This document shows, piece by piece, positions 1 to 64,000 of a stretch of 64,000 nucleotides of DNA. How positions within the stretch are numbered: the stretch's first letter is position 1; the number at the start of each line of letters is the position of its first letter. The translations under genes and the position numbers were made by a program. This DNA comes from an uncultured Gammaproteobacteria bacterium (GTDB taxonomy: Bacteria; Patescibacteriota; Patescibacteriia; 2-12-FULL-60-25): positions 33,458 to 97,457 of the forward strand of contig CAZKEE010000001.1 of NCBI GenBank assembly GCA_964551765.1, read 5' to 3'. The notes beneath the pieces were generated by a model. It was not told the DNA's origin. It saw only the letters and a list, made by a program, of their open reading frames with translations, and did no database searches.

Positions 1-1
1 T

Positions 2-2008
2 CTGCGCTTTCAGACCCTTCTTGGGGCTACCGGCACGGGCAAGACCTTCACCGTCGCGAATGTCATACAGCAGGTGCAAAAGCCGACCCTGGTCATCGCG
101 CATAACAAGACCCTCGCCGCCCAGCTCTGTAATGAGTTCCGCGAGTTCTTCCCCGAGAATGCCGTGGAATACTTCGTGTCCTATTACGACTACTATCAGC
201 CGGAGGCGTATATCGCGAAGTCGGATACGTATATCGAGAAGGAAGCGATGATCAATGAGGAGATAGATCGGCTGCGGCACAGCGCGACCCAGGCGCTCCT
301 CACGCGCAAGGATGTCATCATCTGCGCATCCGTCTCGTGCATCTATGGTTTGGGCGCGCCAGAGGCCTATGCGCAGTCGGCTTTGCAATTGAAAGTAGGG
401 GACGATGTGCAGCGCCAAGACGTTCTCGGCAAATTGGTCGGCATGCAGTTCACGCGGCTCTCCGGCACGGACCTGGGACGCGGGTCTTTCCGCGCCATGG
501 GCGGCCTGCTCGAGGTCATGCCCGCGAACGAGGAGAACATCTATCGCATCGAAGCGCCGCGCGGCGTCATCGAGGCCATCTTGCTCATTGACCCCGTGAC
601 GCGGCGCATCAAAAAGGAATTGAAGGACATGTGGCTGTTCCCGGCCAAGCATTTCGTGACCCTCGGGCCGGAACGCGAGCGCGCGCTCGTGGAGATACGC
701 GAGGAATTGAAACAGCGCCTGGCGTATTTCGAACGCTCCGGCAAATTGCTCGAGGCGGAACGCATAGACCGCCGCACCAAGTTCGATCTCGAGATGATAG
801 AGAACCTCGGGTACTGCAATGGCATCGAGAACTATTCGCGGCATCTCTCCGGGCGCAAGGCCGGCGAACCGCCGGACACCTTGTTCTCCTATTTCCCCGA
901 GGACTTCTTGCTCGTCATCGATGAATCGCATGTGACCGTGCCGCAGCTCGGCGGCATGTACGAAGGCGACCGCTCGCGCAAAGAGACCCTCATCGACTAT
1001 GGCTTCCGTTTGCCGAGCGCCGCGGACAATCGCCCCCTCAAGTTCCATGAGCTCGAGCAAAAGATGCAGCATGTCATCATGGTGTCTGCCACGCCGAGCG
1101 ACTTCGAATACAAGAACTCGGGCCAGATCGTGGAGCAGATCATACGCCCCACCGGCCTCGTGGACCCCGAGGTGCTCGTCCTGCCCATCACGCCGGGCAA
1201 AAAGGGCGGCAAGTCCCAGGTGGATGATTGCATCGAGCGCATCGGCGAGGTCACCAAACGCGGCGATCGCGTGCTCGTGACCACGCTCACCAAAAAGATG
1301 GCCGAGGACCTCTCCGGGTTCTTGGCGGAGAAGGGGATAAAGACGCGGTACCTGCATTCCGACATCGAGACCATCGAACGCTTGGAGATCTTGAGCGATT
1401 TCCGCAAAGGCACCTATGAGGTCATCGTGGGCGTGAACCTGTTACGTGAAGGTTTGGACCTGCCCGAGGTCGCCCTCGTGTGCATCCTCGATGCGGACAA
1501 GGAAGGTTTTCTGCGTTCGGACACGTCCTTGATACAGACCATCGGCCGCGCGGCCCGCAATGTGCGCGGGCAGGTCGTGCTCTATGCCGACAAGATCACC
1601 GAATCCATGCGCCGCGCCATCGCCGAGACGGACCGCCGCCGCAGCAAGCAGGTCGCGTATAACAAGGAACATGGCATCACGCCCAAGACCATTTTGAAGG
1701 CCATCAAGGACTTCCGCGAGGTTCTTGGCCTCGGCGTGGGCTCGCAAAAGGACGTGAAAGCCCTGCTCAAGCTCGAGATGACGGCCGAGACGCATGATCT
1801 GAAGACGGTCGTGAAGGAAAAAGAGAAAGAGATGAAGGAAGCCGCGTTGAACCTGCAGTTCGAGCTTGCCGCCATCTTGCGCGACGAGATCTCCGTGCTC
1901 TCGAAAGAGATCAAACAGCGCGAGAAAGGCGTCACCATCGGCGAGGATGGCAAGACGGTCGTGGCCCCCAAGAAGCCTCGGCAGGTGAGGCATGGACGGG
2001 CGAGATAG
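2..2008 (+). CDS. uvrB: Excinuclease ABC subunit B (UvrB), 5' partial; reading frame is open to the window edge
   Basis: Frame from nt 2 translates LLGATGTGKTFT (Walker A) before the tool's first Met. Helicase motifs and the C-terminal UVR coiled-coil (ELAAILRDEISVL) are present. Confidence 0.9.
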   Translation: MRFQTLLGATGTGKTFTVANVIQQVQKPTLVIAHNKTLAAQLCNEFREFFPENAVEYFVSYYDYYQPEAYIAKSDTYIEKEAMINEEIDRLRHSATQALLTRKDVIICASVSCIYGLGAPEAYAQSALQLKVGDDVQRQDVLGKLVGMQFTRLSGTDLGRGSFRAMGGLLEVMPANEENIYRIEAPRGVIEAILLIDPVTRRIKKELKDMWLFPAKHFVTLGPERERALVEIREELKQRLAYFERSGKLLEAERIDRRTKFDLEMIENLGYCNGIENYSRHLSGRKAGEPPDTLFSYFPEDFLLVIDESHVTVPQLGGMYEGDRSRKETLIDYGFRLPSAADNRPLKFHELEQKMQHVIMVSATPSDFEYKNSGQIVEQIIRPTGLVDPEVLVLPITPGKKGGKSQVDDCIERIGEVTKRGDRVLVTTLTKKMAEDLSGFLAEKGIKTRYLHSDIETIERLEILSDFRKGTYEVIVGVNLLREGLDLPEVALVCILDADKEGFLRSDTSLIQTIGRAARNVRGQVVLYADKITESMRRAIAETDRRRSKQVAYNKEHGITPKTILKAIKDFREVLGLGVGSQKDVKALLKLEMTAETHDLKTVVKEKEKEMKEAALNLQFELAAILRDEISVLSKEIKQREKGVTIGEDGKTVVAPKKPRQVRHGRAR

Positions 2009-2010
2009 GT

Positions 2011-2610
2011 ATGCGACCAAACAGAAAACGCGCATTTGAAGGAGTAGTCATAATAGGTTCCTTACTCGCAGTAACTGTCGTTGGTGCTTACCACATTCTT
2101 AGTTTAGAACAATTATTAGGCTGTTTGACTGCAATAGGAGCTTTATGGGCTGCTTATGCGACCACGGGATCGATGAGGGAGGCCCAGAGACAATCCGCCT
2201 ATGAGAGGACACCTTTTCTGCGTTTACAATGGAACCGTGCGGAAAATGCGATCACTAACCTTGGCCAATATGTTCCGGTAGTTAGGAATACAGCCGGCTT
2301 AACCGATTTATCCAAAATAGAATTTTCTGACATAGAAATTCTTAATGAAGGCCGCGGCCTTGCTATAGATGTCTACTTTGCTCCAATTGATATACAACAA
2401 GCCGATGTATGGCTAAAAACGGTTTCCGTTATCCCCTCCAAAGGGAGGGTACAAGCAAAGTTTGAAGATACAGTTGATACTTCCGAAAAATTTTACTGTA
2501 GGCAGGAGCAAAATCATATATTTCGAATTCACGTTACATACTTTGATATTGAAAAAGACAAATACGAGGCAATTTTTGAATCGGATGATTCTGAATCAGA
2601 TGGATTTTGA
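2011..2610 (+). CDS. Hypothetical membrane-anchored protein on a low-GC (about 37%) island; orphan
   Basis: 199-aa ORF starts 3 nt after the uvrB stop. Two N-terminal TM helices then a soluble domain. AT-rich codon usage is unlike the flanking genes. Confidence 0.5.
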   Translation: MRPNRKRAFEGVVIIGSLLAVTVVGAYHILSLEQLLGCLTAIGALWAAYATTGSMREAQRQSAYERTPFLRLQWNRAENAITNLGQYVPVVRNTAGLTDLSKIEFSDIEILNEGRGLAIDVYFAPIDIQQADVWLKTVSVIPSKGRVQAKFEDTVDTSEKFYCRQEQNHIFRIHVTYFDIEKDKYEAIFESDDSESDGF

Positions 2611-2645
2611 TTAATTAGACAAAAAAAGCTAACATAACCCTCAGT

Positions 2646-3044
2646 ATGCCCAACCCCCGCCCCGTACACTTCGAGATACACGCCGCCGATCTGGAACGCT
2701 GCAAGAAGTTCTATGCCGACGCCTTCGGCTGGACCTATCAAAGCTGGAAAGGCGAAGGCTTCGAATACACCATCGTCATGACCGGCACCAAGGAGGAGCT
2801 CGGCATCAATGGCGGCATGGTCAAACGCATGGGCCCGCCGCCGGCCGAGGATGCGCCCGTCATGGGCTATGTGAACGTCATCGGCGTGGACAATATCGAC
2901 ACCTACATCGCCAAGGTGGAGGCGGCAGGCGGCAAGGTCGCGCTTCCCAAGTTCCATACCGATAAGGTCGGTACCATGGCCTACTATAAGGACACCGAGG
3001 GCAATATCTTCGGCATGATACAGCCCGAGATGGCCCCGATGTAG
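2646..3044 (+). CDS. VOC/glyoxalase-bleomycin resistance family protein
   Basis: 132 aa. HFEIHAADLERCKKFYADAFGW is typical of the VOC fold N-terminus. Host-like GC. Confidence 0.75.
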   Translation: MPNPRPVHFEIHAADLERCKKFYADAFGWTYQSWKGEGFEYTIVMTGTKEELGINGGMVKRMGPPPAEDAPVMGYVNVIGVDNIDTYIAKVEAAGGKVALPKFHTDKVGTMAYYKDTEGNIFGMIQPEMAPM

Positions 3045-3137
3045 GCTTGACTTTCGCCTGAAAACCCCTAAGATACGCCTCCGCTCCGTGCTCTGCGGGG
3101 CGGTTTCGTACTCTACAACCCACAAGGACGGTATCTC

Positions 3138-4757
3138 GTGTCCAAATGCGCATTGCTCTCGGTCTATGACAAGACCGGCATCGTCGAGTTCGCACGCGAG
3201 CTCATCATGCTCGGCTATGACATCCTGTCTTCCGGCGGCACCGCCAAGACCTTGCGCGAGCATGGTGTGACGGTCACCGACGTCGCCGAGATCTCGGGCC
3301 TCAAGCCCATACTCGACCATCGCGTGGTCACCTTGACCCCGCAGGTGCATGGCGGTCTCCTCGCCAAGACGGAAGACCCGAAGCACCTCGCCGAGCTCGA
3401 AAGCATCGGCGGACGCATCATCGACCTGGTCTGCGTGGACCTCTATCCGCTCGAAGCGGAGATCGCCCGCGCAGGCGCGACGCGTGAGAGCGTCATCGAG
3501 AAGACCGACATCGGCGGCCCGACCATGTTGTCGTCCGCCGCCAAAGGTCGACGCATCGTGGTCAGCGATGCCGCAGACCGCAACAGCGTCCTCGGATGGC
3601 TCAAGGAAGGCCAACCGGACCGTGAGGAATACCTCACCCTCCTCGCCGCGAAGGCCGATGCCGTCGTGGCCCGCTATCGCCTGGCATCGGCGCGCTACCA
3701 AAGCTCCGGTGCCGTCAACGGCATGGTCGGCACGCGCATCCAGTCCTGCAAATACGGCGAGAACGCCTCGCAGACGCCCGCCGGGCTCTTCAGCACGTGG
3801 ACGGAGGACCCGCTCGGGCTCGACAAGTTCACGCTCGTGGCCGGCACCTCGCCCAGCTACAACAACCTGTGCGACCTCGACCGCCTGCTCCTGACCATGA
3901 CGCGTTTGGCGGCGTTCGCCGAAGACGTCAACGGGACGGTCCGCGTCACCCCGGACATGGCCATCGGCGTGAAGCACGGCAATCCGTGCGGTGCGGCGCT
4001 CGGCGATTGGGAACGAGGACGCCAGGAGGTCCTCGAGGAGATGCTCGAAGGTGAGCAGCGTGCCATCTTCGGCGGACTGGTCATGACGAACTTCGCCATC
4101 GACGAGGAGCTGGCAGACATCCTGCTCACGCATGGCATGAAGAAAGGACGCCGGTTGCTCGACGGCATCATCGCGCCGGACTTCACGCAAGGCGCCGTGT
4201 CGCAACTCGCGCGCAAGGGCGACAAATGCCGCTTCCTCAAGAACCCGGCGCTTGCAAAGCTCAACGCAAGCTCCATCGATACCGCGACGCGCTTCCGTTA
4301 TGTGCGTGGAGGATTCCTGGTCCAGCCCAACTACACCTTCAGGCTGGGCACCTTGCTCAACATGTCCGGTCTGGGTGAAGCCCCGGCCGACATAAGGTCC
4401 GACCTCGGTCTTGCCTGGGCCGTGGGCTCCACCTCGAACAGCAACACCATCACCTTGGTGAAAAACGGCAAGCTCATCGGCAATGGCGTCGGCCAGCAAG
4501 ACCGCGTCTCCTGTTGCCAGCTTGCGCTCAAGCGCGCGGAGGATGCGGGGCACGACGTCAAAGGCGCCGTCGCCTACTCGGACAGCTTCTTCCCGTTCCC
4601 GGACGGCGCGGAAGTGCTCTGCAAGGCCGGCATCAAGGCCGTGTTCACGACGACGGGCTCGGTCAATGACGCCAAGGTCTTGTCGACCTTCATGTCCTAT
4701 GGCGTCGAGGTCTATAGCCTGCCCGACACCGTGGCCCGCGGTTTCTTCGGCCACTGA
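3138..4757 (+). CDS. purH: Bifunctional AICAR formyltransferase / IMP cyclohydrolase
   Basis: 539 aa. MGS-like N-terminus (ALLSVYDKTGIVEFA, GYDILSSGGTAKTL) and AICARFT domain. Confidence 0.9.
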   Translation: MSKCALLSVYDKTGIVEFARELIMLGYDILSSGGTAKTLREHGVTVTDVAEISGLKPILDHRVVTLTPQVHGGLLAKTEDPKHLAELESIGGRIIDLVCVDLYPLEAEIARAGATRESVIEKTDIGGPTMLSSAAKGRRIVVSDAADRNSVLGWLKEGQPDREEYLTLLAAKADAVVARYRLASARYQSSGAVNGMVGTRIQSCKYGENASQTPAGLFSTWTEDPLGLDKFTLVAGTSPSYNNLCDLDRLLLTMTRLAAFAEDVNGTVRVTPDMAIGVKHGNPCGAALGDWERGRQEVLEEMLEGEQRAIFGGLVMTNFAIDEELADILLTHGMKKGRRLLDGIIAPDFTQGAVSQLARKGDKCRFLKNPALAKLNASSIDTATRFRYVRGGFLVQPNYTFRLGTLLNMSGLGEAPADIRSDLGLAWAVGSTSNSNTITLVKNGKLIGNGVGQQDRVSCCQLALKRAEDAGHDVKGAVAYSDSFFPFPDGAEVLCKAGIKAVFTTTGSVNDAKVLSTFMSYGVEVYSLPDTVARGFFGH

Positions 4758-4764
4758 TCTAAAC

Positions 4765-4791
4765 CTCGTACCCCTCGGTACGAGTTTTCTT
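4765..4791 (+). terminator. Rho-independent terminator after purH
   Basis: Stem ctcgtacc / ggtacgag with loop cctc, followed by ttttctt. Confidence 0.6.
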
Positions 4792-4804
4792 AATTGGACA
4801 TCCA

Positions 4805-6652
4805 ATGTCTTTTTTTGCCTGCACCAATACGTATCAGAACATGATATACTTTTTATACTGCATGAAAAAAGCATTTTTATTAGACTGCCTACATCATATC
4901 TTTTTCATTGCCGCTTTCGTATTGCCGGTCTTGGCATTCGTAATATACGTTCCAGGTTATGCCGTCATTGCTGCTTGTAGCTTAGAAAACATCCCATTCA
5001 TCAACACGCAGATCAGTGAATTTGCGAATTTTGATACAAAAGCAGCAAATGCCTTAGACGGTATAGAGAACCTTATAGATAATGGCGTCGTCTCGGAAAA
5101 TGGGCCCGTGCTCTCTTACAAAACCGCACTTCAACAATGGGGTGCGCAAAGTAAAGATTACATAGATGCTTTACAAAGGTATAAAGTCGCACTCGATGCA
5201 AACGCCAGCGCTAGTAGCTATGATGAACATGTTATGACCTGCTCAGTCGCAGTGTCTGAGAATCAAAGGCTGCAAAACGTAGGTGTCCAGCTCAAAAGTT
5301 CTGAAAATATCATCAATCAACTTCAAGCCGATGCGCTGAAATGGCACGGAAATACGAACGACCCACTTGCAGCATCGCAATTTTATCTCAGACCTATCGA
5401 TAAAGTAGATACCATACCCTCGGATCATAAAGTTATCGTAGCCGTCATTGACGAAGGCGTGAACATCTACCAAGAAGACCTGGTCGGACATATATGGACC
5501 AACTCGAATGAGGTGGACGGGAACGGCATCGACGATGATGGAAACGGCTTTATCGATGACGTCCACGGATATAATTTCGTGAAGGGCAGCGGTGAGCTCA
5601 CGCCATATGGTAGTCATGGCACACATGTAGCCGGTCTTATAGCAGCTTCACAAAATAACGGTAAAGGAATAGAAGGTATAGCTCGAAATGCCCTTATCAT
5701 GCCCCTTATCGTTGGTGACGATAAGACGATTCCTATGGCTAACGTGGTTTCGGCGATAAAATACGCGGTAAATAATGGTGCAGATATTATCAATCTGTCA
5801 CTTGGCCTACGTGGTACCCAGTCTTATTCGACAGACTACGATGATGCGATCGGGTATGCCTTTGAACGCGGGGTCCTGGTTGTTGCTTCGGCCGGAAACG
5901 GTGACATATTGAACGGCAGCGGAGAGGACACGGGTGTCTATAAAACATCACCTGTTTGCAATGACAACGCCGAAAACATGGTTCTGGGCGTTGGGGCGAT
6001 AAATATTTTTGCGCAAAAAGCTCCTTGGTCGAACTTTGGCCCATGTGTTGATCTTTATGCCCCTGGAGAATCCATTCTCTCAACTGCCGTCTCAGCCTTT
6101 GATGGGTCCGAGTACGCAATTGATAGTGGAACATCGTTCTCAGCTCCAATCGTAACTGGTGTCGCTGCTGAGTTGAAGGCCATCTATTCCGACTTGAACC
6201 CCAAGGAGATTGTCTATCATCTAAAAAATACTGCCAGGATTATCAAAGGCATCCGCGTCATCGATATGCGCGCCGCCTTAGGCGCAACGCCTAAACGTGT
6301 AGCAATGGACTTACTTCCTCGTGTAGTCCCGCAAGCAATCGATTGTCCGCCAAATTCAATCCCTTTAAATGGTACCTGTGTCTGTTTGGTCGGTTATGAG
6401 AAAGACGCCTTTACGCTTACCTGCAATTCTCCGACGAACCAGCCGGCTACGCCCATACAAACTCCAGTCGCCCTCGCGATGCCCCCTGCTCAGCCAAAGA
6501 AGGAAAGCAACTGCCCCCTCGTGGGGGACACGAAGACGAAAAGGTACTACGCAAAAAACGACAAACGTGTGCCGAAAATTGTAGCTAAGAACCGAATTTG
6601 TTTCTCGGACGATAAGCAGGCGAAAACAAAGGGATACAAAAAAATAAAGTAA
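4805..6652 (+). CDS. Subtilisin-like serine peptidase (S8 family), secreted or membrane-anchored; low-GC island
   Basis: Asp/His/Ser triad motifs VAVIDEGV, HGTHVAGLIAA and GTSFSAPIVTG. N-terminal hydrophobic segment. GC far below genome average. Start codon uncertain (alternative Met near 4861). Confidence 0.85.
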   Translation: MSFFACTNTYQNMIYFLYCMKKAFLLDCLHHIFFIAAFVLPVLAFVIYVPGYAVIAACSLENIPFINTQISEFANFDTKAANALDGIENLIDNGVVSENGPVLSYKTALQQWGAQSKDYIDALQRYKVALDANASASSYDEHVMTCSVAVSENQRLQNVGVQLKSSENIINQLQADALKWHGNTNDPLAASQFYLRPIDKVDTIPSDHKVIVAVIDEGVNIYQEDLVGHIWTNSNEVDGNGIDDDGNGFIDDVHGYNFVKGSGELTPYGSHGTHVAGLIAASQNNGKGIEGIARNALIMPLIVGDDKTIPMANVVSAIKYAVNNGADIINLSLGLRGTQSYSTDYDDAIGYAFERGVLVVASAGNGDILNGSGEDTGVYKTSPVCNDNAENMVLGVGAINIFAQKAPWSNFGPCVDLYAPGESILSTAVSAFDGSEYAIDSGTSFSAPIVTGVAAELKAIYSDLNPKEIVYHLKNTARIIKGIRVIDMRAALGATPKRVAMDLLPRVVPQAIDCPPNSIPLNGTCVCLVGYEKDAFTLTCNSPTNQPATPIQTPVALAMPPAQPKKESNCPLVGDTKTKRYYAKNDKRVPKIVAKNRICFSDDKQAKTKGYKKIK

Positions 6653-6670
6653 AAAATCCCCTGGGGGGGA

Positions 6671-7198
6671 TTACGATGCGGGCGGCCGCCTGATAATCGA
6701 CCGCACAACCGCGCCATGTTCGAGGCAGAGCACGGTGGGGACCTGGCCGGTCGCGACATCGAAATGGAAATGCGAGAAGATGCCCATGCGGATGCCATCG
6801 ACCTGATCGTCGCGATAGCGGCGCTTGAGCCCGGCCCAGAGGTCCGCGTACGTGCTTTCGAGCATCTCCGCGTCGAAGTACAGGCGTTGATACGCGGTGC
6901 CGGGCCTATCGCGCAGGGGGCCGAAGATGTCCGGGACCTGGCGCGCCGGCACGTCGAACGTGAGCGGGATGGCGTCGAAGCGCAACACGTGCACGGTGAT
7001 GATGCCTGGCCCGCGCGTGTCGTCGCGGAAGCCTTGACGCAACACGGTCTGCACGAGATCGGCCTTGAGCAGGCGTCGCGTGCCCTCGGAAAGCAGGCTT
7101 GCCAGGATGTCTTCGCCCGGGGCGGAGCCCAGGAGGAAGACGCGATTGTTCATCTGCCAAAATTGGCGAAGGAGCGGATGTGCGAAATGAGCGTCCAT
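6671..7198 (-). CDS. Hypothetical protein, weakly metallophosphoesterase-like (YfcE/MJ0936-like motifs DxH ... SHFH)
   Basis: 175-aa ORF fills the gap between the subtilisin gene and dnaG. The plus-strand alternative is the junk N-terminal extension of the dnaG ORF. Motif match is weak. Confidence 0.4.
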   Translation of the reverse strand: MDAHFAHPLLRQFWQMNNRVFLLGSAPGEDILASLLSEGTRRLLKADLVQTVLRQGFRDDTRGPGIITVHVLRFDAIPLTFDVPARQVPDIFGPLRDRPGTAYQRLYFDAEMLESTYADLWAGLKRRYRDDQVDGIRMGIFSHFHFDVATGQVPTVLCLEHGAVVRSIIRRPPAS

Positions 7199-7255
7199 GT
7201 GCGCCTCCGCGCATACCGTAACCCGCTTTACGAGCCTAAGTCCCGTCGCTTGTCA

Positions 7256-8977
7256 ATGCAGGCCTCCCAACGTAACAATAGGTCCATGGACGCCGCACAG
7301 GAGGTCAAATCCAAGCTCGATGTCGCGGACATCGTCGGCGAATACCTGCAGCTCAAACCCGCAGGAAGCGGCTCTTTCAAGGCGAATTGCCCCTTCCATC
7401 AGGAAAAGACCCCGTCTTTCTACGTGAACCGGCCCCGGCAAAGCTGGCATTGCTTCGGCTGCAATACCGGCGGGGACATCATTTCCTTCGTGCAGCAGAT
7501 GGAAGGCATGGATTTTCCCGAGGCTCTCGCCTTGCTCGCGCAAAAGGCCGGCGTCATCTTGCCCGCCTTCGATGCCAAGACCTCGTCGCTCAAAAAACGC
7601 TTGCACGAGATCAATGGCCTTGCCGCGAAATATTTCCAAGCGACCTTGCATACGGCGCCCGAGGCGGAAGACGCGCGCGCCTACGTGAAGCGCCGCGGCT
7701 TGGACGATCTGACGGCCGACGTGTGGCGCATCGGCTATGCGCCCGAAGGCTGGAACCATCTCACGGACGCGCTCAAACAAAAGATGGTGACGGAGGACGA
7801 GCTCATCCAAGCAGGCCTCGCGATAAAAGGGGACAGGGGCGCCTATGACCGCTTCCGCGGACGCGTCATGTTCCCCATCTGTGATGCGCATGGGAACGTG
7901 GTCGGCTTCACGGGGCGCATCTTGAAGGATGACAAGGAGCAAGCGAAATACGTGAACACGCCCGAGACCATGGCCTATAAAAAGAGCCATGTCCTGTTCG
8001 GCCTCGACAAGGCCAAGGGCGAGATCAAGCGACAAGACCTTGCGGTCATCGTCGAGGGCAACATGGACGTCATCTCGTCGCATCAGTTCGGCATCGAGAA
8101 CGTGGTCTGTTCTTCCGGCACCGCGCTGACGGAAGAGCAATTGCATTTGCTCAAACGCTTCACGATCACGCTCGCCATCGCCTTCGACGCGGACGCGGCA
8201 GGCAATGCGGCGACCGTGCGTGGCCTCGACCTCGCCCGCAAGATGGACTTCGACATCAAGATCATCACCTTGCCGCCTGACGCGGGGAAAGATCCGGACG
8301 ATGCCGTACGTAAGGATCCCGAGATCTGGAAGCAGGCCATCAAAGACGCGCTTCCCGTGGTCGAATGGCTGTATCGCAATGCCTTTCGCGGCGAGGACGT
8401 GTCAAAACCCGAAGGCAAGAAGGCCGTGGCGAAAAAGCTCTTGCCCGAGCTTGCCCGCATCTCCGATGCCGTAGAACGCGATGCCTGGCTGAACCGCCTC
8501 GCAAAAGACCTGGGCGTCTCCATAGACGCCTTGCGCGAGGCCTTGAGACCCACGTCCTCCTCGTTCCGCGACACCTTGAGACGACCCGACCCGCGTCCCG
8601 TCATGCCCGCGGCGCCGACCAAGGACCGCACGCAGGAGATGCTCGAACGCGTCTGGGCCATCCTCTACCTCAAGCCCGAGCTCGCACCCCTTGCCGAAGG
8701 CCTTTTTTCGGCGTATGCTCCCGTACAGTCCCCGCCGGACGACCTTTTGAACTATATCGCGGTCCTTGCCGACCGCGAGTTCCAGGACCAATCGCTCGAT
8801 GCCTTACGGCGGGAGCTCGAGCAGGCCCTGCATCTCCTGCGCGCCCATCTGGACGCCAAGGAAATGGCCCAACTGGAACAAGACATGCGTGATGCCGAGC
8901 GCGTCGGCGATGAGCCGCGCATACAAGAGCTCGCCGCACGCTTCGCAGAACTCTCGGACCGTTCGCGGTCCGGTTAA
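7256..8977 (+). CDS. dnaG: DNA primase
   Basis: Zinc-ribbon CPFHQEKTPSF...HCFGC, TOPRIM domain (EGNMDVIS) and C-terminal helical domain. The tool ORF from 6716 is an upstream extension; start is probably Met 7256 or 7286. Confidence 0.85.
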   Translation: MQASQRNNRSMDAAQEVKSKLDVADIVGEYLQLKPAGSGSFKANCPFHQEKTPSFYVNRPRQSWHCFGCNTGGDIISFVQQMEGMDFPEALALLAQKAGVILPAFDAKTSSLKKRLHEINGLAAKYFQATLHTAPEAEDARAYVKRRGLDDLTADVWRIGYAPEGWNHLTDALKQKMVTEDELIQAGLAIKGDRGAYDRFRGRVMFPICDAHGNVVGFTGRILKDDKEQAKYVNTPETMAYKKSHVLFGLDKAKGEIKRQDLAVIVEGNMDVISSHQFGIENVVCSSGTALTEEQLHLLKRFTITLAIAFDADAAGNAATVRGLDLARKMDFDIKIITLPPDAGKDPDDAVRKDPEIWKQAIKDALPVVEWLYRNAFRGEDVSKPEGKKAVAKKLLPELARISDAVERDAWLNRLAKDLGVSIDALREALRPTSSSFRDTLRRPDPRPVMPAAPTKDRTQEMLERVWAILYLKPELAPLAEGLFSAYAPVQSPPDDLLNYIAVLADREFQDQSLDALRRELEQALHLLRAHLDAKEMAQLEQDMRDAERVGDEPRIQELAARFAELSDRSRSG

Positions 8978-9040
8978 TGCCTCCCATACGGTGGCCCCGC
9001 TTCGATCGGGACCCCTGCCGGACGGGAGCGCGACATTTTT

Positions 9041-10318
9041 ATGCCTACCCCTAAAAAGGCCAAGATCGTCAAAAAGACCACCTCCCGCACCATGCCAAAA
9101 CCCAAGCAGGCCCCCAAGAAGTTCCAGGCGAACAAGGGCAAAAAGCCGCAACCGCAGAAAAAGCAAGGGAAAGCGCAAGGCAAAGGTCCGGTAAAACCCG
9201 TCAAACAAGGTCCATACGTCAAAACCCCGGCCCCCTCGGCCGAGATGTTGGATAAGCTGTTCGAGAAGGCCCGCACGCGCGGCTTCATGACCGAGAACGA
9301 GGTCTTGTACGCGTTTGGCGAGGTGGAGGACTATATCCCGACCTATGAGGCCTTCGTGGACCGCTTGGACGCCGCCGGCATCGGCATCGTAGAGATGAAG
9401 GAAGGTCTCTTGGGCCGCCAAAAGGAACGCGCCGAGGCCATGGAGGCCTTGCACAGCGCCGATGACAAGCGCGGCAAGGTGGACCCCTTCGACCTCACGG
9501 CTGATTCCATACAGATGTACTTGCGCGAGATCGGCAAGATCCCGCTCTTGACGGCGGAAGAGGAGATCGCGCTCGCCAAACGCAAGGAGAAAGGGGACAA
9601 GGAGGCGGACAAAAAGCTCATCGAGGCGAACTTGCGCCTCGTCGTGTCCATCGCCAAGAAGTTCATGGGCAAGTCGCTCTCGCTCTTGGACCTCATCCAA
9701 GAGGGGAATATCGGCCTGTTCCGCGCCGTGAAGAAGTTCGAGTACCGCAAGGGCTATAAGTTCTCGACCTATGCCACCTGGTGGATACGCCAGGCCATCA
9801 CGCGCGCGCTCGCCGACCAAAGCCGCACCATCCGCATCCCGGTGCACATGGTCGAGACCATCAACAAGTTCCAACAGATCGAACGCCAGCTCATCCAAGA
9901 CCTTGGCCGCGAACCGTTGCCCGAGGAGATCGCCGCCGAGATGGGCGAAGAGGTGGAGAAGGTCCGCCACATCATCAAGATCTCGCAAGACACCGTGTCG
10001 CTCGAGACCAGCGTGGGCGAGGATGACGAGGACTCGACGCTCGAGGACTTCATCGAGGACGTCAAGAACGTCACGCCGGACCGCGCCGCCGCGCTCCAGC
10101 TCCTCAAGGACTATGTCGGCGACATCATCAAGGACCTCTCGCCCCGCGAGCAAAAGATCCTCGAGATGCGCTTCGGCCTCACCGACGGCGTGAGCCACAC
10201 GCTCGAAGAGGTGGGCAAGGAGTTCGACGTCACGCGCGAGCGCATCCGACAGATCGAGGCCAAATCCATCGAACGCATACAGCAACACCCGCTCATCAAG
10301 AAATTGGTGGACTACTAG
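9041..10318 (+). CDS. rpoD: RNA polymerase primary sigma factor (sigma-70), Lys-rich N-terminal extension
   Basis: Regions 2-4 conserved ([33 protein letters not shown], ...). Canonical dnaG-rpoD arrangement. Confidence 0.9.
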
Positions 10319-10346
10319 ACGCGTTTTGCCTTGACGCATGCCGACG

Positions 10347-10378
10347 AAAGAGCTATCCCTAGGGATAGCTCTTTCTTG
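10347..10378 (+). terminator. Rho-independent terminator after rpoD
   Basis: Perfect palindrome agagctatccctagggatagctct followed by a T-rich tract. Confidence 0.65.
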
Positions 10379-10407
10379 GTCTTGCCTGGAACCGGAACCA
10401 ATGGAGG

Positions 10408-10989
10408 TTGGTCATGCGCAAAGTCGCCATTGCGAGGCATAGCAAGACGGCATGGAACGCCGCTTGCAAGATCATCGGTCAAGAAGACATCCCCCTCATC
10501 GCGGAAGGACGCATACAGTCCGCCGCCTTGGGACGGACGCTTCAGGGCTCCCCAGAGGTGCGGATCGAACATATCGTGACATCCGACCTGTCGAGAGCAG
10601 CTGAAACATCGTGCACCGTGGCGCAGGCCCTGGGCCTGTCGCGTGCGCGCATCCGCAAGGACGCGCGATTCAGGGAAGCGAACCTCGGACGCCTGCAAGG
10701 GAAGACGGCGGCCGAGATCGCGAGTACCCATGGTCAGGGCATCCTGCGACCGCCTTTCGATTTCACGCCCTTCGGCGGGGAAACGCATGAGGAGGTCGTC
10801 GAACGCATGGTCTCCGGCATGCACGATGTCGCGAGGCTTTCCGACCCGTCCGGGACGATCGCGACCGTCCTGGTCGTCAGCCACTCCTGGGCCATCGAGG
10901 CCTATCTCCGGCATCTCCTGGGAGAACGCGTCCAGCTCGGCAATGCCGAGTGGCGCATCCTGACCCTGCAGGACCCGCCGCCGCCCTAG
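10408..10989 (+). CDS. Histidine phosphatase family protein (phosphoglycerate mutase-like)
   Basis: RHSKTAWN catalytic His motif near the N-terminus. C-terminal VVSHSWAIEAY. Confidence 0.7.
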   Translation: MVMRKVAIARHSKTAWNAACKIIGQEDIPLIAEGRIQSAALGRTLQGSPEVRIEHIVTSDLSRAAETSCTVAQALGLSRARIRKDARFREANLGRLQGKTAAEIASTHGQGILRPPFDFTPFGGETHEEVVERMVSGMHDVARLSDPSGTIATVLVVSHSWAIEAYLRHLLGERVQLGNAEWRILTLQDPPPP

Positions 10990-11009
10990 CCCCATAAGGG
11001 GCTTTTTTT
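10988..11009 (+). terminator. Rho-independent terminator
   Basis: agcccc-ataa-ggggct followed by ttttttt. Confidence 0.7.
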
Positions 11010-11114
11010 AGCCAAGAAACACCCTTGCCAAGTCATCGATGACTTGGTAACTTACCGCTCGCCTCACAGGAGGCGAATATTCCGAGGTAGCTCAGCGGTA
11101 GAGCAGAGGACTGT

Positions 11115-11672
11115 GAACGCGTTTATCAGGGATTCGTAGAAAACTCTATGAAGAAAGATAAACGGACCTATGCCGAGCGTGCCGATTATCTCAAGAAGGC
11201 GGTCGTCAAAAGGCGGAAGAAGGTACGAGAGATGGCCATCGCATACAAAGGAGGTGTCTGCAGCATATGCGGATACGACCGATGCATGGGGGCCCTTGAG
11301 TTCCATCATCCCGACCCTTCGCAAAAGGATTTCAGCATCTCGATGGACGGACTGACGCGGTCATGGGACCGGGTCAAGAAGGAGATCGAGAAATGCGTCC
11401 TCATTTGCGCGAACTGCCATCGCGAGATACATGCCGGCATGACGCAGCTTCCGACGGTAACGTCGGATTGAAAATCGAGGTGAATTGCTGGAAGCCTACA
11501 GTCATCGATCGGATGACTACGGTGATCAGCAGCCAAGCCCTGGCATGGCCAGGGAAGGTTCAGAGACTATCCCGTACGGGAGTACATCGACGAAAGTCGG
11601 TGGAAGCGCCTCGCTCCGCCTAAGGCGGATGAAGATATAGTCCACCCCGTGCGGAAACGCATGGACAATGTG
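11115..11672 (+). mobile_element. Group I intron (about 558 nt) in the tRNA anticodon loop carrying an HNH homing endonuclease ORF
   Basis: After the ORF, TTCAGAGACTA (11559-11569) and GATGAAGATATAGTCC (11628-11643) match conserved P7/J6-7 and P7-P9.0 strands of group I ribozymes. Both candidate 3' splice sites end on G (11670/11672); the preferred 5' splice is after exon position 35 (11114), the alternative after U33 (11112). Candidate IGS ACAGTC at 11498-11503 would pair with exon GACTGT. Confidence 0.75.
11148..11471 (+). CDS. HNH homing endonuclease encoded within the group I intron
   Basis: 107 aa with CSICGY...LEFHHPDPS...CANCHREIH (HNH / zinc-finger motif). Confidence 0.85.
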   Translation: MKKDKRTYAERADYLKKAVVKRRKKVREMAIAYKGGVCSICGYDRCMGALEFHHPDPSQKDFSISMDGLTRSWDRVKKEIEKCVLICANCHREIHAGMTQLPTVTSD

Positions 11673-11720
11673 TAATCCTTTGGTCGTGGGTTCGATCCCC
11701 ACCCTCGGAGCCATGTATAG

Positions 11721-11750
11721 ATCCCTCCCGACGTGGAGGGATTTATATAT
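11721..11750 (+). terminator. Hairpin / terminator after the tRNA
   Basis: atccctcc-cgacgt-ggagggat followed by an AT-rich tract. Confidence 0.5.
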
Positions 11751-11772
11751 GTTCCCATGATAAAATGACCAT

Positions 11773-12024
11773 ATGCCTAAAAAATCCCTCGCCGGCGGGA
11801 CGGTGCACAAACTGCCGGATGACTTTCGGCAGGCCATCAAGTCCACGCCCGCGGTACTGGCCTTATGGGAAGACATTACGCCGCTCGCGCGTAATGAGTG
11901 GATCTGCTGGGTCACGGACGGCAAAAAAGCGGAGACGAGGGGCATCCGTATCACGAAAGCGCTCTCGAAGATGAAAGGCGGGATGCGGAGACCGTGTTGC
12001 TGGGCCGGGTGCACGCATAGATAA
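11773..12024 (+). CDS. YdeI/OmpD-associated family small protein
   Basis: 83 aa. DFRQAIKSTPAVLALWEDITPLARNEWICWVTDGKKAETR is typical of that family. Confidence 0.55.
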   Translation: MPKKSLAGGTVHKLPDDFRQAIKSTPAVLALWEDITPLARNEWICWVTDGKKAETRGIRITKALSKMKGGMRRPCCWAGCTHR

Positions 12025-12031
12025 GAAAAAG

Positions 12032-12050
12032 GCACCCGTGCGGGTGCTTT
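12032..12050. terminator. Bidirectional hairpin terminator between convergent genes
   Basis: gcacccg-tg-cgggtgc followed by ttt. Confidence 0.5.
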
Positions 12051-12054
12051 GAGG

Positions 12055-12741
12055 TCATTGTTCGCGGCCATCGCCGTGGCCCGGGGCATCGTCCACGCCA
12101 TGCGTTTTGCTCGGCGGATGGAGCTTGGCGTATTCGTGGATCTTCCGCACCACGATATTGAGGACGAAGAGCGTGACGATGACGAGGATGGTGGTCACGA
12201 TGGCCTCGGCATAGAAGCCGAGACCGACCGAGATGCCCAGGCCGCAGACCAGCCAGAGCGCCGCGGCCGTGGTCAGTCCCACAACATGGTTGCCGCCGTC
12301 CAGGGGACGGAGGATGACGCCGGCGCCGAGGAAACCGATGCCGGTGATGATCTGTCCCGGGACCCGGGTCGGATCGATGCCCTTGTCCGGGAACGCGTCG
12401 AGGGCGAGCACGCCGGCGATGGTCATGAGGCAGGCGCTCAAGCCGACCATGGCATTGGTGCGCAAGCCGGCCGGCTTGTTGTGGTATTCCCGCTCGACGC
12501 CGATGATCCCCGAAAGGAGCAGGGCGACGACCAAGCGCAAGAACACGTCGATGCGCGAGATGGGCTCATGGCCGCCGGTCCCCGGCCTGCCCGCGGGATG
12601 CAGCGCGCCGATGACCCCGATCAGTCGATGGAACACGTCCGATGCGCCCCCGGCCGGATCGCCGTGGCCGACGAGGCAGCTGGCGATGACCAGGGAAATG
12701 ACAAGCGTGGCGGTGACCGCGAAAAACGTGCGAGACCGCAT
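12055..12741 (-). CDS. mgtC: MgtC/SapB family membrane protein
   Basis: GIIGVEREYHNKPAGLRTNAMVGLSACL MgtC signature. Multiple TM helices. Confidence 0.8.
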   Translation of the reverse strand: MRSRTFFAVTATLVISLVIASCLVGHGDPAGGASDVFHRLIGVIGALHPAGRPGTGGHEPISRIDVFLRLVVALLLSGIIGVEREYHNKPAGLRTNAMVGLSACLMTIAGVLALDAFPDKGIDPTRVPGQIITGIGFLGAGVILRPLDGGNHVVGLTTAAALWLVCGLGISVGLGFYAEAIVTTILVIVTLFVLNIVVRKIHEYAKLHPPSKTHGVDDAPGHGDGREQ

Positions 12742-12796
12742 GGTGAACTCCTATGGAAAAGGGCGGGCTGGCATGAGCTAACAGCGTTTCAATGCA

Positions 12797-12820
12797 AAAG
12801 TCAAAAGGGCTATATAGCCC
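12797..12820 (-). terminator. Rho-independent terminator (minus strand) after the flavodoxin-like gene
   Basis: gggctatatagccc palindrome; the minus-strand transcript follows it with UUUU. Confidence 0.55.
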
Positions 12821-12825
12821 TCCGG

Positions 12826-13506
12826 CTATTCCTTGGCACGGAGCGGGTGCTGCTTCAGCAGATGCGCGTAGTAGAGCAGGTTGCGCGCAAGGTTCATGGC
12901 CATATGCGGCGTCGCCTTGTTCTTGAGACGTCGTTCGCGGTCGGTAGACGGAGGCTGTCCGACCTCGCCCACCCAGTACGCGGCGCATTCCGGCGGAAGG
13001 GTGAAGCCCATCCAGGTGAGCACCGTCATGATGGACCCCATGGTCGATAAGGCGCCGTCCTCGCTCCCCGTGATCACGATGCCGGCGACCTTGTTGTAGA
13101 ACGCGCTCCGTCCTTCTGCGACATATTCCTCGTCGAACGCGTCCAGCCTCTCTATGATGCGTTGCATCAGGCTCGACCTGCCACCCCACCAGATGGGTGT
13201 CGCGAACAGGACGATGTCCGCTTTCCGAAGCTTTTGCGCGATTTCCGGCCACTCGTCGGTGTCTGATTCCTTGAACTTCAGGCCTACTGGGAGCTCCTTA
13301 TCCGCCAGTCGCACGATGTCTGTCGAAAGAGAGGCGCCCTCCATGCCCTTCATGGCGTCGAGCACGAGCCTGGCGACCTCTTCGGTGTTCGATATCCCGT
13401 CATTGTCGTGCTTCAGGGATGCGTTGAGGACCAGGACGTTCAATCCGGTGTCCTCTTTCTCACAGTTCGGCATCCCGCATTCGAACGTCGGTTTGGTCTT
13501 GTACAT
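12826..13506 (-). CDS. NAD(P)H-dependent oxidoreductase, flavodoxin-like fold (FMN reductase / quinone reductase family)
   Basis: LVLNASLKHD...ADIVLFATPIWWGG...GIVITGSEDG pattern. Start placed at internal Met (MYKTK), not the tool's upstream Met. Confidence 0.7.
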   Translation of the reverse strand: MYKTKPTFECGMPNCEKEDTGLNVLVLNASLKHDNDGISNTEEVARLVLDAMKGMEGASLSTDIVRLADKELPVGLKFKESDTDEWPEIAQKLRKADIVLFATPIWWGGRSSLMQRIIERLDAFDEEYVAEGRSAFYNKVAGIVITGSEDGALSTMGSIMTVLTWMGFTLPPECAAYWVGEVGQPPSTDRERRLKNKATPHMAMNLARNLLYYAHLLKQHPLRAKE

Positions 13507-13656
13507 AGGAAGAAAAGTGTACGGAGAAGAATGCCGAACGAGCAGGCTGTTTGCAACTCGGCCCGGATGGTGACGCCCCATTGACGAAAAGGGCTTTTTC
13601 GTCTATGTTCGGGCATTGCTCCTTCGACGTTCCACACAGTACTCTGGAGAACAACG

Positions 13657-14973
13657 ATGCCTATGCAATCACATGAACACAAGGTGGCGCGGATCGCGGC
13701 CCAGCTCAAGGGATATACCGGCACCAAGCCGGTGTCCCTCAAGAAAAAGGCCGTCTCGCATGAGGTGCCGAAACCCGGCGATAAGCGCCATGACGACACC
13801 AAGATCGATATCAGCGACCTCTGCGAGGTCCTGTCCATCGATGCGGACAAACGCCTCTGCGTCGCCGAGCCCGGCGTCACCTTCGTGGACCTCGTCAAGG
13901 AGACGATGCGCTATGGCCTCGTGCCCATCGTCGTCCCGGAGCTCAAGACCATCACCATCGGCGGCGCCGTCGCCGGCTGCTCCATCGAGTCCATGTCCTT
14001 CCGCGAGGGCGGCTTCCACGACACCTGCCTCGAGTACGAGATCGTCACCGCCAAGGGCGACGTGCTGACCTGCACGCCCGACAATGAGCATCAGGCCGTG
14101 TTCCAGATGGCGCATGGCACGTTCGGCACGCTCGGCATCATCACCAAGCTGACCTTCCGCCTGGTGCCGTCAAAGCCTTTCGTCCACGTGACCTACGAAA
14201 AATACGGCGACCTCGAGGCGTACAAGGCCGCGATCAAGCGGCATTATGACGCGCGCGATGTCGCCTTCATGGACGGCATCATCCATTCGCCGACCGAGCT
14301 GGTCTTGAGCGTCGGCGACTTCGTCGAGGAGGCGCCGTATAAGCACAGCTACGATTGGATGCGGGTGTACCCCACGAGCACCAGGACGCGGACGGAGGAC
14401 TACCTGCGCACGCCGGATTACTTCTTCCGATACGACCGGGGCGTCACCCAGGTCACGCCGAGTTCCTTCCTCGGTCGCCTGCTTTTCGGCAAGTTCTTGG
14501 ATTCCACGCGCCTGCTGCGGCTCATCAAGCTCATGCGCCACGTGATCCCGGCCTCGGCCATCCCGGTGACGCTCGACACCTTCATCCCGTTCTCGAAGAT
14601 GACCGAGTTCTTCGCCTGGTATCGCCGCGAGGTGGATTTCTTCCCCCTGTGGTGCGTGCCCTACAAAAAGGTCCGCACCTATGAGTGGATCGACACGGAG
14701 TTCGCGAAGAAGGCGCCGGACGACCTCTATCTCGACATCGCCATCTACGGCATGCGCCAGCAGCCGGGTAAGAACTTCTACGCGATGTTCGAGCAGGAGC
14801 TGATGCGCATCGGCGGGCTCAAGACCCTCATCACGCCGAACTTCTACACCGAGGAAGACTTCTGGAAGGTCTGGAACAAGCCCAACTACGACGCGGTGAA
14901 GCGCATCACCGACCCCGACAATATCTTCCGCGACCTCTACACCAAGATGTGCAAGGCCGCGCGAGGCGCATAG
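13657..14973 (+). CDS. FAD-binding oxidoreductase (PCMH-type FAD-linked oxidase)
   Basis: 438 aa. N-terminal FAD-binding domain (ITIGGAVAG, GGFHDTC). Confidence 0.7.
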   Translation: MPMQSHEHKVARIAAQLKGYTGTKPVSLKKKAVSHEVPKPGDKRHDDTKIDISDLCEVLSIDADKRLCVAEPGVTFVDLVKETMRYGLVPIVVPELKTITIGGAVAGCSIESMSFREGGFHDTCLEYEIVTAKGDVLTCTPDNEHQAVFQMAHGTFGTLGIITKLTFRLVPSKPFVHVTYEKYGDLEAYKAAIKRHYDARDVAFMDGIIHSPTELVLSVGDFVEEAPYKHSYDWMRVYPTSTRTRTEDYLRTPDYFFRYDRGVTQVTPSSFLGRLLFGKFLDSTRLLRLIKLMRHVIPASAIPVTLDTFIPFSKMTEFFAWYRREVDFFPLWCVPYKKVRTYEWIDTEFAKKAPDDLYLDIAIYGMRQQPGKNFYAMFEQELMRIGGLKTLITPNFYTEEDFWKVWNKPNYDAVKRITDPDNIFRDLYTKMCKAARGA

Positions 14974-14985
14974 AAGACGACGCGA

Positions 14986-15017
14986 CGCCTCTCCCGACCT
15001 GGGACGGGCGTTTTTTT
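14986..15017 (+). terminator. Rho-independent terminator
   Basis: cgcctctccc-gacct-gggacgggcg followed by ttttttt. Confidence 0.65.
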
Positions 15018-15020
15018 GTA

Positions 15021-15854
15021 TCACGCGATGTCCCGTGCCAGGATGAAGGCCTCGACGCCGACCGGTCTCGTTACGTTCGGGAAGATGATATAGGAATCTT
15101 GTTCGGCCAGGATGGGTTTGCCGCCTTCGATCGCGATAGGTTCGCCGTCGCGTATCAGATCGAACGTGCGGAAATCCTTCACGAACGCAAGGTCTTCCTT
15201 GGTCTTCTTATGGAACGTCGAGAGCCGCAGCTGCTTTTGCGCGGGAACTTTGGAGTACGGTCTCGAGGCCACGCATCCGAACATCGCGAGAAAGCGCATG
15301 GCCGTCTCGAACCCAAGATCGACGAAGAGGTCCGGCCTCTCGTTCGCGCCGAGCTCGACGCAGATACCGGTCTTTCCGTGCAAGAACATGTACCCGTCGC
15401 TGCCGCCCTCTTCCGCCTCGGTGAACCCGCTCACGACGATGGGCACGTCGAAGAGCGCGGCGATCGGGAAGCTCGGGGCTTCGCAGATGGCAAAGGGGAT
15501 AGCCCGTTCCGGCGCCTGCGGGGCGGGATAGGAGTGCAGATCGAGCAAGGCGTCGCACTCGTCCAGCAGGTCCATGAGCTCGGACGCGCGTTGATGCTCA
15601 TACGAGGGTTCTGCGACATCGCGTCTCACGAACAGCCTGTTCAGGTTCGCATTGATGAGGCGCGCGCCGCGTTCGATCGCCGGCGGGTTCGCATGGACGA
15701 GATGGACGGTACCGGCCTCGACGGTCAGTTCTTTCTCGAGCCTTTCGACGACCGTGATGCCGGCCGTCTCATTCCCGTGTACGCCGCAAAAGATCGCGAC
15801 GGAGGGACCGGGTCTTGCGCCGGTCTTCGTGATGACATGGTCTGGTGTGTTCAT
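15021..15854 (-). CDS. Succinylglutamate desuccinylase / aspartoacylase family zinc hydrolase
   Basis: VAIFCGVHGNETAGI motif. Start taken at MNTPDH. Confidence 0.7.
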   Translation of the reverse strand: MNTPDHVITKTGARPGPSVAIFCGVHGNETAGITVVERLEKELTVEAGTVHLVHANPPAIERGARLINANLNRLFVRRDVAEPSYEHQRASELMDLLDECDALLDLHSYPAPQAPERAIPFAICEAPSFPIAALFDVPIVVSGFTEAEEGGSDGYMFLHGKTGICVELGANERPDLFVDLGFETAMRFLAMFGCVASRPYSKVPAQKQLRLSTFHKKTKEDLAFVKDFRTFDLIRDGEPIAIEGGKPILAEQDSYIIFPNVTRPVGVEAFILARDIA

Positions 15855-16069
15855 AGTGATAGCGGATGATGTGCGGCAAAAGAAACAGCCCTCCGGAGAG
15901 GGCTGTCGGCGGCATCCGGCGCGCATGCGTCAACGGATCCCACGAAGAGACCTCTCCCGAGGGGAGATGCGACGCCACGCGGCGCAGAACGGTCTCATGT
16001 CCATAGGAACAGGATACCATATGCCGGACATTCGACCCTGTCCCTCCGTTCCGGTACCATGTCCCGCAT

Positions 16070-16546
16070 ATGATACGAAAAACACTGTTCGCCTCCGTCA
16101 GCGTCCTCGCCCTGCTCGGCGCGGGATGCGCCAAACCCGCCACGCCCCCACCGTCGGCGGCGCAAGGAGAGGTCCCGGGCGTCACGGACGCGGACAAGAC
16201 CGTCGAGGTCACCTGGCGGCAGCCGCAAGCCTGCCCGCAATATGGCGCGCCGAACAATTGCTACAACCCCGAAGGCAAATGCGGGGGATATGACAAGTGG
16301 GCCTCGACCTGCGCGACCTTCTTGTGGAAGATCAATCCCTGTCCCGTCGGCAAAAAGGTCGTGTTCGTGAAGAACGCGTCCTGCAGCTATGACACGGACC
16401 CCTTCCCCTCGGGAGGCGCGTCGTCCACGGTGATGGCGGATGGCGAGGCGGCCATCGACTGCCGCTCCTTCGCGAAGCAGTTCAAGTCGGCATCGTGCAC
16501 GTGCAATAACGGCATCACCCTGCACGCCATCCTGCAGTGCAGATAA
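16070..16546 (+). CDS. Cys-rich secreted lipoprotein, unknown function
   Basis: Lipobox LLGAGC. 11 Cys in the mature part. Overlaps the msrA start by about 10 nt. Confidence 0.55.
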
Positions 16547-17058
16547 AAGACATCATGCATATGGAAAACACGACACAGACGGCCGTGCTCGCGGGAGGAT
16601 GCTTTTGGGGGATGGAAGAGCTCATCCGCAAATTGCCAGGCATCATCGACACCGAGGCGGGATATACGGGAGGCGAGAACGATGACCCGACCTATCAGAA
16701 CCATCCGGGCCATGCCGAGGCGCTCCAGATCAGGTTCGATCCGACCAAAACGACGTATCGCGACATCTTGGATTTCTTTTTCCGCATCCATGACCCCACG
16801 ACCTTGAACCGGCAGGGGAATGACATCGGTACCGCGTATCGCTCCGCCATCTTCTACGCGGACGAGACGCAAAAGAAGGAGGCGCAGGCGTTCATCGACC
16901 TCGTGAACAAGTCCGGACGTTGGTCCAGCCCGGTCGTGACCACGCTCGAGCCGCTCAAGACCTTCCATCCGGCCGAGAGCTATCATCAGGACTATCTGCA
17001 AAAAAATCCGGGCGGGTATACCTGTCATTACGTGCGATTGCCGACCTATCTGACATAA
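16537..17058 (+). CDS. msrA: Peptide-methionine (S)-S-oxide reductase
   Basis: [13 protein letters not shown] active-site motif. Start may be Met 16555 or 16561. Confidence 0.85.
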
Positions 17059-17061
17059 GAA

Positions 17062-17090
17062 AAGACCTCCCTTGCGGGAGGTCTTTTCGG
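17062..17090. terminator. Bidirectional terminator between msrA and the cold-shock gene
   Basis: agacctccc-ttgc-gggaggtct followed by tttc. Confidence 0.7.
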
Positions 17091-17103
17091 TCTGCGGCCT
17101 GTA

Positions 17104-17301
17104 TTAGGCGCGCTTGACGTTGACGGCGGCCGGGCCCTTTTCGCCCTGCTCGACGTCGAAGGTGAGCGCATCGCCCTCACGGAGTTCCTCGAAAGTAACG
17201 CCGATCAGGTTCTTGCTGTGGAAGAACAGGTCTTTGGCCTGGCCCTCCGCGCCGACGAAGCCGTAGCCCCGTTCGTTCAGCTTCTTGATGATACCGTTCA
17301 T
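17104..17301 (-). CDS. cspA: Cold-shock protein (CspA family)
   Basis: 65 aa. MNGIIKKLNERGYGFVG...KDLFFHSKNL contains the RNP1/RNP2 motifs. Long 5' UTR toward 17499. Confidence 0.85.
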   Translation of the reverse strand: MNGIIKKLNERGYGFVGAEGQAKDLFFHSKNLIGVTFEELREGDALTFDVEQGEKGPAAVNVKRA

Positions 17302-17498
17302 AGGTTTCAACAGTTTAGATAAAATTGCTGTATGTAATATGCGATTTCTCAAAGTAGACGCTTTTTGAAACAGGGCAACTTTAGACGATACTATAGCGGA
17401 ATTTCGCGATTTTGTCAATGCAGGGCCGGGATGTTGGCCACCGTTAGCCATTCTTTGCACCAAGAGCTATCCTCGGTCTTGTAGGCACATTTTCCTTT

Positions 17499-19721
17499 AT
17501 GAACGACATCTCCCTCATCGAAACACGCTACGCGACATCGAAAGACAGGCTCGTGGAGGCCCGAAAAAGGCTCGGTCGGCCTTTGACCTATGCCGAAAAG
17601 GTGCTCTGTTCGCATCTGGATGCGCCAAGCGCGCAGGAATGGGCGCCGGGATCGTCCCAGCTCGCCCTGCGTCCTGACCGCGTGGCCATGCAAGACGCCA
17701 CGGCCCAGATGGCCTTGCTCCAGTTCATGCAAAGCGGCCAAGCGCGTGTCGCCGTGCCGTCCACCGTGCATTGCGATCATCTCATCCGCGCGCAAAGCGG
17801 CGCCGCGCAAGACATCGAACGCGCCAAGACCGAGAACAAAGAGGTCTATGATTTCCTCCGTTCGGCCTCGGCAAAATATGGCATCGGCTTTTGGGAACCG
17901 GGCGCGGGCATCATCCATCAGGTCGTGCTGGAACGATATGCGTTCCCGGGAGGCCTCCTCATCGGCACGGATTCGCATACGCCGAACGGCGGAGGGCTCG
18001 GCATGCTTGCCATCGGCGTGGGAGGCGCGGATGCCGGCGAAGTGATGGCGGGCCTGCCCTGGGAAGTCCTGCACCCCAAGCTCATCGGCGTGAAGCTCAT
18101 CGGGCAACTTTCCGGCTGGACCTCGCCCAAGGACGTCATCCTGTACTTGTGCGGCTTGCTCACGACCAAGGGCGGCACGAACAAGATCATCGAATATTTC
18201 GGCCCCGGCGCCGCGACCATCAGCTGCACGGGCAAGGCGACCATCGCGAACATGGGCGCGGAGCTCGGCGCCACGGGCACGGTCTTTCCCTTTGATGCGC
18301 GCATGGCGGAGTATCTGCGCGCAATGGGCCGCGCGGATGTCGCCGCGCTTGCCGAGGCGCATGCGGCCGATCTCGCCGCGGACCCGGAGGTCGCGGCACA
18401 ACCCGATCGCTATTATGACGAGGTCATCGAGATAGATCTCTCAGCGCTCATGCCGCATGTGGTGGGCCCGCATTCGCCCGATGTGGCGCATCAGGTCACC
18501 CAGCTCGCGGATTTCGTGACCGCGCAGGGGCATCCGGCCGCGCTCACGAGCGCCCTCATCGGCAGCTGTACCAATTCTTCGTATGAGGACCTGAGCCGCG
18601 CGGCCGATGTCGCCAGGCAGGGGATAGCGGCCGGGCTCAAGGCGAAGGTCCCGTTCTTCGTGACGCCCGGGTCGACCCAGGTCTATGACACGGTGAAACG
18701 CGACGGTTTGCTCGACGTGTTCGAACAGATGGGCGGCATCGTGCTCGCCAATGCCTGTGGGCCCTGCATCGGCCAATGGAAACGCAGCGATATCCCGGAT
18801 GGACAGAAAAACTCCATCATCTCTTCGTTCAATCGCAATTTCCCCGGCCGCAATGATGGCAATGCTTTGACCTGCTCCTTCCTCGCGAGCCCGGAGGTGG
18901 TCACGGCCTATGCCTTCACCGGCCGTCTTGATAGCGATCCCATCGCGGCGCTCGGTTTGAAGCCCCCTGTCGGTGATACCCTTCCGACGAACGGCTTCGT
19001 GGCAAGCGATGCGGGGTTCCAGGCACCGGGCGAGGGCACGGATGTCGAGGTGCTCATCTCGCCCACGAGCGAACGTCTCCAGGTCTTGAGGCCTTTCGAT
19101 GCCTGGGACGGCAAGGACATGACGGACCTGCCCATCTTGCTCAAGACCAAGGGCAAGACCACGACGGACCACATCTCGCCGGCGGGCAAATGGCTGGCCT
19201 ATCGCGGACATCTCGACAAGATCAGCGACAACATGTTCTCGGGCGCCATCAATGCTTTCAGCGACAAGCCTGGCACGGGTCTCGACGTACGCACGGGCGA
19301 GCGCGAGGTCCCCATCTCGCAGATCGCGCGGCGATACAAGGCCGCGGGCCTGGGGTCCCTCGTCATCGGCGATGAGAACTATGGCGAAGGCTCGAGCCGC
19401 GAACATGCCGCCATGTCCCCGCGCTACTTGGGCGTGCGCGCCGTCCTTGCGCGCTCTTTCGCGCGCATCCATGAGACCAATCTCAAGAAGCAGGGCATCT
19501 TGCCTTTGACCTTCGCGGACGCGGGCGACTATGGCCTGTTCGGCGAGACCGACAAGGTCAGCGTCATCGGACTTTCGGAGCTCGCGCCAGGACGCGCGAT
19601 CGAAGTGCTTGTCCATAAGCCCGACGGCACGACGGCCACCATCAAGACGAAACACTCGCTCACCGCGCCGCAGATCGCCTGGTTCAAAGCCGGCTCGGCG
19701 CTTAATGCCTTGAAACCTTGA
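17499..19721 (+). CDS. acn: Aconitate hydratase
   Basis: 740 aa. Fe-S ligand region [19 protein letters not shown], and C-terminal swivel domain. Confidence 0.9.
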
Positions 19722-19722
19722 T

Positions 19723-20982
19723 ATGTACGAGAAATTGACCCCTCCGGCCGGCGACGCCATCACGCTCGCGGATGGAAAGCTCCGTGTCCCCGACCATCCC
19801 ATCATCCCTTTCGTGGAAGGCGATGGCACGGGGCCGGACATTTGGAAGGCCACGCGCCGCGTGCTCGATGCGGCGGTGGAAAAGACCTCGAACGGGGGAA
19901 AGAAGATCTCCTGGTTCGAGGTGTATGCAGGCGAAAAGGCGAACACGGTCTATGGCCCCAACACGTGGCTGCATGATGACACCATCAAGGCCTTCGAGAC
20001 CTATCGTGTGGGCATCAAGGGCCCGCTCACCACGCCCGTTGGCAAAGGCACGCGCAGCATCAATGTCGCCCTGCGCCAAAAGCTCGATCTCTATGCCTGC
20101 GTGCGGCCCGTGCGCTGGTATCAGGGCGTGCCCTCGCCCGTGAAGCGGCCGGACCTCGTGGACATGGTCATCTTCCGCGAGAACACCGAGGACGTGTATG
20201 CGGGCATCGAATGGGCCGCGGGCACGGAAGAAGCGAAAAAGCTCATGGCCTTTCTCCGCGATGAGCTCAAGGTCACCAAGGTGCGCTTTCCCGAGACGTC
20301 CGGCTTCGGCATCAAGCCCATCAGCAAAGAGGGGACGGAGCGCCTGTTGCGCTCGGCCATCGACTACGCGCTCGCACATGGCCGCAAGAGCCTCACCATC
20401 GTGCATAAAGGCAATATCATGAAGTTCACCGAAGGCGCATTCCGTGAATGGGGCTATGCCGTGGCGAAGAACGAGTACGGCGACAGGACGATCTCGTGGG
20501 AAGAGAGCGGCGGCGTGGTGCCCGAGGGCAAGCTCCTCATCAAGGACGCCATCGCGGACAATTTCCTCCAACAGATCCTGACGCGGCCCGCGGAATACGA
20601 TGTCATCGCCACCACGAACTTGAACGGCGACTATATCTCGGACGCGCTCGCGGCCGAGGTCGGCGGCTTGGGCATCGCGCCCGGCGGCAATATCAACTAT
20701 CTCACCGGCCATGCCGTGTTCGAGGCGACGCATGGCACGGCGCCCAAATACGCGGGCATGGACAAGGTGAACCCGGGTTCGCTCCTGCTCTCGGGCGTCA
20801 TGATGCTGCGCTACATGGACTGGGACGAGGCCGCGGACCGCATCGAGACCGCGCTCGCCTCGACCATCGCGGCAGGAGAGGTCACGTATGATCTGGCACG
20901 CCTCATGCGCGCCGAAGGACGTCAGGACGTCAAAGAGCTCTCCTGCTCGGCCTTCGCCGAGGCCATCGTGGGGCGGGTGTAA
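19723..20982 (+). CDS. icd: Isocitrate dehydrogenase (NADP-dependent, prokaryotic homodimeric type)
   Basis: 419 aa. Starts 2 nt after the aconitase stop. [13 protein letters not shown] isocitrate/isopropylmalate dehydrogenase signature. Confidence 0.9.
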
Positions 20983-22728
20983 CTAGAACTTCACGTATTT
21001 GTTGATCCATTGCAGGGCCTTGAACTTGAACTTGGTGATGAAGCCGCCGCCCACCAGGTCCACGTCGCCGTTCTTGAGGGCCGCGCGGATGTCGGCGCCT
21101 TTCATGAGGTTGTCGAAGACGTCATAGCTCTTCACATTGATGGTCACATAGGGGGACTCGATGGCGCCCAGGCCCACGTCGGTCGCCTGGAAACCCGTGA
21201 TGGTGGCATACAGGGTGTCCTCCTTGTGCTTGTCGTTCGCGGGGATGTGGAGGTTGACGCGCGAGTTCTGGAAGGAGCGGCTGGCATAGTCGATGAGCTC
21301 ATCACGCGCGGCGACCTTCTTTTCATCCTTCACCCCGAAGATGAAATGCCAAAAGATGGTCGCGAGGCCGGGTGCGCCGTCGCCGTTCTTGTCCTCCTCG
21401 TCCAGCATCTTGCGGCGCGAGGCGAGATCGGCCAGATGATGGTCGGCGAACTGTTTGGCCTGCTTCACCAGACCGTCGCGGAAGTCTTCCTCGTTTATCT
21501 CTTTGCGGATGCGGGTGAGGTTGCCTTGCACGATGCTGTCCGACGGGATGTCGCCATGCTCCGCGCCCGGCACGTAGATGTCCTCGTCCACGCCTTTCAG
21601 GTCCGATCCCTTGGCCGGCACGGTGCCATCGCCGGCCTTGGTCTCCACGCGCTCGAGCTTGAGCAGGGGCTTCGAGAGGCCCACGTCCACCAAGGTCGCA
21701 TCCAGCAATTGCAGGGTGTTCGTCTTGTCGCCGCGTATGAGCCAGTATTTGCCGTCATATTTCGTCGCCGTGTCGCCCAGCTCTTGATGGAAGGGGACCA
21801 CGGAACGCCGCAAGGCCGCGTTCGGCAATCCCGTGAGGGGCTGGCCTTGCTTGCCCCCGGCGATCCAATGCGAATACGCCTGCTCCGAGATGAAGCCGTC
21901 GCCGTACATCTCGTCCAGGCTCCAGACGCGGCCGGTCTTTTTGTCGCGCACGGCCGTCCAATCCGGCAAGAGCTGATAGCCCGCGGGCCAGTTCTGCATG
22001 ATCTCCCACATCTTGGCATCGGAGACCTTTTTGTTGCCGAAATTATACCCTTGCGTGTAGGCCCAAAAGACCTGCGGCGCGCCATGCTGCGGCGAACCGA
22101 GGAAGACGACGCCGCCGACCTTGGCCGCGCGTGCGGGGTCCTTCATGTAGAGGCGCACTTGGATGCCGCCCATGGAATGCCCCATCAAGATGACCTTGTC
22201 CGCGCCCGTCTCGGCCCGCACCGCGTCCACCTTCTTGTCGAGGTCCGCGGTCCATCGGTGATTGTCCATGCGCCAGTCATAGACGAAATCATAGAACACC
22301 TTGCCGTCCTCATGCGCCTTGTTGTACGCGAACCCCTGGCCTTCCATGTAGGTATAGAACCCGTTGTAGACCGAGGCGAAGGTGAGATCGGGGAAATAGC
22401 TCATCTCCCAGCCCGCGCCATACCGCATCACCTTGGTGGGCCACACGCCCGCGCCATGCGTCGGTTTTTGATCGGGGGTCAGGGCGAGCTCGCCGAAGGC
22501 ATCGTCATTGGGCCATAAGGTGCCCGGCCAATAATTGCCTCCCGCGCCGTCGAGCTCGGCGCCTGCCGCGCCATGGATGAAGATGATGGGATAGCTCCGC
22601 TTGTCTCTCACGGCATAATTGCCCTTCGCGTCCGAGCCATGCTTGGTCAGCGCGAGGGCGGGGAGGGGAAGGAACTGGGCAATCACAGCGACGAGCGTGA
22701 GCGCGGCCGCGGTTTTGAGATGGCGCAT
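20983..22728 (-). CDS. Secreted alpha/beta-hydrolase lipase-like protein (LCAT / PGAP1-like)
   Basis: Signal peptide then IIFIHGAAG...GHSMGG nucleophile elbow. Start set at MRHLKT. Confidence 0.6.
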   Translation of the reverse strand: MRHLKTAAALTLVAVIAQFLPLPALALTKHGSDAKGNYAVRDKRSYPIIFIHGAAGAELDGAGGNYWPGTLWPNDDAFGELALTPDQKPTHGAGVWPTKVMRYGAGWEMSYFPDLTFASVYNGFYTYMEGQGFAYNKAHEDGKVFYDFVYDWRMDNHRWTADLDKKVDAVRAETGADKVILMGHSMGGIQVRLYMKDPARAAKVGGVVFLGSPQHGAPQVFWAYTQGYNFGNKKVSDAKMWEIMQNWPAGYQLLPDWTAVRDKKTGRVWSLDEMYGDGFISEQAYSHWIAGGKQGQPLTGLPNAALRRSVVPFHQELGDTATKYDGKYWLIRGDKTNTLQLLDATLVDVGLSKPLLKLERVETKAGDGTVPAKGSDLKGVDEDIYVPGAEHGDIPSDSIVQGNLTRIRKEINEEDFRDGLVKQAKQFADHHLADLASRRKMLDEEDKNGDGAPGLATIFWHFIFGVKDEKKVAARDELIDYASRSFQNSRVNLHIPANDKHKEDTLYATITGFQATDVGLGAIESPYVTINVKSYDVFDNLMKGADIRAALKNGDVDLVGGGFITKFKFKALQWINKYVKF

Positions 22729-22786
22729 ATGGAACGAGTATATCAAAAAACCTCGCCACGCAGGCCCCGTGATATACTTCAGACGT

Positions 22787-23788
22787 ATGCACATCGTCTC
22801 CTGGTTCAAAAAGCACAAGGTCCTCAAATATACGGCCATCGGGCTCGCGGCCCTGGTCGCCCTGGGCATCGCCGCGGATCTCGCGGGGCCGTATCTCCCG
22901 CATGGACGAGATGATGGCGGAAGCTATGGGACGAATGTCCTCGGAGGGGCGGCCTCTCGCGGCATGGCCGTCGCGCCCTCGGGCGCACCCATCATGGAGG
23001 AGGGCATCATGCCCCGGCCTCCGCAGCTGCCGCCGGCGGGCAAGGATGCCGAGGCGTATGAGGTGACGGATTACAGCGCCACCATCGAGACGCGCGAGCT
23101 GGACAAGACCTGTGGCGATCTCCTCGCCCTCAAGGCCAAGGACTATGTCATCTTCGACGCGTCCAACCGCTATGAGCACGGCTGTTCGTATTCGTTCAAG
23201 GTGACGCATGAACATGAGGCAGAGATCTTGGCCGCCATCAAGGCGATGGACCCGCGCACCCTGTCGGAGAACACCCAGACCATCAAAGGCCAATTGGACG
23301 ACTATGCGAACCAGGTCGAGATACTCCAAAAGAAGAAAGCGAGCATCGAAGAGACCCTGTCCGATGCCTTGAAATCCTATGACCAGATCACGGCCTTAGC
23401 CACCAAGGCGCGTGATGCCGAGAGCTTGGCCACCATCATCGACAGCAAGGTGCGTCTCATCGAGCGTTTGAGCCAGAGCCGCGTCGACATCAATGCCGAA
23501 CTCGATCAATTGGCCAAGGCCAAGGCGGACCAGATGGACCGCCTCAACTACACGTTTTTCAACGTGACCGTGAGCGACGTGCGGTATCTCGACCTCAAAG
23601 AGCTGCAGGATTCCTGGCGCAGCGCGATACGCGATGCCGTGGACAGCGCGAACCAGGTGCTGCAGGGTCTCACGGTACAATTACTGACCTTCGTTCTCGT
23701 GGTCGCCCAATTCCTGCTTTATATCGTCCTCCTGACCTTCGCCGCCAAATACGGGTGGCGCGCGGTCAAGCGCATTTGGAAAAAGTGA
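22787..23788 (+). CDS. DUF4349-like membrane protein (N-terminal TM, coiled-coil, C-terminal TM)
   Basis: Architecture and Ala/Gln-rich coiled coil. The tool's upstream start would overlap the divergent lipase gene. Confidence 0.5.
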   Translation: MHIVSWFKKHKVLKYTAIGLAALVALGIAADLAGPYLPHGRDDGGSYGTNVLGGAASRGMAVAPSGAPIMEEGIMPRPPQLPPAGKDAEAYEVTDYSATIETRELDKTCGDLLALKAKDYVIFDASNRYEHGCSYSFKVTHEHEAEILAAIKAMDPRTLSENTQTIKGQLDDYANQVEILQKKKASIEETLSDALKSYDQITALATKARDAESLATIIDSKVRLIERLSQSRVDINAELDQLAKAKADQMDRLNYTFFNVTVSDVRYLDLKELQDSWRSAIRDAVDSANQVLQGLTVQLLTFVLVVAQFLLYIVLLTFAAKYGWRAVKRIWKK

Positions 23789-23791
23789 TCT

Positions 23792-24730
23792 ATGAAAAGA
23801 CAAGAGACGCATCATCTCTCCCTGACCTTCTTCGCGGGAGCCGCCACCGGGGTCTTCGCCCTCTTGGTCGGCGTCTACCTCGCCTCGCCGGGCGAAGAGC
23901 GCGCGCAGGCCATGTATATCGGCGCACCGAGCCCGGTCTCAAGCGGTTCGGACGCAACGACGGCCGCACCGACGCCGACACCCGCCGCGCAGGTCTCGCC
24001 GCCGACCCTGTCGAACACCGTGCCGGGCAGGGCGGATACGACGCCGACCGAGGTCAAACCGAACGTGGGCGAAAGCGGCCCGACCATGGTCTCTTCGACG
24101 CCGGAACCGGTCGTGGTCATCATCTCCCCCGCGAACGGGGCCTCATTGAGCGGCACGGTCAGCGTCTTGGTGCGCGGGTATGCCGGATATCAGATGCGCT
24201 CAGGCAAGAAATGGGCCACGCCTTTCGATTATGCGTCATTCTCCATCGATGGCACGGGCATAGGCGCCAATCGCTCGGGCTCCATGTATCCCTGTTCCGA
24301 GAACGGCGCGAACACCAACAATTACAATGACGTGTCCTGGTGGTGCACGAGCAAATCCATCAATACCGCGGACCTGGGCAATGGCAGCCATACCTTCACC
24401 GTCATCGCGGGGGAGGGGGGCAATGATGCCAGGGCGTCGGTCTCGGTCACGACGAGCAATACGCCGCCGGCGCAGACCAACACCCCGCCGACCCAGCAAA
24501 CGGGATCTTCCGTGGGCACCTTGAACGTCCTGTCCGAAGGCTATCTCTACATCGCCGGTCCCAAGAACGGCTATCTGGGACAGAACAAGCGCGTCATCAA
24601 CTTGTATGCGGGCACCTACACCGTCTATGCCCGCGCGCCGAGCGACGGCCACATCTGCTGGTCGCGTCGGACCGTCATTTCCGCGGGCAAGACGACCCTC
24701 ATGCGGATAAGCGGCATCTATTGCCGCTAG
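23792..24730 (+). CDS. Secreted Pro/Thr-rich protein with an Ig-like/beta-sandwich C-terminal region
   Basis: Signal/TM then PT-rich linker. Starts 4 nt after the preceding gene. Confidence 0.45.
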   Translation: MKRQETHHLSLTFFAGAATGVFALLVGVYLASPGEERAQAMYIGAPSPVSSGSDATTAAPTPTPAAQVSPPTLSNTVPGRADTTPTEVKPNVGESGPTMVSSTPEPVVVIISPANGASLSGTVSVLVRGYAGYQMRSGKKWATPFDYASFSIDGTGIGANRSGSMYPCSENGANTNNYNDVSWWCTSKSINTADLGNGSHTFTVIAGEGGNDARASVSVTTSNTPPAQTNTPPTQQTGSSVGTLNVLSEGYLYIAGPKNGYLGQNKRVINLYAGTYTVYARAPSDGHICWSRRTVISAGKTTLMRISGIYCR

Positions 24731-24733
24731 GCG

Positions 24734-25768
24734 ATGCCCATGGACAAGCTCCGACCCGTCCTCATCTTCGGAGGCCTTCTCGCGGCGGTGCTCGGGCTCG
24801 CGAACGCGTCCGTTCACGCCCAATACGAGGAGGGCGGCTATGACGTGCCGACCCAGCTCGAACGGATACCGGACGTGGGACAGCCGCAGGATGTGCAAGA
24901 TGTCGCGCCGTCCAATGGGGGAAATGACACGCCCTCGTATATCGGGCCGAGCCAGGGCACGGATAATTTCATCCAATACACGGGTCCGACCGATGCCTGG
25001 GGGGACCTGCAACCGCTCACGGACATCCCGCATTATTCGGACATGGGAGGCGATGGCGTGCTGAAAGATGACGTCGCCCAGGACCAATTGCAGTTCCCGA
25101 CGCAGGAACAGCATCCCGTGCTCGACGACATCAAAGAGGCCATGCTACGCGACATGCTCATGGTCAAAAAGAACCAACGCGTCACGCCTGACGATCCGCT
25201 TCTGCATGTCGACCAGGGAAAGACCGGACCGAAGAACGCCACCAAGGACCTGGAACTTTCGCCGGCGGCCAAGGTCTGCAATACGGACGGCAACATCAAA
25301 TGTTCAGATGCGGAAGCGAAGAGGTTTTTGGACAAGAAAGGGGTCGACTACAAGAAGAACGCCTGTTCGGACAAGATCAAGACGCTTTGCACCTCTTTCG
25401 GAGGCATGCAACCGAGCACCCTGGAGCAGATGGGGCGCCTGAAAGGCGCATGTAACTGTACCCTCGTCATCACGGGCGGGACCGAATACGGACATACGGA
25501 AAATGGGAGCGATCTCTCGCACGCGAACGGGTATAAATACGATGCGAAGAAGAACACGGGCCTCAACAGGTTCATCGTCGATCGCTGCTCGGAGAAGAAC
25601 CATTGCGACGAAGGGGAACGCGTAGAGAAGAACGGCAATATTTCACCGACATACACCTATACGATCAATGGACGGACCGTGATCTACGTGGACGAAAAGA
25701 TCGGCGCGCCGCACTGGGACATCACGGTGGCCCCCCTCGAACCTACGGACCCGACGGCCAAGAAATGA
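24734..25768 (+). CDS. Secreted hypothetical protein
   Basis: Signal peptide. Starts 4 nt after the previous gene. No recognisable motif. Confidence 0.45.
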   Translation: MPMDKLRPVLIFGGLLAAVLGLANASVHAQYEEGGYDVPTQLERIPDVGQPQDVQDVAPSNGGNDTPSYIGPSQGTDNFIQYTGPTDAWGDLQPLTDIPHYSDMGGDGVLKDDVAQDQLQFPTQEQHPVLDDIKEAMLRDMLMVKKNQRVTPDDPLLHVDQGKTGPKNATKDLELSPAAKVCNTDGNIKCSDAEAKRFLDKKGVDYKKNACSDKIKTLCTSFGGMQPSTLEQMGRLKGACNCTLVITGGTEYGHTENGSDLSHANGYKYDAKKNTGLNRFIVDRCSEKNHCDEGERVEKNGNISPTYTYTINGRTVIYVDEKIGAPHWDITVAPLEPTDPTAKK

Positions 25769-26187
25769 CCCGTCGGGGTCCTTGGCTTGACAAAGCGCAA
25801 AAATTCGCGTATGCTTCGCGTCCTATGTATACATCACCCCGTGGGAAGCGCTCCTTCGAGCGCAAGGGCGCCAAGCCCTTTGGGAAGCCTTCTTTCGGGA
25901 AGCCTTCCTTCGGTAAACCGTTCGGCAAGCCCGAGCTGCATGCGGCCACCTGCGCCGACTGCGGCGTCTCGACCATGGTGCCCTTCAAGCCTAATGGCAA
26001 GAAGCCGGTGCTCTGCCGCGACTGTTTCGGCAAAGGCGATGCCGGTCCGAAGCGCTTCGACGACCGTCCGCGCCAGGACTTTGACCGCCCCCGCCCGTCC
26101 TATGGACGCCCGGGCGTGGACCTCGAGTCGCAATTGCGCGAGATCAACGCCAAATTGGCCGCCATCATGGAGGCCTTGGACGTCTAA
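25765..26187 (+). CDS. Zinc-ribbon protein with tandem FGKP repeats
   Basis: KPFGKPSFGKPSFGKPFGKP repeats followed by CADCG-x17-CRDCF. ATGA overlap with the upstream gene. Confidence 0.5.
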   Translation: MTRRGPWLDKAQKFAYASRPMYTSPRGKRSFERKGAKPFGKPSFGKPSFGKPFGKPELHAATCADCGVSTMVPFKPNGKKPVLCRDCFGKGDAGPKRFDDRPRQDFDRPRPSYGRPGVDLESQLREINAKLAAIMEALDV

Positions 26188-26201
26188 AGACCGACCCTGC
26201 C

Positions 26202-27653
26202 ATGGCTGATCACGGCAACGTCATCATCCGTTTCAGCGACGTCACCTTCGGGTATGACGAAGAGAGGCCCTTGCTCGAAGAGGCCTCTTTTTCGGTCCGC
26301 GAGGACGCCAAGATCACCCTCATGGGGCAGAACGGCGCGGGCAAGAGCTCCATCTTCAAACTGATGCTCGGGGCGCTTAAGCCTAAGGAGGGGACCATCA
26401 GCATCACGCAAGGCAAGACCGACCTCGCCAAGCAGGTCATGGCGCGCGAGCATCTGGACGAGACGGTGCGCGCGTATTTTTCCCATGCCTTTGCCGAGAC
26501 GCCTCGCAATCTCGACCTGCGCATCACGAACGTGCTCGAGACGGTCAATTTGAAGACCACGCTCGAACGCACGGTCAAGGACCATTCCGGAGGCCAACAG
26601 GCGCGCCTGCTCCTCGCCTTCGCCCTCATCCAAGAGCCGGACATCCTCCTCCTTGACGAGCCGACGAACAATCTCGACCAAGAGGGGATAGACCATCTTA
26701 CGGCCTTCCTCGTGATGTATCCCAAGACCGTGCTCGTCATCTCGCATGACGCGGATTTCTTGAACGCCTTCACCGAGGGCGTGCTCTATCTCGACGTGTT
26801 CACGCATAAGATGGAGCAATACGTGGGCAACTATTCCGACGTGCTCGAACAGATCTCCGCGCGCCTCGAGCGCGAACGTATGCAGAACGCGCGCCTGCTC
26901 AAGGACATCCAGGACCGCAAGGACAAGGTCAATTTCTTCTCGAACAAGGGAGGCAAGATGCGCAAATTGGCGTCCAAGCTGCGCGACCAGATCGAAGAGG
27001 CGGAAGAGGACATGGTCGACGTGCGGCGCGAGGACAAGACCATACGAGACTTCGTCATTCCCGCGCAGGAGTACACGGACGCCCTCATCAAGCTCACGAG
27101 CATCAATATCGTCCGCGACGGCGAGGCGACGCGCAAAGAGGTGGACATCAGCATACGCAAGGGCCGCAAGCTCCTCATCTCGGGACCGAACGGCATCGGC
27201 AAGACCACCCTTCTCAAGACCATTGCGGAGGCGTCGGACCAAGGCGTGACCATCGGCGAAGGCGTCAAGATCGGCTATTATCGCCAGGATTTCTCGGGCC
27301 TCGACTTCGACAAAACGGCCTATCAGGCGCTCGAAGAGATGATGGAGATGCCGGACAATGAACGCCTGCGCGCCGTGGCCTCGGAGTTTTTGCTCACCTC
27401 GCCGCTCCTGAAGAACAAGGTCGGATCGCTTTCGGAAGGCCAAAAAGGCCTCCTGTGTTTCGCGCGTTTCGTCCTGCAAAAGCCCGGCCTGCTCATCATG
27501 GACGAACCGACCAATCACATAAACTTCCGTCATCTGCCCGTCATCGCCAAAGCCCTCGATGCGTATAAGGGAGGGCTCATCCTGGTGAGCCATGCGCCGG
27601 ATTTCGTGTCCCAGATCGCCATCGACGAGTATCTCGACCTGGGGCAGTTGTAA
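26202..27653 (+). CDS. ABC-F family ATPase (tandem ABC domains, no TMD; EttA/Uup-like)
   Basis: Two Walker A motifs (GQNGAGKSS, GPNGIGKTT) and two ABC signatures. Inter-domain linker present. Confidence 0.85.
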   Translation: MADHGNVIIRFSDVTFGYDEERPLLEEASFSVREDAKITLMGQNGAGKSSIFKLMLGALKPKEGTISITQGKTDLAKQVMAREHLDETVRAYFSHAFAETPRNLDLRITNVLETVNLKTTLERTVKDHSGGQQARLLLAFALIQEPDILLLDEPTNNLDQEGIDHLTAFLVMYPKTVLVISHDADFLNAFTEGVLYLDVFTHKMEQYVGNYSDVLEQISARLERERMQNARLLKDIQDRKDKVNFFSNKGGKMRKLASKLRDQIEEAEEDMVDVRREDKTIRDFVIPAQEYTDALIKLTSINIVRDGEATRKEVDISIRKGRKLLISGPNGIGKTTLLKTIAEASDQGVTIGEGVKIGYYRQDFSGLDFDKTAYQALEEMMEMPDNERLRAVASEFLLTSPLLKNKVGSLSEGQKGLLCFARFVLQKPGLLIMDEPTNHINFRHLPVIAKALDAYKGGLILVSHAPDFVSQIAIDEYLDLGQL

Positions 27654-27684
27654 GCAAAGGCACGGCTTGTCACACTGGAGCCCT

Positions 27685-28080
27685 ATGGAAACGCCCAAGC
27701 TCCCGCGCATGCGCGCCGTCGAACAAGGCCCGCAAGAGGTGCCGCAGATCGTGGAAGAGACGGGCGTGAGCGCGGACTATTCGAACGAGTTCAATTGGGC
27801 TTTCATGAGCGACGAGGAATATTTCGCCGAAGATGCGAAGGACAAGGCGAAGGCGCGTGGAAAACTCCTGCCACGGTACGAAGAACGCTTTCCGACCGAC
27901 GAATATCCGGGAGCCACCACGGACAAGAACCGCAAGGCCGTCGCGGCCATCAATGCCATCGCCGACGAGGTGAACGCCGCCCACGCGGCAGGCACCCTGA
28001 CCCATGCCTCGTTCCGCGAGGCGACCACGCGGCTCGCCAAGGTCCTCTACGGCGCGAGCCTTCCCGCCGGATACGGATAA
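27685..28080 (+). CDS. Hypothetical acidic protein
   Basis: ORF only. Start set at METPKL. Confidence 0.35.
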   Translation: METPKLPRMRAVEQGPQEVPQIVEETGVSADYSNEFNWAFMSDEEYFAEDAKDKAKARGKLLPRYEERFPTDEYPGATTDKNRKAVAAINAIADEVNAAHAAGTLTHASFREATTRLAKVLYGASLPAGYG

Positions 28081-28109
28081 AAAAAGACCTCCTGACGGAG
28101 ATCGGAAGA

Positions 28110-28712
28110 CTAGTTCTTGTGCTTGAGGCCCATGTGCAGGATGCCGATGGGCGCGCGGAGCTTGAGATAGACGGCCGGTGCGAACCCGATGCCGTCCTTG
28201 TTGTACTCACGCCCCTGGACCTCGACGCCGAGCAGGCTATAGCCTGCGGCGGCCATGAAGCCGGGATGCGGATGCGTGTCCAAGAGCCCGCCGACCTGGC
28301 CCCAAAATCCTGACTCGAGATGGACGAGGTCTGCCTGCAGGCCGAAGGTGGCGAGCTGCAGGTCGGAGATCTCATACGTGGGACCGAGGCCGATGAAGAA
28401 CGAATCGTGCTGATGCAGCACGCCGGCGCGGATGCGCCCGAAACCCGTCCATCGGTTCTTCGACCCGTCCGGAAAGAGCCTGCCCGCGGCGCCTTCGATA
28501 TTGAGGTCCCAGTCCCAATACCGTTCATGCGGGACGATGTCGCCGCGCAACACGGCCAAGGGCGGTGTCATCGGGCCTGGCTGGGCCTTGGGCGGCGGAG
28601 GGGTCGGTGCATCCTGCGGGACGGGCGTGGGGTCGGCGGATGCCGGAGCCTCCACGGCGAACAGGAGCGTGGACATGATCAATATCCCGGAACCAACGTA
28701 TACGGCTTTCAT
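28110..28712 (-). CDS. Secreted hypothetical protein (signal peptide, Pro-rich linker)
   Basis: MKAVYVGSGILIMSTLLFAVEAPASA signal peptide. Confidence 0.45.
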   Translation of the reverse strand: MKAVYVGSGILIMSTLLFAVEAPASADPTPVPQDAPTPPPPKAQPGPMTPPLAVLRGDIVPHERYWDWDLNIEGAAGRLFPDGSKNRWTGFGRIRAGVLHQHDSFFIGLGPTYEISDLQLATFGLQADLVHLESGFWGQVGGLLDTHPHPGFMAAAGYSLLGVEVQGREYNKDGIGFAPAVYLKLRAPIGILHMGLKHKN

Positions 28713-28787
28713 GGGTCCTCCTGGGAGGTGGGAAGGGACAAGGTCTTTTCGCATGCGACCGCGTTCGTGTCAATGAAAAACCCGCGT

Positions 28788-29339
28788 TCACGCGGCGACG
28801 GCCGACGCGGAAGGCGGGTAGAAATGATGGTCGAGGCGCGCGCCCCAGCGATGCTCCTCGCCGTAGGGATGTGGGGCGGCTTGACGCCAATGGTCGCGGG
28901 CAACGCGCATCAGGCCTCCGGTGGTCGTCTTGTCCTCGCGACAGGCGCCGATGAGGGAGAAACGCTTCTGCGAGACCTTGTCGGCGAAACGCGGGACCGC
29001 GCCCATGGCATGGCAGGTGTCATTGAGCAGGAGGATGGGTCGTCTCGCCTTCTCGAACATCCAGGCAAGCTGGCCGTATCCATAGGTCCGGACATCGTCC
29101 AGACCCCAGCCGACCTCGTTGCCATGGCCGCAATAGGCGATGAGCAGGGCTTCCTTGGTGCGCTGGAGCACGGCCTGCTCGATCACATGTTCCATCCTGG
29201 TGTCGTCGAGATAGGCGGTGCGCAGCCATTTGATGTTCTTGGGGCCTATTTTGGCCACGCGCACGAGATAGTCGTTCAGGTCACGGATATCGTCTTGGAA
29301 ACGTTGGGCGTTCCCGGCGATGAGGATGGCTCGAGGCAT
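28788..29339 (-). CDS. Mini caspase-like (clan CD) cysteine peptidase domain protein
   Basis: 184 aa. beta-strand-His-Gly (LLIAYCGHGN) then beta-strand-Cys (ILLLNDTCHA) about 37 aa apart, as in caspase / legumain / gingipain dyads. The long tool ORF 28788..31001 is an artefact. Confidence 0.45.
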   Translation of the reverse strand: MPRAILIAGNAQRFQDDIRDLNDYLVRVAKIGPKNIKWLRTAYLDDTRMEHVIEQAVLQRTKEALLIAYCGHGNEVGWGLDDVRTYGYGQLAWMFEKARRPILLLNDTCHAMGAVPRFADKVSQKRFSLIGACREDKTTTGGLMRVARDHWRQAAPHPYGEEHRWGARLDHHFYPPSASAVAA

Positions 29340-29363
29340 CTGGCAAACCTCCGGTGAAGGAAC

Positions 29364-30989
29364 GTGGCCCAGCCTAGCATAATCCGGCGCCTCGGTATAG
29401 GCTGGGAGCGGAGGTGCTCCGTGACGTACCTTAAAATCAGCAATAGGGGGTCGCTCCATCGCAAAAAGCTCGAGCTCATCGGGTTTACCAGCAAACGAGA
29501 CGCGGGCCCCGAGACCATCGGCCACAAAGGCTCGGGGACCAAGCTCGCGGCCGTCGCCTCTTTGCGCCTCGGCCTGAACGCCGTGGTCGCGTCCACCGAC
29601 AGCCTGGGCCAATACCTGCTGCGCTACGAGACGCAAGAGATCGACGTCGACGGCATGAAGGCCGAGCAGGTCTATTTCCACTACCAGGCGACCTCGACCC
29701 AGCGCGGGTCGGTGCGCAATCCGACCAACATGGTCATCGAGGCCTTCCAGGACTGGGACAAGACCATCGGCAAGGACGACAAGCGATCGTTCAAGGTGCT
29801 GCGCGAGTTCATCTGCAATGCCCTCGACGAAGACCGTTCGTTCACGCTTGCCTTGGTCGAACAGGCGCCGGCCGTCCCCGAGGGAGAGACCGCGGTGTAC
29901 ATCACGTACATCACGGAGATCCGTCAGGTGTTCGCCGAGATCGCGCGCTATTTCAAGTTCTTCAAAGGCGTGCCCGCGCCGCTCTTCTCCGTCGACGGGC
30001 TCGGGGACATCTATCCCAAGTCCGAGGACGGGAAAACGCGCCTCTTCGTCCAAGGCGTGCTCGTCGACTGCGATGACAACTTTTGGCGGGACACCTTGTA
30101 TGATTACTCGCTCCGCGAGAAGACCCTGGTGTCCGAAGAGCGCATCATCAAGAGCTCGACCGACTATGAAACGCATGTCGGACGTCTCCTGGGACAGCTC
30201 ACGGACCGGGACATGGCCAAGAACATCCTCGAGGCCATCGCGCGGAACACGGCGCATTTCGAGGAAAGCGCCCTCGGCCGCGTCGAGGTCGTCACGCCGC
30301 CCTCGGCCAAGGTCTGGCTCTCCGTCTTGCACGAGATGCACGGCAAAGAGCTTGCCGTCGCCTCGGGCAATGTCGACAAGGACAAGGACTGCGAGCAGAT
30401 CTTCGGCAAGACGCCCATCGGCGCGGCGAGCGAGTCGCTCCAGCATTTCTTTTCCCGGCTGGGCATCCCGCTGGCAAAGGACATCGTCCCCTCCAAGGAG
30501 ACGATGAAATACGAGGTCATCGGCTTCGACGACTTCGAAGAGCCGGACCGGCGGCGCTTTCTCGGCGCCTTCCGCAAACTGGCCGCGCGACACCCTGACC
30601 GGGCCTTCTACCCGATCGAGTTCCGCTATCCGCTCGACGAGAACCTGCGGAAGTACGCGGGCCTCGCCGACATCGGCGGCGCCCAGGATGGGAAATGCAG
30701 CCTCATGACCACGTCGAGGACCACCCTCGACGAGGACGAGGAGGAGATCTATCTCACCCTCTTGCATGAGACGCGCCATCTCAAGACGGGGGCCCCCGAT
30801 TACAACCGCAACTTCATCGAAGCCGCGGACCGGGACGCCTCGCGCGCGGACTATGGGCCTCCGCCCGTCCCGAACGGCATCTGGCCCAACTTCGTCCTTC
30901 CGGCGAAGAAGCATCTTGAGATCTTGGAAGAGCTCACGCTCGACCTGACGGATCTCGAGTTCCACCCCGATCCCCCGAAAGGGGCCTGA
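29364..30989 (+). CDS. Large hypothetical protein (541 aa), possible nucleotide-binding N-terminus (IGHKGSGTKLAA)
   Basis: Divergent from the caspase-like gene. No confident family match by eye. Confidence 0.5.
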   Translation: MAQPSIIRRLGIGWERRCSVTYLKISNRGSLHRKKLELIGFTSKRDAGPETIGHKGSGTKLAAVASLRLGLNAVVASTDSLGQYLLRYETQEIDVDGMKAEQVYFHYQATSTQRGSVRNPTNMVIEAFQDWDKTIGKDDKRSFKVLREFICNALDEDRSFTLALVEQAPAVPEGETAVYITYITEIRQVFAEIARYFKFFKGVPAPLFSVDGLGDIYPKSEDGKTRLFVQGVLVDCDDNFWRDTLYDYSLREKTLVSEERIIKSSTDYETHVGRLLGQLTDRDMAKNILEAIARNTAHFEESALGRVEVVTPPSAKVWLSVLHEMHGKELAVASGNVDKDKDCEQIFGKTPIGAASESLQHFFSRLGIPLAKDIVPSKETMKYEVIGFDDFEEPDRRRFLGAFRKLAARHPDRAFYPIEFRYPLDENLRKYAGLADIGGAQDGKCSLMTTSRTTLDEDEEEIYLTLLHETRHLKTGAPDYNRNFIEAADRDASRADYGPPPVPNGIWPNFVLPAKKHLEILEELTLDLTDLEFHPDPPKGA

Positions 30990-31093
30990 CATCGTCCGCA
31001 TCCGCGGACGATTTTTCTTCTCCGCGACGATTGACGCGCGGGCCTGTTTTTGATATGACCGGAGCGGCTCATTACAGACAAGGAGGAGCCCTC

Positions 31094-32908
31094 ATGAACG
31101 AGGTCCTATCGATCATCGGCAGCTACTGGTGGGTGTTGCCCCTCATCCTGCTCGTGGTCCTGCATCGGCTCGTGATGCGCCTGTTCGGCGTCATCATGGT
31201 CCCGCAAGACCATATCGGCATCGTCAACAAGAAGTTCGTCCTCTTCGGCGCGCACAAGGCCCTGCCCGACGGCGCCATCGTGGCGCTGAACGGTGAGGCC
31301 GGCGAGCAGGCCGACCCCCTGCCTCCCGGCGTGCATTTCTTCCTCTGGCCCTGGCAATACCAGGTCAGGATGGAGAAGTTCAAGACCATCCCGGACGGCA
31401 AGATCGGCGTGGTCACGTCCCGCGACGGCAAGCCGCTCGGCGGCGGACGCGTGCTCTGCAGGGATGTCGCCTGTGATTCCTTCCAGGACGCGCGCGCCTT
31501 CCTCACCAAGGGCGGCGAGCGCGGCCCGCAGATCACCATCATCCCGCCGGGCACCTACCGCATCAACACGGCCCTGTTCGCGGTGACGGAGGAAAAGGCG
31601 ACCGACGTCGCCGACAACATGCTCGGCATCGTCACGACCAAGGAAGGCAAGGCGCTCCCCACGGGCGAGATCGCCGGCAAAGAGGTCCCGGGGCATAACC
31701 TGTTCCAGGACGGCGAAGCCTTCCTCTCGAACGGCGGCTACAAGGGCCGCCAGGAGCAGGTCATCCTCGCGGGGCGCTACTTCATCAATCCGCTCTTCGC
31801 GAGCGTGGAGTACGTCCCGATGACCGAGGTGCCCATCGCCCATGCGGGAGCGGTCATCGCTTTCGTCGGCGATCCCGGCGTGGACATCACGGGAAAGGAG
31901 TTCCCGCACGGCAACCTCGTGACCAAGGGGCAGAAGGGCGTCTGGAGCGAACCGCTCGATCCGGGCAAATACCCCATCAACCCGTACACCCACAAGGTGG
32001 TGTTCGTCCCCACGGCGAACGTCGTGCTCAACTGGGCCGACAGCAAGAGCGAGGCGCATAAGCTGGACGAGAACCTCTCGACCATCACCGTGCGTTCGTC
32101 CGACGGCTTCAAGTTCAACTTGGACGTGAGCCAGATCATCCACATCCCGCGGAACGACGCGCCCAAGGTCATCGCGCGCTTCGGCAGCGTCGAGAACCTG
32201 GTCACCCAGGTGCTCGAGCCGACCATCGGCAACTACTTCCGCAACACCGCGCAAGGGTCCGATGCCATCGACTTCCTCAAGCAGCGCAGCCAGCGCCAGG
32301 AGGAGGCGCGGATGGCGATCGAGAACGCGCTCAAGGAGTACAACGTAGGCGCGGTCGACACCCTCATCGGCGACATCGTGCCGCCGGAAGCGCTCATGAA
32401 GACCCTCACCGACCGCAAGCTCGCCGAGCAGGAGAAGATCACCTTCCAGACGCAGAAGCTCGCCGAAGAGACCCGCAAGGAGCTCGAGCAGGCCCGCGCC
32501 ATCGCGGCCACGCAAGCGCGCGTCGTCGATGCCGAACGGAAGGTGCAGATCGCGGAGTTCGACGCGCAGTCATCGGTCAAGAAGGCCGAAGGCGACGCCA
32601 AGTCCAAGACCATCAATGCCGAGGCCGATGCCAAGGTGCTCATCACCGTCGGCGACGCCCAAGGCAAGCAGATCACCGCCGTGGGAACGGCCGAGGCCGC
32701 GGTCATCCAAAAGAAGACCGAGGCGGTCGGGCAGTCCAACTTCGCGGTCATCGAGGTCTCCAAGGCCCTCGCGAACGTGAAGATCCCGCTCGTGCCCGAG
32801 GTCATGGCAGGCGGGAGCGATGGGAAAGGCGGCACCTTGGTGGATGTCCTTCTCGCCAACCTCATCCGTGACGGGCTCAAAAAACAAGAGCCCAAACCCA
32901 ACACCTAG
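31094..32908 (+). CDS. Flotillin-like SPFH/band-7 protein (YqiK-like)
   Basis: AGGAGG RBS 7 nt upstream. N-terminal TM, SPFH domain, long Ala/Glu/Lys coiled-coil tail. Confidence 0.8.
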   Translation: MNEVLSIIGSYWWVLPLILLVVLHRLVMRLFGVIMVPQDHIGIVNKKFVLFGAHKALPDGAIVALNGEAGEQADPLPPGVHFFLWPWQYQVRMEKFKTIPDGKIGVVTSRDGKPLGGGRVLCRDVACDSFQDARAFLTKGGERGPQITIIPPGTYRINTALFAVTEEKATDVADNMLGIVTTKEGKALPTGEIAGKEVPGHNLFQDGEAFLSNGGYKGRQEQVILAGRYFINPLFASVEYVPMTEVPIAHAGAVIAFVGDPGVDITGKEFPHGNLVTKGQKGVWSEPLDPGKYPINPYTHKVVFVPTANVVLNWADSKSEAHKLDENLSTITVRSSDGFKFNLDVSQIIHIPRNDAPKVIARFGSVENLVTQVLEPTIGNYFRNTAQGSDAIDFLKQRSQRQEEARMAIENALKEYNVGAVDTLIGDIVPPEALMKTLTDRKLAEQEKITFQTQKLAEETRKELEQARAIAATQARVVDAERKVQIAEFDAQSSVKKAEGDAKSKTINAEADAKVLITVGDAQGKQITAVGTAEAAVIQKKTEAVGQSNFAVIEVSKALANVKIPLVPEVMAGGSDGKGGTLVDVLLANLIRDGLKKQEPKPNT

Positions 32909-32931
32909 TCCGCCTCAGGCGGACTTTTTTT
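32908..32931 (+). terminator. Rho-independent terminator
   Basis: gtccgcc-tca-ggcggac followed by ttttttt. Confidence 0.75.
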
Positions 32932-33006
32932 GCACCCGACCTGGGCGCCCCTTCGTATGGGAGCTATACTGTCACGTAACGACGCTCTCTTATCGAAGAA
33001 ACACCG

Positions 33007-33600
33007 ATGTCGAATGCCCCATTCCCCAGGCTGCAACGCCTGCTCATAGGCCTGACCGGGCTTTTGCTTGTCCCCGCGCTTGTCGTCCTGCTGTGGTCAC
33101 GGCCTATCAGGCCCTCGGCACAGCGTTCTGACGCGCCGCAGGCGCCGCCTGTCCAAGCAGATCCGGCCCATCCGCCCAAGACCGATGCGGAATGGAGGAA
33201 GGTCCTGACGCCCGAGCAATACCACATCATCCGCGAGCAGGGGACGGAACTTCCTTTTTCGAGCGCGCTCGACCACGAGACCCGCCCCGGCACCTATGTC
33301 AGCGCGGATTGCGGCATCCCGCTCTTCCGTTCCGAACAAAAATACGATTCCGGCACGGGATGGCCGAGCTTTTGGGCCCCCATCGATCCCAAGGTCGTGA
33401 CCTTGGTCGAAGATGACAGCCTGCCTTTCGAAAAACGCGTCGAGGTGGTGGATACGGCGTGCGCGGGCCACCTCGGCCATGTCTTCGATGATGGACCGCC
33501 GCCCACGGGCAAACGCTATTGCATGAACGGGCTTGCCTTGCGCTTCATCCCGGACCAGGCCGCGACCTCCACCCACAGCCCCTCCTTGCAGCGTCCCTGA
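33007..33600 (+). CDS. msrB: Peptide-methionine (R)-S-oxide reductase MsrB with N-terminal signal/TM anchor (extracytoplasmic)
   Basis: SelR signature CxxC...[13 protein letters not shown]...RYCMN after a hydrophobic leader and Pro-rich linker. Confidence 0.85.
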   Translation: MSNAPFPRLQRLLIGLTGLLLVPALVVLLWSRPIRPSAQRSDAPQAPPVQADPAHPPKTDAEWRKVLTPEQYHIIREQGTELPFSSALDHETRPGTYVSADCGIPLFRSEQKYDSGTGWPSFWAPIDPKVVTLVEDDSLPFEKRVEVVDTACAGHLGHVFDDGPPPTGKRYCMNGLALRFIPDQAATSTHSPSLQRP

Positions 33601-33649
33601 CCGCAGACTATCCTCGCTACACGATTATCCACTCACCCCTCCCTCTCCT

Positions 33650-34411
33650 ATGGACGAGAAGAAAGGTTTGTTCGACCTCTTGGATGCCAAGCAGGCCCTC
33701 ATCCTGGGCTTTGTCGCCGCCATCCTGACGATGTGCACCGTCGGTTTCATCGCGTTCGCCGCGTTGTACTTCAAAGGCGGTCTGCCGAGCTTTGGCGCGG
33801 CGCAGCAGCAGCCGAGCCCCACGGCACAGCAGCCTGACCAACAACAGCAACAGCAGCCCCCGACGCCGACCCATGCCGACGTGAGCCCCGGCCATTTCCC
33901 GGCCCTCGGCAAGGCCGACGCCAAGGTCACGGTCATCGAGTTCGCGGACTTCCGCTGTCCGTTCTGCGAACGGTATTACAATGATGTCGGCAAGAACCTG
34001 CTCAAGGACTACGTGAACACGGGCAAGGTCAAGTTCTACTTCCGCGGCTTCGCCTTCCTTGGCCCCGCCTCGACCGACGCGTCCGAAGCCTCGGAATGCG
34101 CCAATGAGCAAGGGCAGTTCTGGAAGTTCCATGACTGGCTCTATGAACATCAGGCGGACGAGAGCGATACGGCCTACTATTCCAAGGACAATCTCATCAA
34201 TTACGCGGCAAACTTGGGCTTGAACCGTGCCAAGTTCGCGGATTGCTTGAACGGCCACAAATACGCGGCCAAGGTCCAGGAAGACCTGACGGACGGCCAG
34301 AACGCCGGCGTGAGCGGCACCCCGACCACCTTCGTCAATGGAGACATCGTGGTTGGCGCCGTGCCCTATGCCCGGCTCAAGACCATGATAGACGCGGCCC
34401 TCGCCAAATAA
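33650..34411 (+). CDS. DsbA-family thiol:disulfide oxidoreductase, membrane-anchored
   Basis: TM helix, Gln-rich linker, thioredoxin fold with active-site CPFC. Confidence 0.75.
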   Translation: MDEKKGLFDLLDAKQALILGFVAAILTMCTVGFIAFAALYFKGGLPSFGAAQQQPSPTAQQPDQQQQQQPPTPTHADVSPGHFPALGKADAKVTVIEFADFRCPFCERYYNDVGKNLLKDYVNTGKVKFYFRGFAFLGPASTDASEASECANEQGQFWKFHDWLYEHQADESDTAYYSKDNLINYAANLGLNRAKFADCLNGHKYAAKVQEDLTDGQNAGVSGTPTTFVNGDIVVGAVPYARLKTMIDAALAK

Positions 34412-34498
34412 AGGCTTGGACCCACGCGACAAGGCCTTCGGGCCTTGTTTGCGTTGCGGGCAATGGACCCGACGGGTATCGTCGGTCGTATCAGGGAT

Positions 34499-35884
34499 AT
34501 GTCCGCGCGCAAGACCCACACCGTCGTCATCTCCGACGTCCATCTGTGCCAGGTCGTCCCGAGCGACGGGCTGTGGATGCGCTATCGCAATGCGCGTTTT
34601 TCCCCGGATGCCGAGATCGCGGCCATGCTCGACGGCGTGCGTGCCGGGATGGGGGAGGGCGATGACCTCGAGATCGTCCTGAACGGCGACGTGTTCGATT
34701 TCGACGCGCCGCCCGTCATTGACGGGGAAGTGACCTTCCTCGACCAGGGTCGCGGCGAGGACGCGGCCGTGCAGACCATCGAACGCATCCTCGACGACCA
34801 TGCCGAGCTCGCGGCCGCGTTGGCGCACGCCGTCGCGCGCGGCGAGCATCTCATCATCATGGTCGGCAACCATGACACCCAGGTCGTGTTCCCCGGGGTG
34901 CAGGCGGCCATACGCCGCCGCATCGGCGAGCGCATCCTGTTCCGACCCTGGTTCCATCTCTCGACGACCGGCATCCATCTCGAGCATGGCAACCAATATG
35001 ACCCGTACTGCTCGTATCGCTTTCCGACACGGCCTTTTGCCGCGGACGGCAAAAGCATTCAGCCGACCATGGGCTCCTTGACCTTCCGCAACTTGGCGAG
35101 CCGTCTGGGCTATTTCAATCCGCACATAGACAGCACCTTCATGCTGACCGTCCCGGACTACGTGCGCCATTGGGCCACGTATTATCTGTTCACGCGTCGC
35201 GAGCTCGTGCTCGCATGGGTCAAAGGGTCCATACGGACCTTCATCGCGAACTGGAAAAGCCGCACGCCGGCGGATGCCGCGCAGACCGAGCGCTTGCTGC
35301 GGGAAGTGGCGTCGGAGACGGCCCTCGCGCCCGATCTCTTGCAGCGCCAGGTCGCGCTCTTCGTCCCGCCCTCGCAGGAAGCGCGCTTCCAGGTCTTTCG
35401 CGAGCTGTGGCTCGACCGCGCCCTCATGCTCCTGATCGCGTTGGGCGTCGCGGCGGCGTTCTTGGCCGCGAAAGGGGAATGGGCCTCGCTCAAGGCCGCG
35501 GCCGCCGCGGCGACGGTCATCCTGGTGTATGAGATCCTCGTCCCCAAGCCGACCCTCGACGACATGTACAAGCACGTGGACGCCTGCGAAAAAAAGGTGC
35601 TCGGGATCTACGGTCGCAAGGCCATCGTGTTCGGGCATACCCATATCCCGCTCGGCGAGTGGACGGCGGACGGCTGTTTCATCGGCAATAGCGGCACCTG
35701 GGTGGCGGGGTTCAAGGACATCGCCTGCACGGAACCGACCATGCGCGGCAAGCCCGTCATCTGGCTTCGTGGCGAGGCCGAAGGCCCGCTCGAAGGCGGA
35801 TTATATCGTTGGACGGAAGGCGCTTTCGTCCCCTGGGGACCTGATACGGTTCGCGCCCTTACTCATACAACTGCTTCCGGGTGA
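34499..35884 (+). CDS. Calcineurin-like metallophosphoesterase with C-terminal membrane region
   Basis: VVISDVHL, LNGDVFDFD and GNHD motifs. Start 34445 or 34499. Confidence 0.6.
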   Translation: MSARKTHTVVISDVHLCQVVPSDGLWMRYRNARFSPDAEIAAMLDGVRAGMGEGDDLEIVLNGDVFDFDAPPVIDGEVTFLDQGRGEDAAVQTIERILDDHAELAAALAHAVARGEHLIIMVGNHDTQVVFPGVQAAIRRRIGERILFRPWFHLSTTGIHLEHGNQYDPYCSYRFPTRPFAADGKSIQPTMGSLTFRNLASRLGYFNPHIDSTFMLTVPDYVRHWATYYLFTRRELVLAWVKGSIRTFIANWKSRTPADAAQTERLLREVASETALAPDLLQRQVALFVPPSQEARFQVFRELWLDRALMLLIALGVAAAFLAAKGEWASLKAAAAAATVILVYEILVPKPTLDDMYKHVDACEKKVLGIYGRKAIVFGHTHIPLGEWTADGCFIGNSGTWVAGFKDIACTEPTMRGKPVIWLRGEAEGPLEGGLYRWTEGAFVPWGPDTVRALTHTTASG

Positions 35885-36383
35885 GGTGCTTCGGCAAATA
35901 CTCCCAAAAATAATACAGCGAACAGAGGTCGAGGAAGAGCGCGAACAAAGTGACGTAAGAGAAATGCACGGTGATGCGATAGAGGCCGTAAAAACCGACC
36001 AGGGAAAAGAAGGCGAGACCGATCTCGCGGATGGCGGCGAAACGGAACCACAGGCAGGCCGCGAGCAAGAGCTTGGTGAGGCCGATGCCGATGAAGATGG
36101 CGCCCAGCATGTGGGTGTCTATGTGATATTGCTCGATGTTCGAGATGATCCAGTTCGCCAATTGGTCCTGCGGATCATCGCCCAGCTCGGCGGCGAGATA
36201 GCCTTTCGACAGGAAAAAGAACAGTCCGGATGCCACCTCGACCAGGCCCCAGACGCCTTTATAGGCCATGACGAGCAAAAGACCGACCGGACGATCGGCG
36301 ATATGGGCCCCCAGGCGCTGATGCAGGCGCAGTTTCGTCCCGGGGATGGGGGTCTTCATCTCCATGGGCATAGTATACGCCAT
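35859..36383 (-). CDS. DUF2127-like membrane protein
   Basis: Four TM helices. Convergent overlap of about 25 nt with the upstream gene. Confidence 0.5.
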   Translation of the reverse strand: MAYTMPMEMKTPIPGTKLRLHQRLGAHIADRPVGLLLVMAYKGVWGLVEVASGLFFFLSKGYLAAELGDDPQDQLANWIISNIEQYHIDTHMLGAIFIGIGLTKLLLAACLWFRFAAIREIGLAFFSLVGFYGLYRITVHFSYVTLFALFLDLCSLYYFWEYLPKHLTRKQLYE

Positions 36384-36401
36384 GCGGGCGGGAACGGACC
36401 G

Positions 36402-37034
36402 TCAGGGATGATGTTCGCGATAGAGTTGGAAAGACACGATGATGCAATACGCGCTCGCGCCGACGATGGGCAGGAACAGGAACCAGGGGGCGAGATCGGG
36501 CACGGCGAGGCCGCACAGCATGATGAAGGCCGCGGCTTGGAAGGCCATGGACCCCAGACGATGCGTCTCGTCCCACACGACATCATCGGACACGGTCCAG
36601 GGCGTGCGTATGCCAAAGAACCAATTGCGCTTGAGACGCCGCAAAAGCCGACCGAGGCCGAAGAACAGGACGGAGAGCGCCACGATGAGCCAAGACACGA
36701 GATCGATGCGATACCCGAGGTTCCAGGCGAGGATGAGGCCTTGCATGAAGGCGAGGAACACCTGGAACAGGGCCAGGAACCGTTCCGCCGGCACGCGGTT
36801 CGCGGCCTGATGCTGCTTCAAGGGATCGAAACGCGGAAGCCAACGGAACAGGCCGAGGGAACCCAACATGAGGAGCGGCACCACGGTCACGCCCCACACG
36901 CGGGACATGCGGCCATCGGCCTGGCCACCCGCGTCCCAGTGGGAAACGATGTGGGCGGGCAACTGCGGATAGGCCCAGATGCTCACGGCGACGGTGAGCG
37001 CGAGGATGATCCAGGGCGCGGAGCGGTATTTCAT
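36402..37034 (-). CDS. SdpI/YhfL-family (DUF1648) membrane protein
   Basis: MKYRSAPWIILAL...WNLGYRID pattern. Start at MKYRS, not the tool's upstream Met. Confidence 0.55.
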   Translation of the reverse strand: MKYRSAPWIILALTVAVSIWAYPQLPAHIVSHWDAGGQADGRMSRVWGVTVVPLLMLGSLGLFRWLPRFDPLKQHQAANRVPAERFLALFQVFLAFMQGLILAWNLGYRIDLVSWLIVALSVLFFGLGRLLRRLKRNWFFGIRTPWTVSDDVVWDETHRLGSMAFQAAAFIMLCGLAVPDLAPWFLFLPIVGASAYCIIVSFQLYREHHP

Positions 37035-37065
37035 AGATGTCCACCCTAGTATACCCTGTACGGAT

Positions 37066-37617
37066 ATGAAAACCCCGCTTGTCGCCGCCGTGCTCCTGAC
37101 CGTGGTCTTCCTGACCATCCATGTCGCCGTGCGGCAATCCTTGCGCATGGGGGCGAACGATCCGCAGATACAGCTGGCGGAAGACGCCGCAACCTTGATC
37201 GCGGGCGGCAAGGACCCGTCCGCCCTGATGCCGCCCTATACCGTGGACATGGCCGAGAGCCTGGCCTTTTTCGTCAACGTGTATGACGCCTCCGGCAAGC
37301 CCGTGGTCGGCAATGGCACCTTGGACGGCGCCGTGCCGAGCGTGCCCGAGGGCGTGCTCGCCTACGCGAATGCCGAGGGTCAGGACCGCGTGACCTGGCA
37401 ACCCCAGCGCGGCGTACGCATCGCCGCCGTGGTCATCCCGGTGAGACCGAAGGACGGCGGCCTCGTGACGCGTTTCGTCCTGGCAGGGCGCAATCTGCGT
37501 GAGGTCGAGAACAGGGAACGTCGCGACGGGAACCAGGTCGGCGCGGGATGGCTTGCCTCCATGGTCGTCCTGATCGGCGCGACCGTCATACAGAGAAAAA
37601 CGCGCAAACGGGCATAG
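37066..37617 (+). CDS. Membrane-anchored hypothetical protein
   Basis: N-terminal TM and C-terminal TM. No motif recognised. Confidence 0.4.
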   Translation: MKTPLVAAVLLTVVFLTIHVAVRQSLRMGANDPQIQLAEDAATLIAGGKDPSALMPPYTVDMAESLAFFVNVYDASGKPVVGNGTLDGAVPSVPEGVLAYANAEGQDRVTWQPQRGVRIAAVVIPVRPKDGGLVTRFVLAGRNLREVENRERRDGNQVGAGWLASMVVLIGATVIQRKTRKRA

Positions 37618-37690
37618 GGCCGCGCATGCCGCCTTGCCAATCGCCCCATGCGGCGATAGGGTTGGACCGTCGTACACGCGGGAGGTCGAC

Positions 37691-38551
37691 ATGCCCATTT
37701 CACGCAGCACGCGGCTCGAACGACGCGCCTGCCGTCGGCTCATCAAGACCCTGGAGCAGACCATCGTCATGCTCGCGTCCCAGGGCAAACGCGTCCACAT
37801 CATCTGGGACGTGGACCATGTCCTCGTCTCCGGCCGCAGCGACGATGCCTTCGCCCTGCTCGGCTTCGACGTCAAGAAGTACTTCACGTACGAGGAACGC
37901 CTGCTCACCGAGCCCCTCGAAGCGGGCCCGTGGGCCGCGTTCGCCGCGCGTTGCGGCGAGCTGCATGTCTCGCAGGACATCGTGACCGCGCGCTCGAGCT
38001 ATCTCGCCTTGCGCGTCACGTTCTTCCTCATCACGCGCGGCCTGCCGATGCGCTGGCAGCTCTTCGTGGGCCATCAGCCCAAGACCGAGAGCTATCGCAT
38101 CGTCCTCTCCTCGTTCAAGAAGGACGCGGACATGTGCGTCATCAACATCGACGACGCGGCCAAGCATTGCCAGGCCTTCGACGCCGTGGCCGCCGAGCTC
38201 GGCATGGCCGAGAGGTGCATGAGCATCCTTTCGCCGCAGATGCGCGACTATGACGACGCGGAACTGCGCCGCGAGCTCGACCTCGTCATGGCGGAACGCG
38301 ACACGGCCCCGTATGTCGCCCCCGTGCGCGGCCATGCGCGCGATCGCATGGGCAGATACGTGCAGGTCACGCCCGATCCGCTCGGCACCCTGCAGCGCAT
38401 GTTCCGGGACGTCTCGCTCACGGCGCACAAAGAGTCCATGGTCTCGCAACATCGCCCCGAACTGGAGGCGCTTGCCAAAGAGCTCATGCCCGGCCGTGAG
38501 CCTACCGTGGACAACCTCTACTTCTTGTGGGACCTCGTCCGACAACCGTGA
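37691..38551 (+). CDS. HAD-like hydrolase superfamily protein (DVDHV motif I)
   Basis: HIIWDVDHVL nucleophile motif. Start at MPISRS. Confidence 0.45.
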   Translation: MPISRSTRLERRACRRLIKTLEQTIVMLASQGKRVHIIWDVDHVLVSGRSDDAFALLGFDVKKYFTYEERLLTEPLEAGPWAAFAARCGELHVSQDIVTARSSYLALRVTFFLITRGLPMRWQLFVGHQPKTESYRIVLSSFKKDADMCVINIDDAAKHCQAFDAVAAELGMAERCMSILSPQMRDYDDAELRRELDLVMAERDTAPYVAPVRGHARDRMGRYVQVTPDPLGTLQRMFRDVSLTAHKESMVSQHRPELEALAKELMPGREPTVDNLYFLWDLVRQP

Positions 38552-38609
38552 CCCAGCCCTTCGCGAAGGGCGGGGTCATTTTTCTTAAAACCCCCGCGTA
38601 CAGCGGGGG
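38550..38609. terminator. Back-to-back hairpin terminators between convergent genes
   Basis: gacccagcccttcgcgaagggcggggtc + attttt (plus strand), and cccccgc-gtaca-gcggggg read on the minus strand. Confidence 0.6.
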
Positions 38610-38615
38610 CGAGGG

Positions 38616-39269
38616 TCAGATGAACTTGTCGAGATGGGGGAGGGCATTGATGCGGCGCACCTGCCATCCCAAGAGGTCATGCGACAATGTGGTGATGGAC
38701 GTGTTCGAGATGTCGATGCGCCACGTGAGATCGGGACGGTTGCCCAGGATGCGCGAAAGCAGGCATTTGATGGCCAGCCCATGCGAGAACACCGCGATGC
38801 GGCGCGGACCCGGTTCGGGCCCTTGGAGCAAGGTCCTGACGACCCAATCATGCATGCGGCCCGCCACCTCGTGGAGGCTTTCGCCGCCGGGCGCGCGATG
38901 GTCCATGCCTTGCAAGGCCATGAGACGCAGCTCATCGGACGTCATGATCGGATCGCGGTCCTTGCCCGTCCATTCGCCGCGGCGTATCTCGACCAGGTTC
39001 TCGTCCCGGACGATGTTCTCGAGCGGATAGCCGATGCCGTCGGCCACGATGTCGGCCGTATGCGCGGCGCGCGTCAGGGTCGAGGAATAGATGATGTCGG
39101 GCTTGTAGCCATGCCGTTTGAGATACGCGGCAAGCTCCAGGGACTGCTGCATGCCGATGGGATGGAGGCGCGCGTCGGGGGTGCCGAAGGTCTTGCCTTC
39201 GTCATTGACCGTGGAGCGCGCGTGGCGAAAGAGATCGACAGTGAAGCAGCGGGTCGAGGCAAGGAACAT
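38616..39269 (-). CDS. Histidine phosphatase family protein (SixA/PGAM-like), second paralogue in window
   Basis: RHARS catalytic motif near the N-terminus. Confidence 0.7.
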   Translation of the reverse strand: MFLASTRCFTVDLFRHARSTVNDEGKTFGTPDARLHPIGMQQSLELAAYLKRHGYKPDIIYSSTLTRAAHTADIVADGIGYPLENIVRDENLVEIRRGEWTGKDRDPIMTSDELRLMALQGMDHRAPGGESLHEVAGRMHDWVVRTLLQGPEPGPRRIAVFSHGLAIKCLLSRILGNRPDLTWRIDISNTSITTLSHDLLGWQVRRINALPHLDKFI

Positions 39270-39337
39270 GTTCCCCTCCGTTGGTGGACAGGTGAAAGGT
39301 CTTCCTCGTGTGTACCGTCCGCACCAGGCGCGGTCAA

Positions 39338-39847
39338 TCAGGAGACGGCGATGATCTCGACCGCGATGCGGCCCGCCGGCGCGTCTATGTGCACGACGTC
39401 GCCCGCGATGGCGCCCAGGAGCGCCTTGCCGAGCGGGGAGAGATGCGAGATGCGTCCGCGCGTCGGGTCCGATTCCTGCGAGCCGAGGAGGTGATAGGTC
39501 CTTTCCGCGTCGTTCACGCGGACGGTGACGCGCGAGCCCACGCGCGCGGCGCCTTGGTCCGTGCCCGGTTCGATGGGGATGGCGTTCTTGATGCGCTCCT
39601 TGAGCGAGAAGATTCGGCCGTCTATGCGCCCCATGCGCGCCTTTGCGTCCTGATACTCCGCGTTCTCCGACAGATCGCCCAAAGCGCGCGAACGTGCCAC
39701 GTCCTCGACGATCTTGGGCCTTTCCAACACCTCCAGCTCATACAGGGTGCGCTTCATCCGTTCCAGCTTCTCCGCGGTCACATAATGGCTGTCTTGCGAT
39801 GCGTCATGCACGCGCAGCAGCTCATGTCGTCGTTTGGGAACACGCAT
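39338..39847 (-). CDS. greA: Transcription elongation factor GreA
   Basis: Coiled-coil N-domain (LGDLSENAEYQDAKARMGRIDGRIFSLKE) and FKBP-like C-domain. Start at MRVPKRR. Confidence 0.85.
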   Translation of the reverse strand: MRVPKRRHELLRVHDASQDSHYVTAEKLERMKRTLYELEVLERPKIVEDVARSRALGDLSENAEYQDAKARMGRIDGRIFSLKERIKNAIPIEPGTDQGAARVGSRVTVRVNDAERTYHLLGSQESDPTRGRISHLSPLGKALLGAIAGDVVHIDAPAGRIAVEIIAVS

Positions 39848-39852
39848 ACGGT

Positions 39853-41088
39853 CTACAGAACGGCATGCTCGCCGGCAAGGCGGCCCGTGGCCCAGGAAGC
39901 TTGCAGATTGAAGCCGCCCGTGAAGCCGTCGATGTCGAGGATCTCTCCCGCGAAGAACAGGCCGGGGCATTTTTTCGATGCCATGCTCGACGGGTCCACC
40001 TCGGCGAGGTCTATGCCGCCCGCGGTCACGAACTCGTCCCCGGCCCCGCGCGCCACGGCTTGCAGCGGCACGCCCTTGAGCCATGCGGCGATGCGGGCCT
40101 GGTCCTTTTTCGAGAGCTCGGCCGCATGCCTCTCCGCAGGCACGTCATGCAATTGGCACACGATCTCGGCCAAGGACTTGGGCATGAGGGTCCCAAGCGC
40201 GTTCATCGCGCTTTTCTTCGCGTGCGATGCGCATGCGGCCGCGAGACGCGACATGAGCTCGTCCTGCGTCACATCGGGGAAGAGATCGATGGTGAAGTCG
40301 AGCGGGGTCTTGGCATCATAGGTCTCGAACGCGACCAGGGAAGACAAGGCGAACACGGCCGGCCCGCTCACGCCCTTATGCGTGAAGAGGAAAGGCCCCG
40401 TAAAGGCATAGGTCTTGTCACGTCGTGCCGTGAAGGTCGCTTTCTCGAAAGAGAGACCGGAGAGCGCCGCGGGCCAGGTCTCGCGCGTGAAAAAGGCGTT
40501 CAAGCTCGGCGCGAGCGTGGTGAGCGAATGACCAAGCGCGATGGCAAAGGCATAGCCGTCGCCGGTGGAACCGGTATGGCGATAGGCTTGGCCGCCGGTC
40601 GTGAGCACCACGCGGTCCAACAGGAGCGGTTCGTCCTTCCCTTTGACCGACACGGCAAAGCCGTCGCCGCGTTTTTCGATGCCCTGCACCTGTGCCTTGG
40701 TCCAGATATGGACATTCGAACGTGAAAACAATTTTTCGAAAGCCCCGACCACGTCACGCCCATCGTCCGAGACGGGGAAGACGCGCAGGTCTTCTTCGAC
40801 CTTGAGCGGCACGCCATGCGCCTCGAACCAGTCATACACGGCCTGCGGAGGGAAATGATGCATGGCCTTGGCCAGGAACTTGCCGCCGCGCGGATATTTG
40901 GTGAGCACGGTGCGGATATCCGTGATGCCGGTCGTGACATTGCAGCGCCCGCCGCCGGAGATGATGACCTTTTTGCCCAGGGCGTCGTTCCGTTCGAGCA
41001 CAAAGACCTCCGTCCCCGGAACGTGTTCGAGCACGGTCGCGGCGCTCATGAGCCCAGCCGCGCCGCCGCCCACGATGGCGATCTTCAT
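39853..41088 (-). CDS. NAD(P)/FAD-dependent oxidoreductase, HI0933/BaiN family
   Basis: MKIAIVGGGAAGLM dinucleotide-binding motif and C-terminal GEILDIDGFTGGFNLQ. The tool ORF to 41703 is an upstream artefact. Confidence 0.8.
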   Translation of the reverse strand: MKIAIVGGGAAGLMSAATVLEHVPGTEVFVLERNDALGKKVIISGGGRCNVTTGITDIRTVLTKYPRGGKFLAKAMHHFPPQAVYDWFEAHGVPLKVEEDLRVFPVSDDGRDVVGAFEKLFSRSNVHIWTKAQVQGIEKRGDGFAVSVKGKDEPLLLDRVVLTTGGQAYRHTGSTGDGYAFAIALGHSLTTLAPSLNAFFTRETWPAALSGLSFEKATFTARRDKTYAFTGPFLFTHKGVSGPAVFALSSLVAFETYDAKTPLDFTIDLFPDVTQDELMSRLAAACASHAKKSAMNALGTLMPKSLAEIVCQLHDVPAERHAAELSKKDQARIAAWLKGVPLQAVARGAGDEFVTAGGIDLAEVDPSSMASKKCPGLFFAGEILDIDGFTGGFNLQASWATGRLAGEHAVL

Positions 41089-41184
41089 GACACGGTTTGT
41101 ACCATATCCACGGGGTTTTGACAGGCGGTTCCCGGTCTTTCTCCGCTCTGGCATCATGGTCCCATCATTCCTCATCCTTTTTCT

Positions 41185-41553
41185 ATGGACGAAAACCCAC
41201 AGGCCGTCGAGCTCCACGTGTGCCGCGGCATGAACTCTTGTGCCGGCAAGGGCAAAGACGGTTCCGGTGCGATGGCCGGCGGCGGTTCTTGCGCCACCGC
41301 GTCCACCCATCATTGTGCCGGCAACAATGAATGCAAAGGCCAGGGCGGTTGCGGATATGGCTCTGCCGAGGTGCAGGAACATCCGGGCGAGAATGCGTGC
41401 AAAGGCCAGGGTGGGTGCGCCGTGCCCATCACGACCAATCTGAGCACCGATGGCACGAACAAGGACAAACCGGTGTGGGACCTGGCGCGCAAGTTGTTCG
41501 AGGCCCGCATGGCGAAGCAGGGCAAGGACGTGGCCCCAGCGCCAAAGGCATAA
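41185..41553 (+). CDS. Cys-rich bufferin-like RiPP precursor candidate (8 Cys; duplicated CKGQGGC cores), no signal peptide
   Basis: 122 aa. Cx5C/Cx7C units; [15 protein letters not shown] resembles DUF2282 cores (GHSCAG / AGKNDC). In-frame stop at 41119 and no alternative start upstream. Stop is 1 nt before the MNIO start. Confidence 0.6.
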
Positions 41554-41554
41554 C

Positions 41555-42394
41555 ATGATCGCGCCACGGCTCGGCTTGCCGAACCTCGGCATCGGGGTCG
41601 GTTTGCGCATGCCGCATGTCCCGTATGTGCTCGAACATCGGCCGAAGGTCGAGTGGTTCGAGATCATCTCGGAGAACTTCATGGGCTCGCATGGACGGCC
41701 CATGAGCCAGCTCGACGAGGTCGCGGAGCGCTATCCCATCGTCTTGCATGGCGTCTCCCTCTCCATCGGGAGCACGGATGCCGTGGACCGCGGCTATCTC
41801 GCGGCGCTCAAGTCGCTCGCCACGCGCATGCGAACGCCGTGGGTCTCCGATCATCTCTGCTGGACGGGCGTGAACGGTCTCAATACGCATGATCTCTTGC
41901 CGCTCCCGTTCACTGAGGCGTCTTTGCGACATGTCATCGCGCGCGTGCGGATGGTGCAAGAGGTCCTCGAGCGGCCCCTCGTCCTCGAAAACCCCAGCAG
42001 CTATGTCGCCTTCGCGTCTTCGAGCATGGGCGAGGCCAAGTTCCTCTCGCGCCTCACCGAGGCCACGGGCTGCGGTCTGCTCCTCGACGTGAACAACGTG
42101 TATGTGACGAGCCGCAATCTTGGGCTCGACCCGCTCGCGTATCTCGACGCCTTGCCGCATGACCGCGTCGTGCAATACCACGTGGCGGGCCATACCGATG
42201 CCGGCACCCACCTCATCGATACCCACGATGCGCCGGTCTGTGATGCGGTGTGGGACCTCTATGGAAAAGCGCTCGCGCTCACCGGTCCAGTATCGACCCT
42301 TCTCGAATGGGATGCGAAGCTTCCCACCTTCCCCGAGCTTGTCGCCGAGGCCGACAAGGCGCGTCAGTATCACCGACATCCTGCCTATGCCTGA
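41555..42394 (+). CDS. DUF692 multinuclear non-heme iron oxidative enzyme (MNIO; MbnB/BufB-like)
   Basis: [56 protein letters not shown] and HVAGH family signatures. Confidence 0.8.
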
Positions 42395-42989
42395 TCTGCA
42401 TGCCGTGCAAACCTGGATGTTCGACGCGATCACCCGTCCGCGCACCATCCTGCCCGATGAGATAGGGGAGCGTCTTCGCGGGTCGCCGACCCTTCCGCCA
42501 GCACGCGGCCTGGCCATCTATCAAGATGGATATGTCTCGCGTCTCGTCGAGTGCCTGGAAAAACAATTCCGCTTCCTGCACATGACGCTCGGCGATGAGG
42601 TCTTCGCGGCCTTCGCGCGCGACTATATTGCCGCCCATCCGCCGTCAAGCCATACCCTGGCCGATCTCGGCGCGCGTTTTCCCGACCATCTGCGGGAGAC
42701 GCGTCCGCCGAAAGAGGGGACATCACCCGATTGGCGCGACTTCCTCATCGACCTCGCCCGCTATGAACTGGCCTGGTCCGAGGTCTTTGATGCGCCGCAG
42801 GCGCAGGCCCTGCGAAAGCTCGCCTGCGACTATCCGGTGCATGCCTATGTGGACGCCTTGCGCCGTGACGCGACGACCGAGATGCCGGCCGCCCGACCGA
42901 CCTTGCTCGTCCTGGACCGCCCCGACCTGACCGTGCGCGTTCGCGAGCTGGAAGAACACGTGATACCATCGCGACACATCATATTATGA
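42387..42989 (+). CDS. DUF2063 partner protein (MbnC/BufC-like), short form
   Basis: 8-nt overlap with the MNIO gene. N-terminal [15 protein letters not shown] is typical of DUF2063. 200 aa, so likely the N-terminal domain only. Confidence 0.6.
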
Positions 42990-43375
42990 CCGACACACCC
43001 ATGAAGAAAGATGAAGAGCTCTCTCCCGAGCTCTATCGCGTGGCCCGCGCAAAGGGCACGGAACCGGCCTTCACCGGCGCTTATGTGAACGAACATGCGA
43101 AGGGGATGTATCACTGCGCGGTCTGCGGGGCCGAGCTGTTCTCGTCCGACACCAAGTTCGATTCCGGCACGGGATGGCCGAGCTTCACCGAGCCCGCCAA
43201 TCTCGCCAATGTCGAGCTCCATGACGACGACAGCCTGGGCATGCGGCGCACCGAGGTGACCTGCAAAAAATGCGGCGCGCATCTGGGACATGTCTTCGAT
43301 GACGGCCCGAGCGACAAGGGCGGCAAGCGCTATTGCATCAATTCCGTGTGTCTTGCGCTGAAAAAGCAAGAATAG
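42986..43375 (+). CDS. msrB: Peptide-methionine (R)-S-oxide reductase MsrB (cytoplasmic), translationally coupled to the MNIO operon
   Basis: ATGA overlap with DUF2063 stop. HCAVCG...[16 protein letters not shown]...RYCIN SelR motifs. Confidence 0.85.
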
Positions 43376-43413
43376 ATTGTCCCGGAAGGTCTTGCATGCT
43401 ACGGTGAACATCC

Positions 43414-43980
43414 ATGGAGATCACGGATTCCCATCTCATCAAGGCGCATCTCGCGGGGGAAAAGGGCGCGTTCGACATCCTCGTCGCGCGGTATCTGCGT
43501 GCCGTGCATGCCGTGGCATTCCACTATGCCAAGAACCGCGCGGATGCCGAGGACATCGCGCAAGAGACCTTTCTCAAGGTATGGCGCCATCTGCAGCGCT
43601 TTGACACGGACAAGAACTTCAAGCCGTGGGTCTTGCAGATCACCAAGAACCAGGCCTTGGACCATCTCAAAAAGAAACGTCCGATGACGTTCTCGTCCAT
43701 CGAACAAGAGGACGTGGACCTGCTCGACCTCATCCCGGACACCTCCCCTTTGCCGGACGCATTGGCAAGACGCGCCGAAGAGATCGGCGGCCTGCGCGAG
43801 ACCCTGGACGGGCTGCCGGCGTCTGACAGAAAATTGCTTTTTTTCCGCTATATGAAGGGATTTTCCTTCAAAGAGATCGCGGAAGAGCTTGGTGAGGTCC
43901 TGGATACCGTCAAAAGCCGCCATCGCCGCCTCTTGCTGAAGCTCCGCAAAGAACTGCTCAATGCGGCCCCGTGGTCCTGA
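43414..43980 (+). CDS. ECF-type RNA polymerase sigma factor
   Basis: Sigma-70 region 2 (DAEDIAQETFLKVWRH) and region 4 (LLFFRYMKGFSFKEIAEELG). Confidence 0.85.
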   Translation: MEITDSHLIKAHLAGEKGAFDILVARYLRAVHAVAFHYAKNRADAEDIAQETFLKVWRHLQRFDTDKNFKPWVLQITKNQALDHLKKKRPMTFSSIEQEDVDLLDLIPDTSPLPDALARRAEEIGGLRETLDGLPASDRKLLFFRYMKGFSFKEIAEELGEVLDTVKSRHRRLLLKLRKELLNAAPWS

Positions 43981-44405
43981 AAAACACGCACCGAAACGGA
44001 CCCGACCCTCGTAATGAGGGTATGGTGAGTTTGCCCGATACTGCGCCCCGCGAAGGCCTGCTCCAAGAGATCTTGGCCGCGGTGGAACGTCAAGAACAGA
44101 CCCGCGCCGCCCGAAGGCGTTTTTGGGGGTTCCTGTTCCTGTGCGGCGCATCGCTTTGGGCGGTCATCTCGATGTCCATGGCCTTGGCCGCCGACCTGCG
44201 GCATTCCGGCTTTTTGGCCTTTGCCTCTTTGCTCTTCACGAACGGCGGTGACGTGCTCGCCAATTGGCGGGAGTTCTCTTATTCCTTGCTCGAGTCCTTG
44301 CCGGTCACCGAGCTCATCCTGACCTTGGGTCTCGGTCTCGCGGGCATGTATGCCTCGCGCTCGCTCCTGACCCGTCATGAACGCCTATGGACCCCCAACG
44401 CATAG
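43971..44405 (+). CDS. Putative membrane anti-sigma factor
   Basis: Overlaps the sigma gene stop. Cytoplasmic N-segment then TM helices. GTG start at 43971 or ATG at 44022. Confidence 0.45.
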   Translation: MVLKNTHRNGPDPRNEGMVSLPDTAPREGLLQEILAAVERQEQTRAARRRFWGFLFLCGASLWAVISMSMALAADLRHSGFLAFASLLFTNGGDVLANWREFSYSLLESLPVTELILTLGLGLAGMYASRSLLTRHERLWTPNA

Positions 44406-44836
44406 ATCGCCTCAAGACCGTGATGCTCACCTTGGCCGGCGTCATCGCCGTGCTTGCCGTGTTCCAGACCGGCGTCTTCGTCGGCTATCGCAAGGCGGCG
44501 TATTCCTGCCATTGGGGCGAACATCGTCGCCCGTTCTTCGAGCCGCGCATGGGGTTCATGGGTCCGCCTCCCGGTCCTCCCGGCGACGGTCCGGGGCGCG
44601 ACGCCTACATGGGCGGGCATGGCCTCGAAGGCACCGTCACCAAGATCGACGGAGATTCCCTCATCGTCACGGACCTCGACGGCGATGAGCGCACCGTCGT
44701 CATGGCGACGGGCACGGCGGTCAAACCCTCGGACAGCGACATGAGCACGGGCAGCCACGTGGTCATCCTGGGCGCGCCGGACGATGTCGGGAACATCGAG
44801 GCCCGCTTCATACGCATCACCCCATCGACACATTGA
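44387..44836 (+). CDS. DUF5666-like membrane-anchored beta-domain protein, paralogue 1
   Basis: N-terminal TM, Gly/Pro linker, GTVTKIDGDSLIVTDLDGDERTVVMATGTAV beta-rich domain. Overlaps the anti-sigma gene. Confidence 0.5.
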   Translation: MDPQRIDRLKTVMLTLAGVIAVLAVFQTGVFVGYRKAAYSCHWGEHRRPFFEPRMGFMGPPPGPPGDGPGRDAYMGGHGLEGTVTKIDGDSLIVTDLDGDERTVVMATGTAVKPSDSDMSTGSHVVILGAPDDVGNIEARFIRITPSTH

Positions 44837-44839
44837 CCT

Positions 44840-46750
44840 ATGCACCTTCCACGCATGTTCACGACCAAGCGCCTGATCGCCGTCCTCCTCTTGGGCGGCG
44901 CCGTGGCGGGCGTCCTCGTCTACAGGAACTCGACCGCCGTCACGACCAAGCCGACCTATGTGACCGCGCAGCCCTCGCGCGGCCTGCTCATCGTGTCCTT
45001 GAACGGCGCGGGCCAAGTGGCGTCGGAGAGCCGCGTCGACATCAAGCCCAAGGTCTCGGGCGACCTGCTCGCCATGAAGGTCGCGCCGGGGCAGCTCGTC
45101 AAGAAAGGCGATGTCATCGCTGAGATAGACAAGACGGCCGCGCTCAAGACCGTGCGCGATGCCGAGATCTCCCTCGCCTCGGCCAAGCTCTCCTTGTCCA
45201 AGCTCAAGCAGCCTCCCACCACGTCCAGCCTCATCGCGGCAAAGAACGCCGTGAGCGCGGCCGAACGAAATCTCCAGAACGCGCAGGCCACGGCGGCCGC
45301 GAACCTGCAGCAGGCCCAGGACCAAGTGGACGCGGCCGTGCGCAATACCCAGCTCTCTTCCGACGGCGTGACGCCGCAAGTGGTGCGGAACGTCTATGAC
45401 AACAGCGCGTCGGTCTATATCGCCGCCATGCAGACCACGGCGAACGCGGTGCATGACACGGACGGCATGGACTATAATCCGGACCTGTACTCGACCTTGG
45501 ACCCCACGCGCCGCGCCACCTTCGTGAGCGCATACCAAGCGGCCATCGCCGCGCGCGACGAGGCGATCAAACTGACCACGGCCTTGGCCATACAGAACGA
45601 GAAGATCGAGAACCTCGATGCCGCCAAGGACAAGGTCTCCTTCGCCATGGAAAAGACCATGGTGCTTTTGGGCGCGGCGGCCGATGCCTTGCAGACGACC
45701 ATCGCCTCGACCGGGCTTTCGCAGAGCGCCCTGGACCAGTTGAAGAGCGCGATACAGAGCGATCGCACCAATGTCGCGTCCAAGCAGGCGTCCATCCTGT
45801 CGCAGCAGCAGACCATCATCCAGGCCAAGAACGCCTATGCGGATTCCGGCGCCCAGTTGGCGCAGGCACAATCGACCTTGCAGCGCTTGCAGCAGGGCGG
45901 CGCGGACAAGGACGTCAAAGACGCGCAGGAGCGTTTGAACGAGGCCACGCAACAATTGAAAGACCTGCAAGCGGGACCCATGAGCATAGACGTCTCGCTC
46001 TCACAGAACACCATAGACAGCCGCGCGGCCACGCTTTCGGACGCCTTGGCCGCGCTCGCGGATTACACGGTGTATGCGCCGTTCGACGGCACCATCGCCG
46101 TGGCCGCTCCCTTGCCGGGAGACCCGATGGGCCCGAGCACCGTCGTCGCGACCATCGTGGGCAAGCAGCAGCTCGCGCAGATCACCTTGAACGAGGTGGA
46201 CGCGGCCAAGGTCAAGGTCGGTCAAAAGGCGACCGTGGCCTTCGATGCCATCCCTGACCTGACCATCAGCGGCGTGGTGCAATCCATCGATACCTTGGGC
46301 ACGGTCTCGCAGGGCGTCGTGAGCTATGCCGTCAAGATCAGCTTCGACACCCAGGACGAACGCGTGCGGCCCGGCATGAGCGTGAGCGCATCCATCATCA
46401 CGGATTCCAAAGCGGATGCGCTGACCGTGCCTTCGAGCGCGGTCAAGGCCGCGGGCGCGGGATCGTATGTCGACGTGCTCGACACGGTGCCCGCCGATGC
46501 GACCGGACCCGTCGAAGGGACCCCGCGCCGCGTCACGGTGCAGACCGGCCTCGCGAACGACAGCCAAACGGAGATCACGAACGGCCTCACGGGCACCGAG
46601 AACGTGGTCGTGCAGACCATACAACCCAAGACCGGCACGACCGCGACGACCCAGAACACCAATGCCTTACGCGCCCTCACGGGCGGCGGGGGAGGGGGTG
46701 GAGGAGGGAACTTCCGTTTCGGCGGGGGAGGCGCGGCGGGCGGACGCTGA
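44840..46750 (+). CDS. HlyD/MacA-family periplasmic adaptor (membrane fusion protein) with poly-Gly C-terminal tail
   Basis: N-terminal TM, long coiled-coil, beta-barrel/lipoyl-like C-domain. Ends in GGGGGGGGGNFRFGGGGAAGGR. Confidence 0.75.
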   Translation: MHLPRMFTTKRLIAVLLLGGAVAGVLVYRNSTAVTTKPTYVTAQPSRGLLIVSLNGAGQVASESRVDIKPKVSGDLLAMKVAPGQLVKKGDVIAEIDKTAALKTVRDAEISLASAKLSLSKLKQPPTTSSLIAAKNAVSAAERNLQNAQATAAANLQQAQDQVDAAVRNTQLSSDGVTPQVVRNVYDNSASVYIAAMQTTANAVHDTDGMDYNPDLYSTLDPTRRATFVSAYQAAIAARDEAIKLTTALAIQNEKIENLDAAKDKVSFAMEKTMVLLGAAADALQTTIASTGLSQSALDQLKSAIQSDRTNVASKQASILSQQQTIIQAKNAYADSGAQLAQAQSTLQRLQQGGADKDVKDAQERLNEATQQLKDLQAGPMSIDVSLSQNTIDSRAATLSDALAALADYTVYAPFDGTIAVAAPLPGDPMGPSTVVATIVGKQQLAQITLNEVDAAKVKVGQKATVAFDAIPDLTISGVVQSIDTLGTVSQGVVSYAVKISFDTQDERVRPGMSVSASIITDSKADALTVPSSAVKAAGAGSYVDVLDTVPADATGPVEGTPRRVTVQTGLANDSQTEITNGLTGTENVVVQTIQPKTGTTATTQNTNALRALTGGGGGGGGGNFRFGGGGAAGGR

Positions 46751-46756
46751 TCGCCT

Positions 46757-47458
46757 ATGGTGATGATAGAGGTGGACAATGTCACCAAGTCGTACACGAC
46801 GGGCGACGGCACGGAGTTCCAGGCCCTGAAGGGGATCTCGTTGAAAGTGGCCAAAGGAGATTTCGTGGCCATCATGGGGCCTTCGGGTTCCGGCAAATCC
46901 ACCCTCATGCATATCCTCGGCGCGCTCGACACGCCCACCACGGGCCGCTATTTCCTCGACGGCAAGGATGTCTCCCGGATGCGCGAGGACGAGCTCGCCG
47001 TGGTCCGCAGGGAGCGGATCGGGTACGTGTTCCAGTCCTTCAACCTCTTGCCGCGCACCACGGTACTGCGCAATGTCTCTTTGCCGCTCATGTACAAGGG
47101 CGTGCCGCGACATGAACGCATGGAGCGTGCCATCAAGGCCTTGCACGCCGCGGGCATGGAAGAGGCGAAGTTCTTCAACCTCTCGAACCAGCTCTCCGGC
47201 GGGCAGATGCAGCGCGTGGCCATTGCCCGCGCGCTCGTGAACGATCCGGCCATCATCCTGGCGGACGAACCGACCGGCAATCTCGACACCAAGACCGGCG
47301 AGTTCATCATGGGCACGTTCCAACGCCTCAATGACGAAGGCCATACCATCGTGCTCATCACGCATGAACGCGACGTGGCCGAACATGCCAAACGCATCTT
47401 CGTGCTGCGCGACGGCGTGGTGCAGCAGGAGGTACAAGGGAAATATGAACGTCACTGA
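46757..47458 (+). CDS. ABC transporter ATP-binding protein, MacB/LolD type
   Basis: GPSGSGKST Walker A, LSGGQMQRVAIARAL signature, and ILADEPTGNLD. Confidence 0.85.
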   Translation: MVMIEVDNVTKSYTTGDGTEFQALKGISLKVAKGDFVAIMGPSGSGKSTLMHILGALDTPTTGRYFLDGKDVSRMREDELAVVRRERIGYVFQSFNLLPRTTVLRNVSLPLMYKGVPRHERMERAIKALHAAGMEEAKFFNLSNQLSGGQMQRVAIARALVNDPAIILADEPTGNLDTKTGEFIMGTFQRLNDEGHTIVLITHERDVAEHAKRIFVLRDGVVQQEVQGKYERH

Positions 47459-48668
47459 TCTCGCGGAAGAGACCTATTTGGCGCTGTCCTCGAACAAGGT
47501 GCGCTCGGCCTTGACCATGCTCGGCATCGTCATCGGCATCGCGTCCGTCATCGCCATGGTGGCCATCGGCCAGGGCGCGCAGGCCGGCATACAGGCGAGC
47601 ATACAATCCGTCGGGTCCAACTTGGTCCTGGTCCTGCCGGGCGCGCAACGCGGCGTGGGCGTGCAGGTCAGCGCGGGACGCGGGTCGGCACAGACCCTGA
47701 CCCAGGGCGACGCGGACGCCATCGCGTCCTCGGTCCAGTCGCTCGCCGGCGTCGCACCCGAGCTCACGCGCCGCTATCAAGTGACGGCCAAGGGGACCAA
47801 TACCAATACCTCGGTCATCGGCACGACGCCGGACTATCCGGCGGTGCGCAATGTGCAGATCGACCAAGGGCGTTTCATCACGGACCAGGACCTGCGCTCG
47901 CTCGGCCGCGTGGCCGTGATCGGGCCCACGGCGCGCGATGACCTTTTTGGCGCGGACGCCCAGGCCATCGGCCAGATCATCAAGGTGAACAATATCGAGC
48001 TCCGCGTGGTCGGCATCACGGTGGCCAAGGGCGGCTCCGGCTTCAACAATCCGGATGATGCCATCTATATCCCGCTCGCCAGCGCGCAAAAGCTCTTGGC
48101 CGGGTCCTCCTTCGTCTCGACCATCAGCGTGGCCGCCTCGAGCCAGGACGCGATGTCCGCGGTGCAGGCCCAGGTGACGGCGCTCTTGCTCGCGCGCCAT
48201 AACATCTCGGACCCGGCCATGGCAGATTTCAACGTGCTCAACCAGGCGGACATCGTGGCCACGGCCTCGAGCGTCGCGAACACCTTCACCGTCCTGCTCG
48301 CCTCCATCGCCGGCATCTCCTTGCTCGTCGGCGGCATCGGCATCATGAACATGATGCTGACCTCGGTCACCGAGCGCACACGCGAGATCGGTCTGCGCAA
48401 GGCCATCGGCGCGCAACGCGAGGACATCACTTTGCAGTTCCTGACCGAGGCCGTGGCCCTGACCTTTTTAGGCGGGCTCATCGGGGTGATGCTCGGCCTG
48501 GGCGTCTCTTGGGGCGTGACGAAGTTCGCAGGCATCGCGAGCCAGGTCTCCCTCGGGTCCATCGCCCTGGCCTTCGGCGTCTCGGCCGGCATCGGCGTGC
48601 TGTTCGGGTATTATCCCGCCCAACGCGCGGCACGGCTCAACCCCATCGAGGCTTTGCGCTATGAATAG
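47445..48668 (+). CDS. ABC transporter permease, FtsX/MacB type
   Basis: N-terminal TM, large periplasmic domain, and three C-terminal TM helices of the FtsX fold. 14-nt overlap with the ATPase gene. Confidence 0.8.
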   Translation: MNVTDLAEETYLALSSNKVRSALTMLGIVIGIASVIAMVAIGQGAQAGIQASIQSVGSNLVLVLPGAQRGVGVQVSAGRGSAQTLTQGDADAIASSVQSLAGVAPELTRRYQVTAKGTNTNTSVIGTTPDYPAVRNVQIDQGRFITDQDLRSLGRVAVIGPTARDDLFGADAQAIGQIIKVNNIELRVVGITVAKGGSGFNNPDDAIYIPLASAQKLLAGSSFVSTISVAASSQDAMSAVQAQVTALLLARHNISDPAMADFNVLNQADIVATASSVANTFTVLLASIAGISLLVGGIGIMNMMLTSVTERTREIGLRKAIGAQREDITLQFLTEAVALTFLGGLIGVMLGLGVSWGVTKFAGIASQVSLGSIALAFGVSAGIGVLFGYYPAQRAARLNPIEALRYE

Positions 48669-48711
48669 GCCAGTGCACCAAGACCTTCCGTTCCAACGTA
48701 TATAAAAATAT

Positions 48712-49185
48712 ATGTCACATCCTCTCAGCAAGAACCATCTCCTCATCACGGCCCTGGCCTGCGTCGCGGTCGGCGGGGCGTCCTTCTACGGCGGCATGCT
48801 CTATGGCAAGGCAGGCAGCCCTCAAGGAGGGGACCGCGGCGGTCGCGGACAGTTCGCGGGCGGTCCCGGTGGGCGGCAAGGCGGCTTCGCGCGGGGCGCG
48901 AACGGCGGTTTCGTCGGCGGGACCGTCATCTCGAAGGATGACAAGAGCCTCACCGTGGAGCAGCGCAACAATGGCTCCAAGATCGTCTTCTTCACGGACA
49001 AGACCCAGACCATGAGGTCCGTGACGGGAACGCTCGACGACGTGGCCGTGGGCGCGACCATCATGGTCCAAGGCTCGGCCAATCCCGATGGGAGCGTGAC
49101 CGCGGAATCCATCCAAATACGACCGTCCATGCCTCCCGGACAAGACCGCGGACCGGGGCCGCAGGCCACGAGCACGACGAAATAG
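48712..49185 (+). CDS. DUF5666-like membrane-anchored beta-domain protein, paralogue 2
   Basis: TM then GGDRGGRGQFAGGPGG linker, then VISKDDKSLTVEQRNNGSKIVFFTDKT beta domain. Same architecture as 44387..44836. Confidence 0.5.
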   Translation: MSHPLSKNHLLITALACVAVGGASFYGGMLYGKAGSPQGGDRGGRGQFAGGPGGRQGGFARGANGGFVGGTVISKDDKSLTVEQRNNGSKIVFFTDKTQTMRSVTGTLDDVAVGATIMVQGSANPDGSVTAESIQIRPSMPPGQDRGPGPQATSTTK

Positions 49186-49232
49186 CATCACGAAAAGAGG
49201 CCGACCGGCCTCTTTTCCTATATACTCGTCCC

Positions 49233-49895
49233 ATGTGCTTTTCCGCGACGGCGAGTTTCACCGCGAGCGCCGCGCTCGGCGCGGGCGGGCTCATCATCTT
49301 GCACAAGGTGAAAAGGCAGGAAGAGCGGCCGCTCGCCGCCATCCCGCTCATCTTCGCGGCGCATCAGGCCATCGAAGGCCTGATCTGGACCCATCTTGGC
49401 GACCCGGTCATCAACCATTATCTCGCCATGGCCTATGTCGCCATCGCGGGCGGCTTGTGGCCCATCCTGCTCCCCGCCGCGCTCTCCTTCATCGAACCGT
49501 CCTTCATGCGTCGGACCTTTTTGCGCCTTTTGGGCGTGCTCGGCCTCGGCTTGGGCGCATGGACCATGGGACAGTCTTTCCTCATCCATGTCACGGCGCA
49601 AGTGTGGCAGAGCTGCTTGGTCTATCAGCCGCTCGTGCCTGGCGAGATCTACTATGGCGTGTACGTGCTCATCGTGTGCGGCAGCTGCATCGCCTCGAGC
49701 CATCAATTGATGCGCCTCTTCGGCGTGGGCCTGGTCTTTTCCTTCCTCGCCGCCTATACGATGAACTTCTATGCGGGCGCCTCGGTGTGGTGCTTCTTCG
49801 CGGCCATCTTGAGCGGCATCATCTATCTCCAGGTGTCCCATGCGCCCGTGAAAGAGCTGCGCAAGGCCTTGAACGCCCCGCTTGCGGGCCTCTGA
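49233..49895 (+). CDS. Polytopic membrane protein, unknown function
   Basis: Six predicted TM helices. Several conserved-looking His/Cys residues. Confidence 0.4.
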   Translation: MCFSATASFTASAALGAGGLIILHKVKRQEERPLAAIPLIFAAHQAIEGLIWTHLGDPVINHYLAMAYVAIAGGLWPILLPAALSFIEPSFMRRTFLRLLGVLGLGLGAWTMGQSFLIHVTAQVWQSCLVYQPLVPGEIYYGVYVLIVCGSCIASSHQLMRLFGVGLVFSFLAAYTMNFYAGASVWCFFAAILSGIIYLQVSHAPVKELRKALNAPLAGL

Positions 49896-49944
49896 CGGAA
49901 GGGCTAACCTGGCGCTGCACATTCGCCAGCAAAGGAGGCGGACC

Positions 49945-50865
49945 ATGACGACGGCAGAAGTGGACTCGCAGGTATTGCGTATCCCACGGAGGCGCATCCG
50001 TCTCTTCGACGGCCAACCCCGGAAGTTCTTCGACCCGGTCAAGCTCGAGGAGCTCGCGACCAGCATCAAGGAGATCGGCCAACGCGAACCCATCAAGGTC
50101 ATCCCCATCGACGGGGACCCGGAACACGACTACGTGCTCGACGACGGCGAGCGTCGTCTCAAGGCCTGCGAAAAAGCGGGCATCGAGACCATGCGCGCCC
50201 TCATCTGCACCGACATCAAGCCGGGCTACGAGCAGTTCGTCGACTCGGTCGTGTCGAACTTCGGACGCGAGCCGCATACCCCGCTCGAATCGGCGCGCGC
50301 CATCAAGCGCATCCTCGACGACCCGGAGTTCCCCGGGCGCGGCTTGAGCCAGCACAAGCAATACCTCATGATCGCCCGCATGTTCGCGCGGTCGTACTCC
50401 TGGGTGGCCATGACGGTGCGGCTCCTCGACGAGCTGCACCCCAAGGTCCTCGCCATGCTCGAACCCGACGTGCCCGAGGAGCAACGCCTCGGCCTCGCCA
50501 TGGCCGACTTCCTGGCCAGCCTCAAGGACAAGGACATCCAGCTCGTCATCGCGAGCCGCGTGGCGTCCAAAGGCCTCAAGCTCAACCAGGCGCGAGCCGC
50601 GGCACGCCAGCTCGCCAAACAGCATGGCGTCCAGCTCGGCAACCCCAAGAAGCCGTCGGACCAGTTCCGCACCCTCCAACGCTTCATCCACCGCATCGAC
50701 GAGGACGCCGAATACGTCCTCGACATGTCGAACAAGAAGCTCAAGGAGATGCTCGCGAGCCGCGGCAAGAACGAGCTCAATGCCCTCGCCGACACCATCG
50801 ACGAGCGCATGAAGCAGCTTGGCGAGCTGTCCCAAGCCATGCGTCGCGCCGCGAACGGACGCTGA
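49945..50865 (+). CDS. ParB/sulfiredoxin-like N-terminal nuclease domain protein, stand-alone
   Basis: AAAGGAGG RBS. DGERRLKA motif equals the ParB GERRxRA box. No ParA adjacent. Confidence 0.6.
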   Translation: MTTAEVDSQVLRIPRRRIRLFDGQPRKFFDPVKLEELATSIKEIGQREPIKVIPIDGDPEHDYVLDDGERRLKACEKAGIETMRALICTDIKPGYEQFVDSVVSNFGREPHTPLESARAIKRILDDPEFPGRGLSQHKQYLMIARMFARSYSWVAMTVRLLDELHPKVLAMLEPDVPEEQRLGLAMADFLASLKDKDIQLVIASRVASKGLKLNQARAAARQLAKQHGVQLGNPKKPSDQFRTLQRFIHRIDEDAEYVLDMSNKKLKEMLASRGKNELNALADTIDERMKQLGELSQAMRRAANGR

Positions 50866-50868
50866 CCC

Positions 50869-50895
50869 TCCCGACCTCTCCGGTCGGTTTTTTCA
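50869..50895 (+). terminator. Rho-independent terminator
   Basis: ccgacc-tctcc-ggtcgg followed by tttttt. Confidence 0.75.
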
Positions 50896-50926
50896 TGCCC
50901 GCGATGGCCTGCTATGCTTGTCGCCT

Positions 50927-51103
50927 ATGCGATGCGCCTCACGTCTCCTCCTGGCCGCCGCCGCGCTCGCCCTGCTCGGCGCCGGCTGCGCCGACGATCA
51001 GCGTCCCGTGTCGGTCTCGAACGGGCAGACGGACGAGATACGCGCCTCGTCCGACATGTTCCCGCAGGGCATGCAGGTCCAAGTGACGGCCACCGTCAAA
51101 TGA
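50927..51103 (+). CDS. Small lipoprotein (58 aa)
   Basis: LLGAGC lipobox. Short ORF with weak support. Confidence 0.3.
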   Translation: MRCASRLLLAAAALALLGAGCADDQRPVSVSNGQTDEIRASSDMFPQGMQVQVTATVK

Positions 51104-51130
51104 AAACCCCCGCGAGCAGGGCGGGGGATG
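51104..51130. terminator. Bidirectional hairpin terminator
   Basis: cccccgc-gagcagg-gcggggg. Confidence 0.5.
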
Positions 51131-51137
51131 TCGTCTT

Positions 51138-52010
51138 TCAGCGTTCGAGGAGCTTGGCGAAGGCCTGGATGTTCTCGGGGACGGCCTCGGCCTTCATGGC
51201 ATAGAGGTCGTCCTTCTTGTGCACGTTGCCCCGCATCACGGTGCGAGCGGCGACATAGCCGGCCTCCTTGGTCTTGTCCTGGACGGTCTTGTCGAAACCG
51301 CCATAGGGATAGGCCAGGAAATCCGGCTCCTTGCCGATATTGTCCTTGATGGCCTTGCGGCTGTCCGTGAGCTCGTAGACCAGGCGCTTCTCCTGCATGC
51401 TCCGCGAGAGCATGGGGTGGGTGCGCGTATGCGAGGCGATGGTCATGCCCGCGGCGTCGAGCTCCTTCATGTCCTTCCAGGTCATGAGGGCCGGGCCTTG
51501 GGTCGCCGTGGTGACGAAGAAGGTCGCCGTCATCTTGTGCCGCTTGAGGAGCGGGAAGGCATTGACGTGCTGGGTCTTCCAGCCATCGTCGAAGGTCAGC
51601 ACGACGGCCTTTTCGGGCACATTGTTGCCGGTCCGCATGCAGTCGACCAGGCGTCCGTATGAAATGACGTTGTAGCCATGCGCCTCGAGATAGTCGAGCT
51701 GCTTGTCGAGGGCGTTCGGGGGGACGTTCAAGGAACGCGCCACCGGGCCTTCGCTCGCGAAATGGGCCTGGATGTGGTGATACACCAGGACCGTCGCCTT
51801 GCATTCCGAGACCTTTTCGGGCTCTGGAGGCGGGGCGGGAGCGGCGTCTTCGGGCGAAGCGGCATCAGCCTCGGAAGGAGGCGGAGGCGGCGGGTCGTCG
51901 ACCTTGCTCGTGGGTTGCGAACGGCCATGTTCGCGCATGACGACGGCGGAAAAACAGGCCAAAGAGATCGCGCCACAGGCGACTGCCAACACGACATGGG
52001 AACGCCTCAT
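51138..52010 (-). CDS. Polysaccharide deacetylase (NodB homology domain), membrane-anchored
   Basis: VVLTFDDGW motif 1 and HTRTHP motif. TM plus Pro-rich linker. Start at MRRSHV, not the tool's upstream Met. Confidence 0.75.
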   Translation of the reverse strand: MRRSHVVLAVACGAISLACFSAVVMREHGRSQPTSKVDDPPPPPPSEADAASPEDAAPAPPPEPEKVSECKATVLVYHHIQAHFASEGPVARSLNVPPNALDKQLDYLEAHGYNVISYGRLVDCMRTGNNVPEKAVVLTFDDGWKTQHVNAFPLLKRHKMTATFFVTTATQGPALMTWKDMKELDAAGMTIASHTRTHPMLSRSMQEKRLVYELTDSRKAIKDNIGKEPDFLAYPYGGFDKTVQDKTKEAGYVAARTVMRGNVHKKDDLYAMKAEAVPENIQAFAKLLER

Positions 52011-52112
52011 GGGGGCCTCCGTTGTGAAAGGGACCTCGACAGCAAACCAAGGCCGCAATGGGTTGACAAGTGCCCCTTTCTCTGATAGGTTCCGGCGCAC
52101 CTGGAGGATGTC

Positions 52113-52748
52113 ATGGAGAACGCCCCTTTTGTCATGCATGAGCTGTCGCTCGAGCCGACGGTGGGCCGCGCCTGCCCGCCGATAACGAGCTTTCCGGCCC
52201 ATATGGCCCGGTTGCCGCTCGTCTCCTTCGACTTCGATACGGACCTGCGGACCGCATTGCTTCCGCTTCTCGGTCGCGGCATCGCCATCACCCATCGGGC
52301 GGTCAGCCTGCTCGCGACCGTGCCGTGCCGACAGGTCGGCAAGACCTGGTACTTCGTCGAGACCGTGCCTTTGCCCCTAGCGGGCACCACGGCCGCGGCC
52401 GAGGCCCGGAAGCCAGGCCCGCGCGTCAGCTTGGGTGATGCCTATGAGCTCCTTGGCTCCTTGACCCTCCCCGAGGTCTTCGGAGACAAACGCGTCCTGG
52501 CCTTGGCCGGAGCCGTGGTCGAGCGCGAAAGTCCGGAACCCTCGATCAGCGGTATTTTCCGCAAACGGACGGCGCCACGCGCCCCAAAGGTCATCCGGGT
52601 CACGACGCTCATGAGCGCACCCGCCGAGGAGGGGGTACGTCTCATCGACACCATCGACGCGACGCTTTGCGGCGACATGGCCCGCGATGGCCTCGATGCC
52701 TGCACGCACTGGCCCGCGGGACATCATGTCCTGCTCGCCTATCGTTAG
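52113..52748 (+). CDS. Hypothetical protein
   Basis: GGAGG RBS. No motif recognised. Overlapping antisense ORFs were judged less likely. Confidence 0.35.
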   Translation: MENAPFVMHELSLEPTVGRACPPITSFPAHMARLPLVSFDFDTDLRTALLPLLGRGIAITHRAVSLLATVPCRQVGKTWYFVETVPLPLAGTTAAAEARKPGPRVSLGDAYELLGSLTLPEVFGDKRVLALAGAVVERESPEPSISGIFRKRTAPRAPKVIRVTTLMSAPAEEGVRLIDTIDATLCGDMARDGLDACTHWPAGHHVLLAYR

Positions 52749-52771
52749 ACCCGCCCCTGCGGGTCTTTTTT

Positions 52772-53332
52772 TCATCTCATCAACATGGCACGGGCGAAAA
52801 GCCCGATGAGCAAGATGCCCAGGAAATTGAAGGTATAGGACAAAGGGACGAAGAGCCGGTTCGGCATGCGCGAGATGCCCAGGATGAACAGGCCGAGCTC
52901 GTCCGGCAGGGGAGAGGCGATGACCAGGGCGCCGAGCAAAGGCAGCAGCCAGCGGAAAGCGCGCATCTGGGTCAGATGACGCAGACGCTGTGACGAGACC
53001 TGGTTGAGCAAGAACTCGAAATCGCTGGACAAACGGTCCTTGAAGAAACGGAAGATGATAGCATCGCCGCACAAAGCCCCTGCGGCGCCGATGAAGGCCA
53101 CGAGGAAAGGCGAATGGTCCTGGGACAAGGCGCCGAGCACGACCACGGCCGGGGCCGTGGTGAAGAGCGAGGTGAAGAACAGGCCGGCCACGAAGGCCGA
53201 CATCACGAACAGATCGCCTATCCTGCCGTTCACGTAGTCCACGAGGTCATAGCGCGCCACGAAGACCGCGAAGGCGATGCTCAGGGAGATGAGGGCCAGG
53301 CTGCGCAAGAAATGACGGGTGCGCGGTTCCAT
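52772..53332 (-). CDS. DedA/TVP38 family membrane protein
   Basis: 186 aa with characteristic re-entrant loop region (GxxxGALxGDxI pattern). The tool ORF to 53878 is an artefact. Confidence 0.65.
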   Translation of the reverse strand: MEPRTRHFLRSLALISLSIAFAVFVARYDLVDYVNGRIGDLFVMSAFVAGLFFTSLFTTAPAVVVLGALSQDHSPFLVAFIGAAGALCGDAIIFRFFKDRLSSDFEFLLNQVSSQRLRHLTQMRAFRWLLPLLGALVIASPLPDELGLFILGISRMPNRLFVPLSYTFNFLGILLIGLFARAMLMR

Positions 53333-53353
53333 GCCGCATACTATACTAGGCCG

Positions 53354-55180
53354 ATGCACAAACCGATAGCGCCGCTTCTCGTCCTCGCCGCCATGCTCGC
53401 CGCGTTCGCGCTCCGGGCCCTGGGGCTCGTCGCGGCGGAGCAAAGCGTCCTCGCCCTTTTGCTCGCGGCCGGTATCGGCGTCTATGCCTGGAACATGCTC
53501 GCCGAGCTGTTCCGAGGACATTTCGGCGTGGACCTCATCGCGCTCACCGCCATCTTGGCCTCGGCCCTCTTGGCCCAGTGGTGGGCCGGCGCGGTCATCT
53601 TGCTCATGCTGACCGGCGGCGAGGCCTTGGAGGCCTATGCCATGCGCCGCGCCCGGCGCCAGTTGGCCGCCTTGCTTTCGAGCTTGCCGACCGTGGCGCA
53701 TCTGAAGCGCGGCGAGATCATCGAGGATGTGGACCCGGCGCGCCTCGCCGTGGGCGATGTCGTGGTGGTCAAACCCGGCGAGACCGTCCCTGCGGATGGC
53801 GTGGTGCTTTCGGGCATCTCGACCGCGGACGTGTCGCGGCTCACCGGCGAAAGCCTGCCCGTGGACGTGGGACCGCATACCCGCCTCTATGCCGGCAGCA
53901 TCAATCAGGCCGGATTGATAGAACTACGCACCTTGTCCGACGCCTCGCAAAGCCAATATGCGCGCATGCTCGAGCTCATCCGCCACGCCGAGCAGAGCAA
54001 GGCCCCTATTGTGCGCCTGGCCGATGCCTATAGCGGGACCTTCACCCTCGTGACCTTCGCGCTCGCGGGGCTGGCCTGGGCCTTTACCGGCGATCCCTTG
54101 CGCGTGCTCGCCGTCCTGGTCGTGGCCACGCCTTGCCCGCTCATCCTGGCCACGCCCATCGCCATCATCTCGGGTGTGAGCCGCGCTGCCGGCCGCGGCA
54201 TCATCGTGAAGCAAGGCGGCGCGCTCGAGACCTTGGCGCGGGTCAAGGCCATGGTCTTCGACAAGACCGGGACCCTGACCTTCGGGAACCCGACCATACG
54301 CGACGCGTTCGGACAGGGCCTGACCCCGCATGAGGTCTTGCGGCTCGCGGCCTCGCTCGATCAAGCCTCGACCCATGTCTTGGCCGGGGCCTTGGTGCGG
54401 CATGCCGCGTCCCAAGGCATGGACATCGCCTTTCCCGCCGATATGCGCGAGATCCCGGGGAAAGGCGTCACGGGAACGGTGGATGGGCAGGCCTATGCGT
54501 TCGGCCGCTTGTCCTTTTTGGCGGGCCTCGGCGTCCGCATTCCCACGGACGCGCGCGCAGTTCAGGCGGCGGACCGGGACAAGGGCATACGCACGGTCTA
54601 TTTGGCACGCGACAAAGATCTCGTCGGCGGCGTGCGGTTTTCCGATACCTTGCGCGCGGGATTGGATGTCTTCATCGCGTCCTTGTCGCGACAAGGCATC
54701 GAGCATATCGCCATGCTCACGGGGGACAAGGCAGGCGCCGCCCGCGAGGTGGCCAAGGCCATCGGCATCACCCATGTACGGGCCGAATGCCTCCCCGAGG
54801 ACAAAGTGCATGAGGTCGAGGCCATACGGCGGGACCATGCGCCCGTCGCCATGATAGGGGATGGCATCAATGATTCGCCGGCGCTCGCCGTGGCCGACGT
54901 GGGCATTGCCTTGGCCTCGGATACGGCGGGCATGGCCTCGGATGCGGCCGATATCGTGTTGACCGTGGACGACATCACCAAGGTGGGCGAAGCGCTGACC
55001 ATCGCGCAGCGCACGGTCTCGGTCGCAAAGACCGGGATCTTCGTCGGCATGGGCTTGAGCTTCGGTCTCATGGGGCTCGCGGCCATCGGCATCATCACGC
55101 CGCTCTATGGCGCCGTCTTGCAAGAGGTCGTGGACGTCCTCGTCATCGTGAACGCCTTGCGCGCGCATCGCGAGGCCTAA
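53354..55180 (+). CDS. Heavy-metal translocating P1B-type ATPase lacking an N-terminal HMA domain
   Basis: CPC in TM6 (VVATPCPLILATP), DKTGTLT phosphorylation site, GDGINDSPAL hinge. Confidence 0.85.
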   Translation: MHKPIAPLLVLAAMLAAFALRALGLVAAEQSVLALLLAAGIGVYAWNMLAELFRGHFGVDLIALTAILASALLAQWWAGAVILLMLTGGEALEAYAMRRARRQLAALLSSLPTVAHLKRGEIIEDVDPARLAVGDVVVVKPGETVPADGVVLSGISTADVSRLTGESLPVDVGPHTRLYAGSINQAGLIELRTLSDASQSQYARMLELIRHAEQSKAPIVRLADAYSGTFTLVTFALAGLAWAFTGDPLRVLAVLVVATPCPLILATPIAIISGVSRAAGRGIIVKQGGALETLARVKAMVFDKTGTLTFGNPTIRDAFGQGLTPHEVLRLAASLDQASTHVLAGALVRHAASQGMDIAFPADMREIPGKGVTGTVDGQAYAFGRLSFLAGLGVRIPTDARAVQAADRDKGIRTVYLARDKDLVGGVRFSDTLRAGLDVFIASLSRQGIEHIAMLTGDKAGAAREVAKAIGITHVRAECLPEDKVHEVEAIRRDHAPVAMIGDGINDSPALAVADVGIALASDTAGMASDAADIVLTVDDITKVGEALTIAQRTVSVAKTGIFVGMGLSFGLMGLAAIGIITPLYGAVLQEVVDVLVIVNALRAHREA

Positions 55181-55218
55181 AAAAAGCTCCCCATCGGGGA
55201 GCTTTTCCGTTCTTCGCG

Positions 55219-55671
55219 TTATTGCGGTGTTTGATTGGTGTTCGTTCCCGTCGCGGCCTGCTTGCGAAGCATTTCTTCCTTATACTTGCGCATCATCTCT
55301 TCGCGCTGCTGGTCGGTCATGTTCTGGCCACCCTGACCACCATCGCCACCCATCATCGGCGGCTTCCCCTTCATCATGCCTTGGTCTTTCCCTTGGCCCT
55401 GGTCTTGGCCTTGCATCATACCCTGGTCTTGGCCCTGCAGCATCATGTCGCCTTGACCGCCTTGTCCCATGCTTTCGAGGTCCTTTTCGATGCGTTCGAT
55501 GCCGGACTCGATGCGTTTCCCTTGCAATTGCAAGGCGTTCAATTGACGCGAGATGACGACCATGGGGTTCTGTTGCGTCTGCTGCGGCTTGGTCGGTTCG
55601 GCGGCACCGGCGGAATAACTGATGGCGCCGCTCGAGACGGCGACGGCCGCGACGGCCAACCAGGCGGCCAT
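55219..55671 (-). CDS. Secreted Met/Gln/Gly-rich protein (candidate periplasmic Cu(I)/metal binder)
   Basis: Signal peptide then repeats GDMMLQGQDQGMMQGQDQGQGKDQGMMKGKPPMMGG. Convergent with the P-type ATPase. Confidence 0.5.
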   Translation of the reverse strand: MAAWLAVAAVAVSSGAISYSAGAAEPTKPQQTQQNPMVVISRQLNALQLQGKRIESGIERIEKDLESMGQGGQGDMMLQGQDQGMMQGQDQGQGKDQGMMKGKPPMMGGDGGQGGQNMTDQQREEMMRKYKEEMLRKQAATGTNTNQTPQ

Positions 55672-55848
55672 GCGGATATGCGAGGTGTCCTGGTCCGATG
55701 ACGGCATCGGGGCCGGGGCGGATGGAGCGCTCGGAGGCGCCAATTTACGAGCTCTTGGCATAGGTACGGTTTGTTTTTGACCTTCTAAGAGTGAATATGG
55801 GCGCAGTATACCACATGATATACTTCATCGCAGTTCCGACGCCCTTCC

Positions 55849-57525
55849 ATGAACGCCTTCATCGAGATCGGTCTGATGCTTGCCATAGCGACCGCCATGG
55901 CCTGCCTCATGCACCGGTTGCGTCAGCCGCTTCTCCTGGGACATATCCTGACCGGCATCTTGGTCGGGCCGGCCGCGCTCGACATCCTGCACGCGCAAGA
56001 GGCGTTCGACGTGTTGGCACGCATCGGCATCACGGCCCTGCTCTTCATCGTCGGCATCGGCTTGAGCCCCAAGGTCGCGCGCGACGTGGGCAAGGCCGCC
56101 TTGACCGCCGGCCTAGGCCAGATCCTGTGCACCACGGCCCTGGGCTTCGGCCTCGGCCTGCTCCTGCATCTTCCGCCGGTTTCGGCCTTCGCGCTTGCGG
56201 TCGCCTTCACCTTCTCGAGCACCATCATCGTGAGCAAGGCGCTCTCGGACACGCGGGACCTGGGCACGCTCTATGGCCGTTTGGCCATCGGCATCCTGCT
56301 CGTGCAGGACGTGGTGGCGACGCTCTTGCTCATCGCCCTTTCGGCCTGGCTGCAAGGGAGCGGATGGCAAGGGTTCCTGGTCCTGGTCCCCAAGGCCCTC
56401 GTGTTCGCCGCGGGGCTCTGGGCCGTGGCCCGCTTGCTCTTGCCGCGCCTCGCGGCCATGTTCGCGACCTCGCAAGAATTCCTCCTCCTCTTCACCATCT
56501 CTTGGGGCTGCGGCGTGGCCGCGCTCGCGCAATACCTCGGCTTGAGCATGGAGATCGGCGCCTTGGCCGCCGGCGTGGCCCTAGCCTCATCGCCGTATCA
56601 GTTCGAGATCGCGGCCAAGATGAAGCTCTTGCGCGATGTCTTCGTGGTCCTGTTCTTCATCCTGCTCGGGTCCCAGCTTTCCTTCGGCCATGCCTCGCGC
56701 CTGCTCCCCTTGGCCGGCGCCTACAGCGCCTTCGTGCTCATCGCGGACCCGCTCATCGTCATGGCCTTGCTCGGCGCCCTGGGATACGGCAAAAAGACGA
56801 GCTTCATGGCCGGCCTCACCGTGGCCCAGGTGAGCGAGTTCTCCTTGCTCATCGTGCTCTTGGCCGTGCGGAACGGGCGCGTACCGCCCGACCTCCTGAC
56901 CCTCACGGCCACGGTGGCCCTCGTGACCATCGCGGCCTCCACCGTGCTCCTGCAACATGCCGATCGGCTGTATCGCGCGCTTTCCCCGGCGCTCGGCCTG
57001 CTCGAACGCCGGACCGCGCAGCGCGAACGCCAGGCGCGCGAACGTTTTGACGCCATCTTGTTCGGCTGTCATCGCGTGGGCGCGGACTTCTTGCCCTCGC
57101 TCGCCGCCGAAGGCGGACGCTACTTGGTCGTCGACTTCGATCCGGACGTGGTGCGCGCCCTCGAGCATCGCGGCGTCCCGGTGCGCTATGGCGATGCCGA
57201 GGACAATGAGTTCCTCGACGAGCTGGACCTCAAGGGCGCGCGGCTCATCGTCTCGACCTTGCCCGACGTGGAGGCGAACGACTTCATCCTCGAGAAGGTG
57301 CGCCGCAAGAACCGGAGCGCCATCGTCATCACCGTGGCGCAGACCGTGGCCGAGGCGGAAGAGCTCTATCGCCGCGGCGCGAGCTATGTCGTCATGCCGC
57401 ATTATCTGGGCGGGAACCATGCCGCCTTGCTCTTGCACCGCTTTGGCACCGATGCCGCGCTCTTCAAAAAGGAAAAGGCCAAGCATGCGGCCTATCTCGC
57501 GCATCGGCGCGACGGGGAGGGGTGA
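55849..57525 (+). CDS. Kef-type monovalent cation:proton antiporter (CPA2) with C-terminal RCK/TrkA-N domain
   Basis: About 12 TM N-domain. LFGCHRVGADF Rossmann motif in the C-domain. Confidence 0.8.
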   Translation: MNAFIEIGLMLAIATAMACLMHRLRQPLLLGHILTGILVGPAALDILHAQEAFDVLARIGITALLFIVGIGLSPKVARDVGKAALTAGLGQILCTTALGFGLGLLLHLPPVSAFALAVAFTFSSTIIVSKALSDTRDLGTLYGRLAIGILLVQDVVATLLLIALSAWLQGSGWQGFLVLVPKALVFAAGLWAVARLLLPRLAAMFATSQEFLLLFTISWGCGVAALAQYLGLSMEIGALAAGVALASSPYQFEIAAKMKLLRDVFVVLFFILLGSQLSFGHASRLLPLAGAYSAFVLIADPLIVMALLGALGYGKKTSFMAGLTVAQVSEFSLLIVLLAVRNGRVPPDLLTLTATVALVTIAASTVLLQHADRLYRALSPALGLLERRTAQRERQARERFDAILFGCHRVGADFLPSLAAEGGRYLVVDFDPDVVRALEHRGVPVRYGDAEDNEFLDELDLKGARLIVSTLPDVEANDFILEKVRRKNRSAIVITVAQTVAEAEELYRRGASYVVMPHYLGGNHAALLLHRFGTDAALFKKEKAKHAAYLAHRRDGEG

Positions 57526-57539
57526 TATACTGACATCAT

Positions 57540-58310
57540 ATGTTCAAAGACCAAGAGATACGGCTCACCATGCCGGCCTTCATCCTGGGGCTCGCGGCCG
57601 TGGCCGCATCCCTCATCGGTGCGAACGCCGCGTACAAGCTCAAGGCCGCGGCCAATGCCGTCGCCGTCACGGGGTCGGCCGAACGCGTCATCATCTCGGA
57701 CACGGCCAAGTGGACCGCGAACTTCAACCGCCAGGTGGACCCCTCGCATCTCAAAGAGGGGAGCGACCAATTGAACAAGGACCTGAACGCCGTGCTCGCG
57801 GCCTTCAAGGCGAAAGGCATCAAGGACGGCGAGATCACGGTGCAGCCGCCGAGCACGAGCGGGGTGTGCGACAGCCAGAACAATGTCATCTACGGCGAGA
57901 AGGGCACGGTGTGCGGCGGCAACCATGTCTCCGGCTATAACTTGAGCCAGACCGTCATCGTGGAATCGCCGAACGTGGACACGGTGACCAAGTTGTCGCT
58001 CGACGCGCCGGGCGCGCTCACGGCGGCCGGGCTCATCTTCTCGAGCCAATCGCTCGAATACTATTACACCAAGCTCGCGGACGTGCGGCTCGAGCTCTTG
58101 GACGAGGCCACGGCCAATGCCAAGGAACGCGCCGAGCATGTGGCCAAGGCCACGGGCGCGCGCATCGGCCGCGTGACGAGCGCGGGGCAAGGCGTGTTCC
58201 AAGTGACCCCGGTCAATTCCACCGAGATCTCGGACTATGGCGTGTATGACACGACGGCCCTGCAAAAGAAGGTCACGGCCGTGGTGCGCGTCTCGTTCAG
58301 TTTGGAATAA
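57540..58310 (+). CDS. SIMPL-domain (DUF541) periplasmic protein
   Basis: TM/signal then SIMPL-like domain pattern. Confidence 0.55.
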   Translation: MFKDQEIRLTMPAFILGLAAVAASLIGANAAYKLKAAANAVAVTGSAERVIISDTAKWTANFNRQVDPSHLKEGSDQLNKDLNAVLAAFKAKGIKDGEITVQPPSTSGVCDSQNNVIYGEKGTVCGGNHVSGYNLSQTVIVESPNVDTVTKLSLDAPGALTAAGLIFSSQSLEYYYTKLADVRLELLDEATANAKERAEHVAKATGARIGRVTSAGQGVFQVTPVNSTEISDYGVYDTTALQKKVTAVVRVSFSLE

Positions 58311-58344
58311 AAAAGGTCCGCAGGAGGCGGACGAGGGGAAAGCT

Positions 58345-59130
58345 TCATGGATCGGTGAAAAGGGACAATTGTACGAATGACGGGCGGCCGCGCAGCACGA
58401 TCTCGGCCGCCCGACGGACGGCGGAATTCCGAGCCGTGACCGCGATGCGCATCAGGACCTTGTCCGCCCGTATCTTGCGCAGATGCGGCACGATGGTCTC
58501 GGGGACCGATGCATCGTGATACTTCTTCGGGTCGGGGACCGAGCCTTTGACATAGGCGCCTCGGACTCCCTCCGACAGCTCGCCGTCCGACTCGCACATG
58601 CGGCCTCCGTCGCCGCCATTGTAGCCGCGGCACATGAGCGGGGCGCTGGACCATCCAGGACTATCGTCGAACTCCTCCCAGCGCGCTTCGTAGTATCCGC
58701 CGAGGGTCTTGAGCTGAACGAAGAAGTCGCCGACGAATTCCGCTCCCCACATCCCGACAAGCTGGGTGATCCAGATGGGCGGGAAGACCAGGGTCTTGTT
58801 GAAGCGCGTCTTGGTCACGATGATGCTCGCCGTATAGGAGCTCGCGCCGCTCACGTCGTTTCCTTCCAGGATGCCATCACGCGAGCCTTGCTCCGTCTCG
58901 AACCCTTTCTCGAGAAGCAGGTCAAAGACCGTGGCTTGACCTTGTTCCCGCGACAATAAGCGGCAGGTCGGTCCCGGGATGAGGCTGAAGGGACCTTCGA
59001 GCATCACGCCGACCACGAGATGGGCCGTCCAGCGCCTGCCGTCCAGCGCGTCCAGACGCCACAGCTGACCGCGTTCCTCGAAAAAACATCCGGGCTCCGC
59101 TTTGAGCGGCGCCTTGCGCATTCTCTTCAT
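58345..59130 (-). CDS. Hypothetical protein
   Basis: 261-aa ORF. No motif recognised. Confidence 0.4.
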   Translation of the reverse strand: MKRMRKAPLKAEPGCFFEERGQLWRLDALDGRRWTAHLVVGVMLEGPFSLIPGPTCRLLSREQGQATVFDLLLEKGFETEQGSRDGILEGNDVSGASSYTASIIVTKTRFNKTLVFPPIWITQLVGMWGAEFVGDFFVQLKTLGGYYEARWEEFDDSPGWSSAPLMCRGYNGGDGGRMCESDGELSEGVRGAYVKGSVPDPKKYHDASVPETIVPHLRKIRADKVLMRIAVTARNSAVRRAAEIVLRGRPSFVQLSLFTDP

Positions 59131-59237
59131 GTGCTCCTCTTTTCATCGAAAGGGCGTTGAACGTGCGCGAAAATACCATGGACCGGCCTTCGCGTCAATC
59201 AAAAACCCCCGGCTCCGGGGGTTTTTTCGTTTGCGAA

Positions 59238-59780
59238 CTATTTCCCTTCGCCCTTGCAGGAACCACCCTTGCCCATGCATTTCCCGCCCATGCACATGGC
59301 CCCGCCCTTACAATACTTGTGATCGAGCGAAAGCTTGCCGGGTCCGCCGAGCAAGAGCGCGATGGCGGTCGCGAGCAACATGAGGTCGGCATCGCCCTTG
59401 GGCAAGCTGAAACCCTTGGCCATGCCCCAGGCCACCAGCATATTGATGGTGATGAGGGCCGCGGCCTGACGCGTGCACAGGCCCAGGATGAGGGCCAAGC
59501 CGCCCAAGAACTCGGTCAAAGCCGAGAGATAGGCGAACAAGGTGGGCAAGGGGAAGCCGAGATTGGCCACCATGCCGGTGAACATGTCCATGCCGCCGAA
59601 CAATTTCCCATACCCATGCAGGACCAGGATGATACCGGCGGCCAAGCGCAGGATGAGCTTGGCTTTTGCGCCCTTCCAATGCTTGTGCATGTGGCCCGCG
59701 CCATGGCAGTCGCACCCGGAGGAGTTGCACGTGCCATCCGCGCATTTCCCGCAATGATCGTTCTTACAGCAGTCCATCAT
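59238..59780 (-). CDS. DoxX-family membrane protein with Cys-rich N- and C-terminal tails
   Basis: DoxX core (LRLAAGIILVLHGYGKLFGG...). Tails CCKNDHCGKCADGTCNSSGCDCHG and CKGGAMCMGGKCMGKGGSCKGEGK. Confidence 0.7.
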   Translation of the reverse strand: MMDCCKNDHCGKCADGTCNSSGCDCHGAGHMHKHWKGAKAKLILRLAAGIILVLHGYGKLFGGMDMFTGMVANLGFPLPTLFAYLSALTEFLGGLALILGLCTRQAAALITINMLVAWGMAKGFSLPKGDADLMLLATAIALLLGGPGKLSLDHKYCKGGAMCMGGKCMGKGGSCKGEGK

Positions 59781-59815
59781 AAAATGACGTGATGTGGATA
59801 AGTTACCCGTCTATA

Positions 59816-60370
59816 TTACTTGCCGTTCGCCTTGGCCATCAACTCGCTCAGTTTGGCCTCGTCAAGGGGACCGGTGAAACGGGCAGCCTCTTTGCCGGAG
59901 GCCGTGAAGGCGATGGTGGTGCGCTCGGACGTCACGTTCAAGGCCTTGGCCCAGGCCACGCCCTCGTCCGTCACTTGATTGTCCTTGAAGTTCACGCGCA
60001 ACAGGGGCGTGCCGAACTTCTTGCCATCGAACAATTTGACCAAGGCCTCATGCTCGGTGCGCTCATCCTTGTTCCAGTCGGCGTAGAAGTTCAACAGATA
60101 CGGCTTTTTCCCGTTCAGGTCGGCATAGCGCTCGGGCGTCTCGCGCATGTACTCGGAGCCGGCCGTGAAATCCGGGTCCACGTCCGTGACCTGGTCTTTC
60201 GGCAAAAGACCCGCGGCCGGGGGCGCGGCGGGAGCGGCAGGTTGCTTGGGCGGCTCGGGCGGCGCTTTGGGTTCTTGCTTGGCGCAACCGGCGCCGAGGG
60301 TGGCCACGGCCAGGCCGAGGACGGCGGCGCGCAGCAGGGGAGAGGAAGAAAAGGGTTTGGACATAGGCAT
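59816..60370 (-). CDS. Thioredoxin-like fold lipoprotein lacking the CxxC motif
   Basis: Lipobox LGAGC, Pro-rich linker. Trx-fold motif position reads FYADWNKD, not WCxxC. Confidence 0.5.
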   Translation of the reverse strand: MPMSKPFSSSPLLRAAVLGLAVATLGAGCAKQEPKAPPEPPKQPAAPAAPPAAGLLPKDQVTDVDPDFTAGSEYMRETPERYADLNGKKPYLLNFYADWNKDERTEHEALVKLFDGKKFGTPLLRVNFKDNQVTDEGVAWAKALNVTSERTTIAFTASGKEAARFTGPLDEAKLSELMAKANGK

Positions 60371-60608
60371 GGAATGATGATGTCAGTTTACTTTGCTGTC
60401 TTGGGAAGGGGAATGTTCTTGGCTTCGGCCGGGATGACCGGCGCGGTCTTGGGGGTCGGCGCCGGTCGCGGCGGAGGAGGCGGCGGCGTCGCCCGCGCGC
60501 AGCCCGCGCCAAACAAGGCCAAGGCGGCGAGCGGGATGAGAATGCTCCGTTTCAACTGCATGTTCCGGTGGATGGTGGCCAGTATAGCATGCTACACTCG
60601 CAACTATC

Positions 60609-61961
60609 ATGCGCATATCCTTCCATGGCGCGACGCGCGAGGTCACGGGCTCCTGTTATCTCCTCGAGGCGGGCAAAAGCCGCATCCTCATAGACTGCGG
60701 GATGTTCCAAGGAAGCGCGTTCGCCGACGCCAAGAACTTCCGCGACTTCGGCTTCGATCCCAAGACCATAGACGCGGTCATCGTGACCCATGCGCATCTC
60801 GATCATGTGGGCCGCATCCCCAAGCTCCTCAAGGATGGCTTCACGGGCAAGGTCTATGCCACGGGGCCCACGGCCAAATTGGCCGCCCTCGTCTTGGAAG
60901 ATGCCGAGAACATCATGGAGGACGATTATAAACGCGAGTTCCGTCCCAAATTGTTCGAACGTTCCGATGTCGAACGCGCCATCAAGGCCTTCACCACGGT
61001 GGATTATTCGCGTCGCGTCAAATTGGACGGCGTCTCGTTCCGTTTCCGCGATGCCGGGCACATCCTCGGCTCGGCCTTCATCGAGATCGAAGAGGTCGGC
61101 GGGCCGCGCGTGGCGTTCTCCGGCGATCTGGGCAATGTGGACGACCCCATCCTCAAACCCACGGCGCAATTGGCCGAACAGGACGTGCTCGTGGTCGAGT
61201 CCACCTATGGCAATCGCTTGCACGAGAACATGTCGCGCCGCGCGCATGAGCTGCGCGACGTCATCGCGGACGCCATAAAACAGAAGGGCGTCCTGCTCAT
61301 CCCGGCCTTCGCCATCGAACGCACCCAGCTCCTGCTCTATGAGATCAACCAATTGGTCGAGAACCGCCTCGTTCCCTCGGTCGAGGTCTATCTGGACAGC
61401 CCTTTGGCCATCAAGGCCTCGGCGGTGATGCAGGAATATCCGCAATACTACAATGCGAACGCGCTCAAATTGGTCTCGACGGGGGATGATCTCTTCACCT
61501 TCCCGGGTTTGCACATGACGCTCTCGCGCGACGAGAGCAAAGGCATCAATGAGGCGCCAAAGCCCAAGGTCATCATCGCGGGCTCGGGCATGATGAACGC
61601 CGGCCGCATCCTGCACCATCTCGTGCGGTATCTGGGCACCAAGAGCACGACGGTGCTCATCATCGGGTATCAGGCCTCGGGCACGCTCGGACGCAAGCTC
61701 TATACGGGCGAACGCAAGGTGGACGTCTTGGGCGAACGCATACAGGTGAAGGCGCGCGTCACCTCCATCGGCGCCTACAGCGCGCATGCGGACCAGCATC
61801 AGCTCGTGCGCTGGATCGCCGGGGCCGCGCGACCCCCAAAACAGGTCTATTGCACGCATGGCGAAGAAGATGCTTCGGCCGCGCTCGCCTCGCGTATCTC
61901 CGAGGACCTGGACATCAAGGCCGACGTGCCGCGCTTCGAACAGACCATCACCCTCTCCTAG
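60609..61961 (+). CDS. MBL-fold beta-CASP ribonuclease (RNase J / CPSF-like)
   Basis: HAHLDHVG metallo-beta-lactamase motif 2. beta-CASP region with ESTYG and the C-terminal His motif. Confidence 0.75.
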   Translation: MRISFHGATREVTGSCYLLEAGKSRILIDCGMFQGSAFADAKNFRDFGFDPKTIDAVIVTHAHLDHVGRIPKLLKDGFTGKVYATGPTAKLAALVLEDAENIMEDDYKREFRPKLFERSDVERAIKAFTTVDYSRRVKLDGVSFRFRDAGHILGSAFIEIEEVGGPRVAFSGDLGNVDDPILKPTAQLAEQDVLVVESTYGNRLHENMSRRAHELRDVIADAIKQKGVLLIPAFAIERTQLLLYEINQLVENRLVPSVEVYLDSPLAIKASAVMQEYPQYYNANALKLVSTGDDLFTFPGLHMTLSRDESKGINEAPKPKVIIAGSGMMNAGRILHHLVRYLGTKSTTVLIIGYQASGTLGRKLYTGERKVDVLGERIQVKARVTSIGAYSAHADQHQLVRWIAGAARPPKQVYCTHGEEDASAALASRISEDLDIKADVPRFEQTITLS

Positions 61962-61964
61962 TAT

Positions 61965-62888
61965 ATGAACTGGCTCCTCGTCGCCATCATCGGCCATATC
62001 GCGAACGGCATCGCCTTCGCGATAGATAAAAGCCTGCTGCGCTCCGCCTTCTCGCGCAGCGCCACCTATGCCGGCATCGTGGGCGGCCTCTCCTGCCTGG
62101 TGCTCCTCGCCGCCCCCTGGGTCACGATGTGGCCGACGGGCTCCGCCCTCGTGAACGGCCTCGTGAGCGGCGCCACCTTCGTGTTCGCGCTCTGGGCCTT
62201 TTTCGGCGCGCTCTCGCGCGGCGAGGCCAGCCGCATCGTGCCCATCGTGGGCTCCCTCATCCCGCTGCTCACCTTGGCGCAAGCGTATGTGTTCTTGCAC
62301 GAACGCCTGGGCACGGGCGTGTTCGTCGGCATCGGCCTGCTTGTCCTCGCGACCATCTTGCTCACCGTGGGCGGGTCTTCGGGACGACCGCCGATGAGCG
62401 CCGTGTATCTCGGCATGATCTCGGCCCTGCTGTTCGCCGTCTCATCCGTGACGGCCAAGGCCGTGTATGACGCGACGGGTTTCCTCGGCGGCTTCGTGAC
62501 CACGCGCGCCGCGGCGGCCGTCGCGGCCCTGCTTATCCTCATCGTCTTCGATCGCGTGGCAGGCGCCGAGGTCTGGGGCATGCTGCGACCGGCCAAGAAA
62601 GGGAAGGCGGGAGGCAAGCATCCGAGCACGTCGGCGGCCCTCGTCGCGCTCGTGGGCCAAAGCCTTGGCGCCATCGGCTTCGTGCTCGTGCAATGGGCCA
62701 CCTCGCAAGGCAGCCCGTCCGTGGTGAACGCGCTCCAAGCCGTGCAATACGCCTTTTTGGTCCTGCTCGCGCTCGCCTTGCGCAAGCGCGCCAAGACCTT
62801 GCTGGGCGAAGAACTGACGCGAGACACGCTCGCCATCAAGGCCGTGGCGCTGACCATCACCGCCATCGGCATGTATCTCATCGTATGA
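61965..62888 (+). CDS. EamA/DMT-family transporter
   Basis: Ten TM helices in two repeats. Confidence 0.65.
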   Translation: MNWLLVAIIGHIANGIAFAIDKSLLRSAFSRSATYAGIVGGLSCLVLLAAPWVTMWPTGSALVNGLVSGATFVFALWAFFGALSRGEASRIVPIVGSLIPLLTLAQAYVFLHERLGTGVFVGIGLLVLATILLTVGGSSGRPPMSAVYLGMISALLFAVSSVTAKAVYDATGFLGGFVTTRAAAAVAALLILIVFDRVAGAEVWGMLRPAKKGKAGGKHPSTSAALVALVGQSLGAIGFVLVQWATSQGSPSVVNALQAVQYAFLVLLALALRKRAKTLLGEELTRDTLAIKAVALTITAIGMYLIV

Positions 62889-63916
62889 CGATGTCCAAGC
62901 ATCCCTTGATACGGTTCTTGGCCGGCCTGGTCCTGCTCTGGATCGTCGGGTCCTTGGCCTTCCTCTTCGTCGGTTGGCCGAGCAAGACGCCGCACGCGGA
63001 ATTCGGGATGACCTATAGCGTGCCCTATAGCCAAGAGCTCGGCCTCGATCCCGACTACGTGCTCAAGACCGCGCTCGATGAGGTGAACATACGCCGCTTC
63101 CGCATCGCGGCCTATCGGAACCGTTTGGAGCCCAACCGCGGCGAATGGCATTGGGAAGAGCTCGATCACATCATCGACGAGATCGGCAAACGCCATGGCA
63201 AGGTCATCCTCGCGGCGGGGGAAAAGCTCCCGCGCTGGCCCGAATGCTGGAGCCCGCAATGGTGGAAGAAGCTCCCGCGCGTCGAGCAAGAGCAGGAGAC
63301 CCTTCATTATCTTGAGACGGTCGTGACGCGGTATCGGAACAACCCGACCATCGCGGGCTGGCAGGTGGAGAACGAACCGCATTTCTATTATGGCGATTGT
63401 CCCAAGCCGGACTATCTCTTCATCCAAAAAGAAACGGCCTTCGTGCGCGGCTTGGACCCGACGCGGCCCATCACGACCACGGATTCGGGCGAGCTCTCGA
63501 GCTGGCTGACCCTGGGACCTTTCGTGGACAGGCTCGGCGTGAGCGTGTACCGCACGGTGCGCAATCCGCTCTTGGGAGACCTCAATTGGCATTATTGGTT
63601 CCTCCCGCCGTATTTCTATGCCCGCAAGGCCATGCTGGCCCGACCGCTCGGGCTCGCAGGCATCTACGTGAGCGAGTTCCAGATGGAGCCGTGGAGCAAC
63701 AAGTCCCTCCCCGAGACCTCGGTGGCGGACCAGCTCACGAGCATGAACGTGGACCAGATGCACCGCAATTTCGAGTTCGCGACGCGCATGGGCATCACGC
63801 CCGTGGATTTTTGGGGCATCGAGTGGTGGTTGTGGATGCGCGACAAGGCCGGGCATCCCGAGTTCATGGACGAGGCCAAGCGTTTTTGGGCCGAGGCCGC
63901 GAAAGACGCGCATTGA
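62885..63916 (+). CDS. Membrane-anchored glycoside hydrolase, GH5-like (TIM-barrel, NEP acid/base motif)
   Basis: 4-nt overlap with the upstream gene. N-terminal TM. GWQVENEP catalytic motif and a later candidate nucleophile Glu. Confidence 0.55.
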   Translation: MTMSKHPLIRFLAGLVLLWIVGSLAFLFVGWPSKTPHAEFGMTYSVPYSQELGLDPDYVLKTALDEVNIRRFRIAAYRNRLEPNRGEWHWEELDHIIDEIGKRHGKVILAAGEKLPRWPECWSPQWWKKLPRVEQEQETLHYLETVVTRYRNNPTIAGWQVENEPHFYYGDCPKPDYLFIQKETAFVRGLDPTRPITTTDSGELSSWLTLGPFVDRLGVSVYRTVRNPLLGDLNWHYWFLPPYFYARKAMLARPLGLAGIYVSEFQMEPWSNKSLPETSVADQLTSMNVDQMHRNFEFATRMGITPVDFWGIEWWLWMRDKAGHPEFMDEAKRFWAEAAKDAH

Positions 63917-64000
63917 CCGGGGCGGGGAAAAGGGGTATACACGATACTTGCCCTTTCACCCCGGAGAACCCGCATGCGCATCGACCTGTCGTCCGTCATC

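Follow-up and report, generated by a model that had tools for sequence, protein, structure and literature searches.

The window analyzed here, a stretch of 64,000 nucleotides (64 kb), carries genes for a primary sigma-70 factor (RpoD, positions 9041–10318), a histidine phosphatase (10408–10989) and an OmdA/YdeI-family protein (11773–12024). Between the latter two genes, a tRNA-Asn(GUU) gene is located on the + strand (11081–11713), with a group I intron that separates positions 35 and 36 of its anticodon. A terminator-like hairpin (10988–11003) separates the phosphatase gene from the tRNA gene. The named relatives of the window RpoD (identity up to 91%) are Ca. Uhrbacteria or Patescibacteria group, and the closest named homolog of the HNH protein encoded in the intron belongs to Ca. 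Uhrbacteria (84% identity). As judged from these RpoD and HNH relatives, the host genome is a member of the Patescibacteria and Uhrbacteria-like. The same layout, with introns of 547–563 nt, was observed at loci L032–L038, which encode four homolog proteins (78–84% identical). An rpoD-like gene is present upstream of the tRNA in L034, L035 and L038, and sigma-70 genes are found nearby in L032 and L033.

The 5′ exon (11081–11114, + strand; TCCGAGGTAGCTCAGCGGTAGAGCAGAGGACTGT) was delimited from the sequence and from the ARAGORN fold of the ligated exons. It comprises tRNA positions 1–35, with the acceptor strand TCCGAGG, the D arm, the anticodon stem strand GAGGA and the loop bases C32, U33, G34 and U35. 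The 3′ exon (11673–11713, + strand; TAATCCTTTGGTCGTGGGTTCGATCCCCACCCTCGGAGCCA), delimited in the same way, comprises positions 36–76, with U36, A37 and A38, the stem strand UCCUU, the variable loop, the T arm, the acceptor strand CCUCGGA, G73 and an encoded CCA; it opens with TAA-TCCTT and terminates in CCTCGGAG-CCA. The two tRNA halves are 558 nt apart. When the exons were ligated, a 75-nt cloverleaf was obtained that ARAGORN recognized as tRNA-Asn(gtt). With default settings, ARAGORN detected no tRNA, and thus no second tRNA-Asn, in the whole 64-kb window.

The intervening 558 nt (11115–11672, + strand, with a terminal G at 11672) were assigned to the group I introns on the basis of the Rfam family RF00028 and of the junctions. 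The RF00028 match (70.2 bits, E = 9.1e-16) extends from 11377 to 11664, covers the full model (positions 1–253) and is far beyond chance expectation, with a gathering score of 50 bits. No other Rfam family reached its gathering threshold in the 64-kb window. An original prediction on this DNA had proposed a tRNA-Asn(GUU) gene split at 35/36 by an HNH-bearing group I intron, with an RF00028 scan as a check. The match above the gathering score and the junctions of the homologs bear this proposal out, and the features that it listed (the two halves, the 558-nt gap, the ORF motifs, both conserved strands of the core and an ACAGTC at 11498–11503) are all present in the sequence at their positions. 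The first of these strands, TTCAGAGACTA (11559–11569), aligns to the conserved J6/7-P7 segment of RF00028, and the second, GATGAAGATATAGTCC (11628–11643), to the conserved J8/7-P7′ segment.

Two ligations are possible, and either of them leaves a 558-nt intron and yields a clean cloverleaf. Splice sites after U11114 and G11672 give tRNA-Asn(GUU), whereas those two bases upstream, after U11112 and G11670, give tRNA-Thr(UGU) and a 33/34 intron. In intron mode (-i), the ARAGORN result is tRNA-Thr(tgt) i(33,558), both for the window and at the homolog locus L010. The Thr ligation also has a cloverleaf fold, a U at −1 and a terminal G; as had been predicted, both candidate 3′ junctions (G11670 and G11672) end on G. 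This reading, however, requires TGTAA at the 3′ junction, and this motif is absent in most homologs: L001 reads ATG↓TAA, L002 AAG↓TAA and L007 CCG↓TAA (arrow, splice junction), and only CTGT↓…G↓TAA fits all homologs. The 5′ exons of the homologs likewise terminate in CTGT, and the 13 sequences covering the 3′ junction all have G as the last base of the intron, followed by TAA(C/T)C. Every homolog locus that reaches a junction has either CTGT at the 5′ exon end or G↓TAA(C/T)C at the intron end. The junction is fixed as U35↓…G↓U36, and the Thr(UGU) 33/34 call of ARAGORN is therefore excluded by the junctions of the homologs.

Other observations speak against a tRNA-Thr host as well. The guide base G11444 has U35, not U33, as its partner (see below), and most of the homolog host genes were reported by ARAGORN as intron-containing tRNA-Asn(gtt). 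The closest intron-less tRNAs in a comparison of tRNA bodies were tRNA-Asn (best identity 79%), which have U1-A72 and G73 in common with the window gene; as the pool contained no tRNA-Thr, this similarity is no more than supporting evidence for Asn. A two-base miscall by ARAGORN and tFind, as Thr(UGU) with the intron at 33/34, has been documented for introns of this kind, and the 35/36 position has been confirmed by the sequenced spliced products of a homologous intron (PMC13011429). We regard a tRNA-Thr(UGU) gene at this locus as extremely improbable.

The 5′ strand of P1 is formed by exon bases C32-U33-G34-U35 together with the first intron base, G+1 (11111–11115, + strand; pairing table). 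The 3′ strand is the internal guide sequence GCAGCU (11444–11449, + strand). All 13 aligned sequences contain GCAGC(U/C) without variation, immediately 5′ of P2. A U(−1)•G wobble (U35-G11444 in the window), accompanied by G-C, U-A and C-G pairs, was found at all loci that have both elements (11 of 11). In the window G+1 additionally pairs with C11443, an A×C mismatch (from A31) is present at −5, and P1 is short, with four exon pairs and one intron pair. The combination of the A31 exon with the guide sequence of the window recurs in L010 and in five distinct close relatives (six loci). Covariation is not possible in P1, because the exon is nearly invariant, and the pairing table revealed no obvious P10 candidate in the window intron.

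P1 of the ORF-less intron at L006 is a simple hairpin directly before P2, made up of the exon GGCUGU, a 7-nt loop and GCAGCU. In the window, too, P2 follows the guide at 11444–11449. This places the ORF within the loop of P1, with its last 28 nt coding for both the guide and P2. The placement of the ORF within a P1 extension had been part of the original prediction, and it holds, though by way of a different guide. The ACAGTC at 11498–11503, which had been put forward as the guide, is inside the P5a stem-loop and 3′ of P2, P3 and P4, the wrong side for the guide of a group I intron, and this region is unconserved in the homologs; it was rejected on these grounds. In the bacterial intron-borne copies the codons of a C-terminal ‘TQLP’ (ACG-CAG-CUU-CCG) contain the guide sequence. 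In the archaeal locus L004 the guide RNA motif is translated in a different frame (K-L-A-A-S), and by this comparison of reading frames the conserved entity there is the RNA, not the protein. A 20-nt palindrome upstream of the tRNA, whose arms are shared with P5a, was also considered as a conserved partner of the intron, and this idea was rejected because none of the five closest relatives has the palindrome.

The ribozyme core was analyzed in an alignment of 13 introns (the window and 12 homologs) that began at the guide and ended with the terminal G. RNAalifold recovered P2, P3, P4, P5, P6, P8 and P9 from this alignment, and P7 was added to the structure as a pseudoknot. The 43 pairs in 8 helices were standard pairs in 95.1% of cases, when compared with 32–47% in a control in which the 3′ partners were slid by 1–3 columns. 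Compensatory changes on both sides were observed in 31 of the 43 pairs, and none of 500 shuffles matched any of the observed pairing measures.

The individual helices (all on the + strand) are as follows. The P2 hairpin UCCGACG-GUAA-CGUCGGA spans 11450–11467, and 7 of its 7 pairs are compensatory. The 5′ strand of P3 (11475–11481) is partnered by the 3′ strand at 11608–11613, an alignment helix with compensatory changes in 4 of 6 pairs. The P4/P5/P5a arm (11485–11532) contains P4 (11485–11491/11526–11532) and P5a (11500–11506/11512–11518); the P4-P5a arm alone folds with −21 kcal/mol (z = −4.0), and the P5a stem, AGUCAUC/GAUGACU, covaries among the close relatives. The P6 hairpin CCCUGGC-AUG-GCCAGGG (11538–11554) was read from the sequence, with 4 of 5 pairs of the alignment helix compensatory. 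The P8 hairpin UCCGCC-UAA-GGCGGA (11615–11629) was also read from the sequence, the window row of the alignment being slightly out of register at P8, and the homologous helix has 3 of 4 pairs compensatory. In the P9 hairpin CGUGCG-GAAA-CGCAUG (11648–11663), 6 of 6 pairs are compensatory.

In group I introns, the guanosine-binding site is part of the P7 helix. In the window its 5′ strand, GACUA (11565–11569, + strand), forms a pseudoknot with UAGUC (11638–11642, + strand), which is within the conserved GAUGAAGAUAUAGUCC. P7 was 100% paired in the 13 sequences, with one compensatory change (A-U to U-A) in L002. The minimum-free-energy fold of 11565–11615 contains two further hairpins on the + strand, P7.1 (11570–11573/11578–11581) and P7.2 (11585–11591/11596–11602). 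The P7.1/P7.2 insert was observed in the bacterial copies, and it is absent in the archaeal copies and in L002. Hairpins P7.1 and P7.2 between P7 and P3′ are the Michel-Westhof criterion for subgroup IA. From these modeled hairpins, and from the classification in PMC13011429, the intron looks like a member of subgroup IA. The P7 strands had originally been described as Tetrahymena-type. The strands are indeed present, but their motifs are common to group I cores in general, and P7.1 and P7.2 fit the published IA classification, not the Tetrahymena-type (IC1) label.

The P1 loop carries a predicted HNH homing-endonuclease ORF of 107 amino acids (11148–11471, + strand), taken from the ORF list and from its match to PHROG 2255. 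Its motifs are C38-x2-C41, H53-H54 and C87-A-N89-C90-H91. Across 23 sequences of the HNH family, the catalytic and zinc residues do not vary (C38, C41, H53, H54, C87, N89, C90 and H91), and H95 is conserved in at least 90%. The protein matched PHROG 2255, annotated as ‘HNH endonuclease’, with an E value of 3.9e-31 and PHROG 3106 with an E value of 6e-28. A Pfam scan of the ORF alone returned nothing at E ≤ 0.01, and an NCBIfam scan gave no usable match. With PF01844 the window copy reached 15.1 bits vs. a gathering cutoff of 21.4, and all 23 aligned family members were matched at E ≤ 1 (best, 8.7e-5). The best match in a search of solved structures was weak, and it was to the HNH domain of a group II intron maturase/reverse transcriptase (6me0, E = 1e-3). 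No Shine-Dalgarno-like sequence was evident by eye upstream of the ATG of the ORF. The protein has at least 462 homologs. Its location in a mobile intron, and its patchy distribution over phyla and domains, suggest that it is a homing endonuclease with the tRNA-Asn gene as its probable target.

These data suggest that the locus very probably contains a mobile IA-type group I intron, inserted between U35 and U36 of the tRNA-Asn(GUU) gene of a patescibacterium (Uhrbacteria-like) and endowed with an HNH homing ORF. The exon/intron boundaries, the covarying helices, the position of the guide, the integrity of the ORF with its conserved catalytic residues, and the phylum of the host are established. 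In the pre-tRNA, exon bases C32 to U35 would pair with the guide GCAGCU (11444–11449) to form P1, with the U35-G11444 wobble at the 5′ splice site. A free guanosine bound in the P7 pocket would then attack after U11114, and the terminal G11672 would next take the P7 pocket, leading to exon joining. The product would be a 76-nt tRNA-Asn with the anticodon GUU and an encoded CCA. We infer self-splicing of the window copy by analogy with the homologous intron that was spliced in vitro. The HNH nuclease would most likely cut or nick intron-less tRNA-Asn genes near 35/36, and repair of the cut allele would copy the intron into it (homing).

It is conceivable that the locus is a decaying relic, with either a ribozyme that no longer splices, and hence a tRNA pseudogene, or an inactive HNH ORF in an immobile, vertically inherited intron. 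The mismatch in P1 and the lack of a clear P10 would agree with such decay, as would the score of the window HNH copy below the Pfam threshold; the rpoD-tRNA-Asn synteny common to the relatives fits vertical inheritance. We nevertheless consider a relic unlikely. The core helices are all intact and obey the covariation pattern, the ORF is full length with every invariant residue of the family, and it is 78–84% identical to the copies at the fetched loci with the same intron layout. Moreover, the 64-kb window contains no further tRNA-Asn, and intron and endonuclease alike recur in distant phyla and also in archaea, a distribution that requires mobility.

The HNH protein might also act mainly as a maturase or splicing helper, and not as a DNA homing endonuclease. 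Its best solved-structure match, the HNH domain of the group II intron maturase/reverse transcriptase, points in this direction, and the ORF overlaps the guide and P2, so that translation and folding could be coupled. However, the ORF-less homologous introns L002, L006 and L009 (223–312 nt) keep a complete core, and ORF-less tRNA-Asn introns of Patescibacteria splice protein-free (PMC13011429). Close protein relatives occur as free-standing genes outside introns, and the catalytic HNH residues are invariant. We judge a main role in splicing to be very unlikely, and we retain the interpretation of a mobile group I intron with its own homing endonuclease.

Several known systems can be compared with this intron. 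The cyanobacterial tRNA-fMet(CAU) group I intron reportedly encodes the PD-(D/E)XK endonuclease I-Ssp6803I, a finding ascribed to Bonocora and Shub in 2001. That intron belongs to subgroup IC3, unlike the IA-type intron of the window. Both are group I introns in the anticodon loop of a bacterial tRNA, with a homing-endonuclease gene of their own, predicted in the window to target the tRNA gene as the cyanobacterial enzyme does, but the tRNA-fMet intron differs in the tRNA, the site (33/34), the fold of the endonuclease and the host phylum. The pairing of a PD-(D/E)XK enzyme with tRNA-fMet is also listed in PMC13011429. The classic IC3 introns are inserted at other positions than that of the window, namely 34/35 in the Anabaena and plastid tRNA-Leu(UAA), and 36/37 in the Azoarcus tRNA-Ile(CAU) and the Agrobacterium tRNA-Arg(CCU). 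The classic IC3 tRNA introns are ORF-less and lack P7.1/P7.2, whereas the window intron has an ORF and both hairpins.

I-HmuI and I-TwoI are HNH endonucleases of phage group I introns, and the HNH enzymes of phage introns are typically nicking enzymes. A further member is I-PfoP3I, an HNH endonuclease of a phage group I intron (PMC3428280). As in these phage systems, the window has a small HNH gene within a peripheral loop of an IA-type intron; the phage introns, in contrast, are in protein-coding genes (DNA polymerase, nrdE), and the window intron is in a cellular tRNA gene. T4 SegB is a free-standing homing endonuclease in a tRNA gene cluster (PMC2330249); it is a GIY-YIG enzyme, whereas the window copy is an intron-borne HNH protein.

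The closest counterparts are in the Patescibacteria themselves. Williams (bioRxiv 2020, 10.1101/2020.01.27.920355) raised the number of intron-split bacterial tRNA types from 4 to 21, and the Asn class of that study is cited as ‘Asn.4Ug’ by Nakagawa et al. (mSystems 2026, PMC13011429; preprint July 2025). In the latter article, 15 tRNA-Asn(GUU) introns at 35/36 are described from 95 complete Patescibacteria genomes, 25 of 28 introns at 35/36 are assigned to subgroup IA, and four tRNA-Asn introns carry HNH (PF01844) genes. For an intron from GCA_016700035.1, GTP-dependent splicing was demonstrated in vitro, with sequencing of the ligated exons and a terminal G-to-C control. [quoted passage not shown] Like the window intron, those longer than 500 nt carry an HNH gene, and default tRNA finders miss their host genes. 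Nothing essential differs, and the window represents another genome, apparently outside their 95.

The original prediction had noted that an Asn(GUU) insertion between 35 and 36 was not among the classic cases. This is correct for the classic four; insertions at 35/36 of tRNA-Asn have meanwhile been catalogued (Williams, 2020) and validated experimentally (PMC13011429). With this class published together with splicing experiments, the window intron is one more example of a kind already described and tested by experiment, and it is not novel. The present analysis adds only where the ORF lies, within the loop of P1 and overlapping the guide and P2, a point unmentioned in the available text of PMC13011429.

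The distribution of the HNH family was analyzed at 30 loci of HNH homologs recovered from reference genomes. A group I core adjoins the HNH gene in 12–13 of these 30 loci (L001–L004, L006–L012 and L018), and L005 has an intron-split tRNA-Asn. HNH-bearing 35/36 introns were also observed in Planctomycetota MAGs (L007, and L018 on a 2.5-Mb contig) and in a Desulfobacteraceae MAG. In PMC13011429, a survey of complete genomes only, HNH-bearing 35/36 introns are reported solely in Patescibacteria.

Free-standing copies of the HNH gene were observed as well. In L002, L006 and L009 the HNH gene stands free beside an ORF-less intron-containing tRNA-Asn, and in four Solirubrobacterales MAGs (L013–L015 and L017) a free-standing HNH gene is present beside an intron-less tRNA-Asn. 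More distant HNH relatives are all within ~100 bp of tRNA genes (16 of 16). In an unbootstrapped NJ tree the free-standing copies fall among the intron-borne ones, a mixing that is weak evidence. For free-standing homing endonucleases located next to their targets, a ‘collaborative homing’ model is said to have been advanced by Zeng, Bonocora and Shub in 2009.

Three loci on Woese-/Pacearchaeota (DPANN) MAG contigs (L004, L005 and L012) have a tRNA-Asn with the same 35/36 intron and, in its P1 loop, the HNH family. The exons of these archaeal copies look archaeal, with G1-C72 and no encoded CCA. Directly upstream of them, the genes for aIF-2beta, DUF424, aIF-1A and the universal archaeal KH protein arCOG04150 are present in conserved order. 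To our knowledge, archaeal tRNA introns are thought to be solely of the bulge-helix-bulge type, which is cut by a protein endonuclease. A literature search turned up no earlier account of group I introns in the tRNA genes of archaea. The 39 archaeal group I introns compiled by Nawrocki et al. (2018) are all in rRNA genes, and a single ‘Pacearchaeota’ case was dismissed as mis-binning by Williams (2020). With confidence only slightly above even, we read these loci as (i) the first introns of group I to be reported, in the literature searched, for tRNA genes of archaea; and (ii) evidence for a CPR-DPANN transfer of a tRNA homing intron. In the same reading, (iii) the HNH copies that stand free beside split tRNA-Asn, intact tRNA-Asn and other tRNA genes form a natural series for the association of endonuclease and intron.

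The main value of the window locus is one of annotation. Default finders miss the gene and ARAGORN in intron mode reports Thr(UGU), and a genome of this kind would therefore be scored as lacking tRNA-Asn. Such missed tRNA genes are described as a problem for completeness estimates of Patescibacteria genomes in PMC13011429. The archaeal and the free-standing relatives are more interesting than the window intron, whose biology is already established. According to an older proposal, cited by Nawrocki et al. (2018), group I introns gave rise to those of the bulge-helix-bulge type. Self-splicing introns of group I in the tRNA genes of archaea, if true, would be of direct relevance to this proposal, and the archaeal side observation could thus matter more than the locus itself.

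In DPANN archaeal MAG contigs, the tRNA-Asn gene carries the same group I intron between anticodon positions 35 and 36, with an HNH gene of the same family, as in the window (L004:2951-3534, L005:2950-3518 and L012:2945-3586, and also contigs L008 and L009). The genes for aIF-2beta, DUF424, aIF-1A and an arCOG04150 KH protein lie immediately 5′ of the intron loci in conserved order, and these contigs are therefore truly archaeal. The searchable literature yielded no earlier description of an archaeal tRNA gene with a group I intron. All 39 archaeal group I introns in Nawrocki 2018 are in rRNA, and one case in an archaeal tRNA was set aside as mis-binned (Williams 2020, bioRxiv 10.1101/2020.01.27.920355).

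HNH-bearing Asn 35/36 introns were also detected in bacteria outside Patescibacteria, namely in Sedimentisphaerales and Phycisphaerales MAGs (L007:2927-3578 and L018:2927-3577; the L018 contig is 2.5 Mb long). Another example is a Desulfobacteraceae MAG (L011:1-570 with L016:2951-3189), whose two contigs each end within the HNH ORF. A published survey of complete genomes recovered 35/36 IA introns with HNH genes from Patescibacteria only (Nakagawa et al., mSystems 2026, PMC13011429).

The guide sequence and the P2 hairpin fall within the 3′-terminal part of the HNH ORF (window 11440-11471; L004:3296-3342). Bacterial copies translate the invariant GCAGCU as T-Q-L; archaeal copies read it in another frame, as (L)-A-A. 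Conservation of the guide sequence within the ORF lies at the RNA level. In the alignment of 13 homologous introns, from the guide sequence to the terminal G, the P7.1/P7.2 insert occupies columns 192-237 (window 11570-11607). It was found in the window, L001, L006, L007, L011 and L018, in reduced length in L010, and was missing from L002 and all five archaeal copies. The periphery that defines the subgroup thus varies among introns that are clearly homologous and belong to a single lineage.

The tRNA-Asn gene with the intron is preceded by a sigma-70 (rpoD-like) gene both in the window (9041-11713) and in the close homologs L034, L035 and L038; sigma-70 genes are also close by in L032 and L033. 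This common neighbourhood is consistent with vertical transmission of the intron in the Uhrbacteria-like clade of the window.

A perfect 20-nt palindrome, CCAAGTCATCGATGACTTGG, was observed at 11028-11047, 34 nt upstream of the tRNA. Its arms, AGTCATC/GATGACT, are common to the intron P5a hairpin (11500-11518) and occur nowhere else in the 64-kb window, against a chance expectation of 0.00. The five closest relatives do not share this match.

At three loci the HNH gene lies just outside a tRNA-Asn gene with an ORF-less intron, upstream of the tRNA at L002:3001-3800 (312-nt intron) and downstream at L006:2510-3282 (268 nt) and L009:982-1653 (223 nt). These free-standing copies cluster with intron-borne copies on a rough NJ tree, which suggests that the HNH gene has repeatedly entered or left the intron. 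Four MAGs of Solirubrobacterales (Actinobacteria) each have an intron-less tRNA-Asn(gtt) gene 40-65 bp from a free-standing relative with 44-54% identity to the intron HNH (L013:3001-3368, L014:3001-3395, L015:3001-3390 and L017:3001-3365).

Further intron-split tRNA genes adjoin HNH relatives. At L026:2449-2764 (minus strand), a group I intron of 244 nt interrupts tRNA-Met(cat) (RF00028, 72.9 bits); at L028:3462-3749, tRNA-Asp(gtc) contains an insert of 213 nt, an intron according to ARAGORN, that had no RF00028 match at the gathering threshold.

The more distant HNH relatives (L019-L030) are all small free-standing genes within ~100 bp of tRNA genes (e.g., L024:3001-3344, L021:2769-3374 and L027:1156-1481). 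Their neighbours are tRNA-Pro(tgg) at five loci, two flanking tRNA-Met(cat) genes at three, and tRNA-Phe or tRNA-Arg(tcg) at others. They look like a tRNA-gene-associated endonuclease family.

Follow-up and report, generated by a model that had tools for sequence, protein, structure and literature searches.

A putative bufferin/captophorin-type MNIO operon with a signal-less cysteine-rich precursor and a coupled msrB gene in a Patescibacteria bacterium

The stretch of DNA analyzed here (64 kb, in the following the window) harbors four consecutive genes for a cysteine-rich precursor, an MNIO enzyme, a DUF2063 partner and a methionine sulfoxide reductase (MsrB). Judged from the sequences, the cluster is a bufferin/captophorin-type MNIO biosynthetic operon, which represents an unusual variant of a recently described system and not a new kind of system. 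This is supported by an enzyme score above the BufB equivalog cut-off, a partner score above the DUF2063 cut-off, the canonical A-B-C gene order and BufA2-like N-x-C-K-G motifs in the precursor, and it upholds a preceding interpretation of the DNA as a bufferin-like MNIO cluster (the sequence-only reading). Two features are unusual, namely the Uhrbacteria-like host from the candidate phylum Patescibacteria and the presence of MsrB in the operon. The RpoD protein encoded in the window shares 91% identity with a Candidatus Uhrbacteria protein, and its other named top matches are labelled 'Patescibacteria group'. No signal of horizontal transfer was seen in the GC content, which is 0.61-0.63 in the cluster and 0.62 on average in the window. 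We consider it moderately probable that the operon yields a non-exported thiooxazole metal chelator, probably copper-binding, which is expressed with a compartment-matched cytoplasmic methionine-repair enzyme in an ECF sigma stress module.

Bufferins and captophorins are a recently recognized and very widespread copper defense, and to our knowledge work on them has so far been confined to Sec-exported periplasmic peptides of Pseudomonadota. The locus points to a large precursor family outside the curated models, with signal-less, Tat-type and ferritin-linked branches, and to a variant whose probable site of action is the cytoplasm of a Patescibacteria bacterium with a reduced genome and no periplasm. 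It also provides a physical operon link to methionine sulfoxide repair, which was earlier visible only as co-regulation in pathogens. This compact four-gene system thus bears on two questions, how MNIO-partner pairs recognize signal-less substrates and whether methionine sulfoxide reductases service these metallophores.

The open reading frames of the operon are separated by a 1-nt gap, an 8-nt overlap and an ATGA overlap (Table 1). Strand, junctions and coordinates were the same as in the sequence-only reading when the sequence was re-read, and so were the length of the precursor and its eight cysteines.

Table 1. Genes and sequence elements of the operon, its surroundings and related functions in the window
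Feature	Position	Strand	Remarks
Upstream blocks	41116-41157	+	TTTTGACA at 41116-41123, GGCATCAT at 41150-41157; both common to L083 with the same 26-nt gap
Precursor gene	41185-41553	+	122 aa; stop TAA at 41551-41553
MNIO (DUF692) gene, BufB type	41555-42394	+	279 aa; ATG one base past the precursor stop
DUF2063 partner gene	42387-42989	+	200 aa; 8-nt overlap with the MNIO stop
msrB gene	42986-43375	+	129 aa; ATGA overlap with the partner gene
ECF-type sigma-70 factor gene	43414-43980	+	188 aa; Sigma70_r2/r4 domains in the called gene of L001
Small membrane protein gene	44025-44405	+	called gene in L001; hydrophobic segments in the translation; 39% identical orthologue in L083
Genes for a membrane-anchored 149-aa protein, HlyD/YknX-like adaptor, ABC ATPase and MacB-type permease	44387-48668	+	Pfam HlyD_3, ABC_tran, MacB_PCD, FtsX
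Second msrB gene	33007-33600		N-terminal membrane anchor; adjoins a DsbA-like gene
DoxX gene	59238-59780	-	PF07681, 74 bits; Cys/His-rich N- and C-terminal tails

The ECF sigma gene starts 38 nt after msrB, with no terminator-like site detected between them, and is probably part of the same transcript. A 61% identical orthologue is located in the same position of a related locus (L083). The small membrane protein encoded next has no match in Pfam and is a candidate anti-sigma factor by position only. Synteny with L083 extends over eight genes, from the precursor through the HlyD-like gene, at 38-78% amino acid identity; membership of the genes from position 44387 onwards in the system is uncertain. 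Upstream of the precursor, a promoter scan revealed no sigma-70-like site. The spacing of the two conserved blocks TTTTGACA and GGCATCAT is unfit for a sigma-70 promoter, and on sequence grounds they are possibly a promoter or operator. The operon is devoid of DoxX, and the only DoxX gene, which has cysteine-rich tails, lies approximately 16 kb downstream, in agreement with the sequence-only reading.

The MNIO enzyme matches PF05114 (DUF692) over its full length (1.3e-108). This was the test proposed for the ORF at 41555, and all family signatures quoted for it before were present in the translation. With the NCBIfam model NF050167 (MNIO_BufB) the enzyme reached 362.4 bits (cut-off 310) and covered profile positions 1-262 of 262. 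Its best relative in the PDB is 3bww (2.5e-47), and a search for MNIO homologues returned none above 69% identity. The scores were below the cut-offs for HvfB (251.8 versus 360 bits) and far below those for MbnB (TIGR04159, 53.8 versus 325 bits), ApyH and ChrH. The partner matches PF09836 (DUF2063) at residues 7-102 with 73.8 bits (cut-off 27.2) and belongs to PME-type 1 by the Pfam criterion, but does not qualify as HvfC (39.9 bits, cut-off 142). It is short, as had been noted, being 50-60 residues shorter than typical DUF2063-RRE partners (250-260 aa); the partners of the relatives have 190 to 298 aa. In the window protein, the C-terminal half resembles no known RRE-type model, there was no hit to PF22106 (NGO1945_C), and the comparison with PDB sequences gave no match even at E<=1.

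The cysteine residues of the precursor are located at positions 13, 19, 36, 44, 50, 56, 72 and 78 and are accompanied by two invariant histidines. HxCxGxNxC occurs at residues 11 and 42, and a second motif, GxNxCxGxGxC, at 46 and 68; as a repetition of motifs, this bears out the duplicated core that had been proposed. In an alignment of 90 diverse homologues, H11, C13, C44, C50, C56 and C78 are invariant and C19, C36, H42 and C72 are conserved in at least 90% of the sequences. Within the close clade six cysteines are invariant. The motifs ENACKG and NNECKG fit the 'Cys-Lys' captophorin group, in which NACKG is a common 5-mer (PMC13097082). By sequence comparison, such N-x-C-K-G motifs are typical of the BufA2-like members of this group, and the resemblance is at motif level only. 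The precursor fails the BufA2 model NF050166 (19.9 bits, cut-off 60), has no EGKCG repeats and matched nothing in Pfam, including DUF2282, at E<=0.1. An AlphaFold2 model based on the 90-sequence alignment had a mean pLDDT of 66.5, and its sole confident element is a C-terminal helix (residues 97-111). No fold was assigned, as a Foldseek search of this model against the PDB returned nothing below E=2.5. The helix is free of cysteine and present in every branch of the family. In the C-terminal tail that contains it, W98, R102, F105, E106 and P120 are invariant or nearly so in the 90 homologues. The 45-residue cysteine-free C-terminal tail, previously listed as an oddity, is therefore none.

The precursor family comprises 844 protein clusters (E<=0.01) and at least 499 loci in species genomes, and is not covered by a curated model. 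This size answers the earlier call for a check on conservation of the ORF and, together with the identical gene found on two independent assemblies, shows that the precursor gene is real. Related precursors contain 8-25 cysteines and are about 122-324 aa long, with lengths set by a first-ATG heuristic. Among 80 species-genome loci, all 78 that reach far enough for testing have the order precursor, MNIO, DUF2063. In 66 related loci, a ferritin-like protein (PF12902) is conserved as an additional partner. Its gene is absent from the whole 64-kb window according to tblastn, which rules it out as a member of the system described here. A scan of metagenome contigs with the close-clade alignment retrieved relatives of at most 50% identity, except one truncated match of 46 residues at 52%, and no new MsrB-linked loci.

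The fourth gene of the operon encodes an MsrB with matches to SelR (5.4e-51) and TIGR00357 (170.3 bits, cut-off 113). Its translation shows the CAVC and CKKC pairs of the CxxC zinc site and the catalytic cysteine in RYCIN, and the lack of a hydrophobic N-terminus assigns it to the cytoplasmic type, as had been read from the sequence before. Because the other MsrB of the window is membrane-anchored, the idea that the operon copy is a 'dedicated extra' was rejected; it may instead be the only cytoplasmic copy. MsrB is part of the operon in three of 106 loci, which belong to two lineages only, and is followed there by an ECF sigma gene. The orthologue in the related loci L083 and L084 is 78% identical and occupies the same position.

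These data also bear on the possibility that MsrB is a bystander, that is, a housekeeping cytoplasmic msrB packed in a compact small genome alongside an ordinary three-gene bufferin-like core. Patescibacteria genomes are gene-dense, which makes overlapping start and stop codons common, and 103 of the 106 loci, among them three from the same signal-less clade (L085, L086 and L087), have no MsrB. However, the order of core, msrB and ECF sigma gene is kept in a relative that has diverged to 38-78% protein identity, and Neisseria and Haemophilus provide independent experimental precedent for ECF sigma factors that co-regulate methionine sulfoxide reductases and bufferin-type operons (PMC2893595, PMC7907618). 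A bystander role is considered unlikely. The same precedent qualifies the earlier description of MsrB as fused into the operon: the ATGA coupling is real, but the link itself was already known at regulon level. The Neisseria sigmaE operon NMB2140-2145 contains rpoE and an anti-sigma gene together with DoxX and three genes that were unannotated at the time, and msrAB is likewise under sigmaE control (PMC2893595). NGO1945 and its neighbors in the identically organized gonococcal operon were later recognized as the DUF2063 partner and its surroundings in a bona fide RiPP cluster (PMC2954202, PMC13097082). In H. influenzae, homologues of the DoxX cluster are, like msrAB, under the control of RpoE2 (PMC7907618). 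The Caulobacter SigF regulon includes both buf operons and a YedY-like molybdoenzyme, but the msrA homologues are not SigF-dependent, so that the link between methionine sulfoxide reductase and bufferins is not universal (PMC3511200).

The precursor was also analyzed for its potential to be exported. An in-frame TGA is located at 41119-41121, 66 nt upstream of the start, and no ATG, GTG or TTG occurs between it and 41185, so that a longer N-terminus is impossible. Judged from the sequence, the N-terminus is hydrophilic and shows neither a signal of the Sec, Tat or lipoprotein type nor an evident cleavable leader. All ten closest homologues (55-71% identity, from genomes with 33-62% GC) likewise possess short hydrophilic N-termini. 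Signal-less precursors are the rule in the largest branch of the family (Bacteroidota, Acidobacteriota and Actinomycetota), and precursors of Planctomycetota and Verrucomicrobiota carry Tat-like signals (RRDFxxL...AALGG). MNIO-linked precursors without signal peptide have also been catalogued before (Antoine et al. 2025, PMC12452194, Table 2). The missing Sec signal noted earlier is thus real but not an oddity; among the three oddities ascribed to the cluster, the MsrB gene is indeed unusual, whereas the absent signal and the cysteine-free tail are family traits.

Given the absence of signals and of an evident cleavable leader, the product is most likely retained in the cytoplasm, where it would be a small, modified metalloprotein. 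Alternatively, it could leave the cell by a dedicated route, through the HlyD-like/MacB-type ABC system or another non-classical pathway, and act at the surface of the periplasm-less cell; it would then correspond in function to the periplasmic bufferins but be exported by other means. The HlyD-like adaptor, the ABC ATPase and the MacB-type permease are encoded on the same strand within 1.5-5 kb, synteny with L083 reaches the HlyD-like gene, and the Tat-like signals in Planctomycetota and Verrucomicrobiota indicate that the ancestral role of the family may be extracytoplasmic. Yet three genes (ECF sigma factor, membrane protein and another) separate the transporter from the core, and no such transporter occurs at L085, L086 and L087 within the short DNA present there. 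What MacB-type systems generally expel is taken from the membrane or its outer face and does not include folded cytoplasmic proteins. Moreover, the window also encodes a membrane-anchored MsrB, yet the methionine sulfoxide reductase co-transcribed with the core is the cytoplasmic one. Export appears quite unlikely.

Gene structure, family assignments, conservation and synteny are direct observations, and the chemistry, metal, location and role of MsrB in the following scheme are proposals. The 122-aa cysteine-rich protein would be the substrate. By analogy with characterized homologues, the BufB-type MNIO and its DUF2063 partner would use O2 and a multi-iron center to convert some of the conserved cysteines to 5-thiooxazoles. 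This conversion, copper binding and the need for both MNIO and DUF2063 have been reported for bufferin-type systems (PMC11626156, PMC13097082). The modified precursor may then chelate copper or another soft metal with the help of its invariant histidines and nearby methionines. The conserved C-terminal helix, which is amphipathic, could be the handle that the partner protein recognizes, a role that is attributed in part to the signal peptide in Sec-type bufferins. The described bufferins are exported to a periplasm. Cytoplasmic MsrB and the downstream ECF sigma gene would make the operon a stress module, combining in one transcription unit what Neisseria and Haemophilus arrange as an ECF regulon that comprises msrAB and a bufferin-type operon. 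The task of MsrB would be the repair of Met-(R)-sulfoxide arising from copper or oxidant stress in the same compartment, with the methionine-containing precursor as a possible client.

An extension of this proposal to the whole family is put forward only tentatively. Signal-less members might be cytoplasmic bufferins in which the C-terminal helix replaces the signal peptide for recognition by the MNIO-partner pair, and in which methionine sulfoxide reductases are matched to the compartment. If so, periplasmic or surface MsrP/MsrAB would accompany exported bufferins and cytoplasmic MsrB the signal-less one, in order to keep the Met/His/thiooxazole metal site, or copper-damaged neighbors, reduced. 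The minimal-genome, periplasm-less host would then imply that thiooxazole metallophores are not restricted to envelope defense.

MNIO enzymes catalyze varied reactions, and a different modification or another purpose, such as redox buffering or binding of a metal other than copper, is conceivable, as the precursor lies outside all curated families, the ferritin-like partner in 66 related loci suggests additional chemistry in the main branch, and structures of MNIO products have been revised before, e.g. from oxazolone-thioamide to thiooxazole (PMC13097082); this is nevertheless rather improbable for an enzyme that scores as a BufB equivalog, whose closest relatives bear the NCBI name 'MNIO family bufferin maturase' and whose window lacks the ferritin-like gene.

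Among known systems, bufferin 2 of Caulobacter vibrioides (BufA2B2C2, BUF_6/12Cys, 'Cys-Lys') is similar in its BufB-type MNIO followed by DUF2063, the A-B-C order, the DoxX-less operon, the association with an ECF sigma factor and a small cysteine-rich substrate with C-K-G motifs; the six invariant cysteines of the window protein's close clade belong to this comparison. In contrast to bufferin 2, the window precursor lacks a Sec signal, is twice as long, possesses the conserved C-terminal helix and remains well below the BufA2 cut-off. In addition, its partner is about 55 residues shorter, MsrB is included in the operon and the host belongs to the Patescibacteria, not to the Pseudomonadota. 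The gonophorin cluster of Neisseria (NMB2140-2145, NGO1948-1943) also places MNIO and DUF2063 genes in one transcription unit with an ECF sigma gene, which is followed by a candidate anti-sigma gene, and has methionine sulfoxide reductase within the same regulatory unit. There, however, msrAB is distant and its product surface-exposed, whereas MsrB in the window occurs alone, is of the cytoplasmic type and is translationally coupled. The Neisseria cluster also has DoxX and a ZAS anti-sigma protein, neither of which applies here, and its precursor is of a different, exported type (PMC13097082), unlike the signal-less one of the window. Methanobactin systems differ by an MbnB-type MNIO, the partner MbnC and a short MbnA; the window enzyme does not reach the MbnB cut-off, and its partner is DUF2063, not MbnC. 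None of the components of HvfABC/oxazolin systems (HvfB, HvfC and a precursor with EGKCG repeats) was found in the window operon. As a cytoplasmic, cysteine-rich small protein for copper buffering, the proposed product would resemble Csp3 and metallothioneins, but these show no relationship to it in sequence or fold, bind via unmodified thiolates and need no maturation enzymes.

The precursor also fits the description of the 'adjamnio-I' group (Antoine et al. 2025, PMC12452194, Table 2), whose members are signal-less, contain 8-21 cysteines in 122-293 aa and are encoded directly before the MNIO gene. The window protein shares all of these traits, and the lower bounds of the group (122 aa, 8 Cys) coincide with its own values; the two are likened by the published description only. 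Its motifs were not found in the supplementary text of that study, in which the alignments are images. Partners of adjamnio-I precursors were reported to be without the DUF2063 signature (PME-type 2), whereas PF09836 scores of 57-74 bits, above the cut-off, were obtained for the window partner and for each of four partners that represent other branches. This mismatch may reflect a different Pfam release.

The four plus-strand ORFs lie exactly where the sequence-only reading had placed them (see table). HMM searches also bore out its DUF692 and DUF2063 calls: the whole length of the MNIO aligns with PF05114 (1.3e-108), and the partner scores 73.8 in PF09836 against a cut-off of 27.2 (residues 7-102). 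The MNIO exceeds the cut-off of the NCBI curated BufB equivalog (362.4 versus 310) and falls under those of HvfB (252 versus 360), MbnB (54 versus 325), ApyH and ChrH. Its closest solved structure is the H. somnus DUF692 protein 3bww (2.5e-47), followed by TglH and MbnB. The C-terminal half of the partner matched no domain model, and the protein matched no PDB sequence. On the BufB and PF09836 scores the core is a bufferin/captophorin cluster, as had been proposed from the sequence; captophorin is the class name given by Mitchell and co-workers (PMC13097082). The fourth gene is, by its sequence, unambiguously predicted to encode an MsrB (TIGR00357, 170 versus a cut-off of 113) without a signal sequence. 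The GC content of the cluster equals the window mean.

Features of the cluster and other genes of the window
Feature	Position	Strand	Details
Group I catalytic intron	11377-11664	+	RF00028, 70.2 bits (gathering 50); full model length
Aconitate hydratase	17499-19721	+	Best model 'mitochondrial-type' TIGR01340, 1000 bits (cut-off 825)
Second MsrB	33007-33600	+	N-terminal membrane anchor; 49% identical to operon MsrB
DsbA-like thioredoxin-fold protein	33533-34411	+	Membrane-anchored; CPFC motif; follows second MsrB
Precursor	41185-41553	+	122 aa; Cys 13, 19, 36, 44, 50, 56, 72, 78; ORF reading
MNIO	41555-42394	+	279 aa; ATG 1 base past precursor TAA
DUF2063 partner	42387-42989	+	200 aa; 8-nt overlap with MNIO gene
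MsrB	42986-43375	+	129 aa; ATGA overlap with partner gene
Heavy-metal P1B-type ATPase	53114-55180	+	TIGR01525, 506 bits; about 10 kb downstream of cluster
DoxX-family membrane protein	59238-59780	-	PF07681, 74 bits

A longer precursor N-terminus is excluded, because an in-frame TGA is located at 41119-41121 and no start codon occurs between it and the ATG at 41185; the earlier claim that there is no alternative start therefore holds. The N-terminus is hydrophilic. No Pfam family matched the precursor, and its score in the BufA2 model was below the cut-off (19.9 versus 60 bits, residues 38-79). Sequence comparison places it in a large family that has no curated model, with 844 homologues at E<=0.01 among 5.8 billion protein clusters and at least 499 loci in a scan of one genome per GTDB species. 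The best 80 of these loci belong to Acidobacteriota, Bacteroidota, Actinomycetota, some Pseudomonadota, Planctomycetota and Verrucomicrobiota; 78 reach far enough to show gene order, and all 78 carry precursor, MNIO and DUF2063-type gene in this order on one strand. Partners from four branches all exceed the PF09836 cut-off. Some related loci harbor two tandem precursor genes (L082, L092, L102), and in five others the available DNA shows a precursor homologue but no MNIO gene (L088, L090, L094, L103, L104).

Alignments of 25 and 90 family members identified H11, C13, G15, N17, C44, C50, C56, N70, C78, P81, W98 and R102 as invariant, and C19, C36, H42, C72, A101, F105, E106 and P120 as at least 90% conserved. 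The motifs HxCxGxNxC (residues 11 and 42) and GxNxCxGxGxC (residues 46 and 68) each occur twice, which supports the duplicated core noted previously. The Cys-free C-terminal tail had been regarded as an oddity of this precursor; since conserved columns (W98, R102, F105, E106, P120) extend through it, it is instead a conserved family module. The AlphaFold model (mean pLDDT 66.5) renders the Cys-rich part as coil, and its sole confident element is a helix at 97-111 (pLDDT about 88).

The 'ELHVCMG'/'HVCMG' branch (Bacteroidota, Acidobacteriota, Actinomycetota, some Pseudomonadota) is signal-less and contains 8-25 Cys. In 66 of its loci a PF12902 ferritin-like gene (120-134 bits) adjoins the core on the same strand, directly upstream in 43 and downstream in 24, with one locus having both. 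The protein, of 390-520 aa (e.g. L022:5464-6834, L056:8967-10304), may act in maturation as a further, undescribed enzyme; a literature search found no paper joining 'MNIO' and 'ferritin-like'. The 'HVCRG' branch of Planctomycetota and Verrucomicrobiota has no ferritin-like gene and shows Tat-like N-termini (RRDFxxL..AALGG) that score below threshold on the TAT model. Such twin-arginine (Tat-like) signals replace Sec signals in loci L044, L048, L080 and L082 and proteins P0044, P0087 and P0099; this route, with export after modification and folding in the cytoplasm, would suit an MNIO-modified small protein. In the window clade an HVCRG-type core goes with the absence of a signal, both in the window protein and in the ten homologues nearest to it (55-71% identity, 121-130 aa, contigs of 33-62% GC). 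Six Cys are invariant in this clade (13, 36, 44, 50, 56, 78), and alignment position 30, a Cys in other branches, is Met, Lys or Thr.

In bufferins, the MNIO and a DUF2063 protein convert conserved Cys into 5-thiooxazoles; bufferins have Sec signals, bind Cu and protect the periplasm against copper stress, and the SigF copper regulon includes buf1 and buf2 (PMC11626156). The window precursor contains ENACKG and NNECKG, motifs that resemble those of the 'Cys-Lys' captophorins, in which NACKG is a common 5-mer (PMC13097082). MNIO-adjacent Cys proteins without signal peptides have been catalogued by Antoine et al. 2025, who do not mention Patescibacteria (PMC12452194). Compared by its published description, the window family is likely the same as theirs: the published numbers agree, whereas the partner type disagrees under current Pfam. 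The same authors proposed that a full-length DUF2063-RRE partner goes with precursors bearing a Sec signal, and that recognition is aided by the signal peptide (PMC12452194). The window pairs a signal-less precursor with a DUF2063-positive but short partner.

msrB adjoins the cluster in 3 of 106 loci, namely on the window's own contig and in a relative (L083/L084) whose precursor is 71% identical; it is absent from three other members of the window clade. Eight genes share their order between the window and L083 at 38-78% identity: precursor, MNIO, partner, MsrB, ECF sigma factor, a small membrane protein, a 149-aa membrane protein and an HlyD-like adaptor. The sigma gene starts 38 nt past msrB with no terminator-like structure in between, so autoregulation of the unit is possible. 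Two blocks upstream of the precursor (41116-41157), TTTTGACA and GGCATCAT, are kept in both lineages with the same 26-nt gap although the proteins of the two have diverged to 38-78% identity; this distance is not that of a sigma-70 promoter. A rival reading, in which the MsrB is a bystander, appears unlikely. The operon MsrB is assigned to the cytoplasmic type because the other MsrB of the window is membrane-anchored; the latter and the DsbA-like protein, which lie about 8 kb upstream, are predicted to act as a pair in Met repair outside the cytoplasm. Next to the cluster of a low-GC relative (46% GC) lies a LAGLIDADG homing-endonuclease gene (L086:33-827, minus strand).

The periplasmic methionine sulfoxide reductase MsrP is also known as YedY. 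In Caulobacter, SigF controls a YedY-like Oxidored_molyb protein together with the two buf operons (PMC3511200), and Oxidored_molyb genes were noted in some EGKCG clusters (Antoine et al., PMC12452194). Neisseria NMB2140-2145 comprises DoxX, three then-unannotated genes, rpoE and an anti-sigma gene and is sigmaE-dependent, the other main target being msrAB (PMC2893595). The identically organised gonococcal operon includes the DUF2063 protein NGO1945 (PMC2954202), now placed in a bona fide RiPP cluster (PMC13097082). H. influenzae RpoE2 likewise regulates msrAB and homologues of this cluster (PMC7907618). By analogy with these few cases, the compartment of the Msr partner would follow that predicted for the bufferin.

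In the reading that we consider most likely, and somewhat probable as a whole, the MNIO-partner pair would convert some conserved Cys of the 122-aa protein into thiooxazoles. The product would remain in the cytoplasm as a chelator of copper or a soft metal, and the cytoplasmic MsrB, co-expressed under the ECF sigma factor, would complete a stress module. A modification or metal other than those proposed is quite unlikely, and export through the neighbouring MacB-type system is equally doubtful. The cluster stands out by a signal-less precursor whose family is undescribed or barely described, by the shortness of its partner, by an MsrB/ECF linkage at the level of the operon and by its host, a member of the Patescibacteria.

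RpoD of the window is 91% identical to a Candidatus Uhrbacteria protein, and its remaining named top matches are 'Patescibacteria group bacterium'. No close-clade member occurs among the best GTDB species-genome loci (top identity 56%). The window is regarded as chromosomal because it encodes UvrB, DnaG, aconitase and the P1B ATPase, the last of which would fit with metal-stress functions nearby; no tRNA genes were found across it. Patescibacteria are usually described as lacking the TCA cycle, and the aconitate hydratase is notable for such a genome. No MNIO gene is linked to that of the DoxX protein, whose two ends form Cys/His-rich tails (MMDCCKNDHCGKCADGTCNSSGCDCHGAGH... and ...KYCKGGAMCMGGKCMGKGGSCKGEGK) with C-K-G motifs like those of the precursor.

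Follow-up and report, generated by a model that had tools for sequence, protein, structure and literature searches.

A Cys-rich protein of 122 amino acids, encoded in the 64,000-nucleotide stretch of DNA analyzed here (the window), is probably a cytoplasmic mini-protein of a signal-less, bufferin-related family, which an adjacent MNIO would modify by converting cysteines to thiooxazoles and which would bind metal. Its gene opens a minimal three-gene cassette comprising the Cys-rich protein, a BufB-type MNIO and a short partner protein (122, 279 and 200 aa, respectively), and the protein is almost certainly a substrate for this MNIO, which is an iron enzyme. The family itself has already been flagged bioinformatically; new here is a member from a new phylum, the Patescibacteria, in minimal form. 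To our knowledge, the characterized bufferin-type MNIO products (Buf1, Buf2 and HvfA) are all exported by the Sec pathway and protect the periplasm from copper. For the 122-residue protein, we infer the modification, its chemistry, the number of cysteines modified, the cytoplasmic location and the binding of metal from the gene, its neighbors and its relatives.

Sequence features of the Cys-rich protein

Reading of the frame bears out the cysteine architecture described in a first-pass annotation of this DNA. There are eight cysteines, at positions 13, 19, 36, 44, 50, 56, 72 and 78, with the reported Cx5C and Cx7C spacing (C13-x5-C19, C36-x7-C44, C44-x5-C50-x5-C56 and C72-x5-C78), and the unit N-x-CKGQGGC occurs twice, as NECKGQGGC (residues 48-56) and NACKGQGGC (residues 70-78). 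The two copies agree at eight of nine positions, a repeat that arose in none of 5000 shuffles of the protein's own residues. At position 30, where the family has a ninth cysteine, this protein carries a methionine.

The annotation was also correct in finding no signal peptide. Kyte-Doolittle means over 11-residue stretches peak at 0.39 in the first 30 residues, which leaves no h-region, and a twin-arginine motif (RRxF) with an h-region is absent from the protein as well. The lack of a signal is conserved within the clade and is not peculiar to this frame. Most members of the family have none, and 62 of 149 diverse representatives likewise have an N-terminus without a hydrophobic stretch. The annotation had named a sequencing error, creating a false stop at 41119 and hiding a signal peptide, as a threat to its reading, and this can be excluded. 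Past the in-frame stop at 41119 the frame reads QAVPGLSPLWHHGPIIPHPFS, a proline- and histidine-rich sequence that is not a signal peptide; two independent Logan assemblies contain the identical 122-residue protein; and the start is conserved, with 11 relatives (55-71% identity) beginning 9-15 residues ahead of an invariant HVC.

No Pfam match was found for the protein at E<=0.1. An AF2 model computed from an 85-sequence alignment is of moderate confidence overall (pLDDT 69.7, pTM 0.68), with a confidently predicted helix at residues 97-111 (pLDDT 82-89) and a Cys-rich part that has little regular secondary structure. A search for PDB neighbors of this model returned none. Upstream of the gene lies a block shared with its relative L083, which is a possible promoter or regulatory site to judge from the alignment. 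No sigma-70 consensus pair was detected there by a promoter scan, and no Shine-Dalgarno sequence is visible ahead of the ATG.

Organization of the operon and its neighbors

The Cys-rich frame heads an operon of closely spaced genes on one strand, in which the substrate, MNIO, partner and MsrB genes succeed one another at intervals of 1, -8 and -4 nt (Table 1). The partner gene shares its first 8 nt with the end of the MNIO gene and the start of MsrB overlaps the partner stop (ATGA), while the gene for an ECF-type sigma factor begins 38 nt after MsrB. The MNIO is matched by Pfam PF05114 (362.7 bits) and by the NCBIfam model for MNIO_BufB, NF050167 (362.4 bits, cut-off 310), with the HvfB, ApyH, MbnB and ChrH models all under their respective cut-offs; its top PDB sequence match is the DUF692 protein 3bww (E 2.5e-47). 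With a BufB-type MNIO starting 1 nt downstream and a DUF2063 partner after it, the earlier reading, that of a signal-less and bufferin-like substrate of an MNIO, was right in kind.

Table 1. Features of the Cys-rich locus and its downstream neighbors, with positions in the window.
Feature	Position	Strand	Basis or remark
Upstream block common with relative L083, GTTTTGACA ... TGGCATCAT ... TCATTC	41113..41176	+	Alignment
Cys-rich 122-aa protein, presumed MNIO substrate ("precursor")	41185..41553	+	ATG start
MNIO (DUF692), BufB type, 279 aa	41555..42394	+	Starts 1 nt past substrate stop
MNIO partner, 200 aa, DUF2063/HvfC_N plus truncated RRE-like domain	42387..42989	+	PF09836 73.8 bits
MsrB, methionine-(R)-sulfoxide reductase	42986..43375	+	PF01641 171.9 bits, TIGR00357 170.3 bits
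ECF-type sigma-70 factor	43414..43980	+	TIGR02937 115.8 bits, PF04542, PF08281
Small membrane protein, candidate anti-sigma factor	44025..44405	+	Position; gene call
149-aa protein, one N-terminal hydrophobic segment	44387..44836	+	No family assigned
YknX/HlyD-type membrane-fusion (adaptor) protein, MacAB-like exporter	44855..46750	+	PF13437, PF16576, PF25990 Beta-barrel_YknX
ABC transporter ATPase, MacB-type partner	46757..47458	+	PF00005 120.2 bits
MacB-type permease (MacB_PCD + FtsX)	47445..48668	+	PF12704 168.8 bits, PF02687 76 bits

The MsrB and ECF sigma genes keep their positions in the relatives L083 and L084, the former with a substrate 71% identical to the one here. Synteny at this level of divergence suggests an oxidative or metal stress regulon, like those of many bufferin clusters (PMC12452194), and the ECF sigma factor is likely the regulator of the operon, as we infer from its place. 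The small membrane protein that follows has no Pfam match and a weak hit to an NCBIfam "antisigma" model (E 0.067), obtained on a longer open reading frame. No protease gene is present between 41185 and 48668. Upstream of the operon, a gene for an HI0933-type flavoprotein runs in the divergent direction. Long antisense reading frames also cover the region, for instance 39853..41703 on the minus strand; these are by-products of high G+C content. The RpoD encoded in the window shares 84-91% identity with proteins labeled "Patescibacteria group bacterium" or "Candidatus Uhrbacteria bacterium", which makes the host an Uhrbacteria-like member of the CPR.

A conserved domain family across at least seven phyla

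Homologues of the protein are numerous. They form 844 clusters at 90% identity (E<=0.01) and, at 50% identity, 494 clusters at E<=1e-3 or 265 at E<=1e-10. Among GTDB species representatives the family occupies at least 497 loci or species, and it spans seven or more phyla, with the GTDB loci distributed over Acidobacteriota, Bacteroidota, Actinomycetota, Pseudomonadota, Planctomycetota and Verrucomicrobiota. Its phylum range is at least as wide as that of the characterized bufferins. In all 80 of the best 80 of these GTDB loci, the homologue sits directly ahead of homologues of the MNIO and the partner, and the same substrate-MNIO-partner order recurs in four loci of the close clade.

Conservation of the Cys pattern in orthologous loci, on which the first-pass annotation had staked its claim, is near complete: each of the eight cysteines is at least 99% conserved among 196 distinct family members. 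H11, H42, P81, W98 and R102 are invariant in this set and F105, E106 and P120 nearly so, with conservation of at least 99% extending to G15, N17, G32, G34, Q53-G57, P67-G68 and G76. Position 30 is Cys in 78% of members and Met in 19%, the latter comprising the Actinomycetota and the clade of the protein described here. C19 or C72 has been lost in the close relatives P0004, P0007, P0010 and P0011, which indicates that not every Cys pair is essential.

The conserved positions reach well beyond the cysteines. The annotation had pictured the protein as tandem cores trailed by a Cys-free, amphipathic recognition or follower sequence. The tail, being the last 44 residues, is indeed devoid of Cys; it is amphipathic only to a moderate degree (hydrophobic moment 0.53 for residues 92-106 and 0.22 for residues 97-111), and it is not a free follower. 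In most relatives the tail helix is internal, with further Cys-rich sequence beyond it. Since the tail bears four of the most conserved residues and is internal in most relatives, it is an element of the domain, and the region 11-120 is a single conserved domain that includes helix 97-111 (W98, R102, F105 and E106).

Relationship to known bufferin-type systems

BufB together with BufC converts cysteines of BufA1 into 5-thiooxazoles that chelate Cu(I)/Cu(II) (Leprevost et al. 2024, PMC11626156). The Sec signal of the precursor is dispensable for this modification, its sequence beyond the signal peptide bears recognition determinants, and BufB-type enzymes act on individual cysteines (PMC11626156). 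The notion that MNIO enzymes convert pairs of cysteines 5-6 residues apart, on which the earlier annotation leaned, is no established rule. In Haemophilus influenzae, the HvfA-type modification is reconsidered as a thiooxazole in two 2026 preprints (10.64898/2026.07.17.739211 and 10.64898/2026.06.05.730506), of which one says so in its title and the other deals with telling thiooxazoles from oxazolone-thioamides.

The sole curated model to match the 122-residue protein is that of BufA2 (NCBIfam NF050166), with 19.9 bits over residues 38-79, under its cut-off of 60. The match is consistent across the family: 84 of 85 aligned members are hit, with a best E of 7e-9 over all 85, and those scanned individually are sub-threshold, the highest at 33.9 bits. 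DUF7640 matches 31 of the 85, also below threshold. In contrast, none of the 85 is matched by DUF2282 at E<=1, so that the "echo" of DUF2282 bufferins read earlier into HHCAG and AGNNEC is not measurable. Membership in DUF2282/BufA1 was rejected, there being no model match and no Sec signal even though an MNIO and a DUF2063 partner adjoin; membership in BufA2 was rejected as well, given a score under the 60-bit equivalog cut-off, eight cysteines and no signal. By these profile comparisons, the protein is related to bufferin cores and belongs to neither curated bufferin family.

Each of the known systems resembles the locus in part. BufA2 (Buf2 of Caulobacter vibrioides) is likewise a small Cys-rich protein encoded ahead of a BufB-type MNIO and a DUF2063 partner, and N-x-C-K-G-x-G-x-C-like motifs are common to both in addition to the weak profile match. 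BufA2, however, reaches the periplasm through Sec and has 6 or 12 cysteines, and the helix with W98, R102, F105 and E106 is absent from its 79-position profile. BufA1 (Buf1, DUF2282) shares the class of MNIO and of partner, and often has an ECF sigma/anti-sigma pair adjacent (PMC11626156, PMC12452194); it differs in its four cysteines, its Sec signal and the DoxX gene that usually accompanies it, none of which is found at the present locus. HvfA (oxazolin, Buf_EGKCG) of H. influenzae, with HvfB and HvfC, is also paired with an MNIO and an HvfC-type partner, and its product is a copper-binding protein with modified cysteines. Unlike the 122-residue protein, HvfA is Sec-exported, and its EGKCG repeats have no counterpart here. 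The HvfB model gives 251.8 bits on the MNIO of the window against a cut-off of 360 and the HvfC model 38 bits on the partner against 142, both under cut-off. The cytosolic copper storage protein Csp3 (ref. 54 in PMC12452194) is a functional analogue only, as a Cys-rich protein of the cytoplasm with a proposed role in copper buffering; it folds as a four-helix bundle, its Cu ligands are unmodified thiolates, and no relation in sequence or fold to the 122-residue protein was found.

The partner protein and substrate recognition

An AF2 model of the partner (pLDDT 91.8) has a helical domain at residues 1-135 followed by three strands and one helix. A search for PDB sequence matches to the partner found none, and its top matches by fold in Foldseek are TglI (8hci/8hi7), NGO1945 (3dee) and MbnC (7dz9). 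Aligned with relatives of 260-300 aa, it is short of an insertion of ~30 residues and of ~65 residues at the C-terminus, the latter corresponding to the helices of the RRE-like NGO1945_C domain. Short partners of 190-230 aa recur in L083-L085 and in a Streptomyces/Kitasatospora group, with lengths of 255-300 aa elsewhere. In the window and seven relatives, 8 of 8 partners tested match PF09836 (60-74 bits). The tail of the substrate is equally conserved with short and with long partners, which argues against its being recognized by the missing helices alone. A simple model in which a follower is recognized by an RRE is, on these sequence comparisons, not favored.

Signals, fusions and a ferritin-like neighbor

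The family adopts several architectures. Short, hydrophilic, signal-less N-termini are found in the clade of the window, Pyrinomonadaceae, Bacteroidota, Actinomycetota, Chitinimonas and Marinomonas. Members from Pirellulales and Verrucomicrobia carry twin-arginine signals (RRDF...AALGG), and Tat-signal profiles match 14-20 of the 85 aligned members. The domain is also fused into proteins of 400-800 aa; Pfam identifies fusions of a ferritin-like PF12902 domain with the Cys-rich domain (e.g. P0314, 688 aa), of DoxX with the Cys-rich domain (P0358 and P0363) and of the Cys-rich domain with DUF2063 (P0371). In one instance, a 530-aa ferritin-like protein with a C-terminal Cys-rich domain and no recognized signal or membrane domain is followed by MNIO and HvfC_N genes.

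By clustering of neighbors, 75 of 79 GTDB loci have a separate ferritin-like PF12902 gene on the same strand; in Bacteroidota and Proteobacteria it precedes the substrate gene, and in Actinomycetota it follows that of the partner. It is absent from the Tat-type loci and from L003, the closest GTDB relative, and a profile built from the 75 loci found no ferritin-like gene in the whole 64-kb window. The minimal cassette without this gene may work differently from the loci of most signal-less relatives.

Relationship to adjamnio-I

Among the MNIO-associated families catalogued by Antoine et al. (2025, Microb Genom, PMC12452194, Table 2), adjamnio-I comprises 100 sequences of 122-293 aa with 8-21 cysteines; it has no Sec signal, its gene precedes that of the MNIO and it is experimentally uncharacterized. 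The protein described here shares each of these features, with an MNIO gene directly after it, no Sec signal, 8 cysteines and 122 aa, and its relatives reach 21-22 cysteines. Compared by published ranges and description, the close fit in length and Cys count makes it likely that its family is adjamnio-I. The partners agree in part. The layout given for adjamnio-I has a PME-type 2 partner, a type that lacks the Pfam DUF2063 signature (PMC12452194), whereas all eight partners tested here match PF09836; the short partner with its truncated RRE-like part does resemble many PME-type 2 proteins as described in the same work. A rule was proposed there that PME-type 1 goes with Sec-signal precursors and PME-type 2 with signal-less ones (PMC12452194). 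Because PF09836-matching partners accompany signal-less precursors, this rule does not hold here if partners are classed by the current Pfam model. Tat signals, ferritin-like neighbors, fusions and Patescibacteria are unmentioned in that paper and in the others searched, and a literature search on MNIO with twin-arginine, on DUF7640 and on DUF692 with ferritin-like proteins found nothing relevant.

Proposed function and alternative explanations

A plausible course of events begins with the BufB-type MNIO in complex with the short DUF2063 partner, which, by analogy with BufB chemistry, would oxidize some of the conserved cysteines to 5-thiooxazoles. The substrate at this step would be a folded or partly folded mini-protein; its helix 97-111, together with the invariant His and Cys residues, may serve either for docking to the enzyme complex or for packing in the mature fold. 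That the partner lacks half of its RRE-like domain counts against this reading. The product would then remain in the cytoplasm, given that the protein has neither a Sec nor a Tat signal, that the operon has no protease and that no exporter is conserved in the family, and could bind copper or another thiophilic metal there as a buffer. Oxidative or metal stress may govern its expression, by way of the co-transcribed MsrB and the neighboring ECF sigma/anti-sigma pair. A cytoplasmic location is also indicated by the signal-less ferritin-like fusion and by the use of Tat in the exported branch. Tat exports folded proteins. The Tat signals of exported members would, that is, mean export after folding.

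The gene order of the window itself prompts another explanation, namely that the YknX/MacB-type ABC system carries the MNIO-modified, signal-less product out of the cell, where it would function in the manner of the known bufferins. The genes for adaptor, ATPase and MacB permease stand 1.3 kb downstream on the strand of the cassette, and in one relative, L083, with a substrate of 71% identity, a YknX-type gene keeps this synteny; this counts against a cytoplasmic reading in this clade. Across the family, though, the transporter is not kept, an ABC ATPase being nearby in only 3 of 80 loci and on the opposite strand, and in the window the ECF sigma gene and two more genes intervene between cassette and transporter. 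MacB-type pumps, moreover, expel substrates from the membrane's outer face and do not carry them across it, and the exported relatives use Tat; we consider this explanation rather unlikely. An artefact, be it a spurious frame produced by high G+C content or a Sec signal masked by a frameshift or false stop, is far less credible still and can be given next to no weight: long antisense frames do overlap the gene, but against this stand the 844 homologues, the identical protein in two independent assemblies, the conserved start and the lack of signal-like in-frame sequence upstream.

Other alternatives concern what becomes of the protein. It could be a classical multi-core RiPP precursor, with two NxCKGQGGC cores and a Cys-free follower that is bound by an RRE and later cleaved, as the first-pass annotation had supposed in part. 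The repeated 9-mer and the conserved C-terminal helix are in keeping with this, as are the recognition determinants located outside the signal peptide in a bufferin precursor (PMC11626156). Yet the operon has no protease, conservation is as high between and around the repeats as within them, the domain also occurs within large proteins, and the supposed follower is internal in most relatives and equally conserved where the RRE-like helices of the partner are deleted, all of which makes such a precursor improbable. Tandem cores with a follower, in short, describe this single domain poorly. As a canonical RiPP precursor the protein was rejected, there being no protease, an RRE-like domain without its helices and an adjacent exporter that is not family-conserved. 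About equally improbable is an unmodified Cys/His-rich metalloprotein of metallothionein-, Zn- or Fe-S-like type, which would donate metal or electrons to the MNIO or be merely co-regulated with it. The invariant His/Cys pattern, the predicted compact fold and the association of the family with ferritin-like and DoxX redox proteins would suit such a role. On the other side, the gene holds the position immediately upstream of the MNIO that is canonical for bufferin substrates (PMC12452194), the operon offers no other small Cys-containing frame as a substrate, the Cys-rich core resembles BufA2, and P0371 unites the domain and the DUF2063 partner in one protein.

A cytoplasmic mini-protein modified by its MNIO is therefore the reading that we prefer for the window. 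More tentatively, and with doubts that we would place slightly above our confidence, the family as a whole could represent a cytoplasmic branch of the bufferins: a mini-protein in the case described here, coupled or fused to ferritin-like proteins in most Bacteroidota, Actinomycetota and Proteobacteria, and exported by Tat after folding in Planctomycetota. If such a branch exists, the rule that joins DUF2063 (PME-type 1) partners to Sec signals would be contradicted, and thiooxazole metalloproteins would form an intracellular metal/redox system, beyond a periplasmic copper shield. Set in a small-genome Patescibacteria bacterium, the minimal cassette would provide a compact test system for the recognition of a folded, leaderless substrate by an MNIO and its partner and for the role of Met30 in place of Cys, with the Tat-signal and fusion variants as natural controls of localization.

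As a separate observation, an intron-split tRNA that ARAGORN left uncalled, with and without its intron option, was found by eye.

Genomic neighbours and domain fusions

A gene for a ferritin-like protein (PF12902) adjoins the cassette of substrate, BufB-type MNIO and DUF2063/HvfC_N partner genes on the same strand in 75 of the 79 GTDB loci compared. The encoded proteins span 420-490 aa and match PF12902 at 137-142 bits. The gene precedes the cassette in Bacteroidota and Proteobacteria and follows it in Actinomycetota; none was found in the window, in the Tat-type loci or in L003, the closest GTDB relative. This neighbour goes unmentioned in the MNIO landscape paper (Antoine et al. 2025, PMC12452194). 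The Cys-rich domain of the family is also found within fusion proteins of three kinds, one of them ferritin-like (see the table).

Family members of Planctomycetota and Verrucomicrobiota bear twin-arginine signals (RRDF...AALGG) rather than Sec signals, and our literature search found no paper connecting Tat export with MNIO substrates.

Features of the window and of loci with family members
Feature	Location	Strand	Details
Ferritin-like PF12902 gene, examples	L013 6465-7868; L027 6627-7892; L054 10309-11517	cassette's strand	72 further GTDB loci
Ferritin-like protein with C-terminal Cys-rich domain	P0314/L088 6001-8067		688 aa; MNIO then HvfC_N come next
DoxX membrane domain with C-terminal Cys-rich domain	P0358/L090 865-2097		
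N-terminal Cys-rich domain with DUF2063 domain	P0371		
Members with twin-arginine signal	L047 6630-7127; L051; L082; P0044-P0120		
Mycosin-like subtilase	window 4805-6652	+	
tRNA gene interrupted by group I intron	window 11081-11715	+	Rfam RF00028
107-aa ORF with HNH motif	window 11148-11471	+	CSICGY...HH...CANCHREIH
Full-length aconitate hydratase	window 17499-19721	+	TIGR01340, 999.8 bits

Sequence variation within the family

The ninth conserved Cys of the family is replaced by Met30 in the window substrate (codon 41272-41274), a substitution that Actinomycetota (loci within L029-L081) share with the window clade and that 19% of 196 members carry. Lineages with Met30 tend toward a short partner of 190-230 aa, and this co-occurrence could reflect either common descent or a gene transfer between Actinomycetota and CPR bacteria.

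Many signal-less relatives from Bacteroidota and Acidobacteriota (L004-L050) carry an added N-terminal N-x-x-L-C-G-G followed by a Pro/Ala-rich linker, as well as a C-terminal Cys-rich extension, CGPP..WL...SYDSCG.SG.K.CSFGFN. The Cys count reaches 21-22 in Pyrinomonadaceae relatives bearing this extension.

Upstream of the substrate gene, a block is common to the window (41113-41176) and L083 (1190-1270), whose substrate is 71% identical. It consists of GTTTTGACA, about 26 nt, TGGCATCAT, about 8 nt and TCATTC; neither a Shine-Dalgarno sequence nor a normally spaced sigma-70 -10 element was seen.

Other genes of the window

Aconitase is unusual in CPR genomes. Here, aconitate hydratase and a mycosin-like subtilase are encoded in a genome placed in Patescibacteria by RpoD.

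The window also holds a tRNA gene split by a group I intron, whose RF00028 match covers 11377-11664 (70.2 bits, E 9e-16). Starting at 11081, the 5' half opens with TCCGAGG-TA-GCTCAGCGGTAGAGC, and the 3' half closes near 11715 with GTGGGTTCGATCCCCAC-CCTCGGA-G-CCA; ARAGORN made no call of this tRNA, even with its intron option. The anticodon is ambiguous, reading GUG or UGU according to the splice site. Between the 5' half and the intron core sits the HNH-motif ORF, which, judging from its sequence, is likely a homing endonuclease carried by the intron.

Follow-up and report, generated by a model that had tools for sequence, protein, structure and literature searches.

A canonical msrB gene is the fourth gene of an MNIO/bufferin-like cluster, just upstream of a stress sigma factor gene

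Analysis of the window, a stretch of DNA of 64,000 nucleotides, identified msrB (42986..43375, + strand) as the fourth gene of an MNIO/bufferin-like cluster, positioned just upstream of the gene for a stress sigma factor. The order of genes, all on one strand, is precursor, BufB-type MNIO, short DUF2063 protein, msrB, ECF sigma factor, membrane anti-sigma factor and MacB-type efflux module, and this order, together with the spacing and the identities of the genes, bears out the proposal of the first-pass annotation that msrB is embedded in the MNIO cluster. It is suggested, with moderate confidence, that msrB provides a general Met-sulfoxide repair that is co-induced with the MNIO cassette, an arrangement that would condense into one operon the ECF-sigma regulon known from Neisseria and Haemophilus. 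No paper was found in which an MNIO gene cluster includes an msr gene, and Msr is never mentioned in the MNIO landscape paper or its supplements. The earlier claim that characterised methanobactin and bufferin operons contain no Msr is consistent with the literature found, but the link between ECF sigma, MNIO, DUF2063 and Msr was already known at the level of the regulon.

The 129-residue product of msrB is, by its profile and structural matches, an intact, canonical and bona fide MsrB. It matches Pfam SelR (PF01641) with 171.9 bits (cutoff 24.9) over profile positions 1-115 of 116 and TIGR00357 with 170.3 bits (cutoff 113), and the solved MsrBs in the PDB are matched with E values from 7e-43, for the best match 2k8d, to 1e-26. 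Alignment with 2k8d and human MsrB3 identified the two CxxC pairs of a zinc-type MsrB (CAVCG and CKKCG) and the catalytic Cys in RYCINS (GKRYCINS; RxCxN motif). The position of the recycling Cys, usually GCGWPSF, is occupied by Thr (GTGWPSF), as it is in the Patescibacteria orthologues. The enzyme is cytoplasmic and is predicted to reduce Met-(R)-sulfoxide with thioredoxin.

The cluster begins with the gene of a Cys-rich, Buf2-like precursor of 122 residues (41185..41553, + strand), recognised by a weak BufA2 match and by homology to MNIO-linked precursors. After a 1-nt gap follows the BufB-type MNIO (DUF692) maturase (41555..42394, + strand; 279 residues), which passes the NF050167 MNIO_BufB model with 362.4 bits (cutoff 310) and matches PF05114 with 362.7 bits. 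The MNIO stop is overlapped by 8 nt (ATGCCTGA) by the gene for the short DUF2063 partner protein (42387..42989, + strand; 200 residues; PF09836, 73.8 bits), and a gap of 38 nt separates msrB from the gene of the ECF-type sigma-70 factor (43414..43980, + strand; 188 residues; TIGR02937, 115.8 bits; Sigma70_r2 and r4_2). The closest homologues of this sigma factor are 53-61% identical and include those named as Patescibacteria. An ECF sigma gene stands beside the MNIO genes, and the membrane protein encoded directly after it (44025..44405, + strand; 126 residues in the public gene call, or 144 if the ORF begins at GTG 43971) is presumed from its position to be the anti-sigma factor. This protein has hydrophobic segments, is 39% identical to its counterpart on L089 of the sister lineage described below and keeps its position after the sigma gene in L088-L096; profile searches returned no Pfam or NCBIfam match and no HxxxCxxC (ZAS) motif was found when the translation of 126 or 144 residues was checked by eye. 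It is followed by a conserved 149-residue protein with an N-terminal hydrophobic segment (44387..44836, + strand), which is 42% identical to the L089 copy and lies after the anti-sigma gene in L089, L090, L091, L094 and L096. The efflux module comprises a HlyD/YknX-type membrane-fusion protein (44855..46750, + strand; PF13437 and PF16576, with a YknX-type Pfam in the public call), the ABC transporter ATPase of a MacB-type system (46757..47458, + strand; PF00005, 120 bits) and a MacB-type permease with MacB_PCD and FtsX domains (47445..48668, + strand, the start being that of the public gene call; PF12704, 168 bits; PF02687, 76 bits).

Read from the sequence, the ATG of msrB (42986-42988) and the TGA of the DUF2063 gene (42987-42989) form a 4-nt ATGA overlap, from which obligatory co-translation had been deduced. 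This deduction does not hold for three reasons: first, the start of msrB is ambiguous. A second in-frame ATG at 43001 (Met6) would give a MsrB of 124 residues and an 11-nt spacer instead of the overlap, and MKKDEELS, the exact start of several close MsrB homologues, matches this ATG, so that on sequence grounds the two starts are equally plausible. Second, overlaps are routine here, occurring at three of the eight junctions of the cluster in the public gene calls of the same DNA, and ATGA is the commonest overlap type in bacterial operons; the DUF2063/msrB overlap is therefore not beyond chance. Third, the overlap, which needs ATG 42986, is not a conserved one of the kind seen in translationally coupled pairs, given that the corresponding junction in the sister locus is TAG-TAAACCT-ATG with a 7-nt spacer, and the overlap itself is therefore regarded as incidental.

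The whole cluster nevertheless appears to form one stress-induced transcription unit. No + strand terminator-like sites were predicted between 41185 and 43980 in the window, nor over the stretch of L088 that runs from its precursor gene through its sigma gene; a strong 13-bp hairpin just upstream of the L088 precursor marks the 5' boundary. The intergenic region that separates the precursor gene from a divergent HI0933-like flavoprotein gene (41080..41184, + strand) is the presumed promoter region of the operon, and within it TTTTGACA-N25-TGGCATCAT at 41116-41157 is a presumed promoter element: it occurs once in the window, is found with the same spacing upstream of the precursor in L088 and was matched in 6 of 100 shuffles. 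An internal promoter in DUF2063 was considered but seems unlikely, as the sigma-70-like matches there (42960-42987 in the window and 3004-3031 in L088) occur at chance frequency and at positions that are not homologous between the lineages. No ECF-type promoter was recognised for the cluster, no ECF consensus being known for the clade, no Rfam element was found in the operon and no shared promoter motif was found upstream of the two other Msr genes of the window. Transcription of the MNIO genes and msrB by the neighbouring sigma factor is predicted, with indirect support from the lack of predicted terminators and of a conserved internal promoter.

Conservation of msrB downstream of DUF2063 was confirmed in the only sister lineage recovered, on contigs L088/L089, where the gene order is identical to that of the window. 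Identities between the two are 71% for the precursor, 67% for the MNIO, 48% for DUF2063, 78% for MsrB and 61% for the sigma factor. Every ORF is intact and identity at third codon positions is 0.40-0.58 as against 0.59-0.89 at positions 1 and 2, a pattern by which all genes of the cassette are judged to be under purifying selection. Given that third codon positions are saturated, that the proteins are 48-78% identical and that the order is the same, the MNIO-msrB-sigma linkage has been maintained. Both msrB-linked lineages are probably Patescibacteria, to judge from how the nearest MsrB and sigma homologues are named; the aconitase and isocitrate dehydrogenase genes of the window fit poorly with this assignment. 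The two lineages may descend from one insertion event, in which case their conservation counts as a single evolutionary observation. A recent horizontal insertion that truncated both DUF2063 and the precursor, with the overlap as a recombination scar, was rejected, since the short DUF2063 and the start of the precursor are shared with the sister, the cassette and its flanks have equal GC contents and all of the genes are under purifying selection.

Outside this clade the linkage was not encountered. An msrB gene was present at none of the 80 closest MNIO loci, and the sigma orthologues of other Patescibacteria (L090-L096 and the P0160 contig) have neither MNIO nor msrB beside the sigma gene, so that msrB goes with the MNIO cassette. 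These loci keep the sigma factor, anti-sigma factor, unknown ORF, HlyD, ABC and MacB genes where the contigs reach, and since the module occurs without the cassette in these relatives, it may serve primarily to control the efflux genes. No further members of the clade emerged from metagenome scans with alignments of DUF2063 and of the precursor. The word-indexed protein search was not exhaustive and missed the DUF2063 of L088; an exhaustive HMMER search of 1.84 billion representative proteins returned only a handful of DUF2063 relatives above 45% identity, and of the two that were looked up, L097 has a ferritin-like gene in the slot of msrB and L099 is an orphan on an 819-nt contig.

The narrow spread of the linkage raises the possibility that msrB left an msrA-msrB pair, landed by the MNIO cassette through a rearrangement in a compact genome and stayed there by inertia, co-transcription merely supplying a promoter and having no further adaptive meaning. 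The confinement to one small clade and the scarcity of close DUF2063 relatives would agree with this, as would the differing junctions of the two lineages, overlap in one and spacer in the other. It is also consistent with the relationships of the enzyme itself, which shares 75-84% identity with Patescibacteria MsrBs encoded in msrA-msrB pairs; as the closest orthologues are paired in this way and the msrA of the window is solitary, msrB has moved. However, such a neutral history is considered unlikely. The order has outlived both synonymous saturation and a complete turnover of the upstream neighbour, a cyt-b5 gene in one msrB-linked lineage and a flavoprotein gene in the other, and in relatives the gene that follows DUF2063 is likewise a redox or metal-related accessory (ferritin-like, or DoxX in Buf1-type clusters). 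Furthermore, the same pairing recurs independently, at the level of the regulon, in three proteobacterial genera (PMC2893595, PMC7907618, PMC3511200).

The two cassette copies of MsrB resemble msrA-linked MsrBs no less closely than they resemble each other. The idea of a specialised MsrB subfamily was rejected on this ground, and given this lack of clustering and the high identity to msrA-linked enzymes, the MsrB of the cluster looks general and unspecialised, of the housekeeping type. Two other Msr genes lie in the window, a solitary msrA (16537-17058; PMSR, 201 bits) and a second msrB that is zinc-less and membrane-anchored through an N-terminal hydrophobic segment (33007-33600; SelR, 148 bits). 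The first-pass annotation had counted three Msr genes in 27 kb and all three are present, but they do not form an island: unrelated genes, including those of aconitase and isocitrate dehydrogenase, lie between them and they belong to separate transcription units.

A closer tie between MsrB and the peptide was examined through the precursor, which has no signal peptide, and hence not the Sec-type signal peptide of a bufferin precursor, and only about 8 residues before the core. A stop codon 63 nt upstream excludes a longer in-frame ORF and the start position is identical in the sister lineage. The match to the BufA2 model NF050166 is weak (19.9 bits, cutoff 60; E 6e-4); the precursor is 40-58% identical to the precursors upstream of the 80 closest MNIO genes, it aligns at 49-58% identity with Cys-rich precursors that precede BufB-type MNIOs, and most of its homologues carry RRDF-type signal peptides of 25-50 residues. 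The two Met residues reported earlier in or next to the core are indeed present, as M16 and M30, and both are conserved in the sister precursor. The column of M30 is an invariant Cys in nine of nine aligned Buf2-like precursors that bear a signal peptide and Met in all five signal-less precursors aligned, and at position 16 Met occurs only in the two msrB-linked precursors, the others having Leu (alignment A4).

These observations would fit the idea of the first-pass annotation, a MsrB dedicated to maintaining M30 above all, and perhaps M16, in the reduced state in the precursor or the mature peptide, for example as thioether ligands of Cu(I), with the O2-activating iron enzyme of the cluster as the source of oxidant. 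Both residues are kept between the two msrB-linked lineages, the replacement of a column-invariant Cys by M30 is what would be expected of a ligand replacement, the restriction of Met16 in the alignment to msrB-linked precursors points the same way, and precursor and MsrB share the cytoplasm. There is also a precedent in E. coli: under copper stress MsrPQ is induced, and the Met ligands of the copper chaperone CusF are among what it repairs (PMC9302797). Dedicated repair is nonetheless unlikely: Met30 is found also in L049, L063 and L097 with no msrB nearby, the M16 position is likewise a Met (HVCKGMNSC) in many Buf2 precursors of acidobacteria that lack a nearby msrB, the sequence of MsrB has not diverged from housekeeping orthologues, and MsrB acts on the R epimer only in a cassette that lacks MsrA. 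The fuller proposal, that the product is a leaderless, cytoplasmic, bufferin-like metallophore in which a Cys ligand has become Met (M30) and of which msrB encodes the dedicated maintenance enzyme, is more doubtful still; were msrB dedicated in this way, it would be the first Msr to work as an integral part of a RiPP gene cluster.

The DUF2063 protein is also unusual: it has the N-terminal domain of a BufC partner, recognised by PF09836, but is short, lacking about 27 internal and about 55 C-terminal residues in comparison with homologues of 250-310 residues. It has no match to PF22106, the C-terminal RRE-like domain, of which about half is missing, and short forms are found also in L088 (190 residues) and L097 (198 residues). 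That a shortened partner (200 and 190 residues), a nearly leaderless precursor and msrB in the next slot coincide in two lineages could indicate that MsrB is a structural or catalytic part of maturation which makes up for the lost half of the C-terminal RRE-like domain of DUF2063 and for the absent leader or signal peptide, for instance through binding of the Met-containing precursor or delivery of reducing equivalents to the MNIO. Such a role is highly improbable, given that the short DUF2063 of L097 is accompanied by a ferritin-like gene and no msrB, that MsrB is typical in sequence and that the idea has no precedent. In addition, the short DUF2063 is confidently predicted to fold on its own like TglI, NGO1945 and MbnC: its AF2 model has a pLDDT of 85.5 and was matched by Foldseek to TglI (8hci), NGO1945 (3dee, TM 0.52) and MbnC (7dz9), matches given by fold comparison alone, as a sequence-profile search of DUF2063 against the PDB returned none.

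Co-induction of a general repair enzyme is therefore the reading preferred here. In both lineages the cassette of signal-less Buf2-like precursor, BufB-type MNIO, short DUF2063 and msrB lies directly upstream of a resident module of ECF sigma factor, anti-sigma factor and MacB efflux genes. On this reading, the MNIO and DUF2063 would turn Cys residues of the precursor into metal-binding heterocycles, as in bufferins, where Cys becomes a 5-thiooxazole and copper is bound. MsrB would be an ordinary Met-(R)-sulfoxide reductase that depends on thioredoxin and is produced together with the precursor in one compartment, and it would repair Met damaged by the stress, whether oxidants, chlorine or copper, that presumably turns the operon on. 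Its substrates may include the proteins and the peptide of the pathway but would not be limited to them. The compartments agree, the precursor having no signal peptide and MsrB being cytoplasmic. Several points speak against this reading. The cassette has no MsrA, the solitary msrA being 26 kb away, and chemical oxidation of Met yields both sulfoxide epimers. None of the 80 closest MNIO loci has msrB, nor does any of the three other signal-less relatives, where a ferritin-like gene takes its place. The possible single origin of the linkage, the occurrence of the sigma module without the cassette, the failure to recognise an ECF-type promoter and the membrane anti-sigma candidate with no recognisable ZAS motif, in contrast to the anti-sigma factors of Neisseria and Haemophilus, also count against it.

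Bufferin-like MNIO operons are very widespread and are tied to copper stress, and their Neisseria and Haemophilus homologues to H2O2 and HOCl. The link between MNIO peptides and Met-sulfoxide repair was until now on record only in the form of co-regulation, in three proteobacterial genera, and an msrB inside the MNIO operon of two lineages gives independent genomic support for placing both in one stress response. The locus also represents an unstudied subfamily, found in probable Patescibacteria and in Actinomycetota, in which the precursor lacks a signal peptide and has Met in place of a core Cys, the partner protein is shortened and the fourth gene varies between msrB and a ferritin-like one. 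The peptide product of this subfamily may act inside the cell. Being small and easy to express heterologously, it offers a convenient test of the action of MsrB on the peptide.

The closest regulatory parallel is in Neisseria, where the precursor-like protein and MsrAB are extracytoplasmic, MsrAB being secreted. The sigmaE regulon of N. meningitidis consists of the rpoE operon NMB2140-2145 and msrA/msrB (PMC2893595), and the homologous operon of N. gonorrhoeae (NGO1948-1943) encodes DoxX, DUF692, DUF2063 and a periplasmic protein (PMC2954202). As in the window, the sigma (Ecf) gene lies in an operon with DUF692, DUF2063 and a small precursor-like protein, and one sigma factor drives an Msr within a small dedicated regulon, sigma control being presumed for the window. 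The Neisseria msrAB, however, is unlinked and encodes a fused MsrA/MsrB, whereas the window has a stand-alone cytoplasmic msrB inside the operon; the Neisseria anti-sigma factor is a cytoplasmic ZAS protein and that of the window a membrane protein with no recognisable ZAS motif; and Neisseria has DoxX and a periplasmic precursor-like protein, the window neither DoxX nor a signal peptide. In H. influenzae, RpoE2 is induced by HOCl and H2O2 and controls msrAB, mtsZ and a DoxX/COG3220 (MNIO)/DUF2063 cluster, a control that the window would share, and the precursor-like protein and MsrAB are both extracytoplasmic (PMC7907618). The sigma gene adjoins msrAB there and the MNIO cluster lies elsewhere, whereas all three are contiguous in the window; the Haemophilus Msr is periplasmic, and organism and precursor type differ.

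Caulobacter provides a third case. Its regulon includes CC2748, annotated YedY, which is MsrP. CC2748 is controlled by sigmaF together with two DUF2282-DUF692-DUF2063 operons (PMC3511200), and these buf1/buf2 clusters under sigmaF-NrsF (PMC3511200, PMC11626156) share with the window the order precursor, MNIO, DUF2063, an MNIO that in the window passes the BufB model, a Met-sulfoxide reductase in the regulon and ECF sigma control, which is predicted for the window. The Caulobacter bufferins differ in having Sec signal peptides, periplasmic action and a full-length partner protein, the molybdenum-type Msr is encoded away from them, and the anti-sigma factor is NrsF (DUF1109). The CusSR-induced MsrPQ of E. 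coli (PMC9302797) likewise couples copper homeostasis to an Msr that keeps the Met of a copper-binding protein reduced, but it belongs to the MsrP family, acts in the periplasm, involves no RiPP and is under a two-component system, not an ECF sigma factor. Nearest in gene content are the signal-less Buf2-like clusters of a Streptomyces (L049), a member of the Solirubrobacterales (L063) and a metagenome (L097), which have the same precursor subfamily (VELHVC..MAGxGxCAT..GQGGCGY) and the same MNIO, DUF2063 and immediately following accessory gene. Their precursors have hydrophilic leaders of 35-87 residues, DUF2063 is full length in L049 and L063, and the place of msrB is taken by a fourth gene for a PF12902 ferritin-like protein. 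In L097 DUF2063 is of the short form and the fourth gene overlaps it by 4 nt.

The msrB ORF (42986-43375, + strand; ATG at 42986, 129 codons) follows a Cys-rich precursor of 122 aa (41185-41553), an MNIO (41555-42394) that passes the NCBIfam BufB equivalog at 362 bits against a cutoff of 310, and a DUF2063 protein (42387-42989), the three genes that the first-pass annotation had named. An ECF sigma factor (43414-43980) begins 38 nt after msrB. The anti-sigma position behind it is taken by a small membrane protein, and after that come genes for a conserved protein of 149 aa, an adaptor of the HlyD/YknX type, an ABC ATPase, a permease of the MacB type and a DUF5666 protein. The whole string lies on the + strand, its genes overlapping or a short way apart; between the precursor and the end of the sigma gene no terminator-like site was predicted on this strand, and the sole sigma-70-like match near the DUF2063/msrB junction (42960-42987) has the frequency of chance. 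Upstream of the precursor, TTTTGACA-N25-TGGCATCAT occurs once in the window (41116-41157) and, with identical spacing, in the sister-lineage locus L088 (about 1207-1248). Given that this spacing is unlike that of a sigma-70 promoter, the element may be an ECF promoter or operator.

The msrB product is a canonical MsrB (SelR 171.9 bits and TIGR00357 170 bits in profile searches, both far above cutoff). It carries two CxxC pairs for zinc and the catalytic cysteine in RYCINS, and its best match among solved MsrBs has an E-value of 7e-43. At the junction, CATATTATGACC is read at 42980-42991, such that the msrB ATG does overlap the DUF2063 stop (TGA, 42987-42989) as first reported. The further claim that this ATGA overlap signals obligatory co-translation does not hold: L088 has a 7-nt spacer between the same stop and start, so the overlap is incidental; translation could equally well begin at a second in-frame ATG, at 43001, and MKKDEELS is the exact N-terminus of several close MsrB homologues; and genes of this cluster commonly overlap (8 nt for MNIO/DUF2063 and 19 nt for another pair further downstream).

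Among GTDB species representatives, the 80 nearest MNIO loci (57-66% identical) belong to Verrucomicrobiota, Planctomycetota, Acidobacteriota, Myxococcota and some Actinomycetota, and nearly all keep the order precursor, MNIO, DUF2063. At none of the 80 did tblastn (E < 1e-5) detect an MsrB homologue closer than about 6 kb; one has msrA about 5 kb off. The expectation that msrB lies downstream of DUF2063 in related genomes was borne out in the sister lineage. Msr is unmentioned in the MNIO landscape paper and its supplements. At this broad scale the msrB-MNIO linkage is unusual. The closest homologues of the sigma factor are 53-61% identical, those named Patescibacteria among them, and the closest of all (61%) is found on two ENA contigs of one organism, L088/L089, in the order cyt-b5 protein, precursor (121 aa), MNIO, DUF2063 (190 aa), MsrB (125 aa), sigma, anti-sigma, 149-aa homologue and HlyD. 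In every other sigma orthologue (L090-L096 and a further one) both MNIO and msrB are missing beside the sigma gene, and the longer of these contigs carry sigma, anti-sigma, an unknown ORF, HlyD, ABC and MacB in order; the four-gene cassette, msrB included, therefore behaves as one block standing before a resident sigma/efflux module. Protein identity between the window and L088 is 71% for the precursor, 67% for MNIO, 48% for DUF2063, 78% for MsrB and 61% for sigma, third codon positions are 40-58% identical versus 59-89% at positions 1 and 2, and every cassette and sigma ORF is intact. The arrangement has outlived synonymous-site saturation and a full swap of the upstream neighbour. Neutral juxtaposition, in which msrB was kept beside DUF2063 by inertia, is unlikely, though it retains some weight.

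Metagenome scans with DUF2063 and precursor alignments found no more clade members, and an exhaustive HMMER search, run over 1.84 billion representative proteins, returned only about four that are > 45% identical to the window DUF2063. Two of these were looked up: L099, an orphan short DUF2063 on an 819-nt contig, and the metagenomic L097, where a signal-less precursor, MNIO and short DUF2063 (198 aa) are followed by a ferritin-like (PF12902) gene overlapping by 4 nt. A ferritin-like gene also follows DUF2063 in the actinobacterial loci L049 and L063 (7929-9284 and 7622-9016, against 6594-7769 in L097); L049 has an ECF-like sigma gene upstream. Given that the slot after DUF2063 holds DoxX in Buf1 clusters according to the literature, a ferritin-like gene in several signal-less relatives and MsrB in the window and L088 lineages, it is a variable accessory position. 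In L013, L053, L064 and L068, four of the closest MNIO loci, proteins of 540-715 aa upstream of MNIO join an N-terminal region to the Cys-rich precursor domain; this region shares the ELFTIPLY-type motif of the ferritin-like proteins and was assigned as ferritin-like by eye. The L097 cluster (JGI contig Ga0606676_0000025) is flanked by phage-like Pfam genes (HMUDK_hel, ThyX, Metallophos; 388-3430 and 9062-10651). The contig, 151 kb long, might itself be a mobile element or large phage that carries a bufferin-like cluster.

The window precursor has no signal peptide and about 8 residues before its core, and its DUF2063 is a short form missing about half of the NGO1945_C (RRE-like) domain, yet confidently predicted to fold like TglI, NGO1945 and MbnC (pLDDT 85.5). 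Both are traits of the lineage and not a fresh truncation, since L088 has them too. Short DUF2063 proteins (190-200 aa; window 42387-42989, L088 2484-3056, L097 6001-6597) co-occur with signal-less precursors, which fits the report that partner-protein type tracks signal-peptide presence (PMC12452194). That MsrB was recruited as an accessory of maturation, making up for what DUF2063 has lost, is highly improbable. Most homologous precursors carry RRDF-type signal peptides; in the Buf2-like precursors of the 80 closest loci these are mostly twin-arginine-looking (NRRDFxKL...) and resemble Tat signals, in contrast to the Sec signals of the literature.

The first-pass annotation proposed that MsrB repairs methionines of the precursor or protects the MNIO. 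The M30 column (41272-41274) is an invariant Cys in nine aligned signal-peptide-bearing precursors and Met in every signal-less precursor aligned (window, L088, L049, L063 and L097), changing xCAGxGxCAT to xMAGxGxCAT, with two insertions common to the signal-less forms. At the M16 position, only the two msrB-linked lineages have Met in this alignment, and Met is common there in acidobacterial Buf2 precursors with no msrB nearby. Repair dedicated to these residues is improbable for two reasons: first, the MsrB sequence is unspecialised, and second, relatives sharing M30 lack msrB; both favour a general role for the enzyme.

The operon MsrB shares 75-84% identity with a group of MsrBs in which the named members are Patescibacteria, and three such genomes have msrB directly 3' of msrA; the window msrA (16537-17058) is solitary by comparison. 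The count of three Msr genes stands, inasmuch as this msrA and a second msrB (33007-33600) are present, but each forms a unit of its own, and unrelated genes, aconitase and isocitrate dehydrogenase included, lie between the two. The second MsrB shares 49% identity with the operon MsrB, has neither CxxC zinc pair and, anchored in the membrane by an N-terminal hydrophobic segment, is probably extracytoplasmic; its own upstream terminator and sigma-70-like -10 box indicate an independent paralogue. The aconitase and isocitrate dehydrogenase genes (17499-20982) are unexpected for the Patescibacteria host that the closest MsrB and sigma homologues suggest. Elsewhere in the window, a group I intron (Rfam RF00028, 70.2 bits; 11377-11664, + strand) lies inside an apparent split tRNA gene (11081-11716), whose 5' half (about 11081-11117) has the acceptor TCCGAGG and D-arm GCTCAGCGGTAGAGC and whose 3' half (about 11672-11716) has T-arm GTGGGTTCGATCCCCAC followed by CCTCGGAGCCA; the intervening sequence encodes an HNH-like motif (CANCHREIH), and ARAGORN reported no tRNA in the window.

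In summary, the original observation is confirmed and its interpretation partly supported. On balance, it is suggested that the cluster is a single stress-induced operon: it would be transcribed as one unit on stress, yielding a Cys-modified, metal-binding peptide and, simultaneously and in the same compartment, a general MsrB that would repair oxidised methionines. Reservations are that msrA lies outside the operon and that the distribution is narrow, with a single origin possible.

Among known systems used for comparison, YedY is the periplasmic Met-sulfoxide reductase MsrP. Caulobacter sigmaF controls CC2748, annotated YedY, and both DUF2282-DUF692-DUF2063 operons (PMC3511200), now called bufferin operons (PMC11626156). 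The N. meningitidis sigmaE regulon takes in the rpoE operon NMB2140-2145 and msrA/msrB (PMC2893595), and the homologous operon of N. gonorrhoeae contains DoxX NGO1948, periplasmic protein NGO1947, DUF692 NGO1946, DUF2063 NGO1945 and sigma factor NGO1944 (PMC2954202). H. influenzae RpoE2, induced by HOCl and H2O2, controls msrAB, mtsZ and a DoxX/COG3220/DUF2063 cluster (PMC7907618), and in E. coli copper stress induces MsrPQ, which repairs CusF Met ligands (PMC9302797). Given these cases, it is established at the level of regulons that bufferin-like MNIO operons, ECF sigma factors and Met-sulfoxide reductases go together functionally, and in view of the Neisseria/Haemophilus sigmaE literature the locus is no surprise. 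What is new is that all three are fused here into a single string of genes, in which a cytoplasmic MsrB matches a precursor that has no signal peptide. The locus consolidates a known regulon into an operon, within a signal-less Buf2-like subfamily that has been little studied, and is useful as corroboration and as a tractable test case.
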